Assembly (NCBI GenBank): GCA_000002435.2
Contig: CM018789.1
Source of the DNA: Giardia intestinalis
Taxonomy: Eukaryota
Direction: 5' to 3' (one strand)
DNA length: 64,000 nt
A model generated the notes under the pieces. It searched no databases. It had not been told where the DNA came from and saw only the letters and a program-made list of their open reading frames with translations. How positions within the stretch are numbered: position 1 is the stretch's first letter; every line of letters starts with the position of its first letter. The position numbers were made by a program, and so were the translations under genes. Positions 1-64,000 of the stretch are shown here, piece after piece.

Positions 1-17574: not shown

Positions 17575-18627
17575 TTAATCTTTACGAGTTTCGTTCTTTT
17601 CTAGTAGCTGATAAACGAACATACACCCGGCAGCTAAAAGAGCTAACCCAAGAACAACGAAGACAAAGCCAAGAAGAATTATTGGATTGATAGTCTGATT
17701 AATATTTTTAAGGATTGGAACACACAACCCCTGCGATGTGACATTTTGTGCGTCTCTCAGCAAATAGGAATAGCCATCCTTGCATAGCACACAAGTCTCG
17801 TAGACAATGTCTTGTGACGCCTCAATCTTGCACTCCAAGCAATTCGGGATGGTGCATAGGATACAGGCATTCTGATAAAGTGCGTAAAGGGTGTCACATT
17901 CAAGACAGACTATTGGGATTGCAGTAGTGCATCTGCGGCAATTAAGGATTGCACAGTTTGTTTCGCTAGACCTAATGCACAAGGAGTTGTCCCGCACCAA
18001 TAGGTATCCCTGATAGCAGGTGACGCATTGCTTGATAATGGATTTATTTCTATCGTTGTACAGAATCCTACAGTACTGGCAGCCGAGCATGTCGCACGCC
18101 ACACACATAGAACGACCAGAGGAGTCGCTTGGGGAGCATTCTGTACACATTCCCTCTGCACAAGCTAAACAGTCATAGTGAATATAGCTACAAGAGACGC
18201 AATATTCTTGCAAATAGTACCCCGGCTCGCAGACAGAGCAAAACTCACTTCCATCATGACAATCAATGCAATGTGGATCTGCACAAGAAATTACATCTGT
18301 TGTACACTTATCTAGTACCGGTGGATTCCCATCTGTACAGAGCTCACAGATAAAGATATCAGTACTACACTGAAGACAATTGTCTATATTGCAAGAGACA
18401 CAGTGGCCATCAATATCTGGGCCGAGGTTATCTCCATAGCACAAGACGCAGTATTCAGTGTCGTCGGATATTACACATTCGATACAGTTTTCAAGAGTAC
18501 AAGTAGTAGGGTGCGTTAATGTAGCACGCGACTGTGTAACATTCAGTATGCTGTTGGCAACTGGTGCTGCACACTGAGTATCAACTGGAGTGAAAGGAGG
18601 CCTACCAAGCGGCATATTTATTAACAT
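17575..18627 (-). CDS. High-cysteine membrane protein (HCMP-like; many CXXC/CXC motifs, single C-terminal TM, short cytoplasmic tail)
   Basis: More than 50 Cys in repeated CxxC/CxC spacing (CLQCSTDIFICELC, CIDCHDGSEFCSVCEPGYY...). C-terminal TM segment IILLGFVFVVLGLALLAAGCMFVY, then QLLEKNETRKD. It lacks the CRGKA terminus of VSPs. The track start is GTG. The first ATG is at 18627, and another at 18615 has better AT-rich context. No obvious signal peptide. Confidence 0.65.
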   Translation of the reverse strand: MLINMPLGRPPFTPVDTQCAAPVANSILNVTQSRATLTHPTTCTLENCIECVISDDTEYCVLCYGDNLGPDIDGHCVSCNIDNCLQCSTDIFICELCTDGNPPVLDKCTTDVISCADPHCIDCHDGSEFCSVCEPGYYLQEYCVSCSYIHYDCLACAEGMCTECSPSDSSGRSMCVACDMLGCQYCRILYNDRNKSIIKQCVTCYQGYLLVRDNSLCIRSSETNCAILNCRRCTTAIPIVCLECDTLYALYQNACILCTIPNCLECKIEASQDIVYETCVLCKDGYSYLLRDAQNVTSQGLCVPILKNINQTINPIILLGFVFVVLGLALLAAGCMFVYQLLEKNETRKD

Positions 18628-18791
18628 ACCCACTGAAAGAGGCCTTTACTCGACTAGAACCTGTGCCCACTAAGAGGTTTCTTCATCTCTGACACTCTAA
18701 TAGCGTTACTCCTTGTGATGTCTACCCATTCCCAGTACATCACGAACGATCCACTCTGGTCGTCGGTGTCCGCTCAGCTTTAGAAATCAAG

Positions 18792-20897
18792 CTACGCTAG
18801 CTGCTTCTTAAGGACGGCCAGTTCATTAGAAAACCTCCCTATCTCGCTCGATAGCTCCGAATATAGAAACTCTCCTGTGGTATGGTCAAAGGTAATTGGC
18901 TGTGTGACCATACCCTTTTCTGTAAAGCGGGCGCTTCTTCGAGCGTTTATGAAGCTTTCTATTGGATTGTTCTTTGATTGTACGTTGTTTCGAGCGTCCA
19001 CTGATGATGTAGGGATACTGGCTAAGGATACGGTAGGCAGAGAGCCACCAGGGGGCTCCTTTTGCGATTCACATCGCGCCTCAAGGGGTATATCTGTGAG
19101 GCCACCATCTCTCCCTTTTATTGTAAAAGTTGGGCTTCTTCTATTATAGCGCATGTTAGTGGCCTTATTACCGCCACCCATCTCATTGCCAAAGTTCCAA
19201 TCTTTATTAGTTGTAGTAATTATATCAAGATCTACACTTTGTAGATTGTCTTTATACTTAGTGATGAAAAGAGGAGTCATCTTATTTTCAACATTATTTC
19301 CGATTGAGCTGGCCCCTAGTTTTTTACTAGAAGCCAATAGATGCCGTTGGTCTGCAACTATAACTCTTGATCTGCTAAAATCATTCTGGGCTCCTGTGTC
19401 TATATGTCTCAAAGCAGAAGCTGATGGTAAAGAGCTACTCATTCTCAAAGATTTAAGAGCAGATCTAGCATTCGATACAAGGACATCTTGCTCTTCTGTA
19501 GTCATGGGTTTGTTACGAAGATCAGAGCGGAGAGCAGAGGCCGACTTTAAAGTGCTAGGCACAGCGTCCATCGGGGTTGCTGTGCTACCTTGTAGTGCAT
19601 CAAGAATAACTGCATCCGGTATTCGATCTATTAAGGAGGGTAAGACATGACAAACCCTTTTAGTTAATCCTATAAGGCCTTGGGGTTCTTGCTGTTTCTC
19701 TTGGGGAAAACTGGATTGTTGATTGTGCCGCTCAATCGTAGCCCACTTAAGGGCATCATTTTTTGATACCTCGACCAGCTTGATTGATACCTTGTGATCT
19801 GCGCTAGTTTCACCAAGTTCAAGGGCTACACGCGATTGCTCAGTGAACGAGTCCTTATCTTTTTTACTAGAATGGTCGAGCAATGAGTTTGACGTAGAAT
19901 TAATTGACTGTTTGGCAGATAGACTCCTACTACTATCCGTAACGGCATCGATATGGGCTGCACTATTGCTGAAGCTTCGTGGAGCTGGAACCAAGATAGA
20001 CTTCCTCTGTAGTGTGTCGGAACTAATAGAGCGACGAGCGGGCATCTTCTGTGCTGCTTTAGATCTCAGTGTGGTGGAATGGGCAGAAGTAAGAGAGTCT
20101 GTTAGAGGCTTGATCCCAAAGTGTGCCAATACATTTGATACAGATAGGCCTGATTCCGCTGCATCTAAAAGGAAATTCTTCTTAGCATGCATTTGTGCAC
20201 CGACAAGACCTGCTCTATGCATAGTCGATAGTAAATTACTATAGTACCCATTGCACGTAAGAGGAGCTGTTCGGAAGGGAGTATCCATCGGGGTGATAAC
20301 CGAAGAGCTATAGGAGCAGTCGGCGGCGAGAAAGTCTTCGTGCTCTTTTTCATCTTCGTGGGCATCGACAAATGTAACACAGGGCTCGTGACCCAGTGAG
20401 CTCATTGCTGTCTGCGGTGCGTCCTTTATACCAGAGCTGATGCTTAGCATCCCAGTGGTGTTAAGCGTGTCTTCGTTGGCAGTGTTATCTAAAATAGTCG
20501 GATGAGGCGAGCTTATGCCTGTCTCCAAGTGCAGTCCAGGGTGCAATGCACTCTCCTCAGATAGTTTTACGGGCTCTGCTTCTCCAGGACACAGTGTGCT
20601 ATTATTGAGGCCATCGGAGCCACATGTCAAAATGCTGGAAAACCCGGATTCGCTGGTAGTGAGCGGAAAGGAGCGATCGGTCTGCAGGGTGGTATTTGTG
20701 ATTGTGCTCATCGAAATGGTGTTATGGTTTCCATCGAATATGACGGGCCCGAAGCTCTTATTTCTAGGAGGAGGAGCTGAATTTCCTCGAGCACCAGAAT
20801 CGACAAGCTGGTCTCGGAACACGTTCCCAATGGCAAGCCGCTCCAGAAGCATTTGGTCTGTTCGTGGCTGAGCGAGGGCCCGTTCAATCCGGAGCAT
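18792..20897 (-). CDS. Hypothetical Ser-rich protein; N-terminus trimmed to avoid tRNA overlap
   Basis: The track ORF extends to 21353 through a same-strand tRNA (21206-21289) and a GC-rich Pro/Arg-rich stretch, which is implausible as coding. The in-frame ATG at 20897 (MLRIERALAQPRTDQ...) is the preferred start. An alternative ATG at 21197 lies only 9 nt from the tRNA 3' end. Confidence 0.45.
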   Translation of the reverse strand: MLRIERALAQPRTDQMLLERLAIGNVFRDQLVDSGARGNSAPPPRNKSFGPVIFDGNHNTISMSTITNTTLQTDRSFPLTTSESGFSSILTCGSDGLNNSTLCPGEAEPVKLSEESALHPGLHLETGISSPHPTILDNTANEDTLNTTGMLSISSGIKDAPQTAMSSLGHEPCVTFVDAHEDEKEHEDFLAADCSYSSSVITPMDTPFRTAPLTCNGYYSNLLSTMHRAGLVGAQMHAKKNFLLDAAESGLSVSNVLAHFGIKPLTDSLTSAHSTTLRSKAAQKMPARRSISSDTLQRKSILVPAPRSFSNSAAHIDAVTDSSRSLSAKQSINSTSNSLLDHSSKKDKDSFTEQSRVALELGETSADHKVSIKLVEVSKNDALKWATIERHNQQSSFPQEKQQEPQGLIGLTKRVCHVLPSLIDRIPDAVILDALQGSTATPMDAVPSTLKSASALRSDLRNKPMTTEEQDVLVSNARSALKSLRMSSSLPSASALRHIDTGAQNDFSRSRVIVADQRHLLASSKKLGASSIGNNVENKMTPLFITKYKDNLQSVDLDIITTTNKDWNFGNEMGGGNKATNMRYNRRSPTFTIKGRDGGLTDIPLEARCESQKEPPGGSLPTVSLASIPTSSVDARNNVQSKNNPIESFINARRSARFTEKGMVTQPITFDHTTGEFLYSELSSEIGRFSNELAVLKKQLA

Positions 20898-21201
20898 CTC
20901 CTCGAGCTGCCCGGCATCCGAACTTCCTTGTGACTCGACATACGCGGCTCCAAACCTCCGGCGGCGGAAGGAATTCTGAGCCTGGGCTCCTGATGGGTAG
21001 CAGGAAGCGTACCTAGACGGTTCGGGATGCGCTAGGGAGTCAAGAGCAGTCGGGGACCTGGACCGGGGGACTAGCGCGGGGTGGAGCGGAACGGGCCGGC
21101 GCGCCACGGCTGGCGGGGCGGGGTGGCGAGGATGGAAGCGCGGGCTGACGTGGTCGACGCGGTGGCCGGGGGGAAGCCGGACGCGCGCAGGGGGCATTGG
21201 G

Positions 21202-21205
21202 AAAA
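21202..21205 (-). terminator. Oligo-T run immediately 3' of the tRNA (putative pol III terminator)
   Basis: aaaa at 21202-21205 on the plus strand gives TTTT directly after the tRNA discriminator base. It is short, only T4. Confidence 0.35.
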
Positions 21206-21289
21206 TCCTCGCTGCCGGATTCGAACCAGCGACCGTTCGGTGACTGCGGACTCTACAGCCGAACGCTCTACCAACTGAGCTAAGCGAGG
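21206..21289 (-). tRNA. tRNA-Tyr(GUA): tRNA-Tyr (anticodon GUA) with 11-nt intron 3' of position 37
   Basis: Folded by hand. Acceptor stem CCTCGCT/AGCGAGG with discriminator A; D-arm GCTC-AGTTGGTA-GAGC (A box); anticodon stem TTCGG/CCGAA; loop CTGTAGA with anticodon GTA; intron GTCCGCAGTCA at 21241-21251; variable loop CGGTC; T-arm GCTGG-TTCGAAT-CCGGC (B box GGTTCGAATCC). A TTTT run follows immediately on the coding strand. Very similar to canonical eukaryotic intron-containing tRNA-Tyr. Confidence 0.85.
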
Positions 21290-21355
21290 CCTGAGCGCCT
21301 TGACAGCGCCAAATAAACACAAGAGGGCTTGATCTGCAGGCTTGGTGACCCAAAA

Positions 21356-21919
21356 ATGGGCATCGCCCTCGGCCGGCTCATCCAGTCCCTCTTCGGCTCC
21401 CGCCAAGCACGCGTCGTCATGGTCGGGCTCGACGCCGCTGGGAAGACGACGATCCTCCATCAGATGGCCTACGGGATGACCGTGGAGACGATCCCGACGA
21501 TGGGCTTCACCCTGCAGACAGTAAAAAAGGGCAAGCTGGAGCTCGACGTGTGGGACATCGGTGGCCAGTCCGAGTTCCGCAATATCTGGGTTCACTACTA
21601 TGTCGATAAGCACGCTGCTATCTTCGTCGTCGATGCAGCAGACCACAGTAAAGCACGCATGGAGGAGGCTCGGACGGCTCTTGAGGGCGTACTAACAGCC
21701 CCAGAGCTCTCAGGTGTTCCCATCCTCATCCTCGCCAACAAGCAGGACATAGACGGTGCCATGTCCGGGGACGCCGTGGCAAGCATGTTAGACCTACAGA
21801 ACGTCAAGGATCACGAAGTGAAGGTCGTGGAAACGGTCGGAACTACGGGAAAGGGCCTTGACGACGCCCTTAAGTGGTTGAGCACGGCTATTGAGCGGCG
21901 CTGGAAGGAGACTAGCTAA
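21356..21919 (+). CDS. ARF-like small GTPase (ARL family, closest to the ARL2/ARL3 type)
   Basis: The track start at 21329 is upstream. The ATG at 21356 (aaaaATGggc) gives an ARF-type N-terminus MGIALGRLIQSLFG, a Gly2 myristoylation or amphipathic helix. Motifs: P-loop GLDAAGKTTIL, switch II WDIGGQ (compare ARL3 LNVWDIGGQ), NKQD, and SAT-like TVGTTGKGL. Confidence 0.8.
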   Translation: MGIALGRLIQSLFGSRQARVVMVGLDAAGKTTILHQMAYGMTVETIPTMGFTLQTVKKGKLELDVWDIGGQSEFRNIWVHYYVDKHAAIFVVDAADHSKARMEEARTALEGVLTAPELSGVPILILANKQDIDGAMSGDAVASMLDLQNVKDHEVKVVETVGTTGKGLDDALKWLSTAIERRWKETS

Positions 21920-21927
21920 GTAAACAG

Positions 21928-23334
21928 CTACTTCAGCGTGTAGTCTTCTATGACCTGGGAAATGGTGATCAGGGCGTCCCGGATGACCGTCGGTGTGACC
22001 CCAAACCGTTCATAATGCCACATGTACGCACCAGCCTGCATGCGCGCTTTCATGTCCAGGACAAGATCGCCAAGAGTTCTAGAGAAAACGTTACCATTCA
22101 GAATCAAGGCAGCACTCGGAGGCACATCTTCTCTCAGATTCTCCCCTCGAAGGGAGACGGGATAATCAGACTTGCCTGGTCGGTAGTATGGGTAGAGATC
22201 GTAAAAGCTCGATTGCATGAGCGTGGAATATGCCTCTTTGATGCCTTGTCGCTGACCCTTTATATCTTGCTGCTTTGCTCGGGTATATGAATTAAGAACA
22301 GCAGGGTCTAAATCCTTCAGTTGTAGGTAGTCATCAGTGTTAACGTACCCAGAAACGAACTGCTCAGCATCAGAAGAGCGTAGCACTATGTGAGACCGCA
22401 CAAGACGAGTAAAGTAGTTCCTATCCTCAAGACGCTGTTGCCAGTCCATACACGCATCGCCCGGGCTTCCGGTTATCATTATCTGCCTGCAGCGGGAAAT
22501 AATTGATCGAAGCGTTTGATGTTGACTATCATGGGAGGGGAAGCTCGGAACCACACGTGGAGCCAGAAGCTTATAAAGCACAGAAGGCACTGTCTGCTCT
22601 AACAAGTCAGTGACAGGCCTCCGCAAGCCTGACAAGTTATAGGCCAAGGTACGCCCAATCACTGCGTTTAGCTGCATGAGGGACGGCCGTGCACCAGAGA
22701 GGCGGCTCTGTTGGTTCTTGACGATAGTGGCCGCCTCATCATTTCCGAAAAGAAGGATACCATCCGCTTCCTGGATGAGGAAAGCCAAAGAAAGACTTGT
22801 ATTGTACTGCTGCGTTAGAACCTCCCCAGAAGCAAAGGGAACAACGCAATTGCAAAGAATAGCCGACTTAGGGTAGTGGTCACGTAGATGACCTATTACA
22901 TGGCTACCCAGGCCCGACCCTGTTCCACCAGCTAGAGACAAGATGCCAAAGAACCCATCTATGTATGTGTTCGCTTCCTCAGCGTACTTCCTCACGCCCT
23001 CTAGTATTTTGGGAAGCTCTCTAGGTCCGTGCTCCATATATCCGTGGGCCCAATTGTTGCCAGAGCCAGATTGACCAAAGATAGCTGACCTTGCGTTGTA
23101 GTGAAATCTTCCATCGATAACGTCATTTTTGCCCAGGCAGGACTTCAGTATCGCCTTAGGCTCCATGTCTATCATAAGCGCCTTAGCGTATATGCTTCCG
23201 TCAGAGGCCTGTCCAAACCAAGGCGTAGCGTCGCCGTTACCTCCCGACTCCTGCAAGTAGTCCATCATGGTTGCGAAGAAAGCAGGCCCGAGCTGGTTTC
23301 CGTACTGGCCGAACTGGAGGGTCAGGGTCGCCAT
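21928..23334 (-). CDS. Delta-tubulin
   Basis: The track start at 23370 is TTG. The ATG at 23334 gives MATLTLQFGQYGNQLG (tubulin N-terminal GQCGNQ-type motif). Delta-specific identities to human TUBD1: MIDMEPKAI (LVDMEPKVI), GQSGSGNNWAHGY (GSGNNWAYGY), LSLAGGTGSGLGS (tubulin signature), VVPFASGEVLTQQYNTSLSLAFL ([23 protein letters not shown]). The stop is 8 bp from the ARL stop (convergent). Confidence 0.8.
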   Translation of the reverse strand: MATLTLQFGQYGNQLGPAFFATMMDYLQESGGNGDATPWFGQASDGSIYAKALMIDMEPKAILKSCLGKNDVIDGRFHYNARSAIFGQSGSGNNWAHGYMEHGPRELPKILEGVRKYAEEANTYIDGFFGILSLAGGTGSGLGSHVIGHLRDHYPKSAILCNCVVPFASGEVLTQQYNTSLSLAFLIQEADGILLFGNDEAATIVKNQQSRLSGARPSLMQLNAVIGRTLAYNLSGLRRPVTDLLEQTVPSVLYKLLAPRVVPSFPSHDSQHQTLRSIISRCRQIMITGSPGDACMDWQQRLEDRNYFTRLVRSHIVLRSSDAEQFVSGYVNTDDYLQLKDLDPAVLNSYTRAKQQDIKGQRQGIKEAYSTLMQSSFYDLYPYYRPGKSDYPVSLRGENLREDVPPSAALILNGNVFSRTLGDLVLDMKARMQAGAYMWHYERFGVTPTVIRDALITISQVIEDYTLK

Positions 23335-23626
23335 CTCATTAATTAATGCCTCATCAAAAATGACCCACAAAACTTTTAATCACCGAAGCATTTAAAATTA
23401 GCGCTGTAAGGCAACCTTAGAAGTGCGTCTTCTGGGAAATTCCCTGGGCGTCGGGCAGAAAGTGCCGGTCCTCTGGATTCCGGGGAGTGTCTGGTGCCGA
23501 TCGGACACTCCCTAGCCGCCACACTGACAGTTATGGTTGCAGGACAAGCTTAGCGAGTCCGAACTCGACAGGGATACTCTACAGCGTTCCTTTATTCAAT
23601 CATTGACGGGCGTGTCGCTATCACGC

Positions 23627-26600
23627 CTACTTGAACTGCATCCACGTGGCGCAACAGAGGTTACGCCGGATCCCGTCAACAGATGCGGTGATCTGACGAA
23701 TCATTCGGCCTGCTTGCGTCTCGGAGACACTAGTAGCACAAGCGCCCTGCTGACTATCGGATGCTTCCTGCCGCCGTGTTGGAGCAAATGCCCCATACCT
23801 CTTTGTGAAGGCTCCGGCTCTGGTCAGATCAACATCTGTCACAGGAATGTCATTTATTACTTCAAGGGTAGGGCAATAGTACAGACATGCCGCTCTGAAA
23901 TAGGGTCTTTTTGTAATGTCGTCATAGACGGTTAAGTAGTGAAGCCGTGCAAATGCAGAGATAAATTGAATTTGAGCGAGTGTTTTTATTCCACAATCAA
24001 GAAGCTCAATGCGTTCTATGAACTGGGATAAGTCTTGATTACTACTGAAGTCGTATATGTCCATGTTGCACCTGAAGAAAGAAAGGATTTGGATAAAGTT
24101 TCCCGTTAAATAGTTAATGTCTGTTTGCATGATATTTGTTGATATTTTGATCGGCACTACGATTAGCCCAGTTTCATGAGACATGGAATCGCTTGCTTGG
24201 TCGGCCTCGCGCGGCTCATACCCCATGTCCACAAGGTTGACTTCTTTCACGGAGATACTTGGCATTGTAAATAATTCAGGGTCTTTCTGGATCATCTTGA
24301 AAAGCAGGGTTGAGAGAGGACCAACGAGATCGACATCTTCTAAAGTTTGGACGCCCACAATGAAGACCTCATATTCCTGCGAAAGTGTCGGGTTACTGAA
24401 GTCCTTGATGTCTCTACCTTTGTGCGGCCTGAGCTCTAGCATGGGCCGGACATTCCGGGCAACGTGTGAATCTTTCATTAGGTCCATTGCGGTCGCGCGT
24501 ATCCCATCATGTGGCTGTCGTGAGATATCCTCAGAAAGATATCCCGATGTACCATCGGTTAAGCGATAAAAGTCGCTGAGCCTAGTGAATTCATAGACAA
24601 TATCATCTGCTTCTTGAGTACGCTTTGGAAAGACCTTGTAGTTAATCGTCCGCGTCTTTAAGCTCTTGATGAAAGCAGCCTCCCGCTGATTCACAAGCCC
24701 AAGTGCCTGAGGAAGAGATACGGCAGATTGAGTCGAGCGATTAGCAGAAGCGTTGTTGGCGCTTGTTGGACGTTGCTTAACGGGATTCTTCAACCTGTTC
24801 TGAGACATTCTTGATGAAACGCGATCTTTCTTCATTATGCGCTGACCCTTTTGCGCAACTGTACTGCTCAGAAGCTCGTCTAACTCATCTTTGCATAAGG
24901 TCTTTCTTGCAGCATTGGCTACTTGATCATAGCAATCCGTTAATAAGTACGTATCCCCGTCTAGCTCTCTTAATTCTTTTCCTATCAGAACAGGGTTTCC
25001 CGTTACTGAAGGTCTCATAAGAACACTGAGGGGACTCAACGATCGAAGTTGCTCTGCTGCCCCCTTAGGTGTTTGGAAGAGTGCAGGAGTGAATAGAGAC
25101 CCCACATTCTGTGCCATAGAAACGTCAGTATGAGGCTGGAGCAGATTAGTCGCTGACGAATCGCTGCAAATAGAAGGGACAGAAGACGCTGCATATGCCT
25201 TTTTGATATCTGCTTTGGAGATACAGGTGAAACTCTTGGAAGAAGGTGGAGTCACTTTCGATGGCTGTGGTGACGGCTGAGTCCGCTTTGTACTTATCGA
25301 TTCCAACTTTTTCATCAGTTTAGAAGCTGCGTCATCTATAAATGTTTTGCTATTGAATTGAACCGACTCTTGCCGTCGAGTGGCCGCGTTTTCTGAAACA
25401 GGGCGAGGTATCCTCGATGCTTGGGCCACAGATGTGGTGGACACCCGTCCGGAGCCTTTTGCTTCTGTGGGAAGAGCTTCTTCGTCCGTTGAATAGTAGC
25501 TGTATGTCTCAGTGTGACTACTCTCTATAGATTCCCCCGAAACCTTAGATCGACGAGTCTTTTGGTTTGTAAGATAGACAAGGGTGTCGTCAAGAAGCTC
25601 AGGAGGAAGTGCTTTACGAAAGTCAGGATCGGATGTACTGGTGTCAGGCATGTAGTGCTCAAACGTGAAGCCTGAATGGAGATTATGAACCGGCTTTAAC
25701 AAAAAGTTGGCTTTCTCAACCTTGACATCTGAGAACGAGAGCTGAGGGGTACCGCGCTTGGGGTCCTTATAACGCAGAACGAAGTAGTGCCTGAAGTCAC
25801 CAAAGTCTGCTAGCAAGAGAAAGGAGTGGTCTTCTGTGCTACACTTAGTCAAGTTACAACTATTGGCTAATCCTGCTAATTGACTAAAGACGTTTGAGAA
25901 GCTCTGTATTATCTGCTGATTGGACATTCGGGTGGTAAATAGAGGCTCAAACGGTATGCAGAGTGAATTGTGCTTTATTACTATCAGCTTTAAGCAAGAA
26001 ATGGATAGCAGAGGTTTCAGATCGGAAGGATCGTGCACAGCATTACCTCCAAGGTCAATCTTCAGGAGTTTTGGTAACGTCCTAGGATCGATCTCTATCT
26101 GCTCAAGCCTATTACCTCCTAAATTAAGATCCAAAAGCTTTGAAAATACGGCCTTAGTAGATGCAATAGAAGTTAGTTTGTTATTCCGCAGAGATAGAAA
26201 CTGTAAGGTTGAAGGGAAGTGTGAGAAATCAAGGACCATGGCACCAGCCAATTGGTTATCTCCCAGGTCTAGATATTTGAGGTGAGAGAGGCCGCTCAAG
26301 TCATCAATCTGAGTTAACAGGCAGTTTCGTGCTTTCAACACCCGAAGATTAGGGCAAAAGGCAGATACACCATCAAGTGTGTCTAGCTTATTACTACTAA
26401 TATCAAGATATTGTAAGCCTGGCAGCCTCAACAAGGCATCCGATAGTCTCTGAATATTGTTGGACACACATGAGAGCTTGATGACCGCAGGATCGGAAGA
26501 TTTGAGAAGAGGGAGAGCCGTGAGGCTATACCGATCTATGCTAATAGAGTCATGGTTTGCCAGGCGCTCCTCTGCGGTTCTTTCTAAAAAGATAGATGTC

Positions 26601-26725
26601 CCATCTGAAAATAGCTTTATTCTATTAGTGAGTGTTTGCCGCGGCGAAGCGTTTAGCATAGCACTACGCCCAGCTGCTGATGTCAGTGCTGGCCGACTAA
26701 GTTTGTAAGCAGACCCTGGCCGCAT
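23627..26725 (-). CDS. Leucine-rich-repeat protein (SDS22-like LRRs near the N-terminus, long S/T-rich disordered middle, LRR-like C-terminus)
   Basis: The track start at 26824 is GTG. The first ATG is at 26725 (ccaaaaaATGcgg). LRRs: LQYLDISSNKLDTL, LRVLKARNCLLTQI, LKYLDLGDNQL, LQFLSLRNNKLTSI, LLDLNLGGNRLEQI, LLKIDLGGNAV. Confidence 0.6.
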   Translation of the reverse strand: MRPGSAYKLSRPALTSAAGRSAMLNASPRQTLTNRIKLFSDGTSIFLERTAEERLANHDSISIDRYSLTALPLLKSSDPAVIKLSCVSNNIQRLSDALLRLPGLQYLDISSNKLDTLDGVSAFCPNLRVLKARNCLLTQIDDLSGLSHLKYLDLGDNQLAGAMVLDFSHFPSTLQFLSLRNNKLTSIASTKAVFSKLLDLNLGGNRLEQIEIDPRTLPKLLKIDLGGNAVHDPSDLKPLLSISCLKLIVIKHNSLCIPFEPLFTTRMSNQQIIQSFSNVFSQLAGLANSCNLTKCSTEDHSFLLLADFGDFRHYFVLRYKDPKRGTPQLSFSDVKVEKANFLLKPVHNLHSGFTFEHYMPDTSTSDPDFRKALPPELLDDTLVYLTNQKTRRSKVSGESIESSHTETYSYYSTDEEALPTEAKGSGRVSTTSVAQASRIPRPVSENAATRRQESVQFNSKTFIDDAASKLMKKLESISTKRTQPSPQPSKVTPPSSKSFTCISKADIKKAYAASSVPSICSDSSATNLLQPHTDVSMAQNVGSLFTPALFQTPKGAAEQLRSLSPLSVLMRPSVTGNPVLIGKELRELDGDTYLLTDCYDQVANAARKTLCKDELDELLSSTVAQKGQRIMKKDRVSSRMSQNRLKNPVKQRPTSANNASANRSTQSAVSLPQALGLVNQREAAFIKSLKTRTINYKVFPKRTQEADDIVYEFTRLSDFYRLTDGTSGYLSEDISRQPHDGIRATAMDLMKDSHVARNVRPMLELRPHKGRDIKDFSNPTLSQEYEVFIVGVQTLEDVDLVGPLSTLLFKMIQKDPELFTMPSISVKEVNLVDMGYEPREADQASDSMSHETGLIVVPIKISTNIMQTDINYLTGNFIQILSFFRCNMDIYDFSSNQDLSQFIERIELLDCGIKTLAQIQFISAFARLHYLTVYDDITKRPYFRAACLYYCPTLEVINDIPVTDVDLTRAGAFTKRYGAFAPTRRQEASDSQQGACATSVSETQAGRMIRQITASVDGIRRNLCCATWMQFK

Positions 26726-26769
26726 TTTTTGGATATATTTTTGATTGCCCTGCACGTATCTCTGCACGC

Positions 26770-27891
26770 ATGAATGTCCACGAGAGAGCTGCAGTATTGC
26801 ATGGATCCAGGCGGGGATCGGCACTGTTAAGCAGTAACGAGCCTGCAGACACCTTTACTACATGCTACAAGCAAATCGATTTACACACAATGGCCCTGAC
26901 GGAGACGACCCTAGAGGCCGTTTTAGATGCCACGAAAATGAGCACTAGCTACTATCACAAGTTACTTTCTGTCTCTAGCTATATAACAAGGTGCAATCAC
27001 GGACTCTTTATCTTTGTTCCAGGTATGCGACTTATTATCACGAAAGAGTATGCCTATATACTATGTGAAGAAAGAGCTCCATCATCATCATCATCTCTCC
27101 AAACCACCAAATGGTATGAGGAATTGCACACTCTTCTTAAGGACTCAGCTGAAGTCTGTAATAGGCAATCTGACAAGTCCTTGGACAAGGCCCTTGTCAA
27201 CCTTTTCAATATAAGTAGTATTGGCACCGCCTCGTCTCCAGAAGCAGTTGTAACTTCAGCAGTGGTAGATTTACTTTGTAAGTGGAACGCTAAAGAGTAC
27301 GCAGCAAACAGACATCAGTTCTCCAGCGCCCGTGAGGCCAATAATCTCATTTTGATGCAGGTAGCACTTCAGCAACACGAGCAGCATATTTCGAAACTCG
27401 ACACTATTCTATACTGCGTAGACTACTTCATAAACCAGAAGTTCTTTCCTTCTAACAAAGAGGATAATGAAGCCTCTTCAGCACTGGATGAAATCATGAA
27501 TTTCTTGAAGTTCCTTAGTAGGAGTCTCTACGCCCTCAAGTATCAAATTGCAGAATATACAGAGTATTCTAACCTGTACCTCAGCAATTACAGAGATACT
27601 CTTGATCGCAAGCGCAACAAACTGATAAAGATCCAGCTACATATAACCTATATTTCGCTGGGCATCGGGTTCGTTTCTCTGATCTCAGGGATCTTTGGTA
27701 TAAACTTGATGAACTTTGCTAATTATCCCGATGAGCCTCCACTGCCTTACTTGCAGTGGAGCCAGATGGGTTCCTTTAAGCCGGTCCCCCTCTATATCAT
27801 CTGTCTTGTGTCGTTTGGGATCTTTTCTATTGTCGTAAGCATGCTCACATGGTACACGCGTGCAAAGCTGGATTATGAGGACAAGAGGTAA
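26770..27891 (+). CDS. CorA/Mrs2-family Mg2+ transporter-like protein with G-I-N variant of the GMN motif
   Basis: ATG at 26770. The C-terminal two-TM topology is typical of CorA/Mrs2: ITYISLGIGFVSLISGIFGINLMNF (compare Mrs2 ...GIYGMNF) at the end of TM1, a short acidic/Pro loop, TM2 LYIICLVSFGIFSIVVSMLTWY, then a basic tail RAKL. Confidence 0.55.
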   Translation: MNVHERAAVLHGSRRGSALLSSNEPADTFTTCYKQIDLHTMALTETTLEAVLDATKMSTSYYHKLLSVSSYITRCNHGLFIFVPGMRLIITKEYAYILCEERAPSSSSSLQTTKWYEELHTLLKDSAEVCNRQSDKSLDKALVNLFNISSIGTASSPEAVVTSAVVDLLCKWNAKEYAANRHQFSSAREANNLILMQVALQQHEQHISKLDTILYCVDYFINQKFFPSNKEDNEASSALDEIMNFLKFLSRSLYALKYQIAEYTEYSNLYLSNYRDTLDRKRNKLIKIQLHITYISLGIGFVSLISGIFGINLMNFANYPDEPPLPYLQWSQMGSFKPVPLYIICLVSFGIFSIVVSMLTWYTRAKLDYEDKR

Positions 27892-27916
27892 TAAATTCAC
27901 AGTCAGTAAAGCAGAA

Positions 27917-28306
27917 TCAGTGGATTTCTACGTGCTTCTTGAGGGCCTTCAGAGCATCCTCTGCCTTTTGGTATATCTTCTTATAGGTTTTACGGTCCTC
28001 ACCGTCCGAGGCATCCTTGCTCGGTTCCTGAAGAAGAACGACAGACGCAGTGCCCGTCGTACCAGCGGCCTCAGCAAGCGCCTTCTTGGATTTGATGAAG
28101 AAGTACGGGATGCCATTTTGTTCACAAAGCACTGGAAGGTGCGCAAAGACATAAATGGGGTGGGTATCTGCTGCGATGATGCATATGCCTTTACGACCGC
28201 GTCGGATGTACTTCGCCACCTCCTTGGTTCCCCTGGCAAGGGTCTTTGCCTCTCGGGCCCTGACAATGAGCTTTGAGGCTTTGTGTTCTACTTTCTCCTC
28301 TGCCAT
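27917..28306 (-). CDS. NHP2: H/ACA snoRNP protein NHP2-like (L7Ae/L30e family)
   Basis: Start set at the internal ATG 28306 (MAEEKVEHKASK, compare yeast Nhp2 N-terminus ...KEHKESK). The track ORF extends upstream with a TTG start and would overlap the divergent gene. L7Ae core: LARGTKEVAKYIRRGRKGICIIAADTHPIYVFAHLPVLCEQNGIPYFFIKSKKALAEAAG. The C-terminal K/E-rich tail aligns with the Nhp2 tail. Confidence 0.7.
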   Translation of the reverse strand: MAEEKVEHKASKLIVRAREAKTLARGTKEVAKYIRRGRKGICIIAADTHPIYVFAHLPVLCEQNGIPYFFIKSKKALAEAAGTTGTASVVLLQEPSKDASDGEDRKTYKKIYQKAEDALKALKKHVEIH

Positions 28307-28424
28307 CGGAAACGTGACAGATACCGAGGACTTCATTTCGGAGGAAGTCACAGAGTGAGACATAGCCGCCAGAGCGATTTTAAAATGAGAGGTACAGAAA
28401 GAAAAAAGGTTTACGAGCGCTATC

Positions 28425-30230
28425 ATGGGCATTGCCCTGGTCCTTTTCTTGCTCTGCACCGTTGTTGGTGACTTTTCTTCTTGCTTTGCAGACAACTCCA
28501 GTTTGCAAATAGACTTGCAGAACAACGCATTTGTTTTAAAGCTATGGAAGAAGACGTCGCAGGCCAGTAAGCAATCAACGGAGAATTTGGTTTGTTACAC
28601 TTTAGACGAGCTCTATGCAGGCACTGATAACGAGTGCTTGGTGTACTCTAAGGGCTTTAATGCTACGCTCAGAAACGAATATCTATCCATGAAGACCGTA
28701 CACAACGGTGCGCCTGCAGATGAGGTCACCTTAACATTTTTGTGCCCATTCGATGAGTTCACTTGTCGTGGACTTGCGGCAGAGATTGTTTCATTCAAAT
28801 ATGCCCTTTCAGTTTACATTTCTGGTACAGCCATTGAGGTCTCCAAGAACGTCAAGACCGTTACTATCATTAGCTACGATCATTCTAATTGCTGGTCAAA
28901 CCCCTACATCATATATAACATCAATACAGACTATGACCCTACCTATCTCTGCGTCGTTGTGCTGCCCCGTGCATGCGACCTTCCAACGCGTTTACCGGTA
29001 TCTTTTTCTGCGGCATTTATTTCTGTCAAGGCCAACAACTCCCAGACCCTTTTAACAACCCTTTCCGTTACACCAGTTGATAAGGACAGTAGTGACATTA
29101 AAGATAAGGTAGGTAAGCTACCCGTTGATCTACTATTCAGCACTCCATATGTGCACTCCAGTACGGTATACTTCTGCTGCATTTGTGATCTGCTCCCCAC
29201 TACGGACGAGCAGGAGAAGTGCATATCGCAAATAGCGACGATTTCGCAAAATATCGACTTGTCGGCAGTCCTTAGTTATAGAGCTTCCTACAGCAACGGT
29301 GATATCTCAGTGAGTACTACAATCTACACATCCACATCAACGTACACAACGGCACGCTACAGCAATTGCTTTCTTGACCCTCAGGTGTGGCTTTACCCAA
29401 ATGCAGTGCAGATTCAGCTCACTCCGTCTCCCCTTCGCGATCCTGAAAATTGTAGAAACCCTATTGGATTGAGTTCTACGCACATGAGGATTGACTTGAT
29501 CAATACCAAAAACTACACTCAAATGGCCACCCAAGAAGTCCCATTAAAAGCCTTTTCGTGGGAGAAACAGACATACTGGCTGTTCTGTGAAACAGACACC
29601 TGCAATGACATTCTACGGGCTGCCCAAGGCGATCTCATTCAGCTTCAGGTAATGCAATATATTTCTTTTCTTTCTGACTCTAAAGACATTCTGGACACTG
29701 TAATCATCGCTGCTCCCAACCAGAACATAACGTGCCTAAATGGGGTGGAGATCTCTCTTTCTGAGCGCTCACTTAAGGTGCTCTTCACACTAAATACTCG
29801 CTCATGTCTGCCCCTTCAGGATACCCTTTCCCAAAGGGCTTTCTATCGAGTGGCTTTCTACGAGTCTTCCAGTCCAAATGTGGCGACTCAAAACTTTACC
29901 ATGAAGGGTAGAATGACGCGCGTCATAAATGATTACACAGTGGGGCAGGAGGTTCCAATGACATGTGCTAATGTGGACGTCTCATACACATCGATGACCT
30001 GCCGTGAGTTCTTCTCTTGGATGAGGAAGGCTGCAAAGAAGAAGACACTGGTTGCGACCATAATCTATGGAGACTTTGTCTACACCATCACCAAGATCTA
30101 CTACGACGGCTCCGGCTTTTTGATTGGGCTGTCGGTTTCCTTGGGGGCCCTCATTGCCATTGGGGCTTCTGTATACACGTATCTGAGTGTTCGGCGCTTT
30201 ATGCGGGTCATCAACAAGTTAACATTATAG
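28425..30230 (+). CDS. Hypothetical type-I membrane protein (signal peptide plus single C-terminal TM)
   Basis: ATG at 28425. Signal peptide MGIALVLFLLCTVVGDFSSCFA. A roughly 540-aa Cys-containing ectodomain with N-glycosylation sequons. TM segment GFLIGLSVSLGALIAIGASVYTYL, then a short basic tail. Confidence 0.55.
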   Translation: MGIALVLFLLCTVVGDFSSCFADNSSLQIDLQNNAFVLKLWKKTSQASKQSTENLVCYTLDELYAGTDNECLVYSKGFNATLRNEYLSMKTVHNGAPADEVTLTFLCPFDEFTCRGLAAEIVSFKYALSVYISGTAIEVSKNVKTVTIISYDHSNCWSNPYIIYNINTDYDPTYLCVVVLPRACDLPTRLPVSFSAAFISVKANNSQTLLTTLSVTPVDKDSSDIKDKVGKLPVDLLFSTPYVHSSTVYFCCICDLLPTTDEQEKCISQIATISQNIDLSAVLSYRASYSNGDISVSTTIYTSTSTYTTARYSNCFLDPQVWLYPNAVQIQLTPSPLRDPENCRNPIGLSSTHMRIDLINTKNYTQMATQEVPLKAFSWEKQTYWLFCETDTCNDILRAAQGDLIQLQVMQYISFLSDSKDILDTVIIAAPNQNITCLNGVEISLSERSLKVLFTLNTRSCLPLQDTLSQRAFYRVAFYESSSPNVATQNFTMKGRMTRVINDYTVGQEVPMTCANVDVSYTSMTCREFFSWMRKAAKKKTLVATIIYGDFVYTITKIYYDGSGFLIGLSVSLGALIAIGASVYTYLSVRRFMRVINKLTL

Positions 30231-30255
30231 AATTAAAATAGGTTTCTTAAGGTCT

Positions 30256-33129
30256 ATGGCGAGAAAGTGTCGCAAAAAGGAGGCCTTAAGTGAATACAAG
30301 CGTCCTACTTTCATCCGGCAAATTCTCACCTGCCTCTACAAACAGTGGCTCGCCCTAATTCAAAGCCCTCAGTCCTACATCATTATTTTCGGGGTTCCTG
30401 TCCTCACAATCTTCGTTCTTTACATAGTTCAGACTGCGATCTACTCTCAGAGTTCGTTTCTCTCGTATGCCTCTACGACATCCAAAGACTTTATCGAGAG
30501 GTTCCCATCGGACACGATTGTCTGGCCCACATGTGCTAACAGTGACCCCGAATTGATTCAGAAGCGCTGTGTTGATTTTGCCGTCTGTATTGCTGATGCT
30601 TCTGACAAGGCTGATTCGGGGACCAAAGGTGCTACTGATCTCGCTCAGACCTACGAAATTGTTAACTTCCTCATTAAGAGACACAACCTGGAGACGGTTA
30701 TCATCTATGACGAAGATTGCAGCACGTTCTTTTACGACCTCTCGGACGTCCTGCGTCCAAATGATACGGTTGTAGCCTTAAAGTTTGGTGCTTTGGAAAA
30801 GGACTCGGGCCAGAAGCCGATCAGCATCTACTCGTCATCAATGCGCTATCAGCCAAAGCTGACGCCGGACACACGCTTTGTTCACTTTGATAGCAATCGG
30901 AATATGTTTGTACCCGTCATCAAAGGGATTTATGAGGCATTTGCAGTTGTATATCAAAACGAGGCTAGTTCGTTCACAATTCCATCACCAAAGCTTGTCT
31001 CCTGGCCGCACTTGGCCTATAATGAATATAAACCGATAACCATGCTTGTCGGTATGCTTGTTACCCTGTCCTCTGCTGCACTACTTAGCTTGCTTGCTTC
31101 AATGCTGCTTTCTGACCTGTCTCATCCGTGCTGCTCTCTTATGGAGTTTCTGGGGCTCACTGTGCCTGCGCGTCTGATAGCCTGGCTCATAATAGCTATC
31201 CCCGTGGCGGTGATCCAGCCGCTCATGCTCTACGTCTCAGGTATAGTGATGAAGATCCCTCTTTATTCTAGCCTCCCTGCAAGGTTAGGGTACTTTCCTC
31301 TGTTTGTCTTCTCTTTGACGCTCATCCCTACTGCGATGCTCATCTCCGTTTGCTGCAGCAAGAACATTGCGTACCCAGCACTGCCGACAAATAACCCTAC
31401 GTCCGTTGCTACGTACATCGTTGGAATTATTACTGTCATGAGCATTATTATTCTCGCCCCCATATCCTCCACGGTTTTCAAGACCAGTGATGTCCATTCT
31501 GTTTCTGCAAGTATAAACAGCATTTTTGGCGAAAAACAAGAGGTAGGATTGCCTGTCAAGGTTACCTCGTATATTTTGCGACAAATCAACTTTGCTGTTG
31601 GACTGGCATGCTGTTCACTTGGCATCATCGATAGCAAGAATAATCTTAACTCGTTGGGCATCAACGAAAAGGAACTTTGGTGGGTTTTATGGGACGGAGT
31701 GTGGATGCTTTTAGTTGCTATCTTAATCACATGGATTAAGATTTTCATAGCAAGGACACCTTCCTGTGGAAAATGCTGCGAATCTGCGGCCAGTAAGAAG
31801 GAAAGCGTATGTAAAACCGCGTCCTCTGTTTCTAAGTCAAAGAACTCGATTGCGTCACACTTAAAGGTGGGCACCCCCCAGTTACGACTACGATCGCTGT
31901 TTGAAGATGGCAACTCTATGCATCGTAGCTCTGCGGCAGGAGAAGGCAGCAGCACAGCGTTAGGATACTCGTCGTCAAATGCCGCCATAAACCCAATACA
32001 ATTGGAAGACTCGACCTCTAATAACCCAATCAGCCACTCAGAGATGGACAGACCCAGGAGTCTGCACAGACCAGGAGAAATGGAGGTTCTTAATATCCTT
32101 TCAGACCCCGTGCGCTTGAGCGACACGTTGATAATTCGCAATCTTGTGAAAAGGTACAAAGACTTTAAGGCACTGTCAGGAATAGATATGTACATTGGCC
32201 CTGGTGAATGTATATGCATTAATGGAATCAATGGGTCCGGCAAATCCACGTTGCTCCACTGTATTGTCCACCTGGAGCAGTACAGTAGCGGAAGGATCTC
32301 ATATCCCAAAACTATTGGGTTTGTTTCGCAGTATAATACGTTGTGGGATAATCTTACAGCATCCCAGCATATCAAGCTCATGTTGAGAGCGCGGGGATTA
32401 CCTACAACGGCTGCAAACGTCAGTGCTGCACTGGAAGAGGTCGGCTTGGGAGGTGTAGAGAAACGTAAGGTAGGACAGTTCTCCTACGGAATGAAGAGGC
32501 GCACTTGTCTCGCCATGGCCCTTGCTGGAAGGCCCTCTCTATTTCTGCTCGACGAGGTTACGTCTGGGGTCGATCCTGGCTCAAAGGAGAAAATTTGGGC
32601 AGTCATTCAAAGACAACAGCAACAGAGGTCTGCGGTTGTACTAACGTCGCACTCCATCCGCGAGTGTGAGATCCTGGGCACTCGGATAGTCATAATGGGC
32701 GCAGGAAAGGTGGCAGCTGTAGGGTCCTCAAGCGAGCTTAAAAACTCGCATGTATATGGCTATTCGTTAACTGTAGAAGCTGTGCATACGGATGGGATAA
32801 CGTCTGAACAAGTCATGCACAATATTCATGCATCCGGGGTCCTTGATGGTGTATCGGACGCCGCTGCAGCCCTTGCGCTGGCAGAGGCCGACTCTGTCCA
32901 CGGAAAGCCGAGGGTGGGGAAGATCAAGCTCCGCCAGGTCACGGGCAGGATCGTGATCGTGGAGCTTCCGAAGCTGCCCCTCCCGGCTGTGGCGGCTGTC
33001 TACCGGGGGATAAAGGCGCTGGAGGCAGTCAGATCTGTGGCCCTCCGCTCCCCCAACCTGGAGCCCATATTCACCGAGTACGCCCTCCTCAGCGAGAGGA
33101 AGGATGACGGGTCCCCGGTGTCCCTGTAG
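30256..33129 (+). CDS. ABC transporter, ABCA-like half transporter (TMD-NBD)
   Basis: ATG at 30256. N-terminal multi-TM domain, then the NBD: Walker A GINGSGKSTLLHCIV, Q-loop, ABC signature FSYGMKRRTCLAMALAG (ABCA-type YSGGMxRK), Walker B LFLLDEVTSGVDP, H-loop TSHSI, and the LEPIFTEY (LEEVF-like) C-terminal motif. The last ~280 bp are GC-rich and overlap the 3' end of the next gene. Confidence 0.8.
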   Translation: MARKCRKKEALSEYKRPTFIRQILTCLYKQWLALIQSPQSYIIIFGVPVLTIFVLYIVQTAIYSQSSFLSYASTTSKDFIERFPSDTIVWPTCANSDPELIQKRCVDFAVCIADASDKADSGTKGATDLAQTYEIVNFLIKRHNLETVIIYDEDCSTFFYDLSDVLRPNDTVVALKFGALEKDSGQKPISIYSSSMRYQPKLTPDTRFVHFDSNRNMFVPVIKGIYEAFAVVYQNEASSFTIPSPKLVSWPHLAYNEYKPITMLVGMLVTLSSAALLSLLASMLLSDLSHPCCSLMEFLGLTVPARLIAWLIIAIPVAVIQPLMLYVSGIVMKIPLYSSLPARLGYFPLFVFSLTLIPTAMLISVCCSKNIAYPALPTNNPTSVATYIVGIITVMSIIILAPISSTVFKTSDVHSVSASINSIFGEKQEVGLPVKVTSYILRQINFAVGLACCSLGIIDSKNNLNSLGINEKELWWVLWDGVWMLLVAILITWIKIFIARTPSCGKCCESAASKKESVCKTASSVSKSKNSIASHLKVGTPQLRLRSLFEDGNSMHRSSAAGEGSSTALGYSSSNAAINPIQLEDSTSNNPISHSEMDRPRSLHRPGEMEVLNILSDPVRLSDTLIIRNLVKRYKDFKALSGIDMYIGPGECICINGINGSGKSTLLHCIVHLEQYSSGRISYPKTIGFVSQYNTLWDNLTASQHIKLMLRARGLPTTAANVSAALEEVGLGGVEKRKVGQFSYGMKRRTCLAMALAGRPSLFLLDEVTSGVDPGSKEKIWAVIQRQQQQRSAVVLTSHSIRECEILGTRIVIMGAGKVAAVGSSSELKNSHVYGYSLTVEAVHTDGITSEQVMHNIHASGVLDGVSDAAAALALAEADSVHGKPRVGKIKLRQVTGRIVIVELPKLPLPAVAAVYRGIKALEAVRSVALRSPNLEPIFTEYALLSERKDDGSPVSL

Positions 33130-34495
33130 AGGGGCTAGTGTGAACATGTTTTTCGAGGTAGTCGTCAATGCCCAGCGTCTCCCCGCTGGTGGTCAACACC
33201 CGTGTGTTCTCTCCGCAGACGGCCGGGTTGATGTGCGGGTTGTGGAGCTCCGAGATCTGGCTCGAGCATGCCTGGGCAGGGTCGCCGGAGGAGGAGAGGG
33301 CGCCGTCCCAGAACTCGTTCCCCGGGAGCGCGTTCCCGTCCCACGCGTACGAGACCACCAGGAGCTTGCCTCTGTGCTCCGCCGGCAGGCTGTCGTGGGG
33401 GTTTCGCCTGGAGAAGCGCACGCGGATGTGCTCGTAGGTCGCCCGGGGGAGGGCCTGGGCGGTGAACCACGCAAAGTCCAGGTCGCTTATGCCCGCGAGA
33501 CGCCCTGCCAGCCTTGCGAGGCAGCGGGCGAAGGTCTCGAGGAAGACGGGCTCCTGGGCCGGAGACAGCGCCCAGACGCCCAGCCCGATCCCGACAACGT
33601 GAACGTAGGCCCTCGTGCCGGCGCGGGTGGCGCGGGAGTGTGCCTCCAGCAAAAGGGTCTCGAAGGAGATCGCCAGCCTTGCAGAGTACGCCTGCCTATT
33701 CAGATACAGGTCCCCGATCGGAAGGTACTTGTCGGAATCTGCGCTGCTCCTAACCCGGTCGTACAGCGGAAGGCACGGGAGACCGTAGAGCTCGGCCCAC
33801 ATCTGCCTCCACGAAGCGGCCGCCGTGGGCTCTCCGGAGGGCTCTCCATACCCGCGCGCCCTAACGTTCTGGTCCTTGGAGACGACGACCTCCTCCCACT
33901 CCATGACGCCCTCCTTTTCCAGGCGAGGGCCGATGAGCCCGATCACAACCCCGTGGCTCTGGACGGCCTCGCGAGACGGCACCGGAACGCCCCTGTTCTC
34001 CCGGGACCCGTTGTTGATAAACACGCTGTACGAGCTGACCGACAGGAGCGCAGAGAGCTTGATCTCGTCGTAGGTCAAGCGCTCTGGCAGCGAGCCCCCG
34101 CCCCAGCCGCGCCCCCGCGTGCCGTCCAGTAGCGTGAAGGAGTCCTCGCAGCCGTAGAAGGATACCGCTCTTTTTGTGAGGAGGCGGTGGACAAGCGCGG
34201 TGACGGTCATGCCGCGATACAGCTCCCTCTCGGAAGGCGTTCCGTGGCGGGCCTTGTGGCGGAGGAAGCTGGCGTAGAGGCGCACCGCAGACTCGTGAAG
34301 CAGGGGGTACGCGGACTCGGCGAAGGCCGACAGCTGCTGCGGAGAGGCCACGCCGCGCTGGAGAAGGTACTGGCAGCGGACAGTCTGGACCGGAAAGGGC
34401 ACGGAAAACCGGGCGCTCCTGGACATGAGCGCCGCCAGCAGGGGGCATTGATCCGCCCGTGGCTGCTCTCCCAGCGGCTCTGCAGTGCTAATCAT
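33089..34495 (-). CDS. GC-rich gene encoding a 468-aa protein; possible macrodomain / bacterial-type PARG (DUF2263)-like ADP-ribose-processing enzyme
   Basis: It is the longest and only compositionally protein-like frame in a ~68% GC block. The opposite-strand ORFs there are R/G/P/A junk. The track start at 34543 is GTG. The ATG at 34495 (caagataaaATGatt) gives MISTAEPLGEQ.... Macrodomain-like motifs in the right order: RGRGWGGGSLPERLTYDEI (Gly-rich loop, GGG-X8-[QY][ED]E) and, about 165 aa later, YVHVVGIGLGVWALSPAQEPVFLETFARCL (compare GAWGCGVFxNDPAQVAxAFA of microbial PARGs). Assignment is from recalled motifs only. Confidence 0.5.
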   Translation of the reverse strand: MISTAEPLGEQPRADQCPLLAALMSRSARFSVPFPVQTVRCQYLLQRGVASPQQLSAFAESAYPLLHESAVRLYASFLRHKARHGTPSERELYRGMTVTALVHRLLTKRAVSFYGCEDSFTLLDGTRGRGWGGGSLPERLTYDEIKLSALLSVSSYSVFINNGSRENRGVPVPSREAVQSHGVVIGLIGPRLEKEGVMEWEEVVVSKDQNVRARGYGEPSGEPTAAASWRQMWAELYGLPCLPLYDRVRSSADSDKYLPIGDLYLNRQAYSARLAISFETLLLEAHSRATRAGTRAYVHVVGIGLGVWALSPAQEPVFLETFARCLARLAGRLAGISDLDFAWFTAQALPRATYEHIRVRFSRRNPHDSLPAEHRGKLLVVSYAWDGNALPGNEFWDGALSSSGDPAQACSSQISELHNPHINPAVCGENTRVLTTSGETLGIDDYLEKHVHTSPSTGTPGTRHPSSR

Positions 34496-34789
34496 TTTAT
34501 CTTGGCGCTCACGGTCCCGAGGCGCCAAGCTGTGGGGTGCCACGACGGCAGAGGAGGCGCACAGCTCTGACCGCCTCTAGGGCACAGGGTTGCAAATATT
34601 GTAGGTTTGTGTAGAAGGCGGAATTACCTAAGCCGCATTAGATAATCCGTGATCCATTTCTCATCTTGCCAGATAGTGCTACTTTGGATCAGGAGATGGA
34701 CAAAGTCCAGCATTAGTTCGTACCAGCAGCACAATATATGATGGCCATTGTATAGAGTACTGCCCTAAAACACAATCTATTCCAGTAGG

Positions 34790-37645
34790 TCACTTTACAC
34801 TGATACCCCTTTTGGAGTACTTTTCCAACTTCCAATCAGCGTGATCGCGTGTCGAAACCCTTGGAGCGCATACGGAGATAGTGTTATTCTTTTTGCTATA
34901 CATTGTAGAGTTCAGTACAGAAGCCGTGCCATATTTTACTAGATTTTCTCTTGTAACACCACAGTTAACAGAGGAATCGGATGCAGTGCGAAAGCGAGCC
35001 TTGATTTGCTCTCTTGTCTTTACAACATCCCGAATATCAACATACACAGCGGAGTGCTTGGTATTGCTTCCTCCGAATGGGATCAGGTTGGGGCCATAGA
35101 CGGAGGTGAGCTGCCATGAGTCTAGAATCTTACGCTCCCTTTTATTCGATGCAAACTTTTCGTACCTGAGCAAAGCGTTCTTTTCAAAGAAGTTTAGGGG
35201 CCCTTGATGAGTGCCCGCCGTACTACTATTAGTCTCTAGTTTATGTGCTCTCATATGCACCACTCCAGAAGGTACTTCCTTGCAGATATTACTAATCTGT
35301 GTCTTAGACTTCTTAAGCAGTGGTGCGCTATTCAATTCGCATATCTTTGTGTTTATCATTTCGTTAGTAAAGTCTTCTTGCACAGCGGTAGATTCGATTG
35401 GGAGATTACTTTTCATTAAAAGCGAGTGACGATGAATAGTCTTTCCTGTATCAACAGCTCGTATATTCGAGCTAACTATGCTGTGGGATAGAATCTTATC
35501 AGGCACCTGATCCTGAAGCGTCCTGGCAAGGCTGCGAACAGCGCCTCTGAAGGAAATAGTGGTGTTGTTCAAACTAGGCAAGGATGGCTGCACGGTCGTT
35601 AAGTCGTGTTGACGACGCTCAGAGGATACTGAATCTAACATGCTAAGTGTCAGTTTTGGTGCAGCTTTACCAGTTGTTTCATATAACTCGTGTGGCTGGT
35701 AGTCGTCAGTTGGGGCGTGTGCACAGCTTTCACGTTGAATACCTAAATTAGCGAGAGATTCGTCGTTCTCAACTTGTTTGCCTGCCTCTACGTTGTTGTC
35801 AATGGTATACGATCGTTCCATCCCAGCCCGTGAATTGGGCTTTGCAACTGTACCGCTGTGGTAACCCTTTGAGGCAGAGGATAGTTGGGAAAGACCTTCC
35901 AAGTGGAAAGTGCTGCCTTCTCCATCCTCAGTACCATGCCTTGCTTTTGAATACCTAACGAGTTCGTTGCTAGAAATGGGTTTATCTAATGAGAGCCGCT
36001 TAAATCCTAAGTCTTTGCATTCAAGAACATAATTTCTTTTCACAAACGCATCTTGGGAGTATACCTTATCAATAGCTTTCCTCGTATGGACAATGCAATG
36101 GTCATGAGCTGGCTGCATATAAAGCGTCGCAGATCCATCTACTGCGTTGGCTATGATTACCCCATCCACGTGCCTATCTAGTATAAAGGACTTATACGTG
36201 GTTGAGCCATTATATGAAGTACTAATCGGGAGCATGTTTGCCAGGGCAATCGGAATGGAGACGTCTATTTGCATGTGATTTGTAAATCGTGAGAGAACAG
36301 CCTCATAGTTACCATCAAAGGTTGCCTTTTCGTGAATTGCAGCATCTGGTCCTAGTGGGACCATACTCTGTCTCAGGGACTTAGATTCTACCGCGCACTT
36401 GTCAAGCACGCCAGGAGTCAACAATCTCTTTCGGAAGGTTGCCAAACATGATCTGTAAGTAGCGCTATTCTCATCTACTGGAACGTCAGTATTATAATAT
36501 AGTTGAGATTTTACAAGGTGCTTGGTATCGCCGCTGGATTCGTTGCTGGCCTCCAATCTGTACTCTGCTAAGACCTCATAGAGAAGCTCCTCATAATCAC
36601 TGTCCGAAAAGCTCATGTCACTTCTTGGCTCGGCAAACGTGACCATGTCGCTGTGCCATGAACAGTCTTCCTTGACCCTGTTATAAAGGCAATCTTCCGC
36701 TAGTATGGAATCACTAATAGCAAGGGTGTCATCCAGTCTGCACTCCTTAATGGAAACTTCAGGAGATGACCCCAGCATAGCTTTTTCTGCTGGACTAATA
36801 GCCTTCTCTGAACGTTCACAAATGACTGTGTCAATAGCCTCAGGATTAATACAACTAGCCAGCGTGTCAATATCTAACAAAATTTGATTCTCATTGTCTG
36901 CAGGCTCTCTTTGCTGGAATGCGTCAGAGCTCCGGCATGCTGAAGCGCAGTCGGAGGAGTGCTTTAGATAGGCATCAGGCGGTGTCAGTGTGCTGAAATC
37001 CATCTTCTTAGCATCAGAAGCACGGGGAGCCGTCGGCGTGTAAGAGATAGGAGTCATGATACTAGGTCTTCTACTGGTATTTGCACTGCTAGTAAGTAGG
37101 GTATCTATGGTTAAATTATTGAGCTGGTCAAGATCTTTTCGGCTTAAGGAGCCGCGGCTCCGTGCAAACCGTTTGAGCCTCTCTAAAGAGGTAGAGGTCG
37201 GTTTGGTTATCAAAGACCCCTTTCCGGCCATATCTATTTCCTCCTTCTCCAGTAAACACTGCTCTGGCTCCAATTCATCTGGATGAAGGCTGTTTTCTGA
37301 TTCAGATAGGATCCGGAGTATCGCCATTTGCTCTGCTAATGATGCAGAGTTGCGGACAGAGTCTTTTACTATAATACCAACTGAGTTGCGCCAGTGCATT
37401 AGTTCGGGGGGAAGGTCGATTCCATGCATGCTGACCACTTGTGGTTTAAGTTTCTCTATCACTTCCTCGTTGAAAAGCGTGGACATGTACTCTTCTGAAA
37501 CCATTTTTGATGAAAGCGTAAACAAAACCCGGGCCTTTTCAAACTTGTCTACCGTCGCTTTCTGATGTTTCAACGTCAGACCCTGATTGTAATAAAAAAG
37601 CTCGGGCCGGAGGAGAAGGGTTCCGTCTGCATACTTATTATCCAT
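34790..37645 (-). CDS. Hypothetical protein (about 950 aa), largely low-complexity
   Basis: The track start at 37696 is GTG. The in-frame ATGs at 37690 and 37645 are both possible. The 37690 start codon would overlap the divergent gene's ATG as CATG, so 37645 is preferred. No recognisable domain. Confidence 0.45.
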   Translation of the reverse strand: MDNKYADGTLLLRPELFYYNQGLTLKHQKATVDKFEKARVLFTLSSKMVSEEYMSTLFNEEVIEKLKPQVVSMHGIDLPPELMHWRNSVGIIVKDSVRNSASLAEQMAILRILSESENSLHPDELEPEQCLLEKEEIDMAGKGSLITKPTSTSLERLKRFARSRGSLSRKDLDQLNNLTIDTLLTSSANTSRRPSIMTPISYTPTAPRASDAKKMDFSTLTPPDAYLKHSSDCASACRSSDAFQQREPADNENQILLDIDTLASCINPEAIDTVICERSEKAISPAEKAMLGSSPEVSIKECRLDDTLAISDSILAEDCLYNRVKEDCSWHSDMVTFAEPRSDMSFSDSDYEELLYEVLAEYRLEASNESSGDTKHLVKSQLYYNTDVPVDENSATYRSCLATFRKRLLTPGVLDKCAVESKSLRQSMVPLGPDAAIHEKATFDGNYEAVLSRFTNHMQIDVSIPIALANMLPISTSYNGSTTYKSFILDRHVDGVIIANAVDGSATLYMQPAHDHCIVHTRKAIDKVYSQDAFVKRNYVLECKDLGFKRLSLDKPISSNELVRYSKARHGTEDGEGSTFHLEGLSQLSSASKGYHSGTVAKPNSRAGMERSYTIDNNVEAGKQVENDESLANLGIQRESCAHAPTDDYQPHELYETTGKAAPKLTLSMLDSVSSERRQHDLTTVQPSLPSLNNTTISFRGAVRSLARTLQDQVPDKILSHSIVSSNIRAVDTGKTIHRHSLLMKSNLPIESTAVQEDFTNEMINTKICELNSAPLLKKSKTQISNICKEVPSGVVHMRAHKLETNSSTAGTHQGPLNFFEKNALLRYEKFASNKRERKILDSWQLTSVYGPNLIPFGGSNTKHSAVYVDIRDVVKTREQIKARFRTASDSSVNCGVTRENLVKYGTASVLNSTMYSKKNNTISVCAPRVSTRDHADWKLEKYSKRGISVK

Positions 37646-37688
37646 TCCCAGATCCGTCAGTTTGGGTAAGGGCCCGTGAGCCTCATCC

Positions 37689-38918
37689 ATGCCCACTATC
37701 CCTTTTGGATTTTATCTAACAAATTCGCTCATGGAATTATCGGAAAACCCTGCAACCCCGGCTGCCTTGCGGCAACGTGCGAGCCTTACCGGTCACTACC
37801 TGCCTAAGGTAAGGCATGAGGCGACTCACTCGAGACAAACCAAGCAGAAGACAATGGCAAATAGTGATGGGCCGAGAGGGTCTGTGCATGATTTTAATGG
37901 ATTTTTAGGACCGTCCACACATCAGAAGCATAAGTTCTGTCCTGAAGCCTCTGACGGTTCCCAACCCATGAGACGGCCACGGGATGTCAATATATTAAGT
38001 CATACCCTTCGTCAATGCCAACAGAGGATAGATCAGTTTCCACCGATCCAAGCAGGTCGTTGGCTTCAAACAGATCTTCGGCTGGCTATGGAGAAAGATG
38101 AAAAAAGCAAAGTTCCGGAAGAGATTAGTGATTTACGCCACAAGACCCAAAGTCCCAGCCATTCATTCGCTCAGTCCACAAATAAGAAGTCAAGCACAAC
38201 AGCCCATACTGCGATGAGCGTACAAAGAGTTCTCTCAGCGCATGATAGCCTACCGCCGAGTCCTCGCAGAGCCATATCACCTCCGTTTAAGACGCGGTTA
38301 ATCCGCGAAATGCTCCCAACAATGAACACTCACCAGGGACTGGTACCGAAGACAGACGCCTACAAACGTGGCTACCACACAGCGGGAGACTATTCTCCAT
38401 CTACGAAGAGAGTCATAGATGACTTAGACAAGGCGCGCTGTGACCTCATTCTTCTTCCCACTAATCAGAAGCTAAGCATACAAGAAGTTACTGCACAAAC
38501 GGATCGATATAAGCAAATAGCTGGCCACCGGACATTTTCGATTCGATTTGAGTCATCAGCAGATAATGCCTTGGAGGATGAGCCCTACCAGAGACGTCCC
38601 TACCTTTTACAAAAGTCTCCAGACAGGCGCAAACGGGCCCTGTCTCCGGCAGCATTTAATGCTACATTAGAAGAAATTCAATTCAAGCAGATGCACACCC
38701 TTCGGCACACAAGTAAAAACCTCTTTGCACGACCTGTTAATATAATAGATTTAGAACCTAGTAGCTCCGTGGAGAACACGGCTTCAGATATGCTCGAATG
38801 TGTTAAAGCATCACAATCAACGGGTAATTCTCAAGCCTCTAACTCAGAGCAATACAGCCCCAATATATGCCTTCCCTTGATGAATAACATGCCCTGTTCT
38901 TCATTTCCCATACTGTAA
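37689..38918 (+). CDS. Hypothetical disordered, basic, S/T/P-rich protein
   Basis: ATG at 37689, with an alternative at 37731. ORF of 409 aa with no motifs. Coding status is moderately supported by its length and the flanking gene spacing. Confidence 0.4.
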   Translation: MPTIPFGFYLTNSLMELSENPATPAALRQRASLTGHYLPKVRHEATHSRQTKQKTMANSDGPRGSVHDFNGFLGPSTHQKHKFCPEASDGSQPMRRPRDVNILSHTLRQCQQRIDQFPPIQAGRWLQTDLRLAMEKDEKSKVPEEISDLRHKTQSPSHSFAQSTNKKSSTTAHTAMSVQRVLSAHDSLPPSPRRAISPPFKTRLIREMLPTMNTHQGLVPKTDAYKRGYHTAGDYSPSTKRVIDDLDKARCDLILLPTNQKLSIQEVTAQTDRYKQIAGHRTFSIRFESSADNALEDEPYQRRPYLLQKSPDRRKRALSPAAFNATLEEIQFKQMHTLRHTSKNLFARPVNIIDLEPSSSVENTASDMLECVKASQSTGNSQASNSEQYSPNICLPLMNNMPCSSFPIL

Positions 38919-38932
38919 GCTCGCCACCCGTG

Positions 38933-40075
38933 TCACGCGTCCATAAATCCACGACAGTTTGGCGCGTTGCAAAAGCACTGCAGTCGTATGTCTCCCTCCA
39001 TTTGCCGAAGGTGATAGTTATAGCAGAGCTCATCTCCGGGCGAAATGTTTTCGAGGGCACGTAGATACAGTCTATTTTCTATCACATGAACTTCACAGTT
39101 TGGTAAGCAGCTGTGATTGGCAAACCTGGCGGCGTTTCCAATGAAAGTTGCGTCTACGATGATCTCCTGGTTTGATGAAATGCTGAACATGTAAGTAGAA
39201 GTAAATCCCTTGCTGCTCAAGATGCGCTCCCTTTGGTTGGCCTGTTCCTTGTTGACAATCTCTCCCACATACTCGATGACGTTTTTTCCTCGCGGAATGT
39301 ACACTAGCGCAAAGAGCCCGTGCCCGTGAATCGAAGACTTCATGACACAGCAGCTCTGACCTAGCATGAGCCTGTGGCGCTCTTTCCAGGACATTGGTGG
39401 GCCAGGACCAATCTTGGCTGCATCGTGCTTAAGGTAACAATCGGTAAAGTTCTGGAGAGACCGTTCTAGATAGCAGCTAGGAAGAAGTCGGCCTTGCTGT
39501 CTCTGTATATGCCTTATCTTGCGATTGACAAAAGCTCTCGAGAAGTATGGAGGAGTGTGCTTTTGCTGAAAGTATACCTGATAATATAGCTCTACGGCTT
39601 GATCCATTCTCATGGCCAGTCGACTAAAGTGACACTCATCACCCTCTTCTGTGTCTGGCTCTCTGCTACCGTTATCGTGCTCAGTTTCCCGTTTGACGAT
39701 CTTCCACTGTGCATTCTGATATTCAAGGCAAAGCCGTCTAAAAGCTGTTGCTCGAAGAATGCGTGAGCAATGGTCAAATTTGGCAAGGCTTGCTTCTTTG
39801 AATGTGGCATAGCTTGCCTCTACCTCAGAAGGTGGTGATGTGTAAAAGACAACTATCTGGGTCCTGCCATGCCTTCTTCCTCGGATTGCTGCGTAGGTAA
39901 TGCTGGACATGTACGGAGTCGAGTGGAACTCCTTTAGTGCTTTTAATGTAACTAGATGGGGATTCTGCGTGGTGGTATCGAAAGTTAGAGCTTCCCTCGG
40001 CTCGTATGTAACGCTTTGCTCCCAAATCCCTAATGCACGCAAGGAAGATAGGTTCACAGAATACAAGGGAGGCAT
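38933..40075 (-). CDS. SET-domain protein lysine methyltransferase with post-SET Cys cluster
   Basis: The track start at 40096 is TTG. The ATG at 40075 gives MPPLYS.... SET motifs: GHGLFALVYIPRGKNVIEYVGEI, RFANHSCLPNC, ELCYNY, and post-SET CFCNAPNCRGF. Confidence 0.75.
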   Translation of the reverse strand: MPPLYSVNLSSLRALGIWEQSVTYEPREALTFDTTTQNPHLVTLKALKEFHSTPYMSSITYAAIRGRRHGRTQIVVFYTSPPSEVEASYATFKEASLAKFDHCSRILRATAFRRLCLEYQNAQWKIVKRETEHDNGSREPDTEEGDECHFSRLAMRMDQAVELYYQVYFQQKHTPPYFSRAFVNRKIRHIQRQQGRLLPSCYLERSLQNFTDCYLKHDAAKIGPGPPMSWKERHRLMLGQSCCVMKSSIHGHGLFALVYIPRGKNVIEYVGEIVNKEQANQRERILSSKGFTSTYMFSISSNQEIIVDATFIGNAARFANHSCLPNCEVHVIENRLYLRALENISPGDELCYNYHLRQMEGDIRLQCFCNAPNCRGFMDA

Positions 40076-40097
40076 GCTCTTTCTTAAATCTTGCAAT

Positions 40098-41396
40098 TCA
40101 CTCTAACTGTTCAGCGCACAAAGCGCAAATATGTGCAATGCATGCTTGCAAGTCGCTATCGTACTCATAGCAGAACGGCTTAGGCTCCCCCAGCGAATAT
40201 CGTAACTCATATAAGCTTAGGCACGGAATGTAATGAGCCGCAATTCGGCGGAAATTTGAATTTAGCCACGGAGTAGCTAGGAGTGGACACCGAGCCACAA
40301 AAACAAATGCTGTGAACTGCTTGGCAAAGTTCCCTAGTTTGGCCTCATCAAGCTTGGGACCAAAGTAGCACAATTGTGCAGCAATGCCCTTTCTGCGGAG
40401 CACTTGCTTTAGTTCACGTGCGCCAGCCAGTGTCTCTGAGCGGGCATCCCCAATGATCAGCCCAACTGCTTCAAGTGAAAGTGGATTGATACAGTATTTC
40501 AGACGACTCTTGATGAGGTGCTTGTCATCTGCAAGCGCAGTGGAGATAAGCTTGCATATTTCAGGGGCCTCTACTGTGCTCAGCAGCGATGTCTGTGCGT
40601 CGATAAGTGTTAACTTCTCAATTGATACCTCAGAAGCAGTCGCCAGGATGGACAGGAAAAGGCGTAAGTAGCCTGGAAGTGCAAAGGACCGCACATTATC
40701 CAGAAAGTCTTCAACCATCTTAGTCCCTGCAGTGCACCCGGCATCTTCGTCGTCATCTTCTGACAGAAGAGAGTGCGACATAGCCACAGCGTGTTCTAAG
40801 GGTGTTTGCCCGTAAGACTCGACATAAATCGCGACATGCTTGATGCTTTGCTTTATATTGCCGCCTACTAATGGCAGCAGCCAGTTGTCCCCATTTACGC
40901 AGAGGCGGCGCCCCTTTGGGATTCCAGATATCCGTGCTTTCATCAAGAGGTGTTTTTCAAAGAGGAGAACGGCGTCCTCAGGGAGAGCCAGCCTGCTAGG
41001 GGCGTCTCCTTCTAAGACGTGGCCAGGATGAAGGGATGGTCGCCGTAAAAGGCCAATCAAGCTGCTCACACCGATCATCCCCTTCGATGACACATGGACC
41101 ACAGGGCACACTACGGAATCATAGGCTAATGGACAATAGATATCAATAGCAATGATGACGGGCTGCTTATGGTGAAGCGCACAATCAACGTTTAGGCAGC
41201 ACTCTGTGGGATGCATAATGGTAACGACTGCCCCTGGAAAGGTGGCTGTTATAAGGTTATATACAGTATCTACACAGCTGGATCCTAGAGTGTTACACTG
41301 GATGCAAGCAGTAGACCAGGTCTTGGTCGATAGCTCTGCGCGAAGTTGGACATGCCAAGGAACAATAGTCATTTTATTCGTGAAGCACTGAGGCAT
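40098..41396 (-). CDS. Possible diphthamide-synthesis DPH1/DPH2-family protein (2-(3-amino-3-carboxypropyl)histidine synthase-like)
   Basis: The track start at 41438 is GTG. The ATG at 41396 is preceded by cttcaaaaATG. The C-terminal block LAGARELKQVLRRKGIAAQLCYFGPKLDEAKLGNFAKQFTAFVFVARCPL parallels archaeal Dph2 LAEAKRIVKLLKKHGREARLIVMNDVNYHKLEGFPFEAYVVVACPRV, including the conserved ACP(R) Cys. An N-terminal Cys-containing segment TIMHPTECCLNVDCALHH is also present. Recalled-alignment evidence only. Confidence 0.4.
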   Translation of the reverse strand: MPQCFTNKMTIVPWHVQLRAELSTKTWSTACIQCNTLGSSCVDTVYNLITATFPGAVVTIMHPTECCLNVDCALHHKQPVIIAIDIYCPLAYDSVVCPVVHVSSKGMIGVSSLIGLLRRPSLHPGHVLEGDAPSRLALPEDAVLLFEKHLLMKARISGIPKGRRLCVNGDNWLLPLVGGNIKQSIKHVAIYVESYGQTPLEHAVAMSHSLLSEDDDEDAGCTAGTKMVEDFLDNVRSFALPGYLRLFLSILATASEVSIEKLTLIDAQTSLLSTVEAPEICKLISTALADDKHLIKSRLKYCINPLSLEAVGLIIGDARSETLAGARELKQVLRRKGIAAQLCYFGPKLDEAKLGNFAKQFTAFVFVARCPLLATPWLNSNFRRIAAHYIPCLSLYELRYSLGEPKPFCYEYDSDLQACIAHICALCAEQLE

Positions 41397-41439
41397 TTTT
41401 GAAGAGATCTGGTTTAACCTGTTCTCCACACCATTCACT

Positions 41440-43176
41440 CTACTTCAGAATGCTAAGTTGGAACACCTCATGTCTGGTGGAAAGCTTATAGAAATGGAAG
41501 GTCAAACTGGTGTCAGAAACATCAACTATGACGCACTGATAAAACGATGCCCCATATACAAAGTCCTTTGCCACATAGGCACTTTCGCGGATAGCAGGGC
41601 TTAGAGATGTGGCTTCCAAAGTCGACCACCGAAATTTTCCCCGTAACAAATTAGCGATTCGCTTTGGTGTCCCCCCACTGGTTCCTAGAACAACGGCATA
41701 AAACGAATGGTCTAGATAACCTAACTCACTGCAGACAGAGGTCCTATTATACACTTCAGTTAGATGACTATGGCCGACGACAAAGGCATCAACGTGATAT
41801 TGACAGATGTACGGCTCGAGAAGGAGCGCAAGAGGAAGGGGCTCAGTCTGCGCCTTTGTAATGGTGTACATACTGATGTGACTCACAAGGACGCGAAACT
41901 TTATGTCTGGGCGGTTTGTGGGGGTGTATCTGACCAAGGTTGTGTTCAACCACTTAAGTTGCTCAGGACTGAAAACATGACCCAGAGGAACACCAGTAAG
42001 TTTGTGCCGTTGATAGTCCTCCATGCAATCGAGAATTAGAAACAGTGTGTTGCCATACTCAAGCGTGAGATACTGACCCTCATCGAACGGAGGAATATCA
42101 CCAACTATGTCTGGGTCATAATACTTTCTAGCTGCAGGGGGGATGTACTGGAGAAGATCGTCCCAGTCCCTATAGTTTTGATCACAACTAGTCAAGCCTA
42201 CACGACGCTGAACTACTTGGTGATGATTGAAGAGGTTTTTATAGTTGTTACGATCCGTCACAATGTCTAGAACGTTACGATATAGTTCGTGGTTGCCACT
42301 TGTCGCCAGGAGTGGCTTGTTCCTTAGATAGCTGAACATACCGTGGTCTGCCATCATTTGACGCCATTGAGCCATGACTGCGCCTATTGTCACAAAGTCA
42401 CCGCCATGCACCACAAAATCAGGTTGCTTATCTTCCAAAAAGGACTTTAGGAGGACGTTCACACCATAGCGAGCGTGGGTGTCTGAGATTAGTGCAAACC
42501 TAAAGCCCGTTTGTGGCTTGGGCGCAATAAGATGGTAAATGCTCTTGCTGACAGTCGTTTTATAGAAGTACTTGCGGCCTGGCTGCAACCCAGACAGCCT
42601 AGAGTGATGTGTATGGTCTATAGATTCAACAGGAATTGGTAGCCACATATCTGGTTTCTCCTGAAGTCGAAAATCATCCTCAGTTACCTCAGGGCCAAAG
42701 GTGCTGTTATAAAGCCAGAGCTTATGACCGCTTTTCTCCTGGGTCACCGTGACGGGCTTATGATACCAATTAATCTGTAACGATCCTGTAGGAAGTTCAT
42801 CGGCGAAGGTGAGGAACGGGGAGATGCGTGTCGGAGTTGTCGGATTAGTTATGGCGGAATAGTACAGGCCTGCAGAGACGTATACTAAGGACGACTGGAT
42901 AAAAAGAACATGCGTGATCCAAGAAAGCACGGCTAGGGCGCGCTTAGATGCCTTACACCTTTGTTTATAAAGGCAATGCACACAGGATGCCAATATTATT
43001 ATAACAGAAGAGTGGATGAAGATAGAAACTTGGGTGAAAAAGAGATTGGAAACTCGCCCGAAAATATCTAGCTCAAAGCTCGTAGACCCGATGAACACCA
43101 TGAATCCAACGCTCATTAATAGAACGATGACTGATATTGTGATCTCCACTAGGAGTATTTGTGTCCTCCATGACAT
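41440..43176 (-). CDS. Calcineurin-like metallophosphoesterase (purple-acid-phosphatase-like) with N-terminal TM helices
   Basis: ATG verified at 43176, preceded by caaaataaATG only 14 nt after the upstream gene stop. Two N-terminal hydrophobic helices. Metallophosphatase motifs in order: ALISDTH (DxH), VVHGGDFV (GDxx), ATSGNHE (GNHE), VVGHSH (GH[DS]H). Confidence 0.7.
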   Translation of the reverse strand: MSWRTQILLVEITISVIVLLMSVGFMVFIGSTSFELDIFGRVSNLFFTQVSIFIHSSVIIILASCVHCLYKQRCKASKRALAVLSWITHVLFIQSSLVYVSAGLYYSAITNPTTPTRISPFLTFADELPTGSLQINWYHKPVTVTQEKSGHKLWLYNSTFGPEVTEDDFRLQEKPDMWLPIPVESIDHTHHSRLSGLQPGRKYFYKTTVSKSIYHLIAPKPQTGFRFALISDTHARYGVNVLLKSFLEDKQPDFVVHGGDFVTIGAVMAQWRQMMADHGMFSYLRNKPLLATSGNHELYRNVLDIVTDRNNYKNLFNHHQVVQRRVGLTSCDQNYRDWDDLLQYIPPAARKYYDPDIVGDIPPFDEGQYLTLEYGNTLFLILDCMEDYQRHKLTGVPLGHVFSPEQLKWLNTTLVRYTPTNRPDIKFRVLVSHISMYTITKAQTEPLPLALLLEPYICQYHVDAFVVGHSHLTEVYNRTSVCSELGYLDHSFYAVVLGTSGGTPKRIANLLRGKFRWSTLEATSLSPAIRESAYVAKDFVYGASFYQCVIVDVSDTSLTFHFYKLSTRHEVFQLSILK

Positions 43177-43190
43177 TTATTTTGGGTCTC

Positions 43191-44441
43191 CTAGAAAATT
43201 AGAAGGGCGCATACCATAAGAGCAGCAAGAAGGAGAACAGGTGAGAAGAGCAGTAGCGCGTTGACTATTCCTCGATGCCTAAAAGACATCTGTAAAGCTT
43301 TATAGACTGTCCTATCGCTAGATGTTTCCTTATAATAACCCAATACCAGTTCTGTCAAATGCGCCTGCCTTTCGTCAACCTCTTGGGGTGTACTATTCTG
43401 GCAGTGGAGGAGACGGACGATAGAGAAACTATTATCACAGCAAAGCATGAGAGGGGTAACCAGGTCGGTCATCTCGGGGAGAAACAGAGCAAATCCCAAG
43501 ACAACACCGAGTTGAGTTAGATATACCTCTGAGATCTGCTCAGGGTCTCCCCTTGTTTGGAGCCGCACGGTTATGCACATGCTGCGGTTCTTGCATAGGG
43601 TTTTTTGCTGTTGTCCGTAAAGCATGACTTTGCGCCCGGGGCTGTACTCTATGCTCATTCTGCTATGGAGATGTTTCTGCTGATACAGGTGGCAGGGAAA
43701 CACCTGTCTCCGAAATATCTCGTCAGCCTGTTGAATAGCAGGATACGATACCCTTAGCACATATACTCTAGGAACATTTGTTTGGAGAAATGTTTGATTC
43801 TTTCCACATGCGCCCTTGTAGATGGAAAGTGCTGCTCGTTTTTCGCCTTTGGTTACTGTTGATATCTTGGCCAGTGATATCGGGTCTATAGGTCTATAAA
43901 TTTGACAAGTTTCGAGGAGGTTGTCTGGATTATCGCCACGGTTGAAGTCATAAATATGGATTTTCAAGTTGGCACTAGCCCGTAAGTACTCAAGTACCGA
44001 TGGGCTGCACAGATTTAATAAGCTGTTGGGCTCTGTAATTATTTGTGCATTTCTTATTATCAATATCTCCATGCACTCGTCAGTGAAGAATCTCTCATGG
44101 CATTGGTCGTCATCTTTCCTCAAAGTGTGGATTGAATTTTCGAGCGATTCATGAAGATTACTGTTCTTTGCCTGTAGACCTACAGCTGGCTCGGGTGCTA
44201 TAATCAAGGATACAAAGCCCAGTTCTACCCTATATGCACCACCTTCTGCTTGTAAAATCCGTGACTTCACATCCAGACTAAGAGTAGCACATTCATAGAT
44301 TTCATGCATTGGCTGTTGATTACCAGTTGTTACAGATTCTGTGCTTGCGATAGCAGTACTCAAGCCCAACGAAAGGGCATGGTCTGCAACTGCAATTGCC
44401 TTTGAGCCACTGCCGATAACAAGCACATCAACTTTGCGCAT
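43191..44441 (-). CDS. Hypothetical tail-anchored protein with N-terminal Rossmann-type dinucleotide-binding motif
   Basis: ATG verified at 44441. MRKVDVLVIGSGSKAIAVADHAL shows a beta-alpha-beta GxGxxA/G fingerprint. The C-terminus VNALLLFSPVLLLAALMVCALLIF is a TM anchor. Family not assignable. Confidence 0.45.
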   Translation of the reverse strand: MRKVDVLVIGSGSKAIAVADHALSLGLSTAIASTESVTTGNQQPMHEIYECATLSLDVKSRILQAEGGAYRVELGFVSLIIAPEPAVGLQAKNSNLHESLENSIHTLRKDDDQCHERFFTDECMEILIIRNAQIITEPNSLLNLCSPSVLEYLRASANLKIHIYDFNRGDNPDNLLETCQIYRPIDPISLAKISTVTKGEKRAALSIYKGACGKNQTFLQTNVPRVYVLRVSYPAIQQADEIFRRQVFPCHLYQQKHLHSRMSIEYSPGRKVMLYGQQQKTLCKNRSMCITVRLQTRGDPEQISEVYLTQLGVVLGFALFLPEMTDLVTPLMLCCDNSFSIVRLLHCQNSTPQEVDERQAHLTELVLGYYKETSSDRTVYKALQMSFRHRGIVNALLLFSPVLLLAALMVCALLIF

Positions 44442-44469
44442 GAATCTTTTTCTTCCGCTAGTCTACAGT

Positions 44470-47046
44470 CTAGTCGTCACCGATAACCTTTGACCCACGG
44501 ACTAATGGGTGCAACCCCTTGAGGCGCTGCTGAACAGACACTGTCCGGTATTTATCTACATTAGTACTTGAAAGGCATAGTCGCATCATAGCCTGGCGAA
44601 TATCCTCTCTGTAGTCCTCACTGCCCCACTTATGCTTGCTACTTGTTTGAAGGCGTTCTTGGTGCGATATGACCCGAGCATTCGGCTCTGCGCTATCACC
44701 ATGCTTTACAGTAGGTGATACAAAGGATTCTTTTGGAGTTGTCGGTCTTGGTTGAAGGCGAGGTCTCGGAGTACTCATGGCTTTCCGTTGATGGAGTGTA
44801 GCTTTTGTGGTGTGATGGATTGAGTCTCTAGATCCCATAGCTCGGTTGCTCTGTCTAATAAAATTGCTCCCAACCCTCTCTGATGATCTAGATTGGCCAC
44901 GAGAGGAGGCGGTTATAGGTGTAAGTGTCGCAGGGCAAGCGCTGCTTATAGTTGGATGCATGTCATGCACTAGCGATGGATGGTTATAGTTAGTGGTCGC
45001 GTTAATTGTCCGCGTAGATCCAGATGAGCAGCACCGCTTACCCTCTTCATTCTTACTTACGGTTAGGGTTTCCTCGAAGAGCTGCTCCAACTGTATAAGG
45101 CTGACACGCAAGTTCTTTCTTGCAGGGGTTATGGATATTCGCCCAGAAGTAATCAAGTACTTCCTCGGCCGTTCTTGCACAGGTCTCATAGTGGAGTTCA
45201 ATGACCTGCTCATTCCACTGGGCCCGCATCCTGTTGAAGAGTCGTGGGTCAATAGCGACGTGTGCACTTTCTTAAGTGAGTGGCACTCTAATTTAGCCAA
45301 TTTGATAGAATCCTCTTCGGACTCAGATAGGAGTTTGAAGCTTGCTACGTCAAAAATTGGGTCGTGGCAGGGCATGGGGCGAATGCAGGATCTAGATGAA
45401 GGAGTCGATCTGCAGCGTCGTCTAGTAGTATTCTCCTCTACACCGTTTTTGCCGGGCCTAGCTTTTACTCCGGATTCTACAGTGATATCTGTGAGGTGAA
45501 GCAATGAAACTGTGCTAGTTTCATGAATACTATTACGCGTTGCTACGGCTATAAGAGGTTGGAGTGCACTAGACTCTAGTGCAGGTTCTTGGGTCTCAAT
45601 GCGCGAGTTGAGTATACAAAGCTGCTCTGGCTCAAAGTTCTGCACGGAGTATTCCAGTTGGCGCGTTGACGGATCGCATCGTGCAGAAGAACACTCTGGT
45701 AAGGCAAAATCCATGTGGATGTTATCCGTTGTGCTTCGGACGGAAGACTTTCCTGGCTCAATTGCGTTAGTTGGCAGTTTGAGATGAGTGATGTTGTACT
45801 GTGTCTCTAGAGACAGAGGACGTCTGGCGGATGTCCCGGTGGACCCATCACTGTCTCGCTTCAGTCTTGAAGATAGCCCAGGATCGTATTTTAAGTCTGA
45901 CTCGTTGCCATCTACGTAATTGATGGGAACTATTTGCATATTAGAAAGTGTGGTGGTGTCTATATTGTTCTTTGTATCGCTAAAGCCTCGGGGTAGCGCC
46001 AACAAAGGTACTGGTCTTGCTAATTGTGCCTGTCTTCTCTCAGTGCAAGCTTTTATATCACCGCTACTCAGGGCAGTGCTACGATTTGGTGGTATTTCCA
46101 GTTCACCAGCTTGTTGTTTGGTGGCATTTAATGTTGAGAGAGGTGGGAGGCGAGCAGAGAGTGGTGCAGTGGGTGTTACTGTAGTGTGTGAGGATGACGC
46201 ATCTAACGAATCAGCGGTGGAGATAACAGACGACTCTGCGTGCGTAAGGTAGTGGAGATGCGGTGAGCACATAGATGTGATTTGCTTAGTGGCTTGACTG
46301 TCCTCGCTCAAATGGGCTTGCGGAGCTACGATGGGTGAGTCTCTCAAGGGTATCACATGAAGAAAGCGCGGGGTGATGCAGCTGCTCTCCAGTTCAGAAT
46401 CGAAAATGCTGTCAGGGTGTTTCAGCACCACCTTAGCGCTTAAACACCGAGAAAGTTTAACTAGAGCGTTAGAAAAGTTACACTTCTCTCTTGTAAATAG
46501 CGTATCTGCATTGCATGGAGGATCTAAGGCCGTTGCTGGGCGTAGAATATGCTCTTTCCGTTCCGGAATTGGAGACATTTGCAGTGATGACAGATGAGGA
46601 AGAGACTCCAGCACTTGACAAGAATCCATAGATGATTGAATCAATGGAGGAGGCTTTTGTGCTGAGGTCTGAGGGGGAGACGAGGTTGCCATGTTGATAA
46701 TGCTAAGCAGGAGAGACTCTGGGTCTCTGAGGAGGCACTCGCTTGTGGCGGTCGTAGTGCAGTTACTGATAGTCCCTGTATCTAGGAAAGGTGTAAGAAC
46801 TGGCTGAGGATTGGACTGCAAGGGTTTGCTATGACACTGCTCTATGCTCCTCTCGGCTTGCTGTGTCAAAGAATGAAGTGTTCTGCAACACGGGGACCGC
46901 TTTGGGGAAGGATTTGTTTCTCCCACTGATAGGGGTGGCTCGTGGTCCGGAGTAGAGACATGTCTACGCTGCTCTTCTGTGTTATCTAAGGATATCTGAG
47001 CCTTTATATTTGTTTCTCTAATGTCTGTGCTCTCATCTAAGAGCAT
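44470..47046 (-). CDS. Hypothetical Ser/Thr/Pro-rich protein (858 aa)
   Basis: ATG verified at 47046. Long low-complexity ORF. It is the fifth consecutive minus-strand gene in a tightly packed run from 38933 to 47046. Confidence 0.5.
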   Translation of the reverse strand: MLLDESTDIRETNIKAQISLDNTEEQRRHVSTPDHEPPLSVGETNPSPKRSPCCRTLHSLTQQAERSIEQCHSKPLQSNPQPVLTPFLDTGTISNCTTTATSECLLRDPESLLLSIINMATSSPPQTSAQKPPPLIQSSMDSCQVLESLPHLSSLQMSPIPERKEHILRPATALDPPCNADTLFTREKCNFSNALVKLSRCLSAKVVLKHPDSIFDSELESSCITPRFLHVIPLRDSPIVAPQAHLSEDSQATKQITSMCSPHLHYLTHAESSVISTADSLDASSSHTTVTPTAPLSARLPPLSTLNATKQQAGELEIPPNRSTALSSGDIKACTERRQAQLARPVPLLALPRGFSDTKNNIDTTTLSNMQIVPINYVDGNESDLKYDPGLSSRLKRDSDGSTGTSARRPLSLETQYNITHLKLPTNAIEPGKSSVRSTTDNIHMDFALPECSSARCDPSTRQLEYSVQNFEPEQLCILNSRIETQEPALESSALQPLIAVATRNSIHETSTVSLLHLTDITVESGVKARPGKNGVEENTTRRRCRSTPSSRSCIRPMPCHDPIFDVASFKLLSESEEDSIKLAKLECHSLKKVHTSLLTHDSSTGCGPSGMSRSLNSTMRPVQERPRKYLITSGRISITPARKNLRVSLIQLEQLFEETLTVSKNEEGKRCCSSGSTRTINATTNYNHPSLVHDMHPTISSACPATLTPITASSRGQSRSSERVGSNFIRQSNRAMGSRDSIHHTTKATLHQRKAMSTPRPRLQPRPTTPKESFVSPTVKHGDSAEPNARVISHQERLQTSSKHKWGSEDYREDIRQAMMRLCLSSTNVDKYRTVSVQQRLKGLHPLVRGSKVIGDD

Positions 47047-47108
47047 AGAACCCTTTTCTTTTACCCCATGAAAAAATACTTATCCTCAAACTACCCTTTA
47101 CCTGACAG

Positions 47109-50100
47109 ATGCCGGGAGATGTCACCAAGACAGTGGTCCTTCATAGAAACCAGAGACTGCGTCAGGTATATCTCGATGTTCCATCTGTTTTAACGAACTC
47201 CCCTACCTCTAGACACCTAGATGAGCACCAGGAAATAAATGTTCGTTCCACCACCCTTGCTAATTTCAGAGAGGCGGCATCAAAGTGGAAGGACATGCCC
47301 TTTCTTTCCTTCCGCAGCGGACTTTCGTGTACAGCTAAGAACCAGATCCCGGCGTACCAGGCTGTTACATATGCAGAGGCAGATCAGATGGTGAACCACT
47401 TGGCAGCAGCGCTCAAGTACGTCGGCCTCTCATACCAGAAAAAGGTCGGCCTCTTGGGGGACACATCCCCTCTGATGCTCATGTCTGACCTTGCAATCAC
47501 CTCTCTGGGGGGTATATCTGTTTCCATACCATCCTTTCTTTCGTATGATAACATAGTGTATGCAATTAACCATTCCGGAGTGCGTGTGCTTTTAACGCAG
47601 GCTCAGTTCTTACCAATGATTCTAGGCACCTCGAATCACTGCCCTTTCTTGAAGCTTGTTCTTACATTCGATCAAGTTATTGATGACATTGATCTTCTTC
47701 CTAAGGCAGTGAAGGTCTATGCTCAGCTTAGTGAAAACCAGCATCTATTGCATGATGCAGACGAAGATGAAGAGAACTCTCTCTCTGAGAACGTCATCGA
47801 TAGATCATATCTAGAGAATATTGCAGACAAGAGTAACATCGCTGTCGAGGCCGTGTTAGAGTCTACAAAGGAGTATGAGGATGAACAGAAGCAGGCAAGG
47901 GAAGGCGCTCTTGTGGAGGTCGAAAGATGCCTTAATGAGGACGATACCCTAACTGAGGAAGAGCTGGACTCTCAAAGGAACTCTGTTATAGCAGCTCATT
48001 TCAATAACGTTAATCCTCTGAATCCGACGGCGTTGAAGATACCAGAGAGCAAGGTAACAGACGAGCTAACGAAGCAGATCATCATCCGTGCGCAGATGAC
48101 AGACATCCAGTCCAGATTTACCACTCCCCTAACAGCTTTGAAGCTCTCCCAAATCTATCAAAAGAAAACATGTGGCCAAATTCTTTCTAAGGAGCTATAC
48201 AATCTAGTATCAAACTTGCGAACAAAGGAGTGTTCGTTGGATGCTGCTAAGGATTGCATTAACAGTCCGCTTTATCTAAGCCATCTGGACAATCTCAACA
48301 TCATTCAGCTGGATCAGCTTTTGGAGCTGACTAAGAGAAATCCATACACAGCTTCTGATGACTATCAAGTGGACCCTACCGATGTCTGGTCAATCTCGTA
48401 TTCAGAGGTAGGATACACCTCCAAGTACTCCTCTATAGACTATTTCTTTGGGACTTGCAACAGAAAGCTATGGGACCCAAATCAGTCCTCTGCCAATGCT
48501 AAAGCTGATCCACGCCCTGCGAAGAAGTTTAGTCAATTCAACCTGTTACTGAGTGGACATCCTGTCAAGGCAAGCGTCTATTCACACAGTTGTTTCCTCG
48601 CTGCAATAAGGTCTCACTTTTACCATCACTTTCCATACAATACAGCAACCTTTTCCCAAGTACACTCTAGCTATTACTGTCATCTGCCATACAATTCCCT
48701 TTTCGAGAGAATTATGGAACATGGAGCTATAACACGAGGGTACCGCCTGGTCTTTCACACAGGTCAGTTTCGCTATCTATTTTCCGACATGCTGCTGGGA
48801 AGACCGACAATCTTCGCTGCGTCTCCTCGGTTTTTCAAAAAACTGCACCAGTACTTAGTCGAGTTCCTGACCAAGGTGAGCGCCAACAAAAAGAAGGCCT
48901 TTGAAAAGACATACAATGCGCGGCTTGCAAAGCTCAGCTCTATATACGCAGCCATGGAGAGAGCTCACTCACTTGTCTATATGCTGGATACTATAGAGTA
49001 TTTTGAGGAGAAGTTCATGGACATCCACACTCGCAATATTGAAGCGGTTATGCAAGCAACCAATAGCGAGCTATCCTACAATCTTCATCGCTCTGCGTTC
49101 ACTTTGGCGCCAAGCTATAAGACTGTCCTCGACATTACAAGCCCCTCATACAGAAACAAGGCCAAGCACAAGAGAGCTCAGAGTTACGTTGACGCGCACC
49201 ATTATGAGCAAAAGCAGGCCATGTCACTTCAACCAGAAAAGAAGCATACTCTAGACCAGTTGGGAGTTGAGCTAAGCCCGCAGCTAGACTTCAAGAATCA
49301 GCAGTTTACTGACATCATCGAGCCCTGGATCGTCTCTAGCAACCCGCGCACACGAGCCCTTCATACCTTCAGAATAGCTAGTGAGGATATTGGTGGAGGG
49401 GACGCCGGTTGCGATTTCTCTAGGCTCACACGTCTTCGTAAGATTGGAAGCAGAGACATCAACATTTCGAGCCTGCAAGGAGAGTCAATGGAGAGCAGCG
49501 AGCAGACGGACAAGGAGAAGAAATTCAACAAGTACATGCAGGCTATTGTCAATAAAGTGAGCGCTCCCCTTTCCACCACAGTTAAAGAGTTTGTTCCACC
49601 AGAGGACAGTATCAAAATAAGTCGGAGCAAGGCAAAACTAAATGCATCATCGATTCCGTTGCTTCCGCGGAACATACTGATGTGCAGTGACGAGAGTGAT
49701 GCAAGCAGTCACAGCGAGATTAGCGAAAGCAGCACAAAACCCATAGAGTCTGCAGCTCTGCCGCCGGAAGCACCTGTTGAAAAGCTCCAGCACAATACGC
49801 CTGGACTAATGGAAGGCTCTCCGTTTAAGATGCAGCGCTATGGATCCAGTTATGAATGGCAGTACTATGAACATCTCAAAAACAAGGAGCCATCCTCCGT
49901 CACTGGAGATACAGAGTCTAGTCGTAGCGAAATGGGAACCTCACATTCAGTCGGAATTTCGTCTAAGCATGAGTCGGAGGGAATCGCTACCACAGAGGTG
50001 TCATATACAATTACTAGCGCCTCCCATTCCAGACCAGATGCAGAGGCAAAACACACAGGGGCTCAGCTCACTGAAGTGCGAAAACGAACACGCTCCTCAC

Positions 50101-52820
50101 ACAATGAGGCCTTGTCAGTGATTCACCTGAACGCCTCCCCTTCTCTTGAAGAGACCTTTGCGCAGAAGGAAGGCAAGTCCAAGCAAACTTCTATTAAGCA
50201 AAGAAAGGAACTAAATAAGCTGCACAGGCAACAGCAGAAGAATATGAGCAAGGTCGTGAAGGATAAGACAACCGTCACTAAGGAGCTTAATCGACTGCAT
50301 TTTGAGAACAATTTAAAGGTAGCACTAAGATCTTCTCCAGCAGAATCTCCTGTCATCAAACGCGTTCAGGATCTCTTCGGCGGCAGCCTGGAGTTTATTA
50401 TTTCTAATAGCGTTATAGACAACGTTGATACTTGGGAGTTTCTTCGAACCATACTGGGTTGCCACGGATGTCAATTGGTTGGCTATAGTGAGCTAACAGG
50501 TGGCGGCCTTTACAACGAGGTGCACGATAGCTCATTGAACTGGAGCCTAGGAAGGTCGGGAGTCGGCGTCAAGTGCAAAATTGTTGATCTTTCTGAAGGA
50601 TGGTTCCCAGATATTCTCACGCGGCTAGTTCTTGATAGCGTGACACCATCTCTTCACACTGTGAGCCGCAAACTATACATACAGCGCTATAACAAACTGC
50701 AAGAGATGATTGCGAATGGTATGCCACGCTTCATAGACACACAGTTGGGTGAGTTGTGCCTTGCAGGCCGTATGCTCAGCTTGGGGTATTATGCTGGCGA
50801 CGCTCTTTATCAGTACGCTAAAAGCTTTAAGCCGTCTCCTCGGGATTGCGTCCAATCTACTACTATGGAAAGCTTTAGCACCACGACTAACGTTTCTATG
50901 TCCGAAGGAGGGGTTGCTGATTTTCCCTGCAAATCTAGCGAATTAAATATTACGACTCCCCGACGGCTTTCCTCGGGCGGTCTTTCTGAAAATAAAGTCT
51001 GCCAGAAGGAAGAGTCAGATCGCAGCAGTCAGTTTTCTACAATGGATTGCACGTCCATCAATTCTACCCCATCGTGGCTGGATGCAGAAGTTGACCATGG
51101 AATTGCCGTCAGAACAAAGGAGAAGCTTCTTAAACAGGCAGCCCGGCGCAAATCTATGATTATTGCCAGGAAGAATGCAAGTGCCTTGGGCTTAAGTACT
51201 TCTAATCTCAAGCAAACGACTGCATCAGAAAGCGATCCGTTTAGCGGGTCAGTATATACAATCGGCGGTATTGCAGGGCAAAGCGCCTCACAAACAATAT
51301 TGGGTGTTCCTCTCATAAATCTTTTATCGTCGTCATCCTCGGGACCGCCCAAGACCACATCTGCACGGCGTATGTCATCAACGAGTACAAATTCGACACT
51401 GGCAGCTGATATTGCATCTGTCAACCAGACGTTTGTTCCTACCATCATGACGCCTGCAACAACCAACCCGTTTTCTGCCCCGCTCAACTATAATCAGACG
51501 GCATACTCTAGTAACGCCTCGCTGAATATTAAGAGTTACAAAAGTACCACTAAAGGGAATGAGCACATAGATCAATCTCTAGCCCTGAAACCAGTCTTTC
51601 CGCCCGAAAGGCCTCCAGCCAACCTATCGTTGCCTATTTTGGAGTCGCAGTGCTCAAATATGCTATCGTTGGCATCCATGCATGGAGTTTCGGGGCGGTC
51701 TTCGCTACATGCCAGATCAGTGTCTCCCCAGATTCCTTTACTTGAGCCGTCTACATCGTGCTGCACAGGCGGCCAGACTACCAATGATGTCTCCATTGAC
51801 ATGCCATCGCAGCAGGGTCTTGTGGTGCTAAATCCACCGCAGCAATCCATTTACGAATGCATCATTGATCCCACAGATGAGGATGGCTACTACCACACGG
51901 GCGACATGGTCGAATTCGAGCAGCTTAGCGGGCGGATTATATACCGTGGGACTGTTCGTGACTATCTAGACAGACACGTGTATGCAATTATAGAGCGTTT
52001 TCTGATCGAAGAAGAGCTTATTTCGCCTGAGCAGCGGGACAGGGATCCAGACACTCTCTCGTCCACGCTTCTGTCTCCTGAAGAGCTGAGCTTGTGCTCC
52101 AGACCAAGCAAGGTGCCGGCAGACATGTGGACAAAAGGCAAGCTTGTCGCCATGCATATGCGCAAGCAGCTCTGTGCAAACCTCCACATGACATTTAAGC
52201 TGTCTTCTTCGCACTATCTAAATATAGGGTTAATAGAAGAGCTGATTGTATCGGAGATACCTTATGTTATTGACGTTTTACTTTACACATTCGATGGTGC
52301 CTCTAGGCCGATGGCGTTCCTTTACGTCAAGGGATTTGCACTACTAGAAGCTCTTGAGCAGGGGGGAATTCGTTTAAATGCAGTTGAGAGCGGTGAGGCA
52401 GACTTCTCTGTTGATAAATTTACTAATTCGAAGACAATAATATATGCAACTCTTGGCAAAATGCACGGAGAAAACAAGGACAAGCTGACAAGCTTTCTAA
52501 AGGGGACATCAAAAGGGCCTCAGATACCCAGGTATGTGATGCGAGTGTCGCACTGTGCATTTCTCTCTATCGTAGACAATGCCCGCATTTTAACGTACAT
52601 CCGCTCCGATATAAGGATGGTTCTTCGGGACAGGAATCTTTCCAGATACTTCGCACCCATGTACATCGTGTATGTGACCAACTCAGACATGCTATTGACA
52701 GAGCCAAAGCTACGCACCATAACCGGAAAGCGAAACAGGGAGTCGTTTCTTAAGAAGTTCAGTGGTGACATTGCGAGGTACAAGCAAGATGAGGGTGTGC
52801 CAGAGCTTATCTTCCATTGA
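47109..52820 (+). CDS. Giant (1903 aa) acyl-CoA synthetase / AMP-binding-enzyme-like protein with degenerate ATP-binding loop and very large insertions
   Basis: ATG at 47109. The N-terminal ANL-superfamily pattern is TYAEADQMVNHLAAALKYVG...VGLLGDTSPLMLMSDLAITSLGGISVSIP...YAINHSGVRVLLTQAQ. The putative P-loop position reads LLSGHPVKASVYSH instead of [ST]SGTTGxPKG. The downstream motif YHTGDMVEFEQLSGRIIYRGTVRDYLD corresponds to YRTGD...GRxxDxIK. About 1200 aa of low-complexity insert lie between the motifs. Confidence 0.55.
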   Translation: MPGDVTKTVVLHRNQRLRQVYLDVPSVLTNSPTSRHLDEHQEINVRSTTLANFREAASKWKDMPFLSFRSGLSCTAKNQIPAYQAVTYAEADQMVNHLAAALKYVGLSYQKKVGLLGDTSPLMLMSDLAITSLGGISVSIPSFLSYDNIVYAINHSGVRVLLTQAQFLPMILGTSNHCPFLKLVLTFDQVIDDIDLLPKAVKVYAQLSENQHLLHDADEDEENSLSENVIDRSYLENIADKSNIAVEAVLESTKEYEDEQKQAREGALVEVERCLNEDDTLTEEELDSQRNSVIAAHFNNVNPLNPTALKIPESKVTDELTKQIIIRAQMTDIQSRFTTPLTALKLSQIYQKKTCGQILSKELYNLVSNLRTKECSLDAAKDCINSPLYLSHLDNLNIIQLDQLLELTKRNPYTASDDYQVDPTDVWSISYSEVGYTSKYSSIDYFFGTCNRKLWDPNQSSANAKADPRPAKKFSQFNLLLSGHPVKASVYSHSCFLAAIRSHFYHHFPYNTATFSQVHSSYYCHLPYNSLFERIMEHGAITRGYRLVFHTGQFRYLFSDMLLGRPTIFAASPRFFKKLHQYLVEFLTKVSANKKKAFEKTYNARLAKLSSIYAAMERAHSLVYMLDTIEYFEEKFMDIHTRNIEAVMQATNSELSYNLHRSAFTLAPSYKTVLDITSPSYRNKAKHKRAQSYVDAHHYEQKQAMSLQPEKKHTLDQLGVELSPQLDFKNQQFTDIIEPWIVSSNPRTRALHTFRIASEDIGGGDAGCDFSRLTRLRKIGSRDINISSLQGESMESSEQTDKEKKFNKYMQAIVNKVSAPLSTTVKEFVPPEDSIKISRSKAKLNASSIPLLPRNILMCSDESDASSHSEISESSTKPIESAALPPEAPVEKLQHNTPGLMEGSPFKMQRYGSSYEWQYYEHLKNKEPSSVTGDTESSRSEMGTSHSVGISSKHESEGIATTEVSYTITSASHSRPDAEAKHTGAQLTEVRKRTRSSHNEALSVIHLNASPSLEETFAQKEGKSKQTSIKQRKELNKLHRQQQKNMSKVVKDKTTVTKELNRLHFENNLKVALRSSPAESPVIKRVQDLFGGSLEFIISNSVIDNVDTWEFLRTILGCHGCQLVGYSELTGGGLYNEVHDSSLNWSLGRSGVGVKCKIVDLSEGWFPDILTRLVLDSVTPSLHTVSRKLYIQRYNKLQEMIANGMPRFIDTQLGELCLAGRMLSLGYYAGDALYQYAKSFKPSPRDCVQSTTMESFSTTTNVSMSEGGVADFPCKSSELNITTPRRLSSGGLSENKVCQKEESDRSSQFSTMDCTSINSTPSWLDAEVDHGIAVRTKEKLLKQAARRKSMIIARKNASALGLSTSNLKQTTASESDPFSGSVYTIGGIAGQSASQTILGVPLINLLSSSSSGPPKTTSARRMSSTSTNSTLAADIASVNQTFVPTIMTPATTNPFSAPLNYNQTAYSSNASLNIKSYKSTTKGNEHIDQSLALKPVFPPERPPANLSLPILESQCSNMLSLASMHGVSGRSSLHARSVSPQIPLLEPSTSCCTGGQTTNDVSIDMPSQQGLVVLNPPQQSIYECIIDPTDEDGYYHTGDMVEFEQLSGRIIYRGTVRDYLDRHVYAIIERFLIEEELISPEQRDRDPDTLSSTLLSPEELSLCSRPSKVPADMWTKGKLVAMHMRKQLCANLHMTFKLSSSHYLNIGLIEELIVSEIPYVIDVLLYTFDGASRPMAFLYVKGFALLEALEQGGIRLNAVESGEADFSVDKFTNSKTIIYATLGKMHGENKDKLTSFLKGTSKGPQIPRYVMRVSHCAFLSIVDNARILTYIRSDIRMVLRDRNLSRYFAPMYIVYVTNSDMLLTEPKLRTITGKRNRESFLKKFSGDIARYKQDEGVPELIFH

Positions 52821-55800
52821 TCAGGTTGGCCCTCAAGAAGTCCAGGGTCTCTTTGGCGGAGAGCCCAAACAGCTGCGCAGCGGACTCTATCTTCTCATTA
52901 TTTTTTTCAGTCCATGCCCAGTGACTGGCATCAAGCGAAAATAGCACCACACTATTTGAAGAATAATATGAAGACGACCATCTATTGGTTAAGCTGGGCT
53001 CAGAAGACATCGCCATCATTATAACCTTTTGTGGAATCACCTTCAGAAAGGTAAAATCGGAATGCTTTCTGGCAGATGTATTAAGCTTATCCATGCAGAG
53101 CTGCATTCTTCTACGAACAGACGACATGGTCGTCTCAGGCTTAACTCCAAAGTAGTGCGAGGTGTCAGCTACTGCAATCCAAAATCTTGTTATCAGAAAG
53201 TGTATAGTGGTGGCGTCACGGAACTTTTCGTTGTCCATGACGCACTCCATGAAGTTCGCCACCGGGGTACTGATGATGTCTCCAGCTTCCTTTAAAATCC
53301 CTTTAACCTTGTTGCGGAGAGAGACATAGCTTTCTTCCGACCACTCGGTAGGGAGCTCGAGGCCTGTGTATACAGAAGTACCCATGACGCTTCTCTGCAG
53401 TTCATTGCAGTCCAGAGACTGGAACTGAAGGGACTGCTGAGAGTAAGAGTCCTGACTAGACACATACGTAGACGCCTTAACACATGCAAATGCTGTTCGT
53501 GCCGCGTCCCCCGTGGAGAGCACAAGGCGGAGAATTAGCATTAGAATGAGTTGTACGCGCAAGGGATTAGCTGAAAGCTCTTCCGGATTCTTCGCTATAT
53601 ACATGCTAGCTATAGTATTTGCAAACTCTGCCATAGAGCTTATGACCTCACTAACTGCGCTAGTCACCATATCTGTGCTCATCATTACATGGGCTTGCAC
53701 AGACATGCACATGCTGATTGAATAGTAAGATGCTATAAGCTCTAGAATGTATGCAGAAAGAGCTACCAATTCGCTGTCATTCGCAAATAGTAGATCCACA
53801 AAATAGGCCTTAAGTCTGTATATCTTCTCTGTCAAGGGCTTAAATTTGGTTGGGTCCGTGTAGGGGAATGTTATCAGGTGGTTAGATATGCATATGATCT
53901 TCCCAATAGGTCTCCTATCGTTGGTGGTGAGGATGTCCTGAATGAATCCAAGAAGAGTATTAAACGCTAGCTTAATAAGGGAAGAATCGAACAGTCTCAT
54001 GCAGATGCTAGACCTTATGCATGGAGACGCAAACTGAAGCTGCATTAGCGCATTCATAATCTCATTGTATCTCCCACAAAGTGCTGTGCGTACAAAGTGT
54101 ATGGCATCGGCCCGTGAAAAGATCTCTTGGAGAAACCTTTCCAGGGCTTCCTTTCTCACTTTGTTTATTAGTGCGTCCTTTAGCGACAAACCCTCTTTTC
54201 CTTTTACTGTCGTAAACTTTAACCAGTAATCGGCGCTTAGTATCATTTCAAACAAGGTCTTCTTGAAGAATTGATGCTTTAGTATAGCCTCTAGAAGATC
54301 AGCATTATTAGAAATATGTGTAAACACTTTTGAAAAGAGAAGGTATATGTCTCTGCGCTGCCTATGGGTGAATGGTGGAGACTCGTCGGCAATTTCACCG
54401 AGAAAGTAGCAATTAACCAACTTAGTTATTATTGCGTCGCGCTTGAGGAAGGAGATAACGCGCGGCTCAACCTCAGTCAGCTGATTAAGTGCATCGAGGG
54501 AAAGGAGCAACGTGAACACCTTGTCGGTATTGATGCACTTATCTATGTCGTCGTAATTATTGGCATTAGTGATCGCATCCAGGTAAGGCGTGGATGGACA
54601 AACCTCCTCCTTAGTAACTCCAGGAACTTGTAGATCATTGCCTCCATAGTATAAGTTGATCTCTTCCATACACTTGTAACTCAATAGAGTCCGAAGCCGT
54701 TTCTTTCTAGATATCATGTTTGATATGGCAGATCTTGTCTTCGGCAATGTATGCCCATGCGAGACAATAGGTGACTCCTCGGTAGCCTTGTGAGCAAAAT
54801 CGTTAAAGAACACCAGCTCACAGTCTGCAAGCAGGTGCTTGGAGTCTCCGTCTTTGAAAGCATCATTCTTGCTCTTCTTATTTGCGCCAGAAGTCTTAGA
54901 CAGCTCACTTGCAGCTGCTTTCACTGCTGATAAACCTCGACAAATGCCCTCATAAAGGAGACGGGTAGGCATCGGGACGTCGACCACTGTGTCTAGGGTA
55001 TTCGATGCTTCCATTCCATATGGAACGGGCGTCAATGCTGAAGTAGAGTGTTGCTCTTTGAACAGAGAAAAAGTCCTGGCTGAAAGGACATCCCTAGCTG
55101 TCGTATCCTCATTGAATGTCTGGTTATCCACAGGGGATTCGCTCATTTTAGATATTGACTGGAGCGACGGGTCCGGCGAGTCCTGGGAGAATGTAAGAAG
55201 CTCATCGGACGGAGCGCTTGGCAATGGCACCTCGCATGAGCCGTAACTGTGAGTGTGCTTATCAGTGACAGAGCTGTGGCAGCTTGTGCTCGTCTTAAGA
55301 GGAAACGGATAGGTGGGTTGGCGGCCCTGTTGACGCAAAGCCGCAGCCTCTGAGAGATGCCTGCACTTGAGGCTATGAATATTTATACATGGCTTTGCCC
55401 TATAGGCTGCAAGCTTTCTGACAAAACTCTTTAGACACTTGATTTCGTTCTTTTTAACCTGAACTATGTTCTTATCTATACCGGACACATGTGTAATGAC
55501 ATCAGCAAATTTAGTGATCAGCGAGACGACTGTCTCTGATGTGGTCTCGTTCAAACGCTTTACAGAGTCGATCTTTATACTAGAGTCCTGCAATGGATAG
55601 TATTGAGGCAACTTGATGCATCCATCACTATTAAAATAAATCGACTCGGCAGTTAGTCTCGGAGAACACCACATGCAAGAGGAAAATGTGCCATCTTTGT
55701 ACTTATTAAGAACATCTACCGCAAGAATGAGCTGCGCCGAGCAATCCCAGAAAACTTCTGTTGAAAAGCGCTCCGGATATATAGTGTAATAGAGTTGCAG

Positions 55801-56313
55801 CTGGCTGAGAGAGGGGCCTGTAGGTTGCTCTATCAAAAGATGCAGCTTTTCCTCCTGGCCTTTGCTAGAAAAATATGCCATATCTCTGTGCCGAACAAGG
55901 TTTGGATGGATGACAGCACAAGATTGAAAAAGGTAAAAGAGAAGCAAATTATAATCTGGATCATTGACCTGGAGATTGATTTCCTTCCATTGAAAAATAA
56001 GCTCAGAAGCATCTAGTTTGCGACTATTGTCAACCTCGGTAAACAAGTCTTCAAGTCCCTGATAGTCCTGAGCTGTAAGTTCTGAGAAGCAGGGTAAGTG
56101 CCCTAGGCTACCAGAAGCCTTACTTATATCTGAATTCCTTGAGGTGGGTACAGATGAAAGAATGTTTTGGGGTCGTGGAGTTTTTATAGACTTTGTAAAA
56201 GAGGATGAGGTCTGAGTAGAATTAGTTGGAAGCGATAGCTGGACCACTGGAAGATTCGTCTCGCCTTTGTAAGGAGACAAGTCGGAAGCCTTGGCTACGG
56301 AGGCATGATTCAT
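52807..56313 (-). CDS. Hypothetical large protein (1168 aa); N-terminal region has a weak kinase-like HPNLVRHRD segment
   Basis: ATG verified at 56313. The 3' end overlaps the previous gene by 14 bp (convergent). No confident family. IHPNLVRHRDMAYF resembles a kinase subdomain IV-VIb remnant, but other kinase motifs are absent. Confidence 0.5.
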   Translation of the reverse strand: MNHASVAKASDLSPYKGETNLPVVQLSLPTNSTQTSSSFTKSIKTPRPQNILSSVPTSRNSDISKASGSLGHLPCFSELTAQDYQGLEDLFTEVDNSRKLDASELIFQWKEINLQVNDPDYNLLLFYLFQSCAVIHPNLVRHRDMAYFSSKGQEEKLHLLIEQPTGPSLSQLQLYYTIYPERFSTEVFWDCSAQLILAVDVLNKYKDGTFSSCMWCSPRLTAESIYFNSDGCIKLPQYYPLQDSSIKIDSVKRLNETTSETVVSLITKFADVITHVSGIDKNIVQVKKNEIKCLKSFVRKLAAYRAKPCINIHSLKCRHLSEAAALRQQGRQPTYPFPLKTSTSCHSSVTDKHTHSYGSCEVPLPSAPSDELLTFSQDSPDPSLQSISKMSESPVDNQTFNEDTTARDVLSARTFSLFKEQHSTSALTPVPYGMEASNTLDTVVDVPMPTRLLYEGICRGLSAVKAAASELSKTSGANKKSKNDAFKDGDSKHLLADCELVFFNDFAHKATEESPIVSHGHTLPKTRSAISNMISRKKRLRTLLSYKCMEEINLYYGGNDLQVPGVTKEEVCPSTPYLDAITNANNYDDIDKCINTDKVFTLLLSLDALNQLTEVEPRVISFLKRDAIITKLVNCYFLGEIADESPPFTHRQRRDIYLLFSKVFTHISNNADLLEAILKHQFFKKTLFEMILSADYWLKFTTVKGKEGLSLKDALINKVRKEALERFLQEIFSRADAIHFVRTALCGRYNEIMNALMQLQFASPCIRSSICMRLFDSSLIKLAFNTLLGFIQDILTTNDRRPIGKIICISNHLITFPYTDPTKFKPLTEKIYRLKAYFVDLLFANDSELVALSAYILELIASYYSISMCMSVQAHVMMSTDMVTSAVSEVISSMAEFANTIASMYIAKNPEELSANPLRVQLILMLILRLVLSTGDAARTAFACVKASTYVSSQDSYSQQSLQFQSLDCNELQRSVMGTSVYTGLELPTEWSEESYVSLRNKVKGILKEAGDIISTPVANFMECVMDNEKFRDATTIHFLITRFWIAVADTSHYFGVKPETTMSSVRRRMQLCMDKLNTSARKHSDFTFLKVIPQKVIMMAMSSEPSLTNRWSSSYYSSNSVVLFSLDASHWAWTEKNNEKIESAAQLFGLSAKETLDFLRANLINGR

Positions 56314-56467
56314 AGTTTTGAACAGGACAATTTTTGTTTTTGAGACCTACACGTCTTAGAGATAGGGTGCCTGTTCAGTGATCTCTGTCTCTACTGACTT
56401 CTGACCCAATGAAGCACTGCAGTGGCCTGCGTGGTCCTCGATTGAGCCCGTAATAAAAAACTGACAC
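56314..56467. promoter_or_regulatory. Divergent intergenic promoter region with A-rich initiator (aataaaaaa) upstream of the giant plus-strand gene
   Basis: A 154-bp spacer between ATGs at 56313 (minus) and 56468 (plus). Confidence 0.35.
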
Positions 56468-59400
56468 ATGTTCTCCTCCGTTATTGGCGGCCTGCGCCAT
56501 CCACATGGGTCTTCTATCTTGAGCGCGGCAATTGAAAGCATTAAGGTCCTCAGAGATAAGCGAAGATGCGAGCTTTTGCATCGCGCGATCTCCCTCATAG
56601 ATGAGGGCCTTTCAGACAGTTCGACAACCACAGCGATTTGCCGTTTGTCTTACCTTCTATTCTCGCCAGAAAACCCAGAACCCAAGGAGCTTGCAGAAGC
56701 TACAGAGGCTGGTCACTTGTTCTGGAAGGTCATAAGATGTATCTCGACCTCATCTAACAGTTCAGATAAGACGTCTTCTTTAGCATCCTACATTGCATGT
56801 TCTTCTAGCCAAGTCACTGCCACAGAAAAGAAGTTTTTCTCGATCGCCTTACTTACAGACGACGCCCTCACAAATGAAATGCTCATCGCTGCGGCGGCCA
56901 ACTTGTATCCGGCGCTCTTTTGCGAATACGTACTTGTCCAGCTACCAGATGCATACAAGGACGAGTCTATAGAAATGCTAGAGCTTCTTAGGACACGAGC
57001 GGGGGTCACGCACGGCCACTTGGAGGATATCCTGTCCATTCTTCCGCAAGGCACACTAACTGAAGATGAAATACTACAATTAAAAGAGGCAGTCACTAGT
57101 TCCTTAGCGTCAGCGTCTAATGTGACGTTCAGTGCTTATCCTACCCCTTTACTTCCAGTTATTTCTAGGCTACTTTCCAAGGCCCGTCCATACTCAAGGG
57201 AGCACCCTGCTATGTATTCTTCCAAAGGGAATCCTCTTTTGCGTATCCTATACCGCTCACTTCTTCAACTGGATTCACAAAAACAGACATCGACGATTCC
57301 AGGCCCCTGGCTTATGATTCAGCTTGTTTTAGCGGCCGCCTATGCGGTAAAGCTCCAGAACAAGGTCTGGGCTGACACACTTCTCCAGCGCCTCCTTTGT
57401 ATTGTTCCAGCTCTCGAAGGTAAGTATTCTCGCATTCTAGGGCTTTGTGCACTCATTCACCTTGCAACCTCCTATGACACTGACAATAGTTTACATGCTG
57501 TGCTCACTCCCCTTACTCTCGATGAGATCAAGTTGTTTCTTACCAAGGTGGAAGAGTGGATGAAGATGGACAAGTCTTCCATCGTTCTTCGAACGTTAGC
57601 GTTTCAAGGGGCAATATCAATTATAAACTCCGTGAAATCTCAGGATCAGATCTTACTCGCGCAGCTAGCCCCATCACTCCTTTCCGTAGCAGCTGGAATA
57701 CATCACAATATAGGAACCTTCATAAACATACTAAACGCATTTGCGGCCGAACTACTGGAGTTTCAAGGGTCCGCTATTCTGTCAACTCTTTTTGATCTCC
57801 AGACAGCTGGCCTTAGCGGCGTCTCAGGGCTCCTACGTGTTGCAGACGATGTTAGGTCCTTGGTGCCCCAGGCATCTATCCCTCTAACAACAGACTTGCA
57901 CGCACAACTGCAACCAGATCTCAGTTGGCGTCAGGCTACACTGGAGTTAATTAGAAAAGAAAAGTATGGCTCTAAATATGGACCACGCTTGCTTTCATCC
58001 CCACTGTTTCAGGACCTACTTCAGCTTCATGCGTTCATAGCCATAAACGTCATCTCTTTCTACCGGTTCACAAGTGCTTTGGAGACCTTTCTTTTGACTT
58101 GTTGCGTTGCTACTCCAAACAATGACTCTGCTTCTATACTCCTACGTGCTTTAGAGTCAGACCAGGTTAGTGAAGATTATAACGGTCCTACATCTTCCGA
58201 AGCGTCCTTTTCTTCCAATTTCTCGACAATCCTTGATGCGTACCTAAGCGCCGGCGAACACCTTTTCGAAGTTATTTCCACCATCTACGATCTGTCGTCT
58301 GGCCTCAGCTCTAACATCAAAGCTCCTGCTCCCCCAAGGCTTCTGCCCTCTACTCTAAGGAGGCTGAGTGAGCTCTCCATTCTTCCTGACACGTTTGGGT
58401 ATGCAGAGTTTTTCATTGTCGCAGCAACAGCACGCGTTCTAGTATCCTTATACCTGCAAGACACAAAGATGGTGAGCAACAGAATAAGGTTCTTCCCCAA
58501 GAAGGCAAAGATTAGTTCCATTGTCTTACTCATGGGACTCTACCTTCTATCAGATATTCCAGAGTTTTACCGATTTTCGCCTGATTGTGCTTCGTTTCTC
58601 AATATGATCCTTCCTTTGTGTATTAATCTTCCGCTGGGAAAGCGTAAATATCGGGAAAGCGTACTTGGTAAGCATGGTGGAAGCCCATGCCACAGCTCCA
58701 CTAATGTCCTTGAAGATGCAGAATGCTTTTCGCAGCAATCCTTACTGTCTTATTCAGACCTCAGCTACTCGGTTAGGAGTGATGGGGACCCCCTTAGGTT
58801 CCATCGCATAAGCCTTGTTCTAGCGCATATTTTATACACGGCATTAAGCAAGCAGCTATGTGATCTGGCATTGGTTGATGACTACCTCCTTATTATGGTG
58901 TATATCTCTACTGGAGTATTTTCGTCAACCGACTCGTCCATTGAGTCCATGGACACAGGCTCTTCCGATTTAGATGAATCCCAGTGTCTATTGCTAAGCT
59001 TAACATCTTCCTGGCTCAGCCCAGCACCTATTTGTAAGGCTCTCCTCGTCTTCTTGTTTTCTAATAATATGCCACTGAGCCTATGCTCAGATTATCCTGG
59101 AATGTTCAACTTTTTAACGTGGAACGCAAAGCTGATAGCAATCAGACTTCTGGATAGCACTCTAGATCTGCTTCCAGACTCTGCACGTCGAGAGGTTATC
59201 CTGTCCTCCAGGCTCTACTTCCATAAACTCTTTGTGATCCTGACTGAGCTACTACTGATTCCTCTTCAGCCTTATATCTCCACATTGCTTTCATTCCTGC
59301 ATAAGATCTCCAACTGTCTTCTAAGCCAAGATGATGTGTCTCTTGCCAGTTCCCTCGGAGTCGCAGTGACATTTCCAGATGAGCCTCTAGAGCTTGTCGA

Positions 59401-62400
59401 GTGCACTAAGAAGTGTATGACTGTATCAGATAGAATGTCTGAGCCACCATCGTACGTACACTGTCGTTATAAGTCTGCGTCCGGGGTGGAGCTGTTTTCC
59501 TATTGTGCCGTGTTAGACGATAGGAGCGCAATCACATCTCTCTATGCATATCTTAGAGCACTTATTGCTGCGCACATAAGGCGGTTGCAGGAGAAGATAG
59601 GCTCGGGGAAAATGGCACTTGTACCTCTGGAAAAGCATGCAATCCAGCAGTTCTTCACAGAAAAACGGGCAAGCTCATTGTCTTTTTCTCAGATGTTTCC
59701 TGGGATGCGCTTTCTTGGCCACTCGTCCCATCTGGTTGTTGGAGAGAACTTATATGCATACTTCTGTGGCGAGAATTCACAGCTATACCAAGAAGCGTAT
59801 ACATACTGGTATGACTGTTTCATGCTAGACCTCCTCTTCAACATTCCTGACACGTTCTCTTTAAAGTTGTTCAATGAATATGAAAAGATTAAGCAGACAA
59901 TAGGCCAGCAAATAAAGGACCGCAAAAAGACAGCTACACCGTTTAGTGATTGCTATAAGGTATTGACGCACTTTATATACATGCACAGTCTTCTCTCTGC
60001 CAGACGTCTTTTGCAGGCGTCCTCTGTATTCTCGCTAGAGCGCGCTTCGTCTCTTCAGAGCATATTATCAGCTCCTACAAGCCTGTCAACTACAGAACCT
60101 AGTTCGCGCGTCAATTCCATGGCTCAATTTCCTTCGTCTCCGTGTGCTGGTATTATTACACAAGGAACAAGAGACTCCCTGCTAACCGACCAAGACAGAC
60201 GCTATCAGGTAGAGCTTAACATTGTTCTCACGACCTTCTGGGACATTTATGACTGGGCAAGGGACAAAGGGGCCTTCTCCGTGCGCACTATCATGCACTT
60301 TGGTCAGTGCATCTCTGCTGTTTCTAGCTCTCTTGTACTGGCGATGATCACTCTATGTGAGCAACGAAGCCAGAGCACTGCGGCCTCTGTTCTTCTCAAG
60401 TGTTATGCAGACTTTTGCAATGCAGAACAATACTATCGTCCGGTCACAAAACTAGACGAGGCAGTTGCTGCAGCTGAGCGCATTGGCATGGTTGTTCCCA
60501 GAATGACTTCCAGCACATACCAGCTGGAGCAATGCTGTAAGGAGCTCATATACTTTGCAACAAACAAGAGCTATCTCTTATTTATGGACACAACTGCCTA
60601 TGTCCTGGACGCGCTGCTACGTCTCCCGACTAGACCTGCTGAATTCACTACTGCTCAAGTTCTTATGCACTTGCTGGGATACATCGTCCTGTACTCAGGT
60701 ATTCCTCGCTTGTGCAGAGCAATAATTGAGTCTCCAATCTTTCATCGCTCGACAGGCAACATTTCTAAACTAGCTGACTCTCCATCGTATTCTGCTTTGT
60801 ACAAAGCCAACGTGGACACTATCGCAGAATTCTTGACCAACAAGAACGCTAACGTACACTCTAGCCTATTTGTTTCCTACCCCGTATGCTCACGATATCG
60901 ACGCTTAGCTGCTTACTCCACGACCCTAGTTGATGAAATCCTTGAACATTGCTGGAGCAGCCCTCACTCTTGGTCCATCAACACAGACGACTCTTCTGAC
61001 AGCGAGACCTCCCCTGCTGACGTGGATGTGGATAAAGTAACCGTCAGTACCAGACTAGCTCGGCACTGCGCTGAGATCCCTGAAACACCATATGTATCTG
61101 AGAGCATATTAGATGACGATAAGAGGTACAACGAACACTTGCACAGACCATGTGAAGATCTGAATGGGTCCATGGAGAACTTGCTTAGTCCTGAGCTGAA
61201 CACTAATGTCTATTCAGACCAGAATGAGGCGCACGGAAGCTCGTCGATCTTTGATGCTGAGTACGATGCGGCGCATACTCTTTCAAGAAGAAATAGTGTG
61301 TTCCGCAGTGCTAGAAGCTTAAGAAATCGCAGCCTTAGTACCACGCATGAGCTTTTGCCAGGAGATCTCTCGGTCTACCGGGCCTTGACTGCGTCCATTG
61401 CAGAAAGCAAAAGTGCCGGGCCTTCAGAGTTAGGTAGTACAGCTGCCTCCTTCACTAACTTCTTGAAGGATGAGAGTCGACGCTCTCCCCCTGCAACTTC
61501 ACGTTCAGATGCCCGCACCACCGTGCAGCTTGCAGAGCTGAAACGACTGGGGTACTTCCACATGTCTGCCATCTCAAGTATGGTTAGCATAATGCAGCTC
61601 ATAGACTTGCCGTCCGAAGCCCGCGCCCTCATTTTGGGGAAGGCGTGTCTTTGCATTACTTTCTATGAGTCTTCTCTAGATCACAAGGAGTTCTTCCGCA
61701 CCCACCTGGCAAACAGAATTATTCGCCTACTTCTCTTGGCTGTCGAGCAGAGGCCCCAGGCATCCACCATAACAAGCATTGTGCTTATGTTCTTCGTTTG
61801 CGCTAATTCGAAGCTAGACATATCTACGCTGGGAAAGAACTATTACACCAATGTGGATAAAGGTCCCATTCTTCCCTTTTTGCAGCCGCTTGCCTCTGCC
61901 ATACTCTCCTACTTCCTTTCCCTTGCACCACATATTCTGCTGCAAAGTATTTATGGGCGCTACGCTCTGCAAAGGGTGGGCGTTCTGAATAGTTATGTCG
62001 ACCTCATTGGGTTTCAGCAGCTCTATCCTCAGTGTATTGGCCATGCGACCAATCTCGACAAAGTTTTTGAATTTGCTGTGCTCTGGTGCGACGCGTCAGT
62101 CTGGTTTCACATACTTAAAGTTTTGTTAGTTGAAGGTTTCATAAATACCTCCGTTGACAATCACACCCTAATATACAGGCGCACGTTATTAAGAACGGAC
62201 GGAGATTTGGTTATCCGCATGAGGAACTTGACATTCATACGAACCATTGACAGCTTGGCAAATGGGACAATTTACCGGGCTACTGCCCAGTTTTTATTAA
62301 CATTGGGAGAGCACACGTGCATCCAGACCGTGCTTTACTTAATATCGAAGTGTGTAATGCCCCTACACGGATACCGAGTGGGCAGACTTCTTTACAGCTT

Positions 62401-64000
62401 CCTCCGAGCACTGCTATTGCAAAAGAATCAGCGCTCAGACGACAGCAGATCTGTCCTGTCCCTTCTATGCCGGCTTTGCAAAGCAATCTCCATGGTATCC
62501 TCCTTAGATGTTATGGGCATACTTAGTGCTGGTCTAGTTCCCCTTTTCCGGCGGCATCCTGAGCTTCTCTTGGGGATCTTATCAGATAGATACACAGGTT
62601 ACCAGGATCCTTCTGGCTGTATATTTCCACGTAGATATGGTCTGCTAGAGCCTCGGGATTTTATCATTCGTCTGCTGGAGCAACAGTCGCCGGAGTTCAA
62701 CCTTGAGAAACACCTCTCTGATCTCCGTGTGCTGGCGTCTAAGAAGGAGATGGACGTGTACGTCATTCCGGGGTTCCGTCGCAATCTTTCAGAAATGAAG
62801 CTTGCGCTCTTCGAGCTTCTTCTGACCAAGTGTCGCGATTTCATTTCTATGGGGCCATATCTCTCTGGGGATTATGAGAAGGATGAGGTTGTATCTGACT
62901 TGGTTTACATTTATCATATCATCCGTCCACCACTAGACTCTTCTGACGTCTTGTCCCGTGCACAGTACAGTGCTTTCGCTAAGCTGCTGTTTGAGAGGAA
63001 GGAGCTCTACGGCGCCCTTCTCCAGCTGGCCGTCTACGTGGGCCACATGTCATGGGATCACCTCTCCCAAGACGGGCACAAGGTGAGGAAGCACTTTGTT
63101 TACTCTGTTTTGGGCCTCTCTGTTTTGAATGCAGAAGTGGACATGAATAACTATAGTAGCTTCATCACGTCCCTGGAGGCTATAAAGTTCGAGGATAGAC
63201 TAAACTCTCCTCTACTAGTTCCGTTCGGGTGTGACATGCCCGGATTCTTTGTGCTGAGTTCGTGGGTGTATCAAGTACTGGCTGTTTTCTGGGAGTATAG
63301 TACATATCCGTGCGAATTCAGCACAATCCTCCAGAGCACCTTTCACAACCTAAAAGCTATCAAGAGCATCCCCGTATGGGAACGCGAGGATGAGGGTGCC
63401 GAGTATGTAGACAGCGCAGATAGTGACATGCCGATCGAAAAGCTTGCAACGTCTCTTTCTCTACCTGTTTCGCCTGCAAATACCCAAGCAAGCACATTAA
63501 AGGTCAAGCGGCCAATCAAGCTGAACGGCTTCGGACTGCTCGACTGCTCCATGCTCTGCCTGCTTCTCATCGTAGGCTCTAATAAGAAGCGCTTGGCGGA
63601 CTATACTAGCACCATTATAGACTGCTATGACTGGGCATGCTCCATCGTTGATTCAAAGAAGGCTAAGAAGGGGTTGGCTCTGTCACTTACGTTGTATGCG
63701 AGCTTATTTCTTTTGTCCTCTAACCGGCAAATCGTCAATGTTAACAGCAAGCAGATCTTCGGGCCTACTTGTCAACTAGTTAACACACTCTACACCGTTA
63801 GCCTAAAAGGCAGTGATCAATCTGCACACCATAAGGAAGCCTCAGCTTCTCAGCTAACAAAGAGCGTACCTGCAGCGACGGATCTGACCGTTTCGGTAGT
63901 GTCAGATAAGCTCGTTCTGAGTCACCTATGTCCTGATTCGAGAGTGCTGAACCAAAGCCTAGGATCCACAACGACGTCATCCATAGAGCAGGCCATCAAA
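56468..64000 (+). CDS. Giant hypothetical protein, 5' partial in window (at least 2511 aa; continues past the window end), helical/leucine-rich, possibly HEAT/ARM-like
   Basis: Not in the ORF track because there is no in-window stop. Manual frame-2 translation is open from the TGA at 56462-56464 and the ATG at 56468 (MFSSVIGGLRHPHG...) to position 64000. I checked frame consistency at several anchor points. Context aataaaaaactgacacATG. The sequence is leucine-rich and non-repetitive with no catalytic motifs. Confidence 0.6.
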   Translation, partial: MFSSVIGGLRHPHGSSILSAAIESIKVLRDKRRCELLHRAISLIDEGLSDSSTTTAICRLSYLLFSPENPEPKELAEATEAGHLFWKVIRCISTSSNSSDKTSSLASYIACSSSQVTATEKKFFSIALLTDDALTNEMLIAAAANLYPALFCEYVLVQLPDAYKDESIEMLELLRTRAGVTHGHLEDILSILPQGTLTEDEILQLKEAVTSSLASASNVTFSAYPTPLLPVISRLLSKARPYSREHPAMYSSKGNPLLRILYRSLLQLDSQKQTSTIPGPWLMIQLVLAAAYAVKLQNKVWADTLLQRLLCIVPALEGKYSRILGLCALIHLATSYDTDNSLHAVLTPLTLDEIKLFLTKVEEWMKMDKSSIVLRTLAFQGAISIINSVKSQDQILLAQLAPSLLSVAAGIHHNIGTFINILNAFAAELLEFQGSAILSTLFDLQTAGLSGVSGLLRVADDVRSLVPQASIPLTTDLHAQLQPDLSWRQATLELIRKEKYGSKYGPRLLSSPLFQDLLQLHAFIAINVISFYRFTSALETFLLTCCVATPNNDSASILLRALESDQVSEDYNGPTSSEASFSSNFSTILDAYLSAGEHLFEVISTIYDLSSGLSSNIKAPAPPRLLPSTLRRLSELSILPDTFGYAEFFIVAATARVLVSLYLQDTKMVSNRIRFFPKKAKISSIVLLMGLYLLSDIPEFYRFSPDCASFLNMILPLCINLPLGKRKYRESVLGKHGGSPCHSSTNVLEDAECFSQQSLLSYSDLSYSVRSDGDPLRFHRISLVLAHILYTALSKQLCDLALVDDYLLIMVYISTGVFSSTDSSIESMDTGSSDLDESQCLLLSLTSSWLSPAPICKALLVFLFSNNMPLSLCSDYPGMFNFLTWNAKLIAIRLLDSTLDLLPDSARREVILSSRLYFHKLFVILTELLLIPLQPYISTLLSFLHKISNCLLSQDDVSLASSLGVAVTFPDEPLELVECTKKCMTVSDRMSEPPSYVHCRYKSASGVELFSYCAVLDDRSAITSLYAYLRALIAAHIRRLQEKIGSGKMALVPLEKHAIQQFFTEKRASSLSFSQMFPGMRFLGHSSHLVVGENLYAYFCGENSQLYQEAYTYWYDCFMLDLLFNIPDTFSLKLFNEYEKIKQTIGQQIKDRKKTATPFSDCYKVLTHFIYMHSLLSARRLLQASSVFSLERASSLQSILSAPTSLSTTEPSSRVNSMAQFPSSPCAGIITQGTRDSLLTDQDRRYQVELNIVLTTFWDIYDWARDKGAFSVRTIMHFGQCISAVSSSLVLAMITLCEQRSQSTAASVLLKCYADFCNAEQYYRPVTKLDEAVAAAERIGMVVPRMTSSTYQLEQCCKELIYFATNKSYLLFMDTTAYVLDALLRLPTRPAEFTTAQVLMHLLGYIVLYSGIPRLCRAIIESPIFHRSTGNISKLADSPSYSALYKANVDTIAEFLTNKNANVHSSLFVSYPVCSRYRRLAAYSTTLVDEILEHCWSSPHSWSINTDDSSDSETSPADVDVDKVTVSTRLARHCAEIPETPYVSESILDDDKRYNEHLHRPCEDLNGSMENLLSPELNTNVYSDQNEAHGSSSIFDAEYDAAHTLSRRNSVFRSARSLRNRSLSTTHELLPGDLSVYRALTASIAESKSAGPSELGSTAASFTNFLKDESRRSPPATSRSDARTTVQLAELKRLGYFHMSAISSMVSIMQLIDLPSEARALILGKACLCITFYESSLDHKEFFRTHLANRIIRLLLLAVEQRPQASTITSIVLMFFVCANSKLDISTLGKNYYTNVDKGPILPFLQPLASAILSYFLSLAPHILLQSIYGRYALQRVGVLNSYVDLIGFQQLYPQCIGHATNLDKVFEFAVLWCDASVWFHILKVLLVEGFINTSVDNHTLIYRRTLLRTDGDLVIRMRNLTFIRTIDSLANGTIYRATAQFLLTLGEHTCIQTVLYLISKCVMPLHGYRVGRLLYSFLRALLLQKNQRSDDSRSVLSLLCRLCKAISMVSSLDVMGILSAGLVPLFRRHPELLLGILSDRYTGYQDPSGCIFPRRYGLLEPRDFIIRLLEQQSPEFNLEKHLSDLRVLASKKEMDVYVIPGFRRNLSEMKLALFELLLTKCRDFISMGPYLSGDYEKDEVVSDLVYIYHIIRPPLDSSDVLSRAQYSAFAKLLFERKELYGALLQLAVYVGHMSWDHLSQDGHKVRKHFVYSVLGLSVLNAEVDMNNYSSFITSLEAIKFEDRLNSPLLVPFGCDMPGFFVLSSWVYQVLAVFWEYSTYPCEFSTILQSTFHNLKAIKSIPVWEREDEGAEYVDSADSDMPIEKLATSLSLPVSPANTQASTLKVKRPIKLNGFGLLDCSMLCLLLIVGSNKKRLADYTSTIIDCYDWACSIVDSKKAKKGLALSLTLYASLFLLSSNRQIVNVNSKQIFGPTCQLVNTLYTVSLKGSDQSAHHKEASASQLTKSVPAATDLTVSVVSDKLVLSHLCPDSRVLNQSLGSTTTSSIEQAIK

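Follow-up and report, generated by a model that had tools for sequence, protein, structure and literature searches.

The 64,000-nucleotide stretch of Giardia intestinalis DNA analysed here (contig CM018789.1 of GenBank assembly GCA_000002435.2; hereafter the window) carries an ABC-transporter gene and, converging on it with an overlap of 41 nt (33089-33129), a gene for a predicted macrodomain enzyme that lies within a GC-rich island. The features of the locus are as follows:

30256..33129 (+): ABC-transporter gene, 957 aa, convergent with the MavL-like gene and used as the syntenic anchor
32849..34593: GC-rich island, one copy of a two-copy dispersed repeat of ~1.75 kb, with GC steps and contig borders at both ends; it holds the 3' fragment of the ABC-transporter gene, the MavL-like gene and ~98 nt of DNA upstream of the latter
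32849..33129 (+): last ~280 nt of the ABC-transporter gene within the repeat, GC-shifted at synonymous sites with the protein conserved
33089..34495 (-): predicted CDS of the MavL-like (DUF4804) macrodomain ADP-ribosylhydrolase, 468 aa from ATG, corresponding to GL50803_0061593 of G. intestinalis WB
33308..33343 (-): catalytic loop WDGNALPGNEFW, residues 385-396, fitting WDxx[SA]xPGN[DE][FY][FWY]
33404..33406 (-): codon 364 of the MavL-like gene, CGA (Arg)
33572..33598 (-): diphosphate-binding loop VVGIGLGVW, residues 300-308, fitting [VIL]xGxGxGx[FWY]
34049..34075 (-): conserved block TYDEIKLSA, residues 141-149, containing 'YDE'
34079..34111 (-): variable, indel-rich loop with GWGGG, residues 129-139, of low AF2 confidence
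34496..34593 (-): upstream non-coding part of the repeat, GC 0.65, ending in an A-rich initiator-like ...GATAAAATG

The reading frame at 33089-34495, already delineated in the first-pass annotation of this DNA, is a functional Giardia gene. The 468-aa protein is matched exactly by KAE8301407.1 / XP_037901573.1, and dN/dS values of 0.14-0.37 show the gene to be under purifying selection. A transcribed ORF of 1407 nt has been entered for WB as a 'gene repeat' of GL50803_17273 (PMC3792122). The gene had been put forward as a new component of ADP-ribosylation reversal; as a gene it is not new, because annotations of WB, P15, DH and assemblage B already list it as a hypothetical protein, while full-text literature searches returned no discussion of it as a macrodomain enzyme. 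GL50803_0017273, the other WB copy or a variant, carries TGA at codon 364 and encodes a 363-aa protein that stops before the catalytic loop. This truncated variant was found within the ABC-locus flanks in WB short-read contigs, which is tentatively attributed to collapse of the repeat in those contigs.

The 468-aa protein is a MavL-like/DUF4804 macrodomain enzyme. A Pfam search matched it to PF16062 (MavL-like) at 461.4 bits, the cutoff being 27 (E=4.3e-138), over profile positions 3-447 of 448, and the Drosophila structures PDB 8dmu (CG3568) and 8dmt (CG2909) were matched at E~1e-89. The MavL-like class is characterised by the motifs [V/I/L]xGxGxGx[F/W/Y] and WDxx[S/A]xPGN[D/E][F/Y][F/W/Y], and by definition is devoid of GGG-x6-8-QEE; the MacroD motifs Nx6GG[VLI] and G[VIA][YF]G are likewise absent from it (PMC10951314). 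Both class motifs are present in the Giardia protein. In a 16-sequence alignment, G302, G304, L305, G306 and W308 of the diphosphate loop and W385, N388, P391, G392, N393 and W396 of the catalytic loop are invariant, and D386 and E394 occupy the motif positions that hold the acidic catalytic residues D315 and D323 in MavL. Hydrolysis of mono-ADP-ribosyl-arginine, and of no other linkages, has been demonstrated for MavL, Larg1, CG2909 and CG3568 only (PMC10951314); because of homology and the conserved residues, the Giardia protein would also be expected to remove mono-ADP-ribose from arginine side chains.

The first-pass annotation had proposed a macrodomain/PARG-like protein, and that part of the proposal which makes it a macrodomain enzyme processing ADP-ribose was borne out by PF16062, while membership in PARG/DUF2263 was not. 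Both peptides on which it drew are present, GRGWGGGSLPERLTYDE at 34064-34114 and VVGIGLGVW, and the latter block is indeed the diphosphate-binding loop. The sequence and length of the Gly-rich loop that had been likened to the PARG GGG change from one Giardia orthologue to another (GWPSDPSAD, GWDNSHDIE) and among arthropods. The 'YDE' that had been read as a degenerate QEE belongs instead to the SYDEIKLSA block of the MavL-like class, where all aligned Giardia and arthropod homologues share Y142, D143, E144, K146 and A149. The catalytic loop of the class, WDGNALPGNEFW, had been overlooked. In Pfam and NCBIfam, PARG, DUF2263 and TIGR02452, the latter two predicted earlier as the expected HMM hits, gave no match at E<=10. 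The AF2 model (pLDDT 80.8, pTM 0.85, with the ligand-binding loops at low confidence), for which a PARG fold had been anticipated, was closest in Foldseek to 8dmu and 8dmt (E~1e-41, TM 0.82-0.83), followed by Larg1 and MavL (E 1e-11 to 1e-16), and the significant matches included no PARG structure. A bacterial-type PARG (DUF2263) was thus rejected on the HMM results, the fold neighbours and the lack of GGG-x6-8-QEE; a MacroD-type macrodomain was also rejected, no Macro-family Pfam entry being matched at E<=10 and the class being reported without MacroD motifs.

Outside Giardia, all the named matches among those listed are from Pancrustacea, at 40-51% identity. In 71-97% of the neighbour-joining bootstrap replicates, the only sequences grouped with Giardia were those of polyneopteran insects, and the best maximum-likelihood (ML) placement was inside the hexapods. 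Attachment at the hexapod stem cost little (dlnL -7.7 +- 9.6), whereas placement outside Hexapoda+Malacostraca (dlnL -46 +- 17, ~2.7 SE) or with the bacterial-like clade (dlnL -109 +- 24) was much worse; the outcome was unchanged when normal-GC Giardia sequences alone were used. The ML analysis employed custom code with BLOSUM62-derived rates on a fixed NJ backbone of 52 taxa and 417 columns, and it cannot tell a position inside the hexapods from one sister to them. As this code was home-made, the nesting in or next to hexapods is provisional.

In G. muris and a muris-like lineage, the L7Ae-ABC gene pair is followed directly by DNA polymerase B, and no MavL-like homologue occurs within +-8 kb of the syntenic site. 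Among the 266 best homologues no metamonad other than Giardia clustered with Giardia, and a scan of 185,579 prokaryotic genomes with the single protein yielded no match. The family itself is broad, with 1641 clusters at 50% identity that include an apicomplexan-like protist and bacteria. Lateral acquisition by the G. duodenalis lineage from an arthropod (hexapod-like) source is likely, with direction and donor judged from sequence comparison. The lateral transfer suggested earlier is hence plausible in itself, but its bacterial donor and the anticipated nesting among bacteria are at odds with the pancrustacean relatives and the ML placement.

The island was readily apparent in the base composition. 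From ~32800 to ~34600, 300-bp windows have a GC of 0.62-0.70, and the flanks 0.42-0.50, against a mean of 0.473 (sd 0.042) for the window minus the island. In 100-bp bins GC steps from 0.47 through 0.58 to 0.67 over 32701-33000 and drops from 0.65 to 0.44 at 34600/34601, where the contigs of the collapsed repeat begin. A threshold of 0.60 in 200-bp windows called the island at 32791-34630 (1840 bp, GC 0.649), the largest GC-rich patch in the window; smaller ones occur at 4971-5420, 13551-13870 and 20791-21600. The earlier description of a ~1.7-kb island whose shift starts within the 3' end of the ABC-transporter gene is thus upheld, with ~65% GC at ~32849-34593 on a ~47% background. Its further statement that every frame is open there was too strong, as the six frames contain 3-17 stop codons each, while control stretches have 23-58 in their non-coding frames, and the longest open runs span 94-489 codons across the six frames. 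The MavL-like CDS has GC 0.662 (GC1 0.638, GC2 0.512, GC3 0.838), and the suggested comparison with its neighbours, whose GC3 is ~0.46-0.56, sets it well apart. The share of GARP amino acids in the protein is 0.33 as against 0.19-0.23 in the orthologues from two other Giardia lineages (L002 and L003).

The enrichment is restricted to certain lineages. The syntenic orthologues in L002 and L003 have GC of 0.41 and 0.48, and the contigs of both run through the positions of the A-type repeat borders with the enrichment absent. By assemblage, GC3 is 0.89 (B), 0.86 (E) and 0.83 (A), and the gene shows 65-75% identity among Giardia assemblages. The last 58 codons of the ABC-transporter gene encode a protein segment 95% identical to those of L002 and L003, with a GC3 of 0.84 against 0.43 and 0.66, and the 3' end of the G. 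muris gene has no GC spike. The last 100 nt upstream of the MavL-like gene show GC 0.64-0.65 in the WB, Ay and B-type loci, compared with 0.32 (L002) and 0.25 (L003). The protein sequence encoded by this 3' end is conserved in G. muris, L002 and L003, all of them free of the spike, so at least this part of the island became GC-rich in place. The composition of donor DNA, which the island had been taken to mark, was rejected as its source, because native ABC-transporter sequence and a non-coding flank are enriched, the syntenic orthologues are of ordinary GC and the segment is a two-copy repeat.

The repeat is native Giardia DNA, duplicated as a unit of ~1.75 kb. A short-read contig of 1745 bp (L005) corresponds exactly to 34593..32849, another (L014) begins at 34593, and contigs break at the repeat borders. 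WB and P15 each have two annotated copies, and DH has two that are distinct. The second locus was observed directly in P15 only, on one side (contig L001); it includes a copy of the ABC-transporter 3' fragment, and its homology to the window stops at 32860. GC falls from 0.66 to 0.46 at 32860 in the window and from 0.61 to 0.42 where homology ends at the second P15 locus, and the GC border coincides with the repeat border at three borders (both ends of the island in the window and one side of the second P15 locus). Within a genome the copies differ by 7 (WB), 5 (DH) and 1 (P15) amino acids, compared with 8-13 between A1 and A2 genomes and 34-41 between A and E, and some DH-specific substitutions are common to both DH copies. 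This clustering of the copies by genome points to ongoing exchange between them. The high GC of the island probably arose by GC-biased gene conversion between the copies, the bias of the conversion towards GC being what we infer. Most of the recent changes specific to a lineage run S>W (28 vs 5, and 55 vs 28); this excess is compatible with mutation awaiting conversion and also with a decaying island.

The reading that best accommodates these observations, to which we assign a probability of about 0.7, is that of a functional MavL-like gene, derived from an arthropod, duplicated together with its flanks and raised in GC by GC-biased ectopic conversion. Under this reading, the gene would have been acquired laterally from a hexapod-like arthropod and placed just downstream of the conserved ABC-transporter gene, and a 1.75-kb segment (the ABC 3' end, the gene and ~100 nt upstream) would subsequently have been copied to a second locus. 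Ectopic gene conversion would hold the two copies alike and, if GC-biased, would raise GC at all site classes strictly inside the repeat. The encoded enzyme is predicted to bind ADP-ribose by the VVGIGLGVW diphosphate loop and to catalyse hydrolysis via WDGNALPGNEFW, with D386 and E394 as the putative key residues.

Other explanations were weighed against this one. The idea of a bacterial-type PARG newly taken from a GC-rich bacterium, with the island as still-foreign DNA, agrees with the abruptness of the compositional island and with the macrodomain fold, the class topology resembling that of TcPARG (PMC10951314). We give it hardly any credence, considering the absence of PARG-type HMM and fold matches, the unconserved GGG loop, the arthropod proteins as nearest relatives together with the ML rejection of a bacterial-like placement, the empty prokaryotic scan, the normal GC of same-locus orthologues and the native ABC coding sequence inside the island. 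An ancient eukaryotic gene, inherited vertically and lost in most lineages, with the insect likeness due to slow evolution, is unlikely on present data. The patchy yet wide family and the ML-compatible hexapod-stem placement would suit it, but Giardia falls in or next to the hexapods with malacostracans and all other groups more distant, a position outside Hexapoda+Malacostraca is rejected, the gene is missing from the G. muris syntenic site, no other metamonad joins Giardia among the best homologues, and an identity of 50% to insects is unusually high when Giardia assemblages share only 65-75%.

Two further alternatives concern the composition alone. One is that selection for codon usage or expression level made this gene GC-rich, as happens in Giardia genes with high expression; a parallel exists in the Arf GTPase gene in the window, which has a GC3 of 0.75 and likewise favours C over G at third positions. 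Such selection is nevertheless very improbable as the cause, for GC1, GC2 and the amino-acid composition are shifted too, the enrichment extends over ~100 nt of upstream DNA that is non-coding and into the 3' end of a convergent neighbour, at a second locus unrelated to this one it ends together with the repeat, and orthologues under purifying selection of similar or greater strength do not show it. A GC-rich foreign or mobile segment inserted at two loci and now ameliorating, fully decayed in the normal-GC lineages, would account for the S>W bias of recent substitutions, the gradation of GC3 from assemblage B through E to A and the coincidence of GC and repeat borders. Its probability appears small, given that the unit includes the native ABC 3' end conserved with the spike-free G. 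muris, L002 and L003, that the closest donors, insects, are ordinary in amino-acid composition, and that the copies cluster by genome.

If the preferred reading, an arthropod-derived gene duplicated and enriched by biased conversion, is true, the locus would represent a gene transfer from animal to protist and a locus-level demonstration of biased gene conversion in a putatively asexual parasite, in which such conversion would imply recombination between the copies. The enzyme may shield Giardia proteins from arginine-ADP-ribosylating toxins of gut bacteria; alternatively, it may reverse a hypothetical endogenous arginine ADP-ribosylation. The complete scenario, in which a gene captured from an insect-like arthropod after the G. 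muris split was duplicated, driven to ~66% GC by GC-biased conversion and retained for such a protective or reversal role, is tentative, and we consider it somewhat less probable than an even chance.

Among the known systems, the closest counterparts of the Giardia protein are CG3568 and CG2909 of Drosophila melanogaster (PDB 8DMU, 8DMT; PMC10951314), which belong to the same Pfam family, are 36-43% identical over the full length, have the two signature motifs and a like predicted fold (TM 0.82-0.83), and possess the same N-terminal helical region and beta-insertion. The adenine-stacking R209 of CG3568 and its F236/E237 above the distal ribose align with the conserved residues R165 and L192/E193 of the Giardia protein. 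The latter differs in lacking a segment of ~11 residues before the last core strands, in a shorter variable loop, in its diplomonad protist rather than arthropod host and in being GARP-rich in assemblages A, B and E. The Legionella pneumophila proteins MavL and Larg1/Lpg0081, effectors that reverse Arg-ADP-ribosylation of ubiquitin or ADP/ATP translocases, share the macrodomain class and motifs and presumably the chemistry. Both are secreted by the bacterium and have specific host targets. The Giardia protein is far closer to the arthropod subgroup; its identity to the Legionella proteins is ~15%, TM is 0.5-0.6, and PF24754 (MavL) was reached at E=0.09 only. The PARG of Thermomonospora curvata, also of the macrodomain superfamily, has a similar core topology (PMC10951314) and a Gly-rich diphosphate loop as in Giardia, but the Giardia catalytic loop is WDxxAxPGNEFW, and the MavL-like class reportedly acts solely on mono-ADP-ribosyl-arginine (PMC10951314).

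For the proposed transfer, a precedent from animal to parasite is provided by the arthropod-derived genes of microsporidia, where the parasite gene is nested in an arthropod clade, as in Giardia (PMC3337132). Giardia duodenalis parasitises the mammalian gut lumen and does not live inside arthropod cells. As regards composition, GC-biased conversion affects multi-copy sequences such as histone and other gene families. It has also been proposed for the rRNA genes of Giardia (PMC10123126, citing Escobar et al. 2011). Conversion of the rDNA type resembles the situation in the present repeat in that copies are homogenised per genome and the rise in GC affects coding, synonymous and non-coding sites alike, inside the converted tract only; the Giardia repeat differs in consisting of two dispersed copies of a single-gene segment, in the S>W direction of its recent differences and in the GC bias being deduced from the pattern of enrichment.

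The window contains an abrupt GC island, as described in the first-pass annotation, with GC of 0.62-0.70 between about 32800 and 34600 against 0.42-0.50 around it (300-bp windows). Its edges are sharp in 100-bp bins, GC passing through 0.47, 0.58 and 0.67 across 32701-33000 on the left and falling from 0.65 to 0.44 at 34600/34601 on the right; the remainder of the window has a mean GC of 0.473 (sd 0.042). The minus-strand ORF of 468 aa reported at 33089-34495 was likewise recovered, and has a GC3 of 0.838 (GC1 0.638, GC2 0.512), the GC3 of the flanking genes being about 0.46-0.56. The features of this region and the other GC-rich patches of the window are listed below.

4971-5420: GC-rich patch in a cathepsin-C-like protease gene
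13551-13870: GC-rich patch at the start of the ORF 13531-14511
20791-21600: GC-rich patch spanning a divergent promoter region and the 5' part of an Arf GTPase gene
30256-33129, plus strand: ABC-transporter gene
32849-34593 (approximate): GC island, one copy of a ~1.75-kb two-copy repeat
33089-34495, minus strand: gene for the 468-aa MavL-like protein
33089-33129: 3' overlap (41 nt) of the two convergent genes, kept in the loci L002, L003, L004 and L005
33308-33343: catalytic-loop motif WDGNALPGNEFW, intact
33572-33598: diphosphate-loop motif VVGIGLGVW, intact

The earlier statement that all frames of the island are open was exaggerated, each frame carrying 3-17 stops as compared with 23-58 in non-coding control frames. 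The island's antisense ORFs (33104-34132 on the plus strand, 33861-34448 on the minus strand and others) were rejected as genes, as their GC1/GC2/GC3 values (e.g. 0.85/0.51/0.64) reflect the true coding frame; open frames of this kind are to be expected where DNA is GC-rich. No copy of any of the three smaller patches (320-810 bp, 0.59-0.64 GC) was found elsewhere in the window, and no internal repeat that could account for them. The Arf-family GTPase gene (21356-21919) has a GC3 of 0.75, well over its neighbours, which fits either the GC-ending codon preference of highly expressed Giardia genes or its location in the patch 20791-21600.

The protein is identical to GL50803_0061593, annotated as hypothetical in Giardia intestinalis WB (KAE8301407.1 / XP_037901573.1), and matches the entire domain of Pfam PF16062, 'ADP-ribosylhydrolase MavL-like' (formerly DUF4804), with E=4.3e-138. 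No Pfam match to PARG, DUF2263 or Macro was obtained even at E<=10, and the NCBIfam search returned nothing relevant. Among solved structures, those of Drosophila CG3568 and CG2909 are nearest in sequence (E~1e-89), and the AlphaFold2 model (pLDDT 80.8, pTM 0.85) aligns with them at TM 0.82-0.83, followed by Legionella Larg1/Lpg0081 and MavL; PARG structures are absent among the significant structural matches. The MavL class is defined by the motifs [V/I/L]xGxGxGx[F/W/Y] and WDxx[S/A]xPGN[D/E][F/Y][F/W/Y], and is stated to lack the PARG and MacroD motifs (PMC10951314). Key residues of both class motifs are invariant among the Giardia and arthropod homologues. Thus, the first-pass assignment to a macrodomain protein was right, and its PARG-like character with a degenerate QEE was not: the proposed 'GGG' lies within a loop that is rich in indels and lacks conservation even between Giardia orthologues, 'YDE' is part of the class-invariant block SYDEIKLSA, and the true catalytic loop, WDGNALPGNEFW, had been missed. 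Membership in the PARG/DUF2263 and MacroD groups is rejected for want of an HMM match, motif or structural neighbour. The gene is under purifying selection (dN/dS 0.14-0.37), and a transcribed ORF of exactly 1407 nt, then unannotated, has been described in WB, where it was listed as a 'gene repeat' resembling GL50803_17273 (PMC3792122). The first WB annotation lacked the full-length copy, which was published in 2013 as a new transcribed ORF.

Orthologous loci were taken from six other lineages of the G. duodenalis complex. The window is 98.05% identical to the assemblage A2 isolate DH over 14.9 kb, and the island was found in assemblage A variants, P15 (assemblage E) and B-type sequences, with a gene GC of 0.66-0.69 and a GC3 of 0.83-0.89. 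In the lineages L002 and L003, the gene occupies the same site, convergent and overlapping with the same ABC-transporter gene and followed by the same neighbours, and its GC (0.41 and 0.48, respectively) is similar to that of the surroundings. Their ABC protein is 85-88% identical to that of WB and the two lineages group together; the dog assemblages C and D also group together (PMC6939161), and from this behaviour we infer that L002 and L003 are these assemblages. The L002 locus (Logan SRR17450160) is markedly AT-richer (GC 0.40, GC3 0.31-0.40, compared with ~0.47 in the others), and L002 is possibly assemblage D.

GC enrichment is regional and not bound to the gene. The 100 nt 5' of its ATG have a GC of 0.65, compared with 0.32 in L002 and 0.25 in L003, and the last 58 ABC codons, encoding protein that is 95% identical between the lineages, have a GC3 of 0.84, compared with 0.43 and 0.66; this C-terminus is also conserved in G. 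muris, without the GC3 spike. GC1, GC2 and the amino-acid composition of the gene are shifted as well, GARP residues amounting to 0.33 of the protein; their share is 0.19-0.23 in L002 and L003, and the arthropod homologues have 0.21-0.31. As the ABC 3' end, the upstream DNA and the composition are all shifted, native Giardia sequence has therefore been made GC-rich in place. The island had been read as foreign DNA; orthologues of ordinary GC at the same site and the enrichment of the native ABC end and upstream DNA contradict this, and codon-usage selection is rejected in view of the shifts in non-coding DNA, the neighbouring gene and the amino-acid composition. From the G. muris ABC gene, which has no spike, it follows only that the island arose within the G. 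duodenalis complex. It may have arisen on the A/B/E stem, or before that if the other clade then lost it. Amino-acid changes polarised with insect outgroups were 7 against 7, at few sites.

At 90% identity, the protein's cluster contains two WB proteins, GL50803_0061593 (468 aa) and GL50803_0017273 (363 aa), and the P15 cluster similarly contains two P15 proteins, GLP15_5170 and GLP15_5230. DH has two distinct copies, the annotated DHA2_150809 and, at the ABC locus, an intact ORF of 468 aa (L009, AHGT01000009.1, 8834-10240), which lies inside a 1660-bp stretch without a called gene on the record. The P15 contig L001 carries one gene copy together with 95 codons from the ABC 3' end; its homology to the window ends at 32860, followed by unrelated AT-rich DNA and CMS1, Kri1 and FKBP genes. 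A rearrangement or misassembly at the ABC locus was considered for this contig, which was re-read as the second copy of the repeat; L001 is the second locus, seen directly in P15 on one side. GC drops at the repeat border at both sites, from 0.66 to 0.46 at window position 32860 and from 0.61 to 0.42 at L001:1406.

The short-read contigs show the pattern of a collapsed repeat, with L005 (1745 bp) covering exactly 34593..32849 and L014 beginning at 34593. Contig ends fall at or inside the island in L008 (GS, AHHH01000015.1), L010, L001, L004 and L005: the GS contig stops 586 bp beyond the ABC stop, an ENA metagenome contig stops 151 bp beyond it, the P15 contig begins inside the gene, and two Logan contigs hold nothing but the island. 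In the second WB copy or variant, codon 364 is a stop (R364*, CGA to TGA, 33404-33406 in window terms), so that the catalytic loop is lost. This codon-364 change (GL50803_0017273, 363 aa) occurs in 60 short-read contigs from assemblage A isolates (loci L012-L015), with flanks 100% identical to the window and an island differing by 1.6-2.1%, and in the WB short-read contigs the variant is also threaded through flanks identical to the window. Its presence in window-type flanks is attributed to repeat collapse; allelic variation may also lie behind it.

Over 268 shared residues, copies within a genome differ at 7 (WB), 5 (DH) and 1 (P15) positions, as compared with 8-13 between WB and DH and 34-41 between assemblages A and E. 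The copies cluster by genome, and some DH-specific substitutions are common to both DH copies. All 29 nucleotide differences between WB and another A1 isolate fall in 33155-34558, and 6.5 kb of flank is free of them. The observations are read most economically as a duplication older than the split of assemblages A and E, the two copies having been homogenised by ectopic gene conversion. We infer that conversion between the copies is GC-biased, which would give enrichment at all site classes, strictly inside the repeat. Recent lineage-specific changes in the island are mostly S>W; such an excess is expected of new mutations before conversion resolves them, and is also compatible with an island that is now decaying. 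Rather than the footprint of foreign DNA, the compositional island is a piece of native sequence that has been duplicated and evolves in concert. With the same segment ordinary in two lineages and at ~66% GC where two copies evolve in concert, the locus forms a clean natural experiment and a locus-level case for biased gene conversion, bearing on the question whether such conversion and recombination take place in Giardia; it illustrates how composition alone can be a misleading marker of foreign DNA, and the island disrupts short-read and 454 assemblies.

Among the best 120 matches, every named protein outside Giardia is pancrustacean (40-51% identity); nearby unnamed representatives are from Orthoptera, Phasmatodea, decapods, amphipods and a copepod, and deeper clades take in a Babeliales bacterium and the protist Rhytidocystis. 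An exhaustive family search gave 1641 clusters at 50% identity. In a neighbour-joining tree of 245 domain sequences, Giardia is monophyletic and lies inside the hexapods beside cockroach, stick-insect and orthopteran sequences, and groups exclusively with polyneopteran sequences in 71-97% of the bootstrap replicates, the figure varying with the distance correction used. Maximum likelihood was performed with a purpose-written program (BLOSUM62-derived exchangeabilities, +F, +G4; 52 taxa, 417 columns) with full branch-length optimisation.

Maximum-likelihood placements of the Giardia sequences (placement; dlnL +- SE; RELL)
Sister to the stick-insect clade (best); 0; 0.73
On the hexapod stem; -7.7 +- 9.6; 0.19
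Outside Hexapoda+Malacostraca; -46 +- 17; 0.00
With the bacterial-like clade; -109 +- 24; 0.00

The same placement was obtained with just the two normal-GC Giardia sequences, so a compositional artefact does not explain it. After the ABC orthologue of G. muris, and after that of a muris-like lineage, DNA polymerase B follows within about 20 bp, and no homologue of the gene was found within +-8 kb of either orthologue; nor did any other metamonad sequence among the 266 best homologues cluster with Giardia. G. duodenalis and G. muris are syntenic (352-aa gene, L7Ae, ABC) exactly as far as the ABC 3' end (L007, CM016927.1, 10904-10925; L011), where the MavL-like gene stands in the former and DNA polymerase B in the latter; the gene therefore lies at a synteny breakpoint. 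Lateral acquisition from bacteria had been proposed. Acquisition is probable, and the trees place Giardia within or next to the hexapods; a bacterial donor was rejected, bacterial-like sequences being far off in the trees and a single-protein scan of prokaryotic genomes, which reaches close relatives only, finding no relative. Transfer from an arthropod to Giardia is favoured, with a probability of roughly 0.6, and if confirmed would be an unusual animal-to-protist transfer. Further forms of the family were noted among the homologues P0121, P0123, P0014, P0124 and P0145. The family also includes tandem two-domain proteins of 1043-1063 aa in Orthoptera and Timema and very long fusion proteins of up to 2763 aa, including a 1345-aa Babeliales bacterial protein. 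The homologue of the ostracod Darwinula groups with the bacterial-like clade and not with the remaining crustaceans, a hint of further transfers.

Searches of the literature found nothing on arginine ADP-ribosylation or macrodomains in Giardia, and the protein adds to a recently characterised class of enzymes a member from a lineage for which that class is undiscussed. A conserved and transcribed Giardia member extends the range of the class, and implies that arginine mono-ADP-ribosylation, either endogenous or from gut bacterial toxins, matters to the parasite; we speculate that the protein may defend against arginine-specific bacterial toxins in the gut. Arginine-specific mono-ADP-ribosylhydrolase activity has been shown for MavL, Larg1, CG2909 and CG3568, and a mechanism in which the alpha-phosphate activates a water molecule has been described for MavL and CG3568 (PMC10951314). 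By homology to these enzymes, the G302-W308 loop of the Giardia protein would hold the diphosphate of ADP-ribose and R165 would bind adenine, the distal ribose and the arginine would be placed under L192/E193 and the D386/E394 loop, and the ribose-arginine bond would be hydrolysed by the same alpha-phosphate-activated water.

Follow-up and report, generated by a model that had tools for sequence, protein, structure and literature searches.

GL50803_17174, a giant acyl-CoA synthetase-like protein of Giardia intestinalis with a degenerate ATP-binding loop

Giardia is unable to synthesize fatty acids, and its acyl-CoA synthetases (ACSs) have been put forward as drug targets (PMC4510421). Telling real ACS enzymes from dead scaffolds matters for the metabolic reconstruction of Giardia and for target lists. 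Here, we examined a gene within a 64,000-nt window of G. intestinalis contig CM018789.1, in which an earlier note, made from the sequence alone, had described a protein with the landmarks of ANL (AMP-binding) enzymes, a degenerate P-loop, and approximately 1200 aa of insertion. The locus raises the question of whether such a protein is a working adenylate-forming enzyme, the product of a decaying gene, or a scaffold put to another use.

A conserved gene with an adenylate-forming scaffold

The gene is one uninterrupted 1903-codon frame in the ORF listing, the complete CDS of GL50803_17174 (1903 aa plus stop; Table 1). Its product has an exact public protein match, with a 90% cluster that holds XP_001707858.1/A8BCA2 of G. 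intestinalis WB, and carries the public label "AMP-binding enzyme". Independent assemblies (WB, DH, GS, P15, and Logan runs) yielded the same protein, and the frame was open throughout in assemblage A (1903 codons), assemblage E (1904), and assemblage B (1905). Whole-gene dN/dS among these assemblages was 0.05–0.07, at dS values of 0.73 (A–E) to approximately 2.1 (A–B), that is, near-saturated to saturated. By region, dN/dS was 0.00–0.05 in the cores and 0.04–0.18 in the inserts, and the value for core segment 3 (A5–A6), 0.01–0.02, was among the lowest within the gene. Synteny around the gene is kept in assemblages B and E, and G. muris has an ortholog of 1691 aa with inserts at the same positions and 44–57% core identity. 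GL50803_17174 is a real, conserved Giardia gene, intact in G. intestinalis assemblage A, and its low dN/dS, retained synteny, and G. muris ortholog show that it is not decaying. The gene was mentioned in no paper found and was absent from the searched portions of the supplements of Giardia omics papers; where "17174" turned up in the Giardia literature, it was a UniProt or PubMed number, not the gene.

The N- and C-terminal ANL landmarks first noticed in the sequence were borne out. All the quoted strings are present (VTYAEADQMVNHLA at aa 86–99, LAITSLGGISVSIP at aa 128–141, LLLSGHPVKASVYSH at aa 479–493 in the P-loop position, and YYHTGDMV...GRIIYRGTVRDYLD at aa 1594–1621), and the AMP-binding profile PF00501 matched the 1903-aa protein with an E-value of 1e−24 (87.5 bits; cutoff, 29.9). 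The match consisted of three collinear pieces, in which aa 53–192 corresponded to profile positions 1–135 (E-value, 3.8e−17), aa 487–596 to positions 178–277 (E-value, 7.5e−5), and aa 1094–1164 to positions 288–361. The C-terminal subdomain had no Pfam match; when aa 1686–1903 (218 aa) were compared with canonical ACSL C-subdomains, hhalign gave a probability of 94.5% and an E-value of 7.6e−8. PDB sequence searches, with the protein or with an ortholog profile, gave matches limited to the A1–A2 region, and the NCBIfam matches, also in A1–A2 only, were far under every cutoff and gave no bacterial subfamily assignment. The motif order from A1 to A10 is collinear along the entire ORF. These results show that the adenylate-forming scaffold is retained in full in GL50803_17174, with both domains and with its parts in the expected order.

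An AF2 model of aa 40–1239, based on an alignment of 34 sequences and of low confidence for the inserts, had a pTM of 0.60 and core pLDDT values of 75–97. The top-ranked Foldseek PDB matches listed for this model were all ANL enzymes, among them a CAR A-domain (E-value, 8e−10), the FadD13 N-domain (TMt, 0.55), and ttLC-FACS (TMt, 0.45–0.49). The predicted N-domain superposed on Thermus thermophilus LC-FACS (1ULT, 1V25, and 1V26) and the M. tuberculosis FadD13 N-domain (3T5C) with a Foldseek probability of 1.0, TMt values of 0.45–0.55, and approximately 10% identity across the structural alignment. The ATP-binding P-, A-, and L-motifs of these reference structures are partly present in GL50803_17174, in which the A5 Glu is kept but the P-loop and linker are lost, whereas its large inserts are all missing from the references. 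Single-sequence AF2 prediction for aa 1060–1903 yielded a mean pLDDT of 32 and no confident model, and the C-terminal half (A7, hinge, and C-subdomain) was placed by hhalign rather than by a structure model. The possibility of a membrane-anchored ACSL was rejected: on the Kyte–Doolittle scale, no hydrophobic segment suitable for a transmembrane anchor was found, the single segment at the 1.6 level being a core strand and the rest lying below it.

Table 1. Positions of the GL50803_17174 features in the window
Feature	Position (nt)	Strand	Basis
CDS GL50803_17174	47109..52820	+	ORF listing, exact match, dN/dS 0.05–0.07 across A, E, B
ANL N-domain core segment 1 (aa 40–205)	47226..47723	+	PF00501 positions 1–135; pLDDT 77–97
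Motif A1	47364–47405	+	within core segment 1
Motif A2	47490–47531	+	within core segment 1
Insert 1 (aa 206–415), acidic, predicted helical, conserved	47724..48353	+	length, identity, dN/dS, model
Degenerate A3/P-loop	48390..48587	+	alignment to 26 canonical ACSLs; insertion nt 48408–48542
ANL N-domain core segment 2 (aa 479–640), with PTIFAASPRFF	48543..49028	+	PF00501 positions 178–277; pLDDT 75–94
A4 remnant HLPYNSLFER	48681–48710	+	within core segment 2
Insert 2 (aa 641–1075)	49029..50333	+	pLDDT, length, dN/dS
ANL N-domain core segment 3 (aa 1076–1240)	50334..50828	+	PF00501 positions 288–361
A5 VGYSELTGGG	50478–50507	+	within core segment 3
Helical insertion (aa 1165–1210)	50601–50738	+	length comparison
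A6 GELCLAGRML	50748–50777	+	within core segment 3
Insert 3 (aa 1241–1575)	50829..51833	+	length, composition, dN/dS
TTNPFS island	51459–51482	+	within insert 3
A7 block (aa 1576–1625): DEDGYYHTGDMVEF then GRIIYRGTVRDYLD	51834..51983	+	T1597-G1598-D1599 kept
Insert 4 (aa 1626–1690)	51984..52178	+	length comparison
ANL C-terminal subdomain (aa 1691–1903)	52179..52817	+	hhalign to canonical ACSL C-subdomains
A8 remnant TFKLSSSHYLNIG	52191–52229	+	within C-terminal subdomain
C-domain insertion (aa 1762–1825)	52392–52583	+	within C-terminal subdomain
A10 TITGKRNRES with K1874	52716–52745	+	within C-terminal subdomain

Motifs lost and motifs kept

Motif states were scored by alignment against 26 canonical ACSLs, which confirmed that the P-loop is degenerate. 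Where the reference A3 pattern reads [YF][TS]SG[TS][TS]GxPK[GA], GL50803_17174 has YSE, 45 aa, and LLLSGHPVKA; the motif is split, with SISYSE followed by an insertion (aa 434–478) and then by LLLSGHPVKASVYSH. The canonical Thr (24/26) is replaced by S432 and the canonical Ser (26/26) by E433, the Gly is gone, and just P485 and K487 remain of the P-loop. A search of the whole sequence found no intact P-loop elsewhere, and the PF00501 similarity lies far above chance; the test that the earlier note had set against its own reading did not overturn it. The A4 His, present in 25 of the 26 canonical sequences, is S530. The Asp-Arg pair of the hinge, responsible for domain alternation and for contact with the ribose, is missing whichever of the three possible alignment registers is taken (G1614-T1615, H1683-M1684, or A1690-N1691), and at A8 the Gly (25/26) and the Glu (21/26) have become S1701 and H1702. 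The FACS signature (DGW.HTGD...IIDRKK.IFKL.QGEY) is cut by a 65-aa insertion (aa 1626–1690), with its DR and GE replaced.

Other parts of the active site are kept. At A5, S1127-E1128 is retained, and the Glu is found without exception (all 13; 26/26 canonical sequences); the Thr that follows it in 22/26 is Leu in GL50803_17174. The A6 residues G1214/E1215 (GEL) are invariant. The A7 block is 100% identical among five G. intestinalis-type orthologs, and T1597-G1598-D1599, which includes the ribose-binding Asp, is kept in all G. intestinalis assemblages. At A10, K1874 in TITGKRNR aligns with the Lys found in 23/26 canonical sequences (TPSxKxxR), the catalytic residue, and is also kept in G. muris; R1877 is kept as well. 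Of the motifs that the earlier note had singled out (A3, A5, A7, A8, and A10), A3 and A8 were lost, A5 E1128 and A10 K1874 stood at their expected positions, and A7 TGD was kept in G. intestinalis but not in G. muris. The G. muris ortholog has TAE in place of TGD and PVR in place of PK, Arg replacing the P-loop Lys; therefore, the catalytic set differs between the orthologs. With these further losses, of the A7 Asp and of the P-loop Lys, catalytic constraint appears to have gone in that lineage. The losses in several independent places support the original suggestion that this protein may be a pseudoenzyme or a repurposed adenylating scaffold.

Insert regions

The inserted sequence does total 1200 aa, as had been claimed, versus 62–149 aa in canonical ACSLs, but it is spread over seven regions rather than forming one insert between the subdomains (Table 1). 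The excess over canonical relatives is approximately 1,050–1,100 residues, and GL50803_17174 is 2.5 times the canonical length. The description of this sequence as low-complexity did not hold throughout: insert Shannon entropy was 3.9–4.05 bits, and insert 1 is modelled as helical (pLDDT, 40–66) and conserved like the core, with a dN/dS of 0.04. Insert 1 is 210 aa long in G. intestinalis and 207 aa in G. muris, with 42% identity, the level of the core; canonical ACSLs have 22–164 aa at this position. The P-loop insertion is 45 aa long in GL50803_17174 and 54 aa in G. muris. Disorder, also raised in the earlier note, is predicted for insert 2. Insert 2 is Ser/Lys/Glu-rich, with pLDDT values of approximately 25 over aa ~659–1019, and is flanked by long predicted helices (aa 592–664 and 1022–1063); it comprises 435 aa versus 287 aa in G. 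muris (28% identity) and 5–12 aa in canonical ACSLs, and its dN/dS was 0.07–0.08. The helical insertion at aa 1165–1210 is lineage-specific, with 46 aa in both Giardia species and 0–11 aa elsewhere. Insert 3, which is Ser/Thr/Pro-rich (S, 18%; T, 10%), variable, and not confidently modelled, is 335 aa long versus 268–270 aa in G. muris (29% identity); its dN/dS of 0.10–0.14 is among the highest within the gene, yet still purifying, and a TTNPFS island inside it is conserved. Insert 4 (dN/dS, 0.13–0.18), which breaks the hinge/FACS-signature region, is 65 aa long (G. muris, 75 aa), against 14 aa in all other sequences.

Relatives and alternative readings

The closest relative of GL50803_17174 (hereafter 17174) is GL50803_17170 (hereafter 17170), which showed 34% identity across the N-terminal region (E-value, 3e−38) in an exhaustive search with aa 1–650 of 17174 as the query. 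The two genes lie 15 kb apart on the same chromosome, a linkage also found in G. muris, and 17170 has been detected as protein, with 9 peptides (PMC5913674 supplement). It shares with 17174 the positions of inserts 1, 2, and 3 and of the C-domain insert, and is likewise degenerate at A3, A4, and A8. In contrast, 17170 has lost two Lys residues that 17174 keeps, those of A10 and of the P-loop, is 380 aa shorter, and has no counterpart of the P-loop insertion, the aa 1165–1210 insertion, or insert 4. According to Guo et al. (2015), 17170 "probably lost its ACS function", and 17174, which they did not name, is omitted from the published GiACS inventory (PMC4510421). GiACS1–5 and the fornicate ACSLs share the ANL two-domain fold and motif order with 17174 at 24–34% identity, and GiACS5 (GL50803_113892, 758 aa) is the closest canonical Giardia ACS. 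Comparison with these relatives set 17174 apart: the canonical Giardia and fornicate ACSs, of 693–853 aa, are intact at A3, A4, A5, A7, A8, and A10, unlike 17174. The canonical Giardia ACSs carry an elaboration of 107–164 aa at the insert-1 position, and activity has been demonstrated for GiACS1/2 (PMC4510421).

In an NJ tree (a distance method; 585 columns), 17174 and 17170 formed sister clades with 100% bootstrap support, a grouping of long branches that could be inflated by long-branch attraction, and the pair nested inside the fornicate ACSL clade with 98.5% support. A duplication that pre-dated the split between G. intestinalis and G. muris would also have yielded the linked paralog. A word-indexed homolog search with a family alignment returned mostly long NRPS proteins and not the diplomonad relatives, and supplied three extra ACSL-like sequences for the alignment. 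In the databases searched, the 17174 type of protein was specific to Giardia. Giardia has many divergent proteins laden with inserts, and 17174 illustrates how far an ANL scaffold can expand and yet remain recognizable. The result is an incremental one and no great surprise, the sister gene having been flagged earlier as probably inactive. No paper combining pseudoenzymes with acyl-CoA synthetases was found as a precedent.

We consider it reasonably likely that 17174 is an ACSL-scaffold relative in which canonical chemistry is lost or very poor and a non-canonical role has been retained. Enzyme-family homology, losses of key residues, and strong purifying selection, the marks of a pseudoenzyme, are all present. 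Like its neighbor 17170, the protein is probably a non-catalytic or repurposed relative of fatty-acid-activating enzymes. ATP-dependent fatty-acid adenylation and thioesterification would be lost, or very poor, because A3 is split, the A4 His, hinge Asp-Arg, and A8 Gly-Glu are replaced, and G. muris shows further losses. Not only the core but also the structured inserts (insert 1, insert 4, the P-loop insert, and aa 1165–1210) evolve under strong purifying selection, which indicates that a role has been retained. Together, this selection, the insert layout shared with G. muris, and the linked degenerate pair point to a non-canonical function that is conserved and lineage-specific. Some adenylation chemistry, residual or altered, may nevertheless persist, given P485-x-K487, E1128, GEL, TGD, and K1874/R1877, and the strong constraint on core segment 3 would likewise be consistent with an active site that has been kept.

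These same residues, retained in all G. intestinalis assemblages (E1128, A6, TGD, K1874, and P-x-K487), together with very strong purifying selection at A5–A7 and a PF00501 score well over threshold, would suit an adenylate-forming enzyme that is still active but has an unusual nucleotide site, either an acyl-CoA synthetase or an adenylase of another carboxylate, in which the inserts are regulatory or targeting. We consider this doubtful: the P-loop is broken by 45–54 aa and has other residues in place of its T/S/G (24–26/26 canonical), the protein no longer has the A4 His, the hinge D-R, or the A8 G-E, an insert of 65–75 aa divides the FACS signature, and the catalytic set is not conserved among the orthologs (TAE and Arg in G. 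muris). The extreme length and divergence of 17174, PDB sequence matches only in the first ~150 aa of the domain, and the lack of an expression record in the supplement portions searched could point instead to a decaying pseudogene or an over-called ORF, with inserts that are unspliced introns, fused neighbor genes, or mis-assembly. However, the frame has stayed open in all three assemblages despite the high dS, dN/dS is ≤0.18 in every insert, the G. muris ortholog has the same insert positions, and independent assemblies give the same protein, with its motifs collinear; the selection analysis and the independent assemblies effectively refute such an origin.

ANL/ACSL enzymes commonly dimerize via the N-domain, as does ttLC-FACS (PDB 1ULT), which was among the structural matches of the model. 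With this habit, the linkage to 17170 kept in two species, and the detection of 17170 as protein, 17174 might be a catalytically dead subunit of a heteromeric ACSL complex, allosteric or targeting in function, with 17170 or a canonical GiACS as its active partner. This arrangement seems improbable, since 17170 is itself degenerate at A3, A4, A8, and A10 and linkage by itself is weak evidence in a eukaryote.

If 17174 is the non-catalytic relative that we favor, its likeliest role would be that of a soluble ligand- or partner-binding scaffold built upon the ACSL fold, the least certain part of the proposal, with a fatty acid, acyl chain, or acyl-CoA as the candidate ligand. A bolder extension, which we put forward tentatively and think rather unlikely as a whole, is that 17174 and 17170 constitute a family, specific to Giardia, of giant proteins that derive from ACSLs but are not catalytic. 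In these proteins, insertions that are both conserved and structured (insert 1, the P-loop insert, and aa 1165–1210) would have remodelled the ATP pocket into a new site for a ligand or partner, and long, flexible Ser/Thr-rich arms would carry short linear motifs such as the conserved TTNPFS. The family might serve to sense lipids or to hand them on, as a scaffold or tether, in a parasite obliged to scavenge all its fatty acids. Inserts 2 and 3 may serve as flexible, possibly phospho-regulated, interaction regions. Insert 3 resembles insert 2 in composition, both being Ser/Thr-rich and of variable length.

Gene integrity and fold of 17174

GL50803_17174 (hereafter 17174) is a single uninterrupted 1903-codon frame in gene-dense DNA (~47% GC) with intronless ORFs. 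Its product exactly matches a public protein of Giardia intestinalis WB (XP_001707858.1 / KAE8301415.1 / UniProt A8BCA2), which carries the database name "AMP-binding enzyme" and shares a 90%-identity cluster with DHA2_17174. Orthologs were found in assemblage E (GLP15_5161, 1904 aa, 90% identity) and assemblage B (GL50581_3497 / GSB_17174, 1905 aa, 81%), along with two Logan-only variants (1902 aa, 78%). The gene order (metallophosphatase, 416-aa gene, ~858-aa gene, 17174, ~1168-aa gene, >2,700-aa gene) was the same in all three loci compared, the window and those of assemblages B and E. 17174 and the ~1168-aa gene lie tail-to-tail with a 14-nt overlap, and no AGTRAAY polyadenylation-like signal occurred within 150 nt past the 17174 stop.

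Nei-Gojobori comparison of assemblages A, E, and B gave a whole-gene dN/dS of 0.05–0.07 at a synonymous divergence of 0.73 (A–E) to ~2.1 (A–B), with 0.00–0.05 in the core segments and 0.04–0.18 in the insert regions. 17174 is a real gene under purifying selection, and the ratios of cores and inserts indicate that the entire frame, every insert included, is evidently translated and constrained in this way. Pseudogene, unspliced-intron, and mis-assembly readings were rejected on the low dN/dS across the whole frame, which also speaks, if indirectly, for the contiguity of the ORF, a point on which the earlier note had asked for transcript evidence.

The AMP-binding similarity proposed in the earlier note was borne out by Pfam PF00501 (E 1e-24; 87.5 bits, cutoff 29.9), to which three pieces of 17174 aligned collinearly when the protein was cut up before the search. 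Sequence searches of PDB and NCBIfam gave matches confined to the A1–A2 region of the adenylate-forming (ANL) motifs, and Pfam gave no match to the C-terminal 333 aa. A C-subdomain profile built from five orthologs nevertheless matched the C-subdomains of canonical ACSLs (long-chain acyl-CoA synthetases) over aa 1686–1903 (profile-profile, 94.5% probability, E 7.6e-8), pairing FKLSSSHY with FKLxQGEY (A8) and TGKRNR with TPSxKLKR (A10). An AlphaFold2 model of aa 40–1239, resting on a 34-sequence alignment, had a pTM of 0.60 and core segments of pLDDT 75–97; its top Foldseek matches in PDB were all ANL enzymes, including carboxylic acid reductase A-domains (E ~1e-9), the FadD13 N-domain (TMt 0.55), and T. 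thermophilus LC-FACS (TMt 0.45–0.49). Together, the Pfam mapping, the C-subdomain match, and the structure matches show a complete two-domain adenylate-forming scaffold with its parts in order.

Features of 17174 and of the surrounding DNA (nt positions in the window unless marked aa)
Feature	Position	Strand	Size	Remarks
17174	47109..52820	+	1903 aa	
Overlap of 3′ CDS ends	52807-52820		14 nt	with convergent 1168-aa ORF (52807..56313, -); assemblage B locus L001 11705-11718; assemblage E locus L002 11702-11715
17170	67,983-72,554 (window-equivalent); L003:10001-14572	-	1523 aa	degenerate ACSL-like
PF00501 positions 1-135	aa 53-192			
PF00501 positions 178-277	aa 487-596			
PF00501 positions 288-361	aa 1094-1164			
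Insert 1	aa 206-415		210 aa	G. muris 207 aa, 42% identity (cores 44-57%); helical in model
P-loop insert	aa 434-478		45 aa	36% identity to G. muris; low-confidence model
Insert 2	aa 641-1075		435 aa	G. muris 287 aa, 28% identity; pLDDT ~25
Helical insert	aa 1165-1210		46 aa	G. muris 46 aa, 39% identity; helical, pLDDT 64-81
Insert 3	aa 1241-1575		335 aa	G. muris 268-270 aa, 29% identity; S 18%, T 10%; without confident model
Insert 4	aa 1626-1690		65 aa	38% identity to G. muris
C-domain insert	aa 1762-1825		64 aa	
TTNPFS(A/G) island	51459-51482; aa 1451-1458			in insert 3; common to G. intestinalis and G. muris
(I)IAR(K/R)N(A/S)..LG island	aa ~1351-1361			
Kinase + ankyrin-repeat ORF	2853-4526	+		
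Cathepsin-C-like cysteine protease ORF	4537-6057			
Kinase + ankyrin-repeat ORF	7747-10224	-		
Tubulin-family ORF	21928-23370	-		
MavL-like ADP-ribosylhydrolase ORF	33089-34543	-	484 aa	PF16062, end-to-end, E 4e-138
SET-domain ORF	38933-40096	-		
Open frame	56465-64000	+	>2,511 codons	continues past right window end

Catalytic motifs and inserts

Aligned with 26 canonical ACSLs, 17174 lacks several nucleotide-site and hinge residues. In place of the canonical A3 P-loop, [YF][TS]SG[TS][TS]GxPK[GA]V, it reads "YSE", then 45 aa, then "LLLSGHPVKASV", with S432 for T (24/26) and E433 for S (26/26), and the rest of the protein contains nothing resembling a P-loop or Walker-A sequence; the degenerate P-loop described in the earlier note is thus real, and the strings it quoted were all found where it had placed them. 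The A4 His is replaced by S530 (H in 25/26) and the A8 Gly-Glu by S1701 (G in 25/26) and H1702 (E in 21/26), while the hinge Asp/Arg-Arg is missing in all three alternative alignment registers (G1614-T1615, H1683-M1684, and A1690-N1691). Retained are P485, K487, S1127-E1128 of A5 (Glu in 26/26), G1214-E1215 of A6, T1597-G1598-D1599 of A7, K1697, and K1874 and R1877 of A10. The G. muris ortholog has a 54-aa P-loop insertion and reads PVR for PVK, DEL for SEL, and TAE for TGD, indicating that catalytic positions drift among orthologs while the whole protein is kept, as would be expected for a pseudoenzyme.

Among fornicate ACSLs (hinge comparison drawing on alignment sequences P0035, P0038, P0041, and P0047), most canonical diplomonad enzymes (GiACS5, P0041, Hexamita, Spironucleus) show "VRR" or "IRR" at the hinge, an Arg-Arg in the place of the Asp-Arg ("IDR") of other eukaryotic ACSLs; the corresponding pair is Cys-Arg in P0036 and Ser-Arg in Dysnectes. 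The hinge Asp has therefore already been replaced in presumably active relatives.

Seven insertions account for the ~1,100 extra residues of 17174. The seven regions total 1200 aa; canonical ACSLs have 62–149 aa there, the G. muris ortholog, which has the same layout, has 1000 aa, and the paralog 17170 has 757 aa. The total of ~1200 aa in the earlier note was right, but its single huge insert separating the subdomains is instead these seven regions. The P-loop insert, the helical insert, and insert 4 occur only in the 17174 lineage, and the remaining positions are common to 17170. In the model, insert 2 juts from two long helices (aa 592–664 and 1022–1063). Small conserved islands lie within inserts 2 and 3 (e.g., TTNPFS and IAR(K/R)N); around TTNPFS(A/G), insert 3 is Ser/Thr-rich and otherwise poorly conserved. 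This island includes the tripeptide NPF, a classic EH-domain-binding motif. No plausible transmembrane segment was found in 17174.

Relatives and the linked paralog 17170

When aa 1–650 of 17174 were searched exhaustively with phmmer against 1.84 billion representatives, the first-ranked hit was the 1691-aa "AMP-binding enzyme" TNJ27804 of G. muris (43% identity over aa 13–636, with insert 1; E 6e-158), the third TNJ27801, the 1282-aa G. muris ortholog of 17170, and the fourth GiACS5 (GL50803_113892, 758 aa). ACSLs from Hexamita, Dysnectes, and Spironucleus came at lower ranks, and the search returned no comparable architecture outside Giardia. In a neighbor-joining tree (585 well-occupied columns), 17174 of assemblages A and B and of G. 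muris formed one clade (100% bootstrap) with the 17170 clade as sister (100%), both nested in the fornicate ACSL clade (98.5%); in such a distance-method tree, long-branch attraction between these two divergent clades is possible.

The closest relative of 17174 is this linked, equally aberrant paralog, degenerate at A3, A4, A8, and A10, which is encoded on the opposite strand 15 kb downstream, just outside the window, beyond 1168-aa, ~2745-aa, and 965-aa genes. Judging from accession order, a spacing of three genes also holds for TNJ27804 and TNJ27801, and the pair is therefore an ancient linked duplication. Guo et al. 2015 stated that 17170 "probably lost its ACS function", and their inventory of five GiACS genes and three related genes does not contain 17174 (PMC4510421); no mention of 17174 was found in the literature searched. 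In PMC5913674 (supplement files 7 and 8), 9 peptides of 17170 were detected by mass spectrometry, and a comparison that included metronidazole-resistant lines lists the protein with a ~2.1-fold change; 17174 did not appear in the portions of these files searched, and the Giardia supplements, as far as searched, held no direct evidence of its transcripts or peptides.

Possible role and other features of the window

Taken jointly, the motif and insert comparisons suggest, on balance, that canonical fatty-acid activation has been lost or crippled and that 17174 uses the ACSL fold for a non-canonical role. Most plausibly it would serve as a scaffold that binds a ligand or partner and whose flexible arms may be phospho-regulated. 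The main rival, which we regard as rather unlikely, is an enzyme whose nucleotide site is unorthodox; it is kept in play by the A5, A6, A7, and A10 residues retained in G. intestinalis. A dead subunit paired with an active ACS is more doubtful still, and a pseudogene or artefact is highly improbable against a whole-gene dN/dS of 0.05–0.07 and no insert above 0.18.

The generic database name and the view of sister 17170 as a likely dead ACS were already known, and long, divergent, insert-rich proteins are common in Giardia. New here are the motif-by-motif diagnosis of 17174 and the map of its seven inserts, a comparison with G. muris that picks out the constrained inserts, and the recognition that 17174 and 17170 form a linked family of two genes, found in Giardia only.

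Elsewhere in the window, the PF16062 ORF is a possible lateral-transfer candidate; it sits in the most GC-rich block (32–34 kb, GC 0.589) and adjoins an ABC-transporter ORF, and its opposite strand carries long ORFs. The open frame at the right end, ~2745–2764 aa at full length in related loci, had no Pfam match. The cathepsin-C-like ORF lies between the two kinase-ankyrin ORFs, whose architecture is typical of Giardia NEK-like proteins.
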